This document shows positions 1 to 24,865 of a stretch of DNA of 24,865 nucleotides, piece by piece. The notes under the pieces are model-generated. The model had not been told where the DNA came from. It made no database searches and was given only the letters and a program-made list of their open reading frames with translations. Where the stretch lies: the NCBI GenBank assembly GCA_033851885.1, contig JAWWOJ010000067.1, positions 1 to 24,865 on the forward strand, in the 5' to 3' direction. How positions within the stretch are numbered: the first letter of the stretch is position 1; the number at the start of each line of letters is the position of its first letter. The position numbers and the translations under genes were made by a program. This DNA is from Frankiales bacterium (GTDB taxonomy: Bacteria > Actinomycetota > Actinomycetes > Mycobacteriales > SCTD01).

Positions 1-523
1 CGATCGCGGCGTCGGTCGTGCGGCCGGTGATGACGATGTCGGCGCCTCTGCCGAGGGCGTCAACGATTCCCCAGCCACCGAGATAGGCGTTGGCGGTGAG
101 GACGGTGCGGTCGCCGAGGGGCTCACCCGTGTCCAGGTTGGTCAGGGCGCCGAGGTCGCCGAGCCGCGGGAGCACGTCATCGCCTGTCACATAGGCGATC
201 CGGGGACTGAGGCCGAGACCGGCAGCCACGGTCTCGACAGCCCGCGCACAACCCTGGGGGTTGAGGCCACCGGCGTTCGCCACCACCTTGATCCCGCGTT
301 GGAGGCAGGTCCCCATGACCTGCTCCATCTGGCGTACGAACGTCTTGGCGTAGCCGCCGTCCGGGTTCTTGAGGCGGTCCTTGAACAGGATGAGCATGGT
401 CAGCTCGGCCAGCCAGTCGCCGGTGAGGACGTCGATGGGGCCGTCCTCGACCATCTCCCGCGCCGCTGCCAGCCGGTCGCCGTAGAAGCCGCTGCAGTTG
501 GCGATCCGGACGGGGTCAGTCAT
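1..523 (-). CDS. atuA: Acyclic terpene utilization AtuA / DUF1446 family protein (N-terminal part; runs off the window edge)
   Basis: Manual minus-strand translation from ATG at 523: MTDPVRIANCSGFYGDRLAAAREMVEDGPIDVLTGDWLAELTM...GIKVVANAGGLNP...ANAYLGGWGIVDAL.. matches typical AtuA-family N-terminal motifs (GFYGD, DxLAE, NAGG, NAYLG). Start overlaps the upstream stop by 8 nt (ATGACTGA). Not in the ORF track because no stop lies inside the window. Confidence 0.9.
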   Translation of the reverse strand, partial: MTDPVRIANCSGFYGDRLAAAREMVEDGPIDVLTGDWLAELTMLILFKDRLKNPDGGYAKTFVRQMEQVMGTCLQRGIKVVANAGGLNPQGCARAVETVAAGLGLSPRIAYVTGDDVLPRLGDLGALTNLDTGEPLGDRTVLTANAYLGGWGIVDALGRGADIVITGRTTDAAI

Positions 524-2411
524 GCAGCACGACCAGAAGGTCGCCGGCAGCCACCTGGTCGCCCACCGCGGCCCGCACCTCGGCCACGGTGCCGTCGCTC
601 GGTGCGGTGATGCGGTGCTCCATCTTCATCGCCTCCACGACGACGAGCAGCTGCCCCGCGGTGACCGGATCGCCGACAGCGACCGCGACGGCAAGGACGC
701 CGCCGGGCAGGGGGGCCACGAGACCACCTTCGACTACCTCCCGCTCCTTGACGGGGAACCGCGGCACCAGGTGGAGCTCGACCTCGCCGACCCACCACCG
801 GTCCCCGTCGTTGCGGATGGCGACGCGATGCCGCACCCCGTCGACCTGCGCCTCGATCTCGCCGCCGCTGACGGCGAGAACGCTTGCCTCCCAGGCCTTC
901 TCACCCACCGCGACGTCGAAGACGCCGTCCCGACGTGCCCGGTAGGCCACCTCGACGGTGATCTCACCGGAGCGGTAGCTGAACGTCTCCGGCGGCAGCA
1001 CGCCATTGCGCCAGCCGGGCGGGAAGCCGCCGAAGGAGCTCGCTGACCGACGCCAGGCCTGCGCCGCCAGCGCGGCGAGCACAGCGCAGTGCTCCAGCTG
1101 TCTGACGTACACCTCCTTGATGCGCGCCGGCGCGACGCGGTCGATGAAGTCCGTGGTGGTGTCCCCGGCGAGGAAGGCCTCGTGCCGCAGCGTCGCCACC
1201 AAGAAGTCCCGGTTGGTGGTCGTGCCCTGCAGGGCGGTGCGCTCAAGAGCGAGTGCCAGGGCCAGCGCCGCCTCGCGGCGGGTCGGGGCGTGCGTGACGA
1301 CCTTGGCCAGCATCGGGTCGAACTCCACGCCGATGACGCTGCCCGACTCGATCCCGCTGTCGAACCGGGCGCCCGGCGCGGGCACCCAGGTCAGCACCGT
1401 GCCGGTGACGGGAAGGAAATCGTTCGCGGGGTCCTCGGCATAGAGCCGTGCCTCGACGGCGTGGCCGGTGAGGGTCACGTCCGCCTGGGTGAAGGTCAGC
1501 GCCTCGCCCTGGGCGATGAGGACCTGCTCCCGCACCAGGTCGAGGCCGGTGACCAGCTCGGTGACCGGGTGCTCGACCTGGAGCCGGGTGTTGACCTCCA
1601 GGAAGTAGAACTCGCGGCCGTCGAGCAGGAACTCCACGGTGCCGGCATTCGTGTAGCCGATCGCCCTCGCGGCCGCGAGTGCCGCGTCGCCGAGGCGCTC
1701 GCGGAGCCGCTCGTCGACGGCAGGCGACGGCGCCTCCTCGATGACCTTCTGGTGGCGACGCTGGATCGAGCACTCCCGCTCGCCGAGGTGCACGAGGTTG
1801 CCGTGGGCGTCGCCGAGGATCTGCACTTCGACGTGCCGTGCGCCGGTGAGGTAGCGCTCGAGGAACACCGTGTCGTCGCCGAAGGCGGCGAGCGCTTCTC
1901 GTCGGGCGGCGGCGAGGGCCTCGTCGAGGTCCTCGGGACGCGTGACGACCCGCATCCCCTTGCCACCACCGCCCATGGCCGCCTTGACCAGGACCGGGAA
2001 GTGGCCCTCGGGTGCGTCCAGGGTGGGTACGCCGGCGGCCGCCATCAGCTTCTTGGCCTCGAGCTTGTCGCCCATCGCCGCGATTGCCTCCGGCGACGGG
2101 CCGACCCAGATCAGGCCCGCGTCGATCACGGCCTGCGCGAAGCGGGCGTTCTCCGACAGGAACCCGTAGCCGGGGTGGACGGCGTCGGCACCGGCGCGCT
2201 TCGCCGCGGCCAGCACCTTGTCAGCGTCGAGGTAGGTCTCCGCGGCGGTGTGGCCGTTGAGTGCGACAGCGACCGAGGCCTCGCGGGCGAACGGCGCCAT
2301 CACGTCGCCGTCGGCATAGACGGCGATGGTGTCGATGCCCATGGCGTGCGCGGTGCGCATGATGCGCCGCGCGATCTCGCCGCGGTTGGCGACCAGCAGG
2401 CGACGGATCAC
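516..2411 (-). CDS. Acyl-CoA carboxylase alpha subunit (biotin carboxylase + biotin carboxyl carrier domain), AccA2/AtuF-like
   Basis: VIRRLLVANRGEIA N-terminus, HPGYGFLSEN, GGGGKGM, ERECSIQRRHQK, EVNTRLQVEHPVTE, FDPMLAK and the EAMKM biotinylation motif. True start is GTG at 2411, overlapping the upstream TGA (GTGA). The ORF-track extension to 2840 is an off-frame overlap. Confidence 0.95.
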   Translation of the reverse strand: MIRRLLVANRGEIARRIMRTAHAMGIDTIAVYADGDVMAPFAREASVAVALNGHTAAETYLDADKVLAAAKRAGADAVHPGYGFLSENARFAQAVIDAGLIWVGPSPEAIAAMGDKLEAKKLMAAAGVPTLDAPEGHFPVLVKAAMGGGGKGMRVVTRPEDLDEALAAARREALAAFGDDTVFLERYLTGARHVEVQILGDAHGNLVHLGERECSIQRRHQKVIEEAPSPAVDERLRERLGDAALAAARAIGYTNAGTVEFLLDGREFYFLEVNTRLQVEHPVTELVTGLDLVREQVLIAQGEALTFTQADVTLTGHAVEARLYAEDPANDFLPVTGTVLTWVPAPGARFDSGIESGSVIGVEFDPMLAKVVTHAPTRREAALALALALERTALQGTTTNRDFLVATLRHEAFLAGDTTTDFIDRVAPARIKEVYVRQLEHCAVLAALAAQAWRRSASSFGGFPPGWRNGVLPPETFSYRSGEITVEVAYRARRDGVFDVAVGEKAWEASVLAVSGGEIEAQVDGVRHRVAIRNDGDRWWVGEVELHLVPRFPVKEREVVEGGLVAPLPGGVLAVAVAVGDPVTAGQLLVVVEAMKMEHRITAPSDGTVAEVRAAVGDQVAAGDLLVVLHD

Positions 2412-4033
2412 CGGAACGCCCCGAACGACTCGGCGCCCCGCACCTCGGCGGAGTGGCAGGCGCTCAAACACAGCCCGACCACGGTGCGGGTGTCGCGCGG
2501 GTCGATCACGCCGTCGTCGACGCCCCGCCCACTGGCGTACATCGCAAGCGACTGCCGCTCCTGCACCTCCGCGACGGTGTCCGTGATCACCTTCTCCAGC
2601 GCCTCGTCGACCTGTTCGCCGCGCCTGGCCGCCTGGGCGCGACGGACGATCGACATGACACCGGCGATCTGCTGCGGGCCCATGACGGCGACCTTCGCCG
2701 TCGGCCAGAGGAAGACGAACCGGGTGCCGAAGCCGCGGCCGCCCATCCCGTAGTTGCCGGCGCCGTAGGACGAGCCGAGGATGATCGTCACGTGCGGCAC
2801 CGCGCTGTTGGACAGCGCGTTGATCATCTGACTGCCCCACTTGACCATGCCGGCCTGCTCGTAGTCCCGGCCGACCATGTAGCCCGTGATGTTCTGCAGG
2901 AACACCAGCGGAGTCGAGGTCTTGTTGCAGAGCTGGATGAACTGCGAGGCCTTCTGCGACGACTCCGGGAAGAGCGGGCCGTTGTTGCCGAGGATGCCGA
3001 CCGGGTAGCCGTGGACCTCGGCCCAGCCGCAGATCAACGTGGTGCCGTAGCGCGCCTTGAACTCCTCGAACCGGCTGCCGTCGGTGACCCGGCCGATCAC
3101 CTCGCGGACGTCGAGGGGCTGCCGCAGGTCCTGCGAGATCAGACCGAGCAGGTCTTCGGCCTCCAGCACCGGGGGGTCAGCGGGACCGGTCGGCCCGGGT
3201 CCGCTCTTGCGCCAATGCAGGTGCCCGACGATGTCGCGGGCCTGCCGGATGGCGTCGAGCTCGTCCTCGGCGAGGTAGTCGGCGAGGCCGCTGACAGCCG
3301 CATGCATCTCGGCGCCACCGAGCTCCTCGTCGGTGGACTCCTCACCCGTCGCGACCTTCACCAGCGGCGGGCCTCCGAGGAAGACCTTGGCCTGGTCCTT
3401 CACGAGGATCGTGTAGTCGGACAGGCCAGGCATGTACGCCCCGCCGGCCGTCGAGCTGCCGAAGACGATCGCGATGGTCGGGATGCCGAGACCCGAGAGC
3501 ACCGTGGTCTCGTAGAAGAAGCCACCGGACCCGGCGAAGTGGAACGTCGAGCTCTTCAGGATCTCCTCGATGTCACTGCCGCGGGGGCGCAGGTCGCCGC
3601 CGGCCGACTCGATGAGCTGCACGTAGGGCATCCGGTTCTGCTTGGCGATCTGCAGCGCCCTGTCGATCTTCGGGATGCTCGTCTGCGTCAGCGCGCCACC
3701 GAGCACCGTCGGGTCGTGGCCGAAGATGACGCACTCCGTCCCGTTGATGCTGCCGATCCCGACGAGGGCGCCGCCGCCGACCGGGTAGTCGGTGTAGAAG
3801 CCCGCCAGCGCGCCGATCTCGAGGAACGGCGTGTCCGGATCGATGAGCACCGCGACCCGCTCCCGCACGGTCAGCTTGCCCGCGGCCTTGTGCCGCCCGA
3901 CGGCCTTGTCGGTGCCGCCCTGACCGGCCAGCTGCAGCTGCTCGTCGAGCTTCTCGAGCTGGCCCAGCATGTCCTCGCGGTTCTTGATGTAGGCCTCCGA
4001 CGCACGGTCGACGGCCGTGCCCAGCACGGTCAT
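2408..4033 (-). CDS. Acyl-CoA carboxylase beta (carboxyltransferase) subunit, AccD2/AtuC-like
   Basis: GKLTVRERV, DPTVLGG, FGSSTAGGAYMPGLSD, GGPPLVKVATGE, LGGAEMH, QNITGYMVG, SYGAGNYGM, DDGVIDPRDTR motifs. Start ATG at 4033 overlaps the upstream TGA (ATGA). Adjacency to an atuA-like gene supports the AccD2/AtuC subgroup. Confidence 0.93.
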   Translation of the reverse strand: MTVLGTAVDRASEAYIKNREDMLGQLEKLDEQLQLAGQGGTDKAVGRHKAAGKLTVRERVAVLIDPDTPFLEIGALAGFYTDYPVGGGALVGIGSINGTECVIFGHDPTVLGGALTQTSIPKIDRALQIAKQNRMPYVQLIESAGGDLRPRGSDIEEILKSSTFHFAGSGGFFYETTVLSGLGIPTIAIVFGSSTAGGAYMPGLSDYTILVKDQAKVFLGGPPLVKVATGEESTDEELGGAEMHAAVSGLADYLAEDELDAIRQARDIVGHLHWRKSGPGPTGPADPPVLEAEDLLGLISQDLRQPLDVREVIGRVTDGSRFEEFKARYGTTLICGWAEVHGYPVGILGNNGPLFPESSQKASQFIQLCNKTSTPLVFLQNITGYMVGRDYEQAGMVKWGSQMINALSNSAVPHVTIILGSSYGAGNYGMGGRGFGTRFVFLWPTAKVAVMGPQQIAGVMSIVRRAQAARRGEQVDEALEKVITDTVAEVQERQSLAMYASGRGVDDGVIDPRDTRTVVGLCLSACHSAEVRGAESFGAFR

Positions 4034-4815
4034 GCCGCCCCCAGTGGCGCGCGACCGGTGCCGGCGGGACCCGCGTAGGCCTGCGCGATGCGCGCCCACT
4101 GCGCGGCGGTGTCGCCCTCGATGGTCAGCGTGACGTCGTCGAGGTGCCGGCGCTGCGTGACGAGCAGCGCGAAGTCGAGAGCCGGCCCGGCGATGCGGTC
4201 GGTCGCGTGCTCGGGACCCCACTGCCCCGCACCGGGTCCGGTGAGCTCGACCCGTACGGGTGTGTCCGGGTTCTCGACCCCGTGCACCAGGTAGGCGAAC
4301 GACCGGGCCTGCACGCCGATGTGGCAGATGTGCCGCAGCCGGTCGCTCGTGACCGGCTCGAGTCCGAGCGCGTCTGACACGTCCTGTCCGTGCGCCCAGG
4401 TCTCCATCAGCCGGGCGCTGGCGAAGCTCGCGAGGCTCATCGGCGGCCCGTACCAGGGCACGCGGGCCGCGGGGTCGGCCTTGTCGAGGGCGGTCAGCAG
4501 CGCGGACCGGCCCCGGCGCCAGTCCTCGAGCAGGTGGCCACCGGAGTTGTCGCGTCCGAACAGCACGTCCGCCCCCGGCTGCACGCCGCCGCTCAGCATC
4601 GCGTCGACGTGCTTGGTGAACGCGGGCCCGTCGACGAGCGCCAGGATCGCCGTACCGTCGAAGTAGTGGAGGTGGCTGACGCAGTCCGCGACGTCCCAGC
4701 CCTCGGCCGGCGTCGGGGTGCGCCACCGCGTCTCGGACAGGTCGGCGACGCGCGCGTCGAGTGCGGCGTGCTCCGCCGCCAGGTCGTGCAACAGCGAACT
4801 GAGATCGGGCTTCAT
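4030..4815 (-). CDS. TIGR03084-family / DinB-like (mycothiol maleylpyruvate isomerase N-terminal domain) metal-binding protein
   Basis: DLAAEHAALD...WRTPTPAEGWDVADCVSHL, WYGPPMSLASFASARLMETWAHGQD, VTQRRH, IAQAYAGPAG match this family. ATG at 4815 has GGAGG 11 nt upstream; the alternative GTG start is 4833. Confidence 0.85.
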   Translation of the reverse strand: MKPDLSSLLHDLAAEHAALDARVADLSETRWRTPTPAEGWDVADCVSHLHYFDGTAILALVDGPAFTKHVDAMLSGGVQPGADVLFGRDNSGGHLLEDWRRGRSALLTALDKADPAARVPWYGPPMSLASFASARLMETWAHGQDVSDALGLEPVTSDRLRHICHIGVQARSFAYLVHGVENPDTPVRVELTGPGAGQWGPEHATDRIAGPALDFALLVTQRRHLDDVTLTIEGDTAAQWARIAQAYAGPAGTGRAPLGAA

Positions 4816-4964
4816 CCGGCGGTGATCCTCCACGTGTCGGCTGCGTCACATCCTGCCCCGCCGCTACTCGGCGGTAGCAACGGGCTGGGACAGGGCTCGA
4901 CGACGGGCCTGCGTGGCGGTCACGTGCGTGCCCAGGTCCGGCGCGGTGACGATCGGCACATGAG

Positions 4965-5897
4965 GTGAGGACTAGGTTGGACGTGGCTCGGATGCACGAA
5001 AAGCTGAGGAACTCGGTGAAGCCATCGATCAACCTCCCGCTGGATCGCTGGTGGGGGCGCGCCATCCAGCGTCCGTTGGTGCGGCTCGCCCCCAAAGGCG
5101 ACCTGAGCGGGGTCACGATCTCACGGGCCTCTGGGCGATCGTCCAAGGTGCGGCTGTACCGCCCTCGAGCACAGACGTCCTCAGCTGCCTTGTTCTGGAT
5201 CCACGGTGGCGGCATGCTCTTCGGGCGGGCTTCGCAAGACGATCGCCTCTGCGCCTCCACCGCCACGCGGCTCGGCATCGTCGTCGTCTCCGCCGAGTAC
5301 CGGCTCGCCCCCGAACATCCGCATCCCGCACAACTTGACGATTGCCGGAGCGGCTGGCTGTGGCTTCAGGACAACGCTGCATCCCTCGGGGTTGATGCGG
5401 CGCGGGTCGCGGTCGGCGGTCAGAGCGCCGGAGGTGGCCTCGCAGCCGCGCTCGTACAGCAGATCTGCGATGTCGCTGAACCGGCGCCGATTGCCCAGTG
5501 GCTCTTCTGCCCGATGCTGGACGACAGGACGGCAGCGCGAACGGAACTCGACGCGGTCGGACATCGCATCTGGAACAACGCGACCAACCGCTACGCCTGG
5601 CGCGCCTTCCTCGGCATCGAGCCGGGCTCACAGACCACGCCCCCCTACTCCGTACCGGCGCGTCGCGCAGTCCACCAGGGCAGCCCCCCGACCTGGATCG
5701 GAGTCGGGGACATCGACCTGTTTCACGACGAGGACATGGCCTATGCGTCCGCGCTACGTGCAGCAGGAATCCCAGTGACCACCGACGTCGTGCCCGGGGC
5801 GCCACATGGCTTTGAGTCCTGGGATCCCAAGGCCGAGGTCAGTCGTGACTACATCGACCGGGCGCAAGCCTGGCTCGGCCGCGCACTGGGTGGATGA
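4965..5897 (+). CDS. Alpha/beta hydrolase fold-3 (HSL-family esterase/lipase)
   Basis: HGGG oxyanion motif, YRLAPEHPHP, GQSAGG nucleophile elbow, GDIDLF Asp and PHGF His. Start uncertain (GTG 4965 or ATG 4992). Confidence 0.92.
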   Translation: MRTRLDVARMHEKLRNSVKPSINLPLDRWWGRAIQRPLVRLAPKGDLSGVTISRASGRSSKVRLYRPRAQTSSAALFWIHGGGMLFGRASQDDRLCASTATRLGIVVVSAEYRLAPEHPHPAQLDDCRSGWLWLQDNAASLGVDAARVAVGGQSAGGGLAAALVQQICDVAEPAPIAQWLFCPMLDDRTAARTELDAVGHRIWNNATNRYAWRAFLGIEPGSQTTPPYSVPARRAVHQGSPPTWIGVGDIDLFHDEDMAYASALRAAGIPVTTDVVPGAPHGFESWDPKAEVSRDYIDRAQAWLGRALGG

Positions 5898-5942
5898 GCA
5901 CCCACAACCCGGGTACGAGCCCGCCGCGGACCGGCGGCTATG

Positions 5943-5962
5943 TGATGCAGTATACATTCTGC
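5943..5962. promoter_or_regulatory. Putative GntR/FadR-type operator upstream of the P450
   Basis: TGA-TGC-AGTATACA-TTC-TGC, 11/14 match; overlaps a TACATT (TANNNT) candidate -10 at 5953-5958. Confidence 0.55.
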
Positions 5963-6016
5963 AACCAGGTCGAGGTGCCCGCCATCCGTGGCCGGACAGG
6001 AGCGGCGAGGTGATCC

Positions 6017-7255
6017 ATGACCGACGCGGAACCGCGGCCGTCCGACCGCTCTCCGATCGTCTACGACCCGTATGACGCTGCGATCGTCCACAACCCGTTC
6101 CCCGTCTACGCCCGACTGCGCGACGAGGCGCCGGTCTACCGGAACGAGCAGCTGGGGTTCTACGCGCTGTCGCGCTACGCCGACGTCGTCGAAGCGCATC
6201 TGGACTACGAGACCTTCTCGTCAGCCAAGGGCGTCACCATCGAGGGCGACGAGGCCGCGACGCCGCTGCTCATCGTGAAGGACCCGCCGGAGCACACCCT
6301 GCACCGCAGGATCGTGGCGCCACTGTTCACACCACGGCGCATCTCCGCGCTCGAACCCTTCATCCGTCAGACGGCCGCTGACCTGCTCGACCCACTCGCC
6401 GGCCGCGACGCGTTCGAGTTCGTCCATGAGTTCGCCATCCAGCTGCCGATGCACGTCATCAGTGAGCTGCTGGACATCCCTGTCGACCTGCGTGACGAGA
6501 TCGTCCAGCTCGCCGAACTCGTCGCGTCCGGGCTCGGCCGCGACGCGAGCCCGGAGGAGGCCGTCGCCGCGAAGGGCCTCACGGTCCTGCTCGTCGAACT
6601 CGCCTCCGAGCGGCGCCGCCAACCCGGAAGCGACCTCGTCAGCCTGCTGATGACGACGCCGGTCGACGACGGTGCCGGCGGTACGCGCCTGCCCGGGGAC
6701 GCCGAGCTGGGAACCCGGTTTCTCGAGCTCGCCTTCGCCGGCCACGAGACCGTGGCCAAGCTCATCTCGAACGCGATCGTCGCCCTCAAGTGGCACCCGG
6801 ACGAGCGGGCCCGGGTGGTCGCCGACCCAGCGCTGCTGCCCAAGGCGGTCGAGGAGGCGCTCCGCTGGGACCCGCCCAGCCACTACCAAGGCCGGACGAC
6901 CACCCGCGAGGTGACGCTGCACGGCGTCACGATCCCGGCAGACCGCCGGGTGCTGCTCATGACCGGCGCCGCGCTGCATGACCCACGGGAGTTCCCCGAT
7001 CCGGAGCGCTACGACCTCGACCGGCCGCTCGAGCGGCACGTCGGCTTCGGCCTCGGGCGGCACATGTGCCTGGGCTCGTCCCTGGCCAGGATGGAGACCC
7101 GCATCGCGCTGGAGGAGTTCCTCAAGCGCTACGCGGACTGGGAGCTCGTCGAAGGCGGCGCCGTGCGCGCCCTGCAGGGCAACCTTCGCGGGTTGACGCA
7201 GCTGCAGCTGTCCGTCACGCCCCGTGCCGGCCGCCTCCAAACGCTTCCGAGATGA
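6017..7255 (+). CDS. Cytochrome P450
   Basis: DPPEHT, I-helix AGHET, K-helix EEALR (ExxR), heme motif FGLGRHMCLG. SD GAGGTG lies 4 nt before the ATG. Confidence 0.97.
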   Translation: MTDAEPRPSDRSPIVYDPYDAAIVHNPFPVYARLRDEAPVYRNEQLGFYALSRYADVVEAHLDYETFSSAKGVTIEGDEAATPLLIVKDPPEHTLHRRIVAPLFTPRRISALEPFIRQTAADLLDPLAGRDAFEFVHEFAIQLPMHVISELLDIPVDLRDEIVQLAELVASGLGRDASPEEAVAAKGLTVLLVELASERRRQPGSDLVSLLMTTPVDDGAGGTRLPGDAELGTRFLELAFAGHETVAKLISNAIVALKWHPDERARVVADPALLPKAVEEALRWDPPSHYQGRTTTREVTLHGVTIPADRRVLLMTGAALHDPREFPDPERYDLDRPLERHVGFGLGRHMCLGSSLARMETRIALEEFLKRYADWELVEGGAVRALQGNLRGLTQLQLSVTPRAGRLQTLPR

Positions 7256-7259
7256 GCGA

Positions 7260-7279
7260 ACATATTGTATGCATGATGT
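7260..7279. promoter_or_regulatory. Putative GntR/FadR-type operator upstream of the CoA-transferase
   Basis: ACA-TAT-TGTATGCA-TGA-TGT, 13/14 match, 4 nt after the P450 stop. Confidence 0.62.
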
Positions 7280-7331
7280 GGCGCCACCCCGGTGCCACTG
7301 GTCCCACCCTCGATGGGGAAGGGGGGCCGCC

Positions 7332-9680
7332 GTGACAGGTGCCTTCAGCGGCCTGGACGTGCTCGAACTGACCTCGGGGGTCGCCGGACCCATGGTCGGC
7401 ATGATGCTGTCCGACCAGGGAGCGCGCGTGACCCGGGTCGAGCGACCCGATGACCTCTTCGCCGACCTCCCGGGGTACCGGGTCTGGAACCGCGGCAAGC
7501 GCAGCGCCACCCTCGACCTACGCCACGACGCCGACCGTCAGGTGCTGCTCGCACTGCTCCGGGACGCAGACGTCCTGATCGACTCGCTGCGCCCGGGCGC
7601 CATGGAACAGCTGGGACTCGGCCCACAGCAGCTGAGCGCCCTCAACCCGCGGCTCGTCAGCTGCTCGGTCACCGCCTATGGGGAGGGAAACGAACACAGC
7701 GACAGGCCTGGCTATGAAGCCCTCGTCGCCGCCCGCACCGGTGCGCAATGGGCGCAACGCGGCGGCATCATGTCCCATGGAGACCTCGGTGTGCCCGACG
7801 TGCCCATCCCCGACGGTGCCGAGCAGGCTGCGCGCGCGGACGGGCCGCTGTTCAGCGCCTCACCCTGGATGAGCCTCAACGGCTTCTATGCCGCGACGCT
7901 CGCGATCGCTGCCGCACTCGTGGCCCGTGAACGAACCGGCATCGGGCAGCACATCGAGGCGTCGATGCTGCCGCGTGCGTCGTTCGCTCCGGCACTGCCG
8001 GCGGGCGGTGCCACGGGCGGGACGTGGATGAACCTGCGCGGCGCACCGCGAGGCCTGTTCGAGTGCCAGGACGGCCGATGGGTGCACCAGTGGCCGATCA
8101 AGCCGCTGTCCGTCGTGCAGGCGGCCGAGCACGACCGCCTCGAGGACGCAGCCGCCCCGGAGTACACGCACCGGCGGGTGGACCCGAGCCGGATCGGCAT
8201 GGAGCCCGAGAACATCATCGTCTTGTTCCACTACCTCCCGCTCATGCAAGAGGCGTTCAAGAAGTTCCCGGCTGAGGACTGGCGACGCTGGGCCGAGCGG
8301 GTCCACGAGGGCGTCCAGATCGTCCGCAGCCCCGAGGAGGCCCTCTCCGACCCGACGCTGCTCGACGAGGGTCTGGTCGTGCGTGTGCAGGACCCCGACC
8401 TGGGAGACATCCGGCACGTCGGTGTCCTCACGGAGCTGAGCCGCTCGCCCGGCGCGGTCCAGGGGCCGGCTCCCCGTCGCGGCGAGCACACCGCGCTGGT
8501 CCGGCGAGACGCCGCGACGTCGGCCGCGGCGACCGCTGAGGCATCTCCAGCCCGGGTCCAGCGCGCGCCCGTCAGCAAGCCGCTTCACGGTGTGCGGATT
8601 CTCGACATCGGGCTCGCGCTCGCCGGGCCCTATGGCTCCTCGCTGCTCGCCGACCTGGGCGCGGACGTCATCAAGATCAACGCACCCTGGGACGGGCCGT
8701 GGCTCGCGACCGGGATCGGACAGCTGGCCAACCGCGGCAAGCGCAGCGTCCTGCTGAACCTGGGCAAGCCCAACGGCCTGGCCGCCTTCGACGAGCTCGT
8801 CAAGACCGCCGACGTCGTCACACACAACATGCGCTGGGGCGTCGCCGAACGGATCGGCGTCGGCTACGACGACGTGCGCGCGGTGAAGCCCGACATCATC
8901 TACGCGGCCAGCCGAGGGTTCGACCGTGCCCGGTCCGCCGCCAACCTTCCCGGTACCGACCAGTCGGCTTCGGCGCTCGCCGGCCAGGAGTGGGAGGACG
9001 GCGGATGCGGACGAGGCGGACGCCCCTTCTTCGGCACCTCGTTCGGAGACCTCGGCAACGGGTTCCTCGTGGCCATCGGGATCGTCTCGGCCCTCTACGA
9101 CCGGCAGCGCACCGGCGAGGGCCAGGAAGTCGGCTGCTCCATCCTCGGAGCCTGTCTCGCCACGTCGTCGGGCACCTTCGCGTTCCCGGACGGCAGCGGA
9201 CCTGACCACGCCCGTCTCGACGACCTCCAGCTCGGCTTCTCCGCGCTGTACCGCCTCTACGAGACAGCCGACGGGTGGCTCTGCCTGGCCGCCCTCACCC
9301 CCGAGCACTGGGCGGCGCTCTGCACCACCCTGGGTTGCGAGGACCTCCTCACCGACGCGCGCTTCGTGGACCCGGCCAGCCGGCTGTCCAACGACGAGGA
9401 TCTCGGCAAGCGCCTCGGTGATGTCCTGACCTCCCGGAGCGCCGCCGACTGGCTGAGCGTGCTGGACCGGGCCGGCGTCCCGGCCGAGGTGTCGAAGCCA
9501 GGCTTCGCGAGCACCGCGTTCCAGCGCCCGTACCTCGAGTTCTCAGCGACGCCCGCCGCGCCTATCGGCTTCGCGCCGGCGCTCGGCGCGCACACCGATG
9601 AGGTGCTCGCGGAGCTCAGCCTCCCGGCGGATGTGCGCGCCGCGGTACATACCGAGTGCCTGGACCGGTCCCGAGCATGA
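7332..9680 (+). CDS. Family III (CaiB/BaiF) CoA-transferase with two tandem CaiB-like repeats
   Basis: Two copies of the family signature: (1) LDVLEL..GP...NRGKRS..LDL...ADVLIDSLRPG; (2) VRILDI..AGP...LGADVIKI...NRGKRSV.LNL...ADVVTHNMR. Both are followed by RxRTGxGQ. Likely start is GTG 7332 after a G-rich SD. Confidence 0.92.
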   Translation: MTGAFSGLDVLELTSGVAGPMVGMMLSDQGARVTRVERPDDLFADLPGYRVWNRGKRSATLDLRHDADRQVLLALLRDADVLIDSLRPGAMEQLGLGPQQLSALNPRLVSCSVTAYGEGNEHSDRPGYEALVAARTGAQWAQRGGIMSHGDLGVPDVPIPDGAEQAARADGPLFSASPWMSLNGFYAATLAIAAALVARERTGIGQHIEASMLPRASFAPALPAGGATGGTWMNLRGAPRGLFECQDGRWVHQWPIKPLSVVQAAEHDRLEDAAAPEYTHRRVDPSRIGMEPENIIVLFHYLPLMQEAFKKFPAEDWRRWAERVHEGVQIVRSPEEALSDPTLLDEGLVVRVQDPDLGDIRHVGVLTELSRSPGAVQGPAPRRGEHTALVRRDAATSAAATAEASPARVQRAPVSKPLHGVRILDIGLALAGPYGSSLLADLGADVIKINAPWDGPWLATGIGQLANRGKRSVLLNLGKPNGLAAFDELVKTADVVTHNMRWGVAERIGVGYDDVRAVKPDIIYAASRGFDRARSAANLPGTDQSASALAGQEWEDGGCGRGGRPFFGTSFGDLGNGFLVAIGIVSALYDRQRTGEGQEVGCSILGACLATSSGTFAFPDGSGPDHARLDDLQLGFSALYRLYETADGWLCLAALTPEHWAALCTTLGCEDLLTDARFVDPASRLSNDEDLGKRLGDVLTSRSAADWLSVLDRAGVPAEVSKPGFASTAFQRPYLEFSATPAAPIGFAPALGAHTDEVLAELSLPADVRAAVHTECLDRSRA

Positions 9681-9720
9681 CGGACACACCCTGACCGGCA
9701 ACCGACCAGCAAGGAGAGCC

Positions 9721-10797
9721 ATGCCAGAGCGACTCATCTCCGCCGACTCCCATGTCCGCATCACCGCAGACTGGGTACGCGAACGGCTACCCGTGCAAGC
9801 GATCGACTCCTACAACGACGCCGTCGCGACCTTGGAAGCGATCGAGCTCGAACAGCGCGGCGGGAAGCGCCAGCAGTTGGAGGACTTCGCAGACATGGCC
9901 CCCGGCGCGGCCGACCCGGGCTACTGGGACCCGAAGGCCCGACTCGCGGCCATGGACCGTGACGGCGTGCACGCCGAGGTCCTGTACTCGGAGCTGAGCG
10001 CGTTCCGCCAATTCCCACTCGCCGGAGAACACTGGAAGGAGGTCGCCCGCGCCTTCAACGACTCGCTGGCCGACTTCTGCAGCATCGACCCGACCCGCCT
10101 GGTCGCCAGCTACCAGGTACCGATCCTCGACATCGACCACGCCGTGGCCGAGGTCCAACGTCTCGCCGCCCTGGGGGCGCGGTCGGTGCACCTCCCCAAC
10201 TACCCCGCGGAGCTCGGCCATCCTGACTACTTCGACAGCCGCTACGACCCGTTGTGGGCGGCGCTGTCGGAGACCGACCTGGTGATCAGCCAGCACATCG
10301 GGCTGAAGAACACCCTGTTCGACGTCTACGTGCGCGACCCAACGCCGTACAAGAGCATCTTCACGTCGTTGCCGACCCTCATGCTCGTCGAGAACATCTC
10401 GTTCTGGATCATGACAGGTCTGCTGGAACGGTTCCCGGCACTGCGGATCGCGTTCGTCGAGCCGGGCATCGAGTACGTCGTGATGTGGCTACGTCGTCTG
10501 GACGGGCAGTTCAAGCACAGCGGCGAGCGGTTGTTCCCGGGCGTCAAGAAGTTGCCGAGCGAGTACTTCCGCGAGCAGATGTTCCTGACGTTCGTGGGCG
10601 GTGACAGCGAAGGCCTCAGCCTGCGACACGAGGTCGGAGTGGAGAACATCCTCTGGTCCACCGACTTCCCGCACCCGGGTTCGAGCTGGCCGCATTCCCG
10701 CGAGAGCGTCGACCGTCTCTTCGTTGACATACCTCCCGACGAACGGCAGCTCATCGTCGCCGGGAACGCGTCACGCCTGTACGGGTTGTCGGCCTGA
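9721..10797 (+). CDS. Amidohydrolase_2-family metal-dependent enzyme (hydrolase/hydratase/decarboxylase; substrate unknown)
   Basis: ISADSHV N-terminal metal motif, MDRDGV.AEVLY, YDPLWAAL, HIG, GLLERFPALRIAFVE, WSTDFPH. SD AAGGAG lies 4 nt before ATG 9721. Confidence 0.92.
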   Translation: MPERLISADSHVRITADWVRERLPVQAIDSYNDAVATLEAIELEQRGGKRQQLEDFADMAPGAADPGYWDPKARLAAMDRDGVHAEVLYSELSAFRQFPLAGEHWKEVARAFNDSLADFCSIDPTRLVASYQVPILDIDHAVAEVQRLAALGARSVHLPNYPAELGHPDYFDSRYDPLWAALSETDLVISQHIGLKNTLFDVYVRDPTPYKSIFTSLPTLMLVENISFWIMTGLLERFPALRIAFVEPGIEYVVMWLRRLDGQFKHSGERLFPGVKKLPSEYFREQMFLTFVGGDSEGLSLRHEVGVENILWSTDFPHPGSSWPHSRESVDRLFVDIPPDERQLIVAGNASRLYGLSA

Positions 10798-10817
10798 CCG
10801 AGTTGGAAACCGACGAG

Positions 10818-11219
10818 ATGCAGCGCCCGGCACCTTCGATCACGCGCGACACCGCGTTCTACTGGGAGGGTGCCGGACGGGGGGAGCTGCTCATCCAGGA
10901 CTGCGGCAGGTGCGGTGTCCTGTGCCACCCGCCCGCGCCGCTGTGCCCCAGCTGCCACAGTCCACGGCGCACCGTCAAGCAGATGTCAGGGCGCGGACGG
11001 CTGACGAGCTTCATCATCATCCATCACCCCCCGATCCCGGGGTTCGAGCTGCCGATCGTCGTCGGCACGGTCGAGCTCGAGGAAGGTCCACGGGTGACGA
11101 CGAACATCTGCGACGCCGCACGGGACGAGCTCGAACTCGGGATGCCCGTCGAGGTGTTCTTCGCCGCCACCGCCGAGGAAGCGTTGGGCGTGCCGCTGTT
11201 CCGTCCCGTGCGCGCGTGA
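10818..11219 (+). CDS. DUF35 Zn-ribbon/OB-fold protein (ChsH2 C-terminal-like), probable partner of the downstream aldolase
   Basis: FYWEG...GELLIQDCGRCG..HPP..CPSC (CxxC...CxxC), VELEEGPRV, GMPVEV.F. Start ATG 10818 preferred over TTG 10803. Confidence 0.92.
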   Translation: MQRPAPSITRDTAFYWEGAGRGELLIQDCGRCGVLCHPPAPLCPSCHSPRRTVKQMSGRGRLTSFIIIHHPPIPGFELPIVVGTVELEEGPRVTTNICDAARDELELGMPVEVFFAATAEEALGVPLFRPVRA

Positions 11220-12331
11220 GCACCACCCGGCCGCTGGACGCTGCGATCGTCGGGATCGGGCAGACCGAGTTCTCCAAGGATTCCGGTCGCAGCGAGCTGC
11301 AGCTCGCCGCGGAGGCCAGCCTGGCAGCGCTTGCCGACGCAGGGCTGGGCGTCTCCGACATCGACGGCATGGTGACGTTCAGCGTCGACCCGACCGAGGA
11401 CGTCGAGCTCATGCGTGTGCTCGGCGTCCCGTCGCTCGGATACTCCGTCCGGCTCCCGCACGGCGGCGGCGGATCGGGCGCGACCGTCTACCACGCAGCC
11501 GCGGCGCTGGCGACCGGCGCCGCCCGGCAGGTGCTCGTCTACCGGGCCCTGAACGCGAGGTCAGGCCGTCGGTTCGGGCAGCCGCGAGACCCCGCCGCGG
11601 CGCCCAGCGTCGGCTCCGGTTGGTCGTTCGCGCAGTGGCACGCGCCCTACGGAGCCCTCACACCCGCCGCGACACTGTCGATGCACGCCATGGCGTTCAT
11701 GCGCTCCCACGGGCTGTCGAACGAGGACTTCGCCGAGTATGTCGTCGGCATCCGTGACTTTGCGGCGACCAACCCGAGCGCGTGGTTCCACGGCCGGCCG
11801 ATCACGCTCGAGGAACACCAGGCGTCGCGCTGGATCATCGAACCGGTCCTGCGGCTGCTGGACTGCTGCCAGGAGACCGACGGCGGTGTGGCCTTCGTCG
11901 TCAGCACCCTCGAACGGGCGCGCGACCTGCAACAGCGGCCCGCCGTCGTACTCGGGGCGGCTCAAGGGGTGGGAGCCGGCGATGTTGCCGGCCGCGTGTA
12001 CGCGCAGGCCGGTGTCGGACCCTCGGACCTCGACGCTGCCATGGTCTACGACGCGTTCTCCGTCGAGGTGTTCAGGAGTCTCGAGGACCTGGCCTTGTGC
12101 CCGCGAGGCGAGGTCAAGGACTTCGTGGCGAGCGGTGCGATCCGGCGGGGCGGGATCGTACCGGTGAACACGAATGGCGGCCTGATCGGCGAGGGCTACC
12201 TGCACGGGATGAACCTGCTGACCGAGGCGGTACGGCAGGTGCGCGGGACAGCAGCCAACCAGGTGGCAGGCGCCCGTCACGTCCTGATGAGCTCAGGTCG
12301 CGGTGCATGCATCCTGGGAGGCGAGACGTAA
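11216..12331 (+). CDS. Ltp2-like lipid-transfer protein / thiolase-superfamily acyl-CoA aldolase
   Basis: AAIVGIGQTEFSKDSGRSELQLAAEA..AALADAGL, YRALNARSGRRFGQ, LDCCQETDGG, NTNGGLIGEGYLHGMN, EAVRQVRG; no canonical thiolase catalytic Cys. GTG start overlaps the DUF35 stop (GTGA). Confidence 0.9.
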   Translation: MSTTRPLDAAIVGIGQTEFSKDSGRSELQLAAEASLAALADAGLGVSDIDGMVTFSVDPTEDVELMRVLGVPSLGYSVRLPHGGGGSGATVYHAAAALATGAARQVLVYRALNARSGRRFGQPRDPAAAPSVGSGWSFAQWHAPYGALTPAATLSMHAMAFMRSHGLSNEDFAEYVVGIRDFAATNPSAWFHGRPITLEEHQASRWIIEPVLRLLDCCQETDGGVAFVVSTLERARDLQQRPAVVLGAAQGVGAGDVAGRVYAQAGVGPSDLDAAMVYDAFSVEVFRSLEDLALCPRGEVKDFVASGAIRRGGIVPVNTNGGLIGEGYLHGMNLLTEAVRQVRGTAANQVAGARHVLMSSGRGACILGGET

Positions 12332-12342
12332 GCCGACCGTCA

Positions 12343-12369
12343 GAGCTGGCGTGGCGCGCGCCAGTGCTC
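12343..12369. terminator. Possible bidirectional terminator hairpin (no U-tract) between convergent genes
   Basis: CTGGCG (12346-12351) pairs with CGCCAG (12359-12364), extendable by GAG/CTC with a 2-nt bulge. It lies between the stops at 12331 (+) and 12368 (-). Confidence 0.35.
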
Positions 12370-12553
12370 AGGACCTGGTGAAGATGCGTCGCAGACCGTC
12401 GGACCAGCTCCATCCTGCGGGGGCCGCTCGGTGGCCAGTCTGCCGGCCGGCACCGGTCGCCCGCGTCAGGGCTCGGCGCCGGGCGCTGGACGGCCAGTGC
12501 TCCGTCGCCGGATGCCCCTGCCGCAGCGCGTACTCGCGAGCAAAGTGACGCAT
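12368..12553 (-). CDS. Small hypothetical protein (61 aa)
   Basis: AGGAGGT SD 7 nt upstream of the ATG. It fills the gap 27 nt downstream of the LivG-like gene on the same strand. Confidence 0.6.
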   Translation of the reverse strand: MRHFAREYALRQGHPATEHWPSSARRRALTRATGAGRQTGHRAAPAGWSWSDGLRRIFTRS

Positions 12554-12580
12554 CTGACCGACCTCCTGATCACGAGCCCG

Positions 12581-13399
12581 CTAAGTCACGCCTTTGCCGG
12601 TTGCGGTCGAGCCGCCCTCGGCACCCAGGTAGGCGGCCTGGACTGCTGGGTCCCGCTGGACCTGCGACGGCGCTCCGGACGCGATGAGACGCCCGAAATC
12701 GAGCACATGCACGGTGCTGCAGATACGCATCACCAGCTCCACGTCGTGCTCGACGATGAGCACCGCTGTCCCGGTCGCACTCGTCTCGACGAGCAGCTCG
12801 CCCAGCGCAGCGCTCTCGGTCCCGTCGAGGCCTGAGCCAGGCTCGTCGAGCAGGAGCAGGGACGGGCGGGTAGCCAGCGCGCGACCGAGCTCGACCAGCC
12901 GGGCCAGACCGGTCGGAAGGCCGTCGACGCGTTCGCCGGCCACCTCCCGTAGACCCACCCTGTCGAGGATGTCGTCGGCGACCCGGCGCGGGTCACTGCC
13001 ATCGCGCGCCCAGCCCCGTCGGAACTCCGCGGCGGCGAGGATGTTGTCGAGCGCTGTGAGGCTGCCGAAGACCTCGAGTCGCTGGAAGGTCCGCGCCATG
13101 CCCATCCTGGCGCGGCGGACCGGAGTGCGTGCCGTGATGTCGCGCCCGCGCAGCACGATGCGGCCGGCGTTCGGTGTCTGCAGGCCGGTGATGACGTTGA
13201 ACAGCGTGGTCTTTCCCGCGCCATTCGGCCCGATCAGCCCGGTGACCTCACCCGCCTGCACGGACAGGCTGACCGCGTCCAGTGCCCGGACGCCGCCGAA
13301 GGCCACCGACACGTCATGGACCTGCAGCGCCGGGTCCGCATGCTCGTCGCCCCAGCCGTCAACCGCGCTCGGCGCGCTCAAGGTCGTCGTCCGCCTCAC
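12581..13399 (-). CDS. livG: ABC transporter ATP-binding protein, LivG/BraF-like
   Basis: Walker A GPNGAGKT, ARTFQ, Walker B LLLLDEP, H-loop VEHD, C-terminal VQAAYLG. Start (GTG 13399) is uncertain. Confidence 0.92.
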   Translation of the reverse strand: MRRTTTLSAPSAVDGWGDEHADPALQVHDVSVAFGGVRALDAVSLSVQAGEVTGLIGPNGAGKTTLFNVITGLQTPNAGRIVLRGRDITARTPVRRARMGMARTFQRLEVFGSLTALDNILAAAEFRRGWARDGSDPRRVADDILDRVGLREVAGERVDGLPTGLARLVELGRALATRPSLLLLDEPGSGLDGTESAALGELLVETSATGTAVLIVEHDVELVMRICSTVHVLDFGRLIASGAPSQVQRDPAVQAAYLGAEGGSTATGKGVT

Positions 13400-13432
13400 C
13401 CCTTGCTCGGAGCACTCCGCAGAATGCAGTGT

Positions 13433-13452
13433 GCATGTTGTATATCTGATTT
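13433..13452. promoter_or_regulatory. Putative GntR/FadR-type operator (degenerate copy)
   Basis: GCA-TGT-TGTATATC-TGA-TTT, 11/14 to RCA-N3-TGTATACA-N3-TGY; overlaps the predicted start site of the adjacent promoter. Confidence 0.5.
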
Positions 13453-13480
13453 ATTCTGAAGGCTGCGTAGCCGATGTCAA
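13453..13480 (-). promoter_or_regulatory. Putative sigma70/SigA promoter upstream of the livG-like gene
   Basis: On the minus strand: TTGACA (13480-13475), 16 nt, CAGAAT (13458-13453), within an AT-rich patch of a GC-rich sequence. Confidence 0.55.
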
Positions 13481-13509
13481 GCGGTCTCGGGACGGCCGTA
13501 GGTGGTCGG

Positions 13510-13950
13510 TCAGGGAGCGGCGGTGCGGCCCGGCGCTCGGTCGCGGCGCGAGGACGGGGCCGCCAGCGCCTGCAGGGCCTCATGCACCCGGTCCAGGCTG
13601 GCGAGCAGCTGCTGGTCGCGCTCGGCCTGGCGGCGGCTCTCGGCTCGACGCTCCTCCGCGGCGAGCACCTCCCAATGGCCGAAGTAGAGGAAGCCGCCGA
13701 GGATGATCAGCCCCAGCCCCACCAATCCTCCGGAGGCGAGGTACGGCAGCTGGTCGAAGACCAGCGTCGTGTGCGCGACACCCCAGTAGCCGAGTGCCAG
13801 GAACACCAGACCGAGGGGAATCGCCACCGAGCCGGCGGCGAAGAACACCTGCGACAGCGTCCAGCGGCGGACGCCGTCGGTCTCGGCCGCGATGCGCCGC
13901 ACCAGAAAGCTGTGCCGGCTCTGCGTGCCGGGTTGTTCGAGCGTCGTCAT
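13510..13950 (-). CDS. Hypothetical membrane protein (2 TM helices + C-terminal coiled coil), 146 aa
   Basis: Hydrophobic segments FFAAGSVAIPLGLVFLALGYWGV and LASGGLVGLGLIILGGFLYF, separated by DQLPY; charged tail EERRAESRRQAERDQQLLASLDRVHEAL. ATG overlaps the upstream stop (TGATG). Confidence 0.85.
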   Translation of the reverse strand: MTTLEQPGTQSRHSFLVRRIAAETDGVRRWTLSQVFFAAGSVAIPLGLVFLALGYWGVAHTTLVFDQLPYLASGGLVGLGLIILGGFLYFGHWEVLAAEERRAESRRQAERDQQLLASLDRVHEALQALAAPSSRRDRAPGRTAAP

Positions 13951-15272
13951 CACGAGACCTCCCACGGGCATCGTCCAGTCGCCGTTGCAAAGGCCGTCGG
14001 CAGCCGACGGAGGTAGCCCAGTCCCAGCACGAGGGCGGCCGCGATGCCGGCGAGCAGCCACCCGATGGCAAGCGGACCGGGGATCGCAGGCAGCTGGGTC
14101 GACGCCGCGTTGACCGGGGCGATGGCAGGGCCGACGCCTCCCGCGGCGAGGGTGGGCTGGGTGACGGGGCCGCCCACGTTCGGCTGCGGCGCGACCTGGC
14201 CGGTCGACCCGGGGGAGCCCGGGAGCGTCGGCGGCAGGGCCGTCGAGGGCAGGTCTCCGGTGGTCGGCACGACGTAGCCCGGCACGGCGGACGCCGCGGC
14301 GGACGCTCCTCCGAGGGTGACGACGATCTTCTCGTGGGTGTTCGGCCCACCGGGCGCCGGCGGTGGCATCCACGTCACCACGAGGGTGGCTGCCACATAG
14401 CTCGCGGTGCCCGCCGTGGTTGAGGTGGTGGGACCGATGAGCGCGATGGTCATGCCGAGGTTGCGGAGCGCCGTGTTCACGGTCTGCTGCGCCTGACCTG
14501 GAAGCGCCTGACTCGCGCTGGCGGCATGTACGCCGGAACCGTCGATCGCGACGGGCAGCCCTGCGACAGTGGCTCCTGAGACGATGGTGGATCCCGACCC
14601 GGTCGCCTTGCGACCATCGCTGACGACGGACGCCGAGGAGCGGACGGAGGCGATGCTGACGGCACCACCCGCCAGCGTGAAGTCGTGCAGGCTGCCGGTG
14701 GACGTTGCCTTGGCCGTCGAGGCGCCGACCAGCACCGTGGAGCTGTCCGCGCTGGTGTTGCCGAGGGCCAGAGCTGCCGACGCCTGCGCCCCCTGCAGGT
14801 GCGCGGACGCCGAGGCTGACGCCGGATGCGAGTCCGCGAGCAGGGTCATACCCGGGTAGCTCTTGTTGCTCACGCTGCCCTCGTTGTTCTTGGCCTCGGC
14901 GCGGACCGGATCGTCAAGAACGCTCGCCTGGTCGGGCACCTGGCCGCCGCTCGCCCCGATGAGCAGGGTCCCGAGGTTTCCCGCGAGCGCCCCCGGCCAC
15001 ACGGCGCTCGACAGCGCGTAGGAGCCGCCGGTGCTGCCGAGGGTGCTGACCGCCTCGGGCAGGTCACCCTCGGCCTCGGGATGGGCGGTCGCCCCGTCGT
15101 TGTCCTCGGTGAAGCTGAGGGTCGGAGCGTTGGCGGAGAGCCGGTAGGACGCGAAGCCGGACCCGGGTTCGACGGCCGCGTAGGCCGTCGAGGTCCCAGC
15201 TGGGATCAGAGGCGGCACGGCGATGGCCGCGATGATCAGGCCAGTCGGTGCACACCAGCGAATCGATCTCAT
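13950..15272 (-). CDS. Secreted, C-terminally membrane-anchored Ala/Ser/Gly/Thr-rich protein (resembles the choice-of-anchor P type of actinobacterial proteins), 440 aa
   Basis: Signal peptide ending AYA-A; long stretch with alternating beta-strand patterns; Pro-rich stalk; C-terminal TM LAIGWLLAGIAAALVLGLGYL followed by RR. GGAGGAG SD and ATGA overlap with the livF stop. The family name is from recollection, not a search. Confidence 0.8.
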   Translation of the reverse strand: MRSIRWCAPTGLIIAAIAVPPLIPAGTSTAYAAVEPGSGFASYRLSANAPTLSFTEDNDGATAHPEAEGDLPEAVSTLGSTGGSYALSSAVWPGALAGNLGTLLIGASGGQVPDQASVLDDPVRAEAKNNEGSVSNKSYPGMTLLADSHPASASASAHLQGAQASAALALGNTSADSSTVLVGASTAKATSTGSLHDFTLAGGAVSIASVRSSASVVSDGRKATGSGSTIVSGATVAGLPVAIDGSGVHAASASQALPGQAQQTVNTALRNLGMTIALIGPTTSTTAGTASYVAATLVVTWMPPPAPGGPNTHEKIVVTLGGASAAASAVPGYVVPTTGDLPSTALPPTLPGSPGSTGQVAPQPNVGGPVTQPTLAAGGVGPAIAPVNAASTQLPAIPGPLAIGWLLAGIAAALVLGLGYLRRLPTAFATATGRCPWEVS

Positions 15273-15991
15273 GCCACTCCTCCGAGATAGGCGGCCGCGA
15301 GCTCCGCTGCGATGTCCACGGGATCACCCACGGCCCGGATGACACCTGACGTCATGATCGCCGCGTGGTCGGCGACGGCAAGGGCTGTCTGGGCGAACTG
15401 CTCCACAAGCAGGATGGCGAGCCCGTCCGCGGCGAGCTGTGCGACGAGCTCGTAGAGCTCGGCGACGATGCGCGGCGCCAGCCCCATGCTGATCTCGTCG
15501 AGGAGCAGCAGGCCCGCATCGGCCACGACCGCGCGCGCCACCGCGAGCATTTGCTGTTCGCCGCCGGACATCGTGCCGGCGAGCTGCCGCCTGCGCTCCT
15601 TCAGTCGCGGGAACCGCGCGAACACCATGTCCTCGATCTCGGACAGGGACCGGCTGGTGCCGTGACTCCAGAGCTTCAGGTTGTCTCGGACGGTGAGGTT
15701 GGCGAAGACCCCACGCCCTTCCGGGATGCTGCACACGCCCCCGCGCACGAAAGCCTCCGGCGGAAGCCCGTTGACGTGTCGGCCGCCGACATGGACGCAG
15801 CCGGCTGTCGGCACCACGCGGCCACTGGCCACCGCCAGCGTCGTGGTCTTCCCGGCACCGTTCGGTCCGAGAAGGGCGACGACCGAGCCCGGCGGCACGA
15901 CCAGGTCCACGGTGTGCAGCACCTCGATCCGGCCGTAGCCCGCGCGGACGTCGATGAGCTCGAGGGCCGGGATGTCGGCGTCGGCGCTCAC
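15269..15991 (-). CDS. livF: ABC transporter ATP-binding protein, LivF/BraG-like
   Basis: VRAGYG, GPNGAGKT, PEGRGVFANLTV.DNL, AGTMSGGEQQMLA, LLLDEISMGLAP, LLVEQ. GTG start overlaps the permease stop (GTGA). Confidence 0.94.
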   Translation of the reverse strand: MSADADIPALELIDVRAGYGRIEVLHTVDLVVPPGSVVALLGPNGAGKTTTLAVASGRVVPTAGCVHVGGRHVNGLPPEAFVRGGVCSIPEGRGVFANLTVRDNLKLWSHGTSRSLSEIEDMVFARFPRLKERRRQLAGTMSGGEQQMLAVARAVVADAGLLLLDEISMGLAPRIVAELYELVAQLAADGLAILLVEQFAQTALAVADHAAIMTSGVIRAVGDPVDIAAELAAAYLGGVA

Positions 15992-17877
15992 AGGACACCG
16001 TCGCGCAGCGGCGAAGGACGGATGACCACGCTGGCAAGGGCACCACGGCCGGCCTGGCGGGCGGCGGCAAAGCGACGTGACGCCTCCCCCACGATGCCGT
16101 AGGGATTGCGCCCGATGCTGACGGCTCCGAGCCCGGTCAGCAGCAGCGAGGCCTGGCTGAGAAAGGACACGTGCTCGGCAATGATCGGGAACGCGCTGAA
16201 CAGGACGGCCCCGAGCAAGGCTCCGCTGACGGTGGACGCCCCTCCGATCGTCAAGATGAGCAGCAGGACGAGGCTGTTGAGCATCTGGAAGTCGTTCCCG
16301 CTCACGAGTCCTTCCTGCCCGCCCAGCAACACTCCACCCAGGCCGGACATCGCTGCGGCGCCGGCGAAGACGCCGAGCTTCGTCCGGTTGACGCCGACGC
16401 CGAGCGTGACGCACGCGGCGGGGCTGTCATTCAGCGCTGACATCCGCCGCCCGACTCGGGAACGCCGCAGACTCAGCAGCCCCACGGCGCCGGCCGCGAA
16501 CGCCAGCGTGAGCAGGATCAGGTAGCCGCGGTTGCTGTCGACACCTGGCACGGACAGCCGGGGCACGGTGATCGCACCTCCGGTGCCGAAGGCGTTCAGG
16601 AAGAAGATCGTGTCCATGCCCGACGCGAACGCGAGTGTCGCGAGCGCGAGGTACAGGCCGCGAAGGCGCAGGACCGGCACTGCCACAGCAACGCCCAGCA
16701 GCGCGCACACCGGTACGACGACCAGGATCCCGAAAGCCGATCCGCCGGGCGCGACCTTGGCCATGACGTAGGCGCCGACCCCGACGAACGTGAGCTGGCA
16801 CAGCGACACCTGGCCGGCATACCCGCTGAGGAGGACGAGCGACAGCAGTACGAAGCCGATGGCCAAGGTCGAGGACAGGAAGTCGACCAGGCCACCCGGT
16901 GCGAGGGCGGCGGCCAGCAGAGCCACGACGAGCAGGAGCGACGACCAGCGGACGGACTCGCCCAGGCCGACGGCCCGCGGACTCCAGCCCACGATGCGGC
17001 CACCGGCCCGCAGGCGCGTGTCGCGAAGGAAGACGACCGCCACGAACAGCAGGAACATCGGCAGCGCCGGCCGCAGCAGGTTCGGCAGGTCTCCGCCGAG
17101 ATAGCCCGTCGAGTAGGACTCGGCCAGCCCCAGGGCAAGCCCGCCGACGGCAGTCAAGGGAAGGCTGCGCAGCCGGCCGACGACGGCCGCGGCGTAGCCG
17201 TTGATGACCAGGAGCGTCAGCGTCAGGATGCTCAGCGTCACCAAGGGCGCGAGCAGGATGCCGGCCAGGGCGGCCAGGCTGGAGCCGAGCGCCCACGACA
17301 GCTGGCTGGCGCGTGCCGGCGAGGTCCCGGTGAGTGCGACCAGTCCTGGGTCATCGACAACTGCGCGCATCGTGGCACCGGTCCGGGTGCGCGCGAGGAA
17401 GACCCGCAGTGCGACCGCGACCAGTAGCGACACGAGCACCACGATCGCCTGGTGGGCGCTGACGTTGACCCCCGGCAGATGGATCAGGCTGTTGGGGAAG
17501 AACGGCTTGAGCACCCTGGGGGTCACCGGGCTCCAGATCAGGTTCGCTACCCCGATCAGTGCGAGCAGCAGCCCGACCGTCACGACGAGCGTGACGCTCA
17601 ACGACGCTCCGTAGAGCCGCCGGATGAGCACCCGCTCCACGACAGCGCCGAGCAACGGCGCCACCACCAGCAGGACGAGTGCCAGAGCGGCAAGGGGCGG
17701 GACGTGCCACGCCACGGTCAGCTGCCAGTAGGTGAAGGCCCCCAGCATGCCGAGCGCTCCGTGGGCGAAGTTGAAGATGCCTGACGTGGCGTAGGTGACC
17801 ACCAGGCCGGACGCCGTGATGGAGTACACGCAGCCGTAGACGATGCCGGCGACGCTCAGGGCGAAGAAAGTTCCGAT
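15988..17877 (-). CDS. Fused LivH-LivM branched-chain-amino-acid-type ABC permease (about 629 aa)
   Basis: N-half: GIVYG..YSITASGLVVTY..SGIFNFAHG, RTGATMRAVVDD. C-half: GYAGQVSLCQ..F.G.GAY, LRLRGLYLALATLAF, S..GRR..AL.D. The conserved hydrophobic N-terminus extends upstream of the track's GTG (17829) to an ATC at 17877 placed 5 nt after AGGAG. Confidence 0.92.
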   Translation of the reverse strand: MGTFFALSVAGIVYGCVYSITASGLVVTYATSGIFNFAHGALGMLGAFTYWQLTVAWHVPPLAALALVLLVVAPLLGAVVERVLIRRLYGASLSVTLVVTVGLLLALIGVANLIWSPVTPRVLKPFFPNSLIHLPGVNVSAHQAIVVLVSLLVAVALRVFLARTRTGATMRAVVDDPGLVALTGTSPARASQLSWALGSSLAALAGILLAPLVTLSILTLTLLVINGYAAAVVGRLRSLPLTAVGGLALGLAESYSTGYLGGDLPNLLRPALPMFLLFVAVVFLRDTRLRAGGRIVGWSPRAVGLGESVRWSSLLLVVALLAAALAPGGLVDFLSSTLAIGFVLLSLVLLSGYAGQVSLCQLTFVGVGAYVMAKVAPGGSAFGILVVVPVCALLGVAVAVPVLRLRGLYLALATLAFASGMDTIFFLNAFGTGGAITVPRLSVPGVDSNRGYLILLTLAFAAGAVGLLSLRRSRVGRRMSALNDSPAACVTLGVGVNRTKLGVFAGAAAMSGLGGVLLGGQEGLVSGNDFQMLNSLVLLLILTIGGASTVSGALLGAVLFSAFPIIAEHVSFLSQASLLLTGLGAVSIGRNPYGIVGEASRRFAAARQAGRGALASVVIRPSPLRDGVL

Positions 17878-17930
17878 GATGGCTCCTGGTCAGGATCTGG
17901 GCATGGCCGTCCGACACGACTGGTCGGCTG

Positions 17931-19376
17931 CTAGCCCGTGCGGAAGAACGTGCCGTCGCATCGATAGCTGCTGGCAGGACTGTCGACGCGCACGAAGGCG
18001 CCGTTGACGACCTTGGTGAGCACGTAGCAGGTCGCGGCCTGCTTCTTAGCCGGTCCGCCCGGCGCAAGGATGTTGTCCGAGAACGTGGGGATGCCACCCA
18101 GGGCCGCCAGCAACGCCGGCCTGGTCAGCTTGGCGCCGGCCTTGCGTGCCGCCTGGACGAACAGCTCAGCCTGCGCCCACCCGTAGACGGAGAACAGGTC
18201 GAGCGCCACGCCGGGCGCGGCCGTGCCCATCCACTTCTGGTAGAGGGCGACCTCCGGGATGCGCGCCGCGTCGTCCTTGTTGAAGTAGAGGGCACTTGGC
18301 GTGTCGGTGTAGAGACCCTCGACCGAGGAGCCGCCCTGGCTCAGCGTCCCCTGGTCGTAGCCCTGCCCCGGTGTGGTGATCACTGGCTTGAAGCCTTGCT
18401 GGGCCGCGGCGGCCATGAAGTTCGCGATGATCGGTGGATTCGCGAGGATCTCGACGAACTTCACGTTCTTCTGCTTCATCTGGATGACGTCGGAGGTGAA
18501 GTTGCTGTCCGTCGCGGCCACCGCCCGCTCGTACACCACCTTGTAACCCAGATGCTGCATGGTCGCCTTGGCGTTGTCGTAGGCCGACTTGGCGCTGGGG
18601 CTGTTGACGTAGAGGGCGCCCGTCGTCTGGTAGGCGTTACCGAACTTCGCCTTGTAGTACTCGAAGGCGCCGGTCCTGAAGCCCGGCGTCACCGGCTGCA
18701 CGGGGAACGTGTTCTTCAGCGCCGTGTGGTCGGGATTGATCGCCATCGAGACGTCTGCGACGCCAGGCGAGGCCTTGATGGCCTGCGCTCCGCAGTAGTC
18801 GTAGATGGAAAAGCTGCCGACGAGGGCGAAGTCCTTCTTGATGGCGTCCTGCGTGACCTTCTCGTTGGTGGTGCAGCTGAAGGCGTCGTCCTTGCCGTCC
18901 ACCTTCAGGGTGCGCCCGTACAGCCCCCCTTGGCTGTTGACGTACGCGAAGTACGCCTTGGTGCCGGCGATCGCGCCCTGAAAGAGTCCGGGGACGGGTC
19001 CCGAGAGTGTCGCGACGGTCCCCACTGTGACGGAGGTCGCCGTGACCCCGAGCGCGGTCGCGCCTCCGTTGCCACCGGGCCCCTTCGGGGTTCCGACCAG
19101 TGGTCCGGTGCTGCCCGTGGTGCCGCCCGACCCGCCCGACCCGGGGAGGTTGCCCCCCGTCGCACCACCCCCCGCACCGGTGGTGCCGGTCGTGCCGCCG
19201 TCCCCGGGACCAGCGGTCGCGCTCGGTCCCGCGCCACTGCCGACCTGGTTACCGGCTCCGCCGCCGAGCGCGGCTCGCGCGGCTTGCTCGTGCAGCGCCG
19301 AGTCCGTCATCGTCCCGCAGCCTGCCAGCGCCATCGCGACCCCGACCGCCGCGGCGAGGCTAGTGCGAACCCTCAT
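17931..19376 (-). CDS. ABC transporter substrate-binding lipoprotein (LivK/periplasmic binding protein type 1 fold) with a long Gly/Thr-rich tether
   Basis: Lipobox LAG-C after MRVRTSLAAAVGVAMA; GVTATSVTVG...SGPVPG, AYFAYVNSQGGLYGR.L..D..DD, FTSDVIQMK, YGWAQAELFVQA. Start ATG 19376 (alternative 19385). Confidence 0.93.
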   Translation of the reverse strand: MRVRTSLAAAVGVAMALAGCGTMTDSALHEQAARAALGGGAGNQVGSGAGPSATAGPGDGGTTGTTGAGGGATGGNLPGSGGSGGTTGSTGPLVGTPKGPGGNGGATALGVTATSVTVGTVATLSGPVPGLFQGAIAGTKAYFAYVNSQGGLYGRTLKVDGKDDAFSCTTNEKVTQDAIKKDFALVGSFSIYDYCGAQAIKASPGVADVSMAINPDHTALKNTFPVQPVTPGFRTGAFEYYKAKFGNAYQTTGALYVNSPSAKSAYDNAKATMQHLGYKVVYERAVAATDSNFTSDVIQMKQKNVKFVEILANPPIIANFMAAAAQQGFKPVITTPGQGYDQGTLSQGGSSVEGLYTDTPSALYFNKDDAARIPEVALYQKWMGTAAPGVALDLFSVYGWAQAELFVQAARKAGAKLTRPALLAALGGIPTFSDNILAPGGPAKKQAATCYVLTKVVNGAFVRVDSPASSYRCDGTFFRTG

Positions 19377-19446
19377 CGACGCCATCACCTTCGGTAGAGA
19401 CTCTGGGTTTCTGCCACCGTCCGGGCCTGTCACAGGTAACAGAGCG

Positions 19447-19466
19447 GCAACTTGTATACAAAATGC
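19447..19466. promoter_or_regulatory. Perfect spaced palindrome, putative GntR/FadR-type operator
   Basis: GCA-ACT-TGTATACA-AAA-TGC, containing the 10-bp palindrome TTGTATACAA (19452-19461). It abuts the -10 box of the SBP promoter. Confidence 0.75.
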
Positions 19467-19495
19467 ACCTTACGCACGCCATCCGGTTGTGACAA
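19467..19495 (-). promoter_or_regulatory. Putative sigma70/SigA promoter of the ABC operon
   Basis: On the minus strand: TTGTCA (19495-19490), 17 nt, TAAGGT (19472-19467; TANNNT). Confidence 0.65.
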
Positions 19496-19618
19496 GGCAG
19501 GTAGGCCGCCTCGGCCTGGTCGGGACCGGGCGAAGCGGGGACCCGCGGACGTCCCTCCCAGGATGGCCAACGGCCCGGACCTGGCGGTGATCGTCACGCC
19601 CTCAGGGCGCGTCGGACG

Positions 19619-22525
19619 CTAGCTGTCCTGTGCGTGCACAACCAGGCTCGGAGCGCGGTCGTCGGGCCACGCAGCGAGGCGCGGCGGCGGCACCTGCAGG
19701 GCGGGTGCCGGCCCTCGGGCGAGCAGGCCGGCGACCTCGTGCGCGGACAGCGGTGGGGAGCACAGGTACCCCTGGCCTGTGTCGCACCCGAGATGGCGCA
19801 ACCACTGCAGCTCTGCCTGCGTCTCGATGCCCTCGGCCACGGTGCGCAGACCCAAGGACCGTCCGAGTTCGACGAAGGTGCTGAGGAGTTGGCGCGTGGC
19901 CGCTGAGTGGGTTCCGCCAGCGACGAAGCCACGAGCAATCTTGAGGATGTCGACGGGGAAGTCTCGGAGATAGGCCAGTGACGAGTAGCCGGTACCGAAG
20001 TCGTCTATCGCAATGCCGACGCCGAGCTGCTTGAGCTGGGTGAGCACGTCGCGGGTGGCGTGGATGTCGCGCATGAGGGCCGTCTCGGTGATCTCGAGCA
20101 CGAGCGCGTCGCCCGGGATCCCGCTGTCGCGCAATGCCGCTCGGACGTCGTCCACGAACTCGATGCACTCGAGCTGCCGGGCCGACGCGTTCACCGACAT
20201 CGTCAGCTGATGTCCCGCATCGCGGAGCGCTGCCGCCTCGCGACATGCCTCGTGAAGGACCCAGCGACCGACGTCCACGATCATCCCGCTCTCTTCGAGC
20301 AGCGGGACGAACGTCGTCGGCGAGACCTGGCCGAGCTCATCGCGGTCCCAGCGCAACAGCGCCTCGACCCCCACGACCGCCTTCGTGGTGAGATCGACCA
20401 TCGGCTGGTAGACGATCGAAAGCTCGCCATGCCCCGAGAGATGCCCAGAGACATGCCCAGAGACATGCCCCGCGAGATGCCCCGCGACGCCCGCGAGTTC
20501 CGCGCGCAGGACCACCGAGGCTCCGATCTCGCTCGTGAACACGCGGTAGCAGTTCTTGCCACTGGCCTTCGCCTGGTGCAGCGCCATGTCGGCGTCGTGC
20601 AGCAGATCCTCGGCGCAGGCGCGGTCCCCGATCGCGATGCCGATGCTGGCGCCGACGGCGATCGGCCGGTCGCAGCCCGGCAGCATGAGCGGTTCGCGGA
20701 TGCCTCGGAGGAGTCGGTCGGCGAGGTCTTTGACATCGGTGTCCATCGACCCGCACTCGACCAGGACGATGAATTCGTCGCCGCCGAGCCGACCGACGGT
20801 GTCCTGGTCGCGCACGAGGCTCTGCAGGCGCTCGGCGACCGCCTGCAGCAGCCCGTCGCCGATGTCGTGGCCCAGGGTGTCGTTGACCTCCTTGAAGCCG
20901 TCCAGGTCGAGAAAGAGCGCTGCCACGGTTCCGTCACCGCTTCGGGCGTCGGCCAGCATCTGCTCGGCCCGTTCCATGAGCAGCGTCCGATTCGGGATGT
21001 GGGTCAGCGGATCATGCAGAGCCTGATGGCGGATCTGATCCATCAGCTGGCTGTTGCGGAGTGCGACAGCAGCTTGTCCCGCAAGACCCGCGAAGCGGTC
21101 TGTCAGCTTCTCGTCATTGAGGATGCGCGCCTTGTCATGGCGCACCGACGCGATGAGCATGCCGTACGTCTCGCCGTCGATCTCCAGCGGAGCGGCGGCG
21201 ATCGCCTGCCAGCCGAAGGTCTCCATCAGCGCTCGTCCCTGGGGCGACATGTCCTCCGGAGTCCGCCGGTCCAGCTGAAGCAGCTGGAGCAGCTCATTGC
21301 CCGCGAACTCCTGACGGTCCAGCTCGTCGGCGAGCTCAGGCGAGCAGCCGTAATGGGCGGCCACCCGCGCCACACCATCGGAGATGAGCAGCACCGCGGC
21401 ACCGTCGCAGTCGATCACGTCGGGCACGGCGCGCGTCAGTTTCGCCGCCAGCTCCGCCGAGGAGGTCAGGTCGGCCAGGGATCTGGACAGCCGCAGCAGC
21501 GCCTCGGCCGCCTGCGCCTGTCGTCGGGCCTGTTCCAGCGCGAACGCGGAGTCCAGGGCCGTCGCAGCGAGCCGTGCGTAGGCCTCCAGTGAGGTTCGCT
21601 CGTGGAAGGAGGACGAGGGCGGCACGACGGCCAGCAGTCGTCCGTACCGCTGCCGCGCCGAGGCCACCTCGACGCAGAGGTAGCTGTCAGCATCTGCCAG
21701 CACCCGCTCGGCCTCCTCGACGCTGATCCCGTCGGCGAAGATCCCGGTCCCCCGGGGGAGCGCGTCGACCGACAGCACGAAGCCAGGCGCGGTCGTCGCT
21801 CGGGCGGCGCTTTGCACGATCCGCGTCAGAACGGCGCCCAGGTCGTCGGCCGAGACGATGTCGTTGACCGTCTGCTGGAACCCCTCCAGGCGGCTCTCCG
21901 CGATCTCCATCCGCATGCGCATGAGGTCCCGCTGCACCGCCAGGTCGGCCGTCTCATCCCACCGCAGCTCGGTCACGCAGTCCTCGTCGCCGCGCAACTG
22001 GCAGTGCACCTCCCGCACGTCGAGTACCCGCAGACCGAAGAGTCGGACCGTGCGCGGCACGAGTCCGATGAAGAAGGCACAGAGCTCGGGGAACGGCTCG
22101 TGGTCGGCCAGGACGCGCCGGTGGAAGCGGACGTGCGTCGGTGCCAACACCTCCACCGACATGGCGAGCAAGGGATAGAGGCTGGGCGCCGCGTCAGTGG
22201 TCGTGAGCGCCACGGCGAGCGGGGAGCCGAGCGCCTGCATCATGCGGGCAAGCTCGGGAGACGGGTTGGAACCAAGGCTCGGCAGCCCGGCCATGACCTC
22301 CAGACCGCCGTGCGACGCGAGGAGTCGGGCTGCCGTCTCCAGGAGGCGACGGAACTGCCCGTACGAACTCCACGTCGTGTCGTCGAGCAGCAACTCGATC
22401 GGCCGGTCCTCCTGCGCCCCCGAGAGCAGCGCGGCCACCCCGTCCGCGCCGAGCACCGCGCGGACATGGTCGAGCACCAGGCGGGTGTTCAGCCCTGAGA
22501 AGTCCCGCGATGCACCGTGTGGCAT
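19619..22525 (-). CDS. Diguanylate cyclase/phosphodiesterase: N-terminal V4R-like sensor region, two GAF-like domains, GGDEF, EAL
   Basis: HDPLTHIPNR, LFLDLDGFKEVND.LGH..GD.LL, RDQD I-site then RLGGDEF, VEALLRW, LEITE, DDFGTGYSS, AEGIE, QGY. N-terminal EVHCQLRGDEDC resembles the V4R motif. Start ATG 22525 preferred; the track start is GTG 22618. Confidence 0.95.
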   Translation of the reverse strand: MPHGASRDFSGLNTRLVLDHVRAVLGADGVAALLSGAQEDRPIELLLDDTTWSSYGQFRRLLETAARLLASHGGLEVMAGLPSLGSNPSPELARMMQALGSPLAVALTTTDAAPSLYPLLAMSVEVLAPTHVRFHRRVLADHEPFPELCAFFIGLVPRTVRLFGLRVLDVREVHCQLRGDEDCVTELRWDETADLAVQRDLMRMRMEIAESRLEGFQQTVNDIVSADDLGAVLTRIVQSAARATTAPGFVLSVDALPRGTGIFADGISVEEAERVLADADSYLCVEVASARQRYGRLLAVVPPSSSFHERTSLEAYARLAATALDSAFALEQARRQAQAAEALLRLSRSLADLTSSAELAAKLTRAVPDVIDCDGAAVLLISDGVARVAAHYGCSPELADELDRQEFAGNELLQLLQLDRRTPEDMSPQGRALMETFGWQAIAAAPLEIDGETYGMLIASVRHDKARILNDEKLTDRFAGLAGQAAVALRNSQLMDQIRHQALHDPLTHIPNRTLLMERAEQMLADARSGDGTVAALFLDLDGFKEVNDTLGHDIGDGLLQAVAERLQSLVRDQDTVGRLGGDEFIVLVECGSMDTDVKDLADRLLRGIREPLMLPGCDRPIAVGASIGIAIGDRACAEDLLHDADMALHQAKASGKNCYRVFTSEIGASVVLRAELAGVAGHLAGHVSGHVSGHLSGHGELSIVYQPMVDLTTKAVVGVEALLRWDRDELGQVSPTTFVPLLEESGMIVDVGRWVLHEACREAAALRDAGHQLTMSVNASARQLECIEFVDDVRAALRDSGIPGDALVLEITETALMRDIHATRDVLTQLKQLGVGIAIDDFGTGYSSLAYLRDFPVDILKIARGFVAGGTHSAATRQLLSTFVELGRSLGLRTVAEGIETQAELQWLRHLGCDTGQGYLCSPPLSAHEVAGLLARGPAPALQVPPPRLAAWPDDRAPSLVVHAQDS
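20429..20488. repeat. In-frame 12-bp tandem repeat, 5 imperfect units, encoding (V/L)(A/S)GH x5
   Basis: Plus strand: ATGCCCCGAGAG ATGCCCAGAGAC ATGCCCAGAGAC ATGCCCCGCGAG ATGCCCCGCGAC, plus a partial unit GCCCGCGAG. Confidence 0.95.
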
Positions 22526-22610
22526 ATGGCCTGGATCGGCCTGTTCGCGTCGCGGCTGAATGGCGATCGCAACAATCCCCACAATGAGCGACGCGTCGCG
22601 CACGACATAA

Positions 22611-22865
22611 CTACTCACCGACTAGCCCATGCCATCCCAACGGGGGCCGGAGCCAGCCTTCGCCGCGCCCCGTCCCCCCAACGCGCGTCATCAGGTACCA
22701 GACCGATGGCGCCAGGCTGAGTGCCGCGACGGCTGGCCGGCGCCCGCGCGCAGCGCCGACGGCGGCGGCCAGACCGGCAACGGCGAGCGGGCGGGCGGCC
22801 TGCAGCACGAGCAAGGGCGGGTACGGCGAGCGACGCAGCGGTTGCGGCACTGCGACGGAACTCAC
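22611..22865 (-). CDS. Possible small hydrophobic protein (84 aa)
   Basis: GTG start; mostly G/C-ending codons in the first two thirds; Ala/Leu/Val-rich segments. No clear SD. Confidence 0.4.
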   Translation of the reverse strand: MSSVAVPQPLRRSPYPPLLVLQAARPLAVAGLAAAVGAARGRRPAVAALSLAPSVWYLMTRVGGTGRGEGWLRPPLGWHGLVGE

Positions 22866-22934
22866 GGTGCCCGATACACAGATCAGGCCGTCCCTCGGGG
22901 TCCGGCACGTGCGCGCCTTTCGGGCGCGCCGCGT

Positions 22935-23201
22935 TCAGTCGCCTCGAGGACGTCCGCCGGCGAGAAGCAGCGCCCGCACCCAGCCGCGGCGAGGCGGCAG
23001 GGTGACGACAGGCGCTCCACAGCTGACACACGGCAGGTCCTGCAGCATGAGGTCGGGGCGGACCTCCGCCTCGTTCGATGCCGACCAGTCGCACAGGCAG
23101 CCGGTGGGCACGCCCAGCACCGCCGTCGCAGTGCACAGCGTGCAGGCGCGCAAGGGTCCTTTGCGGCGCGTCGCACCCTGGGTGCAGGGCGTTGTGACCA
23201 C
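22935..23201 (-). CDS. Small Cys-rich putative zinc-binding protein (88 aa)
   Basis: GAAGGGG SD 5 nt before GTG 23201; strongly G/C-ending codons; CTLC, CLC and CVSC motifs. Confidence 0.7.
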   Translation of the reverse strand: MVTTPCTQGATRRKGPLRACTLCTATAVLGVPTGCLCDWSASNEAEVRPDLMLQDLPCVSCGAPVVTLPPRRGWVRALLLAGGRPRGD

Positions 23202-23254
23202 GTCATCCCCTTCGACGAAGCATGCGCGTGGGGCACTCCCCCGACCGCACCTAG

Positions 23255-23270
23255 CATAGTCAGTACTATG
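23255..23270. promoter_or_regulatory. Inverted repeat CATAGT-N4-ACTATG in the divergent promoter region
   Basis: Perfect 6-4-6 palindrome in an AT-rich patch; overlaps a minus-strand TATGCT (23258-23253) candidate -10. Confidence 0.5.
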
Positions 23271-23293
23271 TGATCTGTTCCACAACACTCAGC

Positions 23294-23313
23294 ATATAAT
23301 GTATTCAAGATCT
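23294..23313 (+). promoter_or_regulatory. TATAAT -10 box overlapping a degenerate GntR/FadR-type operator upstream of fabG
   Basis: TATAAT at 23295-23300; ATA-TAA-TGTATTCA-AGA-TCT is an 11/14 match to the operator consensus. Confidence 0.55.
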
Positions 23314-23324
23314 AGGGTCAGCAT

Positions 23325-24062
23325 ATGGAATTGCTCAAGGGCAAGAGCGCCGTCGTGACCGGCGGCGCACAGGGACTCGGCCTGGCTGTCGCGCAGACGT
23401 TCCTCGCCGAGGGCGCCGCTGTCGTGATCGGCGACCTCGACGACGCGGCGCTGACGGAGTCGGTGGCCGAACTCGGCGAACGCGCGCACGGGGTCCGCTG
23501 TGACGTGACGTCATCCGATGATGTCGCCGCGCTGATCAACGTCTGCCGGGACCGATGGGGTGGTCCGGACATCGTGGTGAACAACGCGGGCATCACCCGA
23601 GACGCGACGCTGCGCACGATGCCCCTCGAGGACTTCGAGCTCGTGATGGATGTCCACCTACGCGGCACCTGGCTGGGCCTGAAGCATGGTTCGGCCGCCA
23701 TGCGCGACCAGGGCATCGAAGGGTGCTTCGTCAACATGTCCAGCATCAGCGGCAAGGTGGGCAACCCTGGCCAGACCAACTACAGCGCGGCAAAGGCCGG
23801 CATCGTGGGCATGACGAAGGCGGCCGCGAAGGAGCTCGGACATGTCGGCATCCGCGTCAACGCCATCCAGCCCAGCTTCATCCGCACGGCAATGGTGGCC
23901 AAGATGGACCAGACGGTCCTGGCGGCGCGGCTGAAGGAGATCCCGCTCGGCCGGATCGGCGAGCCCGAGGACGTCGCCAACGCCGCCCTGTTCCTGGCGT
24001 CGCCGTTGGCGTCGTACCTGACCGGCATCGTCATCGAGGTTGCGGGAGGGCGCAACATCTGA
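23325..24062 (+). CDS. fabG: Short-chain dehydrogenase, 3-oxoacyl-ACP/CoA reductase (FabG2-like)
   Basis: TGGAQGLG, NNAGITRD, SSISGKVGNPGQTNYSAAKAG (YxxxK), GIRVNAIQP, GRIGEPEDVA. Confidence 0.93.
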   Translation: MELLKGKSAVVTGGAQGLGLAVAQTFLAEGAAVVIGDLDDAALTESVAELGERAHGVRCDVTSSDDVAALINVCRDRWGGPDIVVNNAGITRDATLRTMPLEDFELVMDVHLRGTWLGLKHGSAAMRDQGIEGCFVNMSSISGKVGNPGQTNYSAAKAGIVGMTKAAAKELGHVGIRVNAIQPSFIRTAMVAKMDQTVLAARLKEIPLGRIGEPEDVANAALFLASPLASYLTGIVIEVAGGRNI

Positions 24063-24156
24063 GCGCCCTCCGAGCGCTGTCGCAGCGAGTTCACGGCTGC
24101 CGTTTCGGACTCGACAGCAAGTCGTTCGATCCTTGATCTGAGTGGAAGAGGTTCTC

Positions 24157-24865
24157 ATGCGTTCCGTCGTCATCGTCGCCGCTGCCCGCACCCCCATCAC
24201 CCGTGCCCGCAAGGGGGCGTTGGCGGGCACCGATGCGTTCGCGCTCGCTCGCTCCGTCGTCATGTCGGTGCTGGAGCGCAGCGGCGTGCCGGCGGCAGAC
24301 GTCGACGACATCGTGCTGGCCGAGTCCCTGCAGGGCGGCGGCGTGATCGCGCGCCACACCGCCGTCTCCCTCGGCATGTTGGGCGTGCCCGGTCTCGCCG
24401 TCAACCGGCACTGTGCCGGTGGCCTGGCGGCCGTGCAGACGGCCGTGGCGAACGTACTCGCCGGCGCGGCGGATGTCGTCGTCGCGGGTGGGACCGAGAG
24501 TCTGAGCACGATGCCGCAGGTCAGCCGGAGGCACGCCGACGGTCAGCTCTCAGCCTGGATGTCACCCAGCCATCCCGCCACAGCCGAGGCGCCGTCGCAC
24601 GACATGAGCATCACCGTCGGCGAGAACACCGCCCGCGAGCTCGGCCTGACCCGCCGCGACGTCGACGAGTGGGCCGCCTACAGCCACGGACGTGCCATCG
24701 CGGCGATCGACGGCGGCTACTTTGCCGACGAGATTGCCCCCGTGCTCACCGAGGAGGGCATCAAGGTCGTCGACGACGAGCAGCCGCGGCGCGGCGTCAC
24801 CGCCGACACGCTCGCCGCGCTGGCGCCACTGCACCCTGAGCTCCCCGACGCGACGGTCACGGCCG
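24157..24865 (+). CDS. Thiolase (acetyl-CoA C-acyltransferase), N-terminal part; runs off the window edge
   Basis: Manual translation: MRSVVIVAAARTPI...VDDIVLAE...VNRHCAGG (catalytic Cys)...VVAGGTES.S..P...MSITVGENTARELGLTRRDVDEWAAYSH.RA..A...G.F..EI.P. SD GAAGAGG lies 5 nt before the ATG. Confidence 0.93.
   Translation, partial: MRSVVIVAAARTPITRARKGALAGTDAFALARSVVMSVLERSGVPAADVDDIVLAESLQGGGVIARHTAVSLGMLGVPGLAVNRHCAGGLAAVQTAVANVLAGAADVVVAGGTESLSTMPQVSRRHADGQLSAWMSPSHPATAEAPSHDMSITVGENTARELGLTRRDVDEWAAYSHGRAIAAIDGGYFADEIAPVLTEEGIKVVDDEQPRRGVTADTLAALAPLHPELPDATVTA

Follow-up and report, generated by a model that had tools for sequence, protein, structure and literature searches.

Within a 24,865-nt stretch of DNA from a Frankiales bacterium (the window), a minus-strand cluster was confirmed to combine the genes of an HAAT (Liv-type) importer with two extra membrane-protein genes, referred to here as p440 and p146. 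Comparisons across Actinomycetota provide good support for p440 and p146 as dedicated partners of this importer. With moderate confidence, the cluster can be assigned to a distinct Actinomycetota HAAT subfamily consisting of an SBP, a fused LivH/LivM permease, LivG, LivF and these two dedicated membrane partners. Both partner families are nameless in the sources searched, and are tied in soil bacteria to one Liv-type importer lineage beside catabolic genes of fatty-acid-like or terpenoid-like type.

Gene layout and importer core

The positions of the genes and associated features are collected in Table 1. A seven-gene order had been proposed for this region in the first-pass annotation, and six of these genes were upheld by their coordinates and family matches. 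The seventh, a 61-aa sORF, was discarded, having a composition that is not gene-like (second- and third-position G+C of 0.73 and 0.79, respectively), no Pfam or NCBIfam family match and no relative elsewhere in the same genome. The stop/start overlaps claimed for the livF/p440 (i.e. ATGA) and p440/p146 (i.e. TGATG) junctions were both read directly in the sequence, as was a GTGA overlap between the permease gene and livF. Both p440 and p146 are preceded by a Shine-Dalgarno-like GGAGG and have a third-position G+C resembling that of the flanking ABC genes, indicating that both are real coding frames. Many long spurious ORFs arise in high-G+C DNA, and the two extra ORFs might accordingly be viewed as artefacts of G+C-rich sequence or of misassembly. 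This explanation was refuted by the gene-like codon-position composition, by hundreds of homologue clusters, by confident structure models for both proteins, by a second species of the genus with an identical gene order and 97% protein identity, and by independent soil-metagenome contigs spanning the livF/p440 and p440/p146 junctions with zero differences.

Table 1. Features of the importer cluster and its upstream region in the window
Feature	Position	Strand	Remarks
Operator-like palindrome GCAACTTGTATACAAAATGC	19447-19466		GTATAC-centred, upstream of SBP gene; perfect match to GCANNNNGTATACNNNNTGC
SBP gene	17931-19388	-	Peripla_BP_6; start GTG 19388 or ATG 19385
Fused LivH/LivM-type permease gene	15988-17877	-	Two BPD_transp_2 stretches; first canonical start GTG 17829
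LivF-like ATPase gene	15269-15991	-	ABC_tran; GTG start overlaps permease stop
p440 (440-aa gene)	13950-15272	-	Third-position G+C 0.86; 29-member alignment; AF2 model
p146 (146-aa gene)	13510-13950	-	Third-position G+C 0.89; homologue alignment; AF2 model
Spacer before livG, 110 nt	13400-13509	-	TTGACA promoter-like site and operator half-site
LivG-like ATPase gene	12581-13399	-	BCA_ABC_TP_C tail; at cluster 3' end
61-aa ORF	12368-12553	-	Gene status not supported

The cluster resembles the LivKHMGF/HAAT systems (TC 3.A.1.4) in having a Peripla_BP_6 SBP, LivH/LivM BPD_transp_2 domains, a LivG with BCA_ABC_TP_C and a LivF, but differs in its fused permease halves, two further conserved membrane proteins, long SBP tether and catabolic CoA-pathway gene neighbours. 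The SBP covered the full Peripla_BP_6 profile (PF13458; E 7.6e-38), as in cluster B of the HAAT systems, and is a lipoprotein with an LAGC lipobox. About 80 Gly/Thr/Ser/Pro-rich tether residues (80-100) separate the lipobox Cys from the domain. Of 48 loci, all of them pair-carrying, 37 had a long tether, with a median length of 95 residues. The nearest solved chains were all weak matches (7ylt, E 7.9e-8; 4n03, 3.3e-7) as compared to LivJ at 4e-4; the best solved relatives of the SBP would, on these weak matches, be non-LIV binders. Both permease stretches lie in one protein of 613-629 aa, in keeping with an HAAT permease, with an N-terminal half resembling LivH/UrtB and a C-terminal half resembling LivM/UrtC. 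The permease frame upstream of GTG 17829 reads IIGTFFALSVAGIVYGC, the N-terminal extension contains invariant Gly residues in 42 homologues, and the extension region was identical in two independent runs. As a conserved first membrane helix sits upstream of GTG 17829, the true start of the permease is probably non-canonical and near 17877. The ATPases were of the LivG and LivF types found in HAAT systems, with both under the equivalog cut-offs: the LivF-like protein matched the LivF (6.6e-53) and UrtE (2.7e-53) models and the LivG-like protein matched the LivG model (3.6e-57) in addition to BCA_ABC_TP_C. Every curated equivalog model for a Liv or Urt component scored far under its cut-off.

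Association of p440 and p146 with one permease lineage

SBP-dependent ABC importers are usually described as having four or five parts and, to our knowledge, most examples of extra integral subunits come from the Mce/Mla and Lpt machines, which are unrelated. Loci were retrieved via p146 sequence patterns from one subfamily (8-sequence alignment), producing 80 loci that are a biased sample with many related lineages; 61 of those from other Actinomycetota had enough flanking DNA. All 61 exhibited a p146 homologue directly 3' of a p440 homologue, both within an operon that also encodes a fused LivH/LivM permease, with an SBP present in 59 and both ATPases in 51-52, and p440 was also found in 13 of 13 further, shorter loci. 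Cultured carriers include Nocardioides marmoriginsengisoli, N. limicola, Aeromicrobium panaciterrae, a Catenulispora species and Actinospongicola halichondriae. The neighbourhood was also shared by distant homologues from metagenomes, arranged there in three different orders. Every p146 and p440 match in four near-complete genomes was located ≤3 kb from BPD_transp_2 genes, with about 3 of about 18 BPD_transp_2 permease loci per genome carrying the pair. The window's own genome contains about nine pair loci, all in an ABC (HAAT) context where testable. The extra genes had been proposed as dedicated companions of the importer, a proposal that would have been refuted by homologues lying mostly outside ABC operons; it was supported by the HAAT operons surrounding the pair in the 61 loci, in all copies of the four near-complete genomes and in the testable copies of the own genome.

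A permease tree was built with two near-complete genomes, as contigs of the own genome were too short to label pair-less loci. Distribution of the pair label required 5 changes as compared to 12.0 after shuffling (0 of 500 shuffles were as low), and 11 of 15 pair carriers fell within one 13-row clade. By these sequence comparisons, pair-carrying permeases were shown to form a coherent lineage and the pair to be inherited alongside the transporter over large distances and despite rearrangements. A three-chain prediction (i.e. permease, residues 395-440 of p440 and p146), run without controls, returned a score of 0.00, which counts neither for nor against contact.

The usual order among the other Actinomycetota loci is SBP, permease, livG, livF, large gene and small gene. 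Location of the pair between the ATPases, as described in the first-pass annotation, is correct for the window but does not hold as a design of the family, being absent from all 61 other loci, which usually carry the pair downstream of both ATPase genes. As judged from gene order, this position is a local rearrangement seen only in the window and one sister species, in which livG has been shifted behind the pair, to the 3' terminus of the cluster. The spacer separates livG from the upstream genes, to which it is not coupled, and includes an operator half-site (GCATGTTGTATA) at 13433-13444; livG appears to be served by a separate promoter and half-site. A search for RNA runs containing this stretch found none.

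Architecture of the two partner proteins

In an AF2 model (pLDDT 87), p146 is a two-helix membrane hairpin with helices at residues 10-59 and 64-130, which are predicted to extend about 25-40 residues into the cytoplasm. The alignment contains a conserved hairpin (i.e. G..W.GAAHT..FEQ.PY.ISGG). With an E cut-off of 1e-3, p146 homologues fell into no fewer than 674 representative clusters, and 49 of the 204 genera sampled within the phylum had the protein; nothing in Pfam or NCBIfam was above threshold for p146. The matches to T2SSM and MnhG stayed sub-threshold and are attributable to the combination of a coiled coil with a membrane helix. The motifs ISGG and AAHT had raised the possibility of a minimal Ser-His intramembrane protease, which was rejected because the His varies to N, R, E, Q or S. 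As some paralogues carry p146 without p440, p146 is inferred to be the more constant partner.

Small 2-TM proteins with almost no extracellular loop are encoded beside ABC transporters in the BceAB-BceS pairs, and intramembrane-sensing histidine kinases partner with ABC transporters. The small p146 protein shares this topology, its 2-TM hairpin exposing hardly any loop outside the cell and continuing into a long cytoplasmic helix as in the N-terminal part of such kinases, and its gene adjoins ABC genes. It lacks kinase domains, however, and accompanies an SBP-dependent importer rather than a BceAB-type exporter. The pair could thus be a regulatory or coupling device outside the transport path, with p146 reporting or gating the state of the importer, p440 as an extracellular input and a zinc-ribbon-like domain as the output. 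In favour of such a device, the Atlas entries that resemble p146 in structure include small histidine kinases, over their 2-TM-plus-helix part (query TM 0.61), most p146 homologues carry a cytoplasmic C-terminal CHCC zinc-ribbon-like domain and p146 occurs without p440 in some paralogues. This CHCC domain is only weakly like known families, remaining below Pfam cut-offs (best DUF6233 at 21 bits, cut-off 27.6; Ada_Zn_binding, E 0.17), and is absent from the p146 copies of the window and of contig C14, indicating that it is not essential. Furthermore, the kinase likeness is topological and limited to the two helices, HisKA and HATPase_c domains were not found in p146 or its longer homologues, no other recognised output domain was detected, and TetR genes, which are more obvious regulators, are common neighbours. 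A regulatory role outside the transport path is therefore considered unlikely.

The p440 protein begins with a signal peptide, followed by an all-beta ectodomain of roughly 300 aa, a Pro/Gly-rich stalk (about 60 residues), a membrane helix near the C-terminus and a short tail that is conserved (i.e. RRLP...C-P). In the AF2 model, pLDDT is mostly >85 in blocks over residues 41-330 and lower around 61-70 and 91-120, with a helix at 402-429. Neither Pfam nor NCBIfam gave p440 a match above threshold. Of 29 p440 relatives, 13 matched NF040603 (choice-of-anchor P) at E≤0.01 over their central beta region (best 37 bits, cut-off 27), while the window's p440 gave no match to this model even at E 10. 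Profile matches among its relatives thus suggest that the p440 ectodomain is a distant relative of choice-of-anchor P, a family for which no described function was found. The p440 domain likewise precedes a C-terminal anchor, but this consists of a simple membrane helix followed by a conserved cytoplasmic tail, and members of the p440 family are linked to HAAT operons. A Foldseek comparison with the PDB detected only porin walls (TM <0.25), and a wide VIA-align search gave Z of at most 6.3 on barrel walls, TamB and lipovitellin sheets; these were rejected as generic long beta-sheets and not relatives. A sortase-type sorting signal at the C-terminus was also rejected, as the 29-member alignment contained no LPXTG or LAXTG and only a loose LPxG-LS.

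Structural look-alikes of p440 are LPXTG- or PEP-CTERM-anchored proteins, indicating that the domain is not transporter-specific. As these sortase- or PEP-CTERM-anchored fold relatives are surface proteins not known to be involved in transport, the pair might be a surface-protein cassette for adhesion to hydrophobic particles or wall organisation that is co-transcribed with importers but makes no contact with them. Against this, the tie to one permease lineage persists through several gene orders and across classes, p440 is translationally coupled to livF and the genomes examined had no copy lying away from ABC genes. A surface cassette of this kind is considered improbable.

Putative cargo, mechanism and operator-like sites

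The commonest neighbours of the loci were genes for acyl-CoA dehydrogenase, SDR, TetR, acyl-CoA synthetase and enoyl-CoA hydratase, with enrichment for beta-oxidation-type genes and TetR, whilst the window contains Atu-type carboxylase, P450, CoA-transferase and DUF35 plus thiolase-like genes. A non-amino-acid, CoA-activated organic-acid cargo is plausible. Judged from neighbours only, the likeliest cargo is a carboxylic acid (e.g. fatty, alicyclic or terpenoid-derived) subsequently activated with CoA, and not Leu/Ile/Val.

With p440 and p146 as dedicated partners, the p146 hairpin may sit against the permease and/or reach the ATPases, and the C-terminal helix of p440 would fix this protein in the membrane, probably beside p146. 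The beta-sheet domain of p440 would be displayed on its stalk and the SBP on a similarly flexible tether; the lengths of this stalk and tether suggest that both proteins could act some way off the membrane, inside the wall or outside it. At such a location, p440 might either capture a poorly soluble substrate or organise the SBP for hand-over. The scaffold role for p146 and the specifically lipid, steroid or terpenoid cargo suggested in the first-pass annotation are treated as hypothetical.

The MlaFEDB and mycobacterial Mce systems consist of an ABC core, an anchored beta-rich extracytoplasmic protein and accessory proteins, and have a hydrophobic cargo. The present cluster differs in having a BPD_transp_2 permease rather than MlaE/YrbE, an SBP and a p440 that is anchored C-terminally and not N-terminally. 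No MCE domain or MlaE-type match was found in p440 or p146 using Pfam and NCBIfam, and the permease matched BPD_transp_2. The likeness is one of analogy and not of membership, such that the Mce comparison in the first-pass annotation is retained as an analogy but not as a sharing of parts, there being no MCE domain or MlaE-type permease. A bolder proposal is of a new architecture, widespread in Actinomycetota, in which p146 and a wall-spanning p440 are obligate subunits, with p440 taking up poorly soluble organic acids at the surface of the cell and passing them to the long-tethered SBP as a Gram-positive counterpart of Mce/Mla built from different parts; this is regarded as tentative and somewhat doubtful. 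If the two proteins are subunits, many annotations of a 'branched-chain amino acid transporter' in Actinomycetota would be wrong in both cargo and composition, and a new route for uptake of hydrophobic carbon through the Gram-positive envelope would be testable in cultured Nocardioides, Aeromicrobium, Catenulispora and Actinospongicola.

An operator common to the importer, P450, CoA-transferase/aldolase and FabG genes had also been claimed, and was partly borne out. Sites were located for the SBP gene and, as a copy of the palindrome with 2 mismatches at 5943-5962, upstream of the P450 gene; the SDR/FabG-like gene had no operator-motif match upstream and was removed from this set. The operator half-site motif had 6 matches as compared to 0.4 expected.

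Gene content and junctions of the importer cluster

As the G+C content of the window is ~70%, ORFs were judged by codon-position composition. Six minus-strand genes were obtained, including those for p440 and p146 (i.e. the 440- and 146-residue products), whose composition was gene-like. Gene junctions in the cluster were, in order, GTGA, ATGA and TGATG, and thus include both stop/start overlaps reported by the first-pass annotation. The 61-aa sORF also listed there is not counted as a gene, as its composition was non-coding and neither a family match nor a relative was found. A spacer of 110 nt separates p146 from livG and contains a TTGACA promoter-like site and a half-site of the operator-like motif present 5' of the SBP gene. 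Near-identical DNA for positions 12368–19495 was detected in soil metagenome runs of 16 studies, four of which contained half or more of the sampled words; a search for RNA runs carrying this region found none.

The conserved first membrane helix of the permease (IIGTFFALSVAGIVYGC) is encoded 5' of the first ATG/GTG/TTG codon. An AGGAG sequence is immediately 5' of an ATC codon and a 4-codon mini-ORF terminates just upstream. Permease homologues align across this stretch, which contains invariant Gly residues. Assembly error was ruled out as the cause of the missing canonical start because contigs of two independent soil runs were identical across the stretch.

Features of the importer cluster and its metabolic neighbours
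Feature	Position	Strand	Remarks
AtuA, biotin carboxylase, carboxyltransferase	2–5278	minus	Atu/Liu type; AtuA cut by window end
Maleylpyruvate-isomerase-like gene	4030–4833		mycothiol-dependent type; minus strand
Amidohydrolase_2, DUF35, thiolase-like genes	9598–12331		in this order; Thiolase_C_1 in the last
DUF35 gene	10803–11219		stand-alone; ChsH2-like, zinc ribbon + OB fold
Six-gene importer cluster	12581–19388	minus	third-position G+C 0.86–0.90
LivG-like ATPase		minus	BCA_ABC_TP_C tail
p146	13510–13950	minus	146 aa
p440	13950–15272	minus	440 aa
LivF-like ATPase	within 12581–19388	minus	
Fused permease		minus	613 aa; two BPD_transp_2 stretches, LivH-like then LivM-like
Permease start region	17829–17907	minus	ATC at 17877
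Substrate-binding lipoprotein (SBP)	17931–19388	minus	Peripla_BP_6
SBP tether	18990–19320		residues about 24–118
Operator-like palindrome	19447–19466		5' of SBP gene

Genetic partnership of p440 and p146 with the transporter

No Pfam or NCBIfam family was found for the p440 or p146 of the window, and all homologues were labelled 'hypothetical' in every source searched. The genome of origin is a fragmented soil MAG (601 contigs, 87% completeness) with p440-like and p146-like genes on about nine contigs; wherever a contig permits the test, these adjoin a fused permease and Liv-type ATPases. Homologues of ~30% identity in public assemblies, including Acidimicrobiales, had a matching neighbourhood, arranged in three ways (pair 3' of livF, pair 5' of the permease, or SBP gene at either end). 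Scanning of species-representative genomes with p146 patterns produced 80 loci from Acidimicrobiia, Mycobacteriales, Frankiales, Propionibacteriales, Streptosporangiales, Catenulisporales and Micromonosporaceae. Synteny was counted for the 61 loci for which ≥7 kb of upstream DNA was available; a p440 homologue directly 5' of p146 and a fused permease were each present in 61/61, the SBP in 59 and both ATPases in 51–52. A p440 homologue was also present in 13/13 shorter loci.

In four near-complete genomes, each match of either family was ≤3 kb from a BPD_transp_2 gene, and the pair occurred at only ~3 of the ~18 BPD_transp_2 permease loci per genome. A tree of the LivM-like permease half was constructed from two of the near-complete genomes and the carriers of the genome of origin. 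Carriers of the pair clustered, with 5 label changes as compared to 12.0 after shuffling (0/500 shuffles as low). One 13-row clade held 11 of 15 carrier permeases, and its well-supported 9-row core contained only two non-carriers, both ~6 kb from a carrier operon. The p146 family was detected in 59/301 genomes and 49/204 genera of a phylum sample, a count that includes the unpublished genomes G045, G092 and G131, each with a match (56/298 without them). The loci and genomes examined thus show a genetic partnership of the pair with the transporter; homologues were clearly not found mostly outside ABC operons.

The commonest order, SBP>permease>livG>livF>p440>p146, was observed in 37 loci, with a further 11 differing in having the SBP gene last; nine, mainly in Acidimicrobiia, had an ATPase-less SBP>permease>p440>p146 order. 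Placement of the pair between the ATPases holds for the window and for one sister species (97% protein identity) but for 0/61 other loci. As other loci of the genus carry the common order, this placement is a local relocation of livG and not a family design. ATPase genes were often lacking from the Acidimicrobiia modules (e.g. L086, L117 in genome G041, and L127 and L128 in G044; also L033, L036, L041, L060, L063, L065 and L066). Another fused permease, closely related to the first, is found ~6 kb from such loci on the opposite strand, and the two permeases may have ATPases or the accessory pair in common.

Predicted architecture and proposed mechanism

The p146 model contained, at high confidence, two long helices (residues 10–59 and 64–130), predicting a membrane hairpin with both ends extending into the cytoplasm. 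Conservation within the family is centred on this hairpin motif. Most homologues end in a ~45-aa H-x3-C...C-x2-C domain (consensus LVAT..G...HR..C......C..C.P; e.g. protein P0046, residues 215–277, and own-genome contigs C30 and C472) that weakly resembles DUF6233 or Ada_Zn_binding, and is absent from the p146 of the window and one paralogue (contig C14). As some paralogous loci have a p146-like gene without a p440-like neighbour, p146 appears to be the more constant partner. On contig C314 (903–5483), the order is SBP, a p146-like gene without zinc ribbon, a second small 2-TM protein bearing the zinc-ribbon motif, and permease, with no p440-like gene. On contig C39, livF is followed directly by a p146-like gene. 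The p440-like gene of contig C457 has the same layout as other p440-like genes but is too divergent for the profile.

Alignment of the p440 family identified a signal peptide and, at the N-terminus of the mature protein, a conserved EPGSG. WPG and LNDPVRAEA motifs are also present, as are a stalk rich in Pro and Gly, a single C-terminal membrane helix and a conserved RRLP...C-P tail. Most of residues 40–330 were modelled confidently by AF2, with dips at ~61–70 and 91–120, and the model consisted nearly entirely of long antiparallel strands. Structure searches found no convincing solved relative, and the predicted look-alikes were uncharacterised LPXTG- or PEP-CTERM-anchored proteins. The NCBIfam 'choice-of-anchor P' model was matched by 13/29 family members, the best above the curated cut-off, whereas the p440 of the window did not match. 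In our reading, p440 belongs to this surface-domain family as a distant branch.

A low-complexity, Gly/Ser/Thr/Pro/Ala-rich SBP tether of ~80–155 residues, linking the lipobox Cys to the binding domain, was present in the window and in 37 of 48 related loci. Beyond genetic partnership, we infer a mechanism from topology, in which p146 would lie next to the permease in the membrane and extend its helices towards the ATPases. p440 would be anchored alongside, with its beta domain on a ~60-residue stalk. Given this stalk and the long SBP tether, both ectodomains are proposed to act at some distance from the membrane surface, capturing substrate or handing it over. Regulation or coupling by p146 is the main alternative. 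The libraries searched yielded no family model, name or paper for p440, p146 or a Liv-type importer with such partners; novelty of the pair and importer type is an absence within these libraries and falls short of proof.

Operator-like sites and candidate cargo

The operator-like palindrome is centred on GTATAC. A copy with 2 mismatches precedes the P450 gene and a half-site precedes livG; half-site matches numbered 6 versus 0.4 expected. No match was found before the SDR gene, and the operator sharing suggested in the first-pass annotation was confirmed in part. These sites partly support a putative co-regulation of importer and catabolic genes.

Among the 80 loci, the commonest flanking families were acyl-CoA dehydrogenase (32), SDR (26), TetR (21), acyl-CoA synthetase (15), enoyl-CoA hydratase (14) and luciferase-like monooxygenase (11). 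The best solved relatives of the SBP were 7ylt (7.9e-8), a code cited in a paper on the auxin-specific SBP IadK2 (PMC10374108), and 4n03 (3.3e-7), with LivJ behind at 4e-4. Together, the flanking families and SBP relatives make CoA-activated organic acids a likelier cargo than branched-chain amino acids. A cargo other than branched-chain amino acids had been anticipated in the first-pass annotation; these data are not specific for the lipid, steroid or terpenoid type suggested there. The window also encodes an esterase, a P450, a double family-III CoA-transferase, an SDR and a thiolase. The Atu/Liu cluster is of the acyclic-terpene/leucine type, its biotin carboxylase carrying BT_MCC_alpha and biotinyl domains. 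The DUF35 and thiolase-like genes form an SCP-x/Ltp-type pair, as in side-chain cleavage systems.
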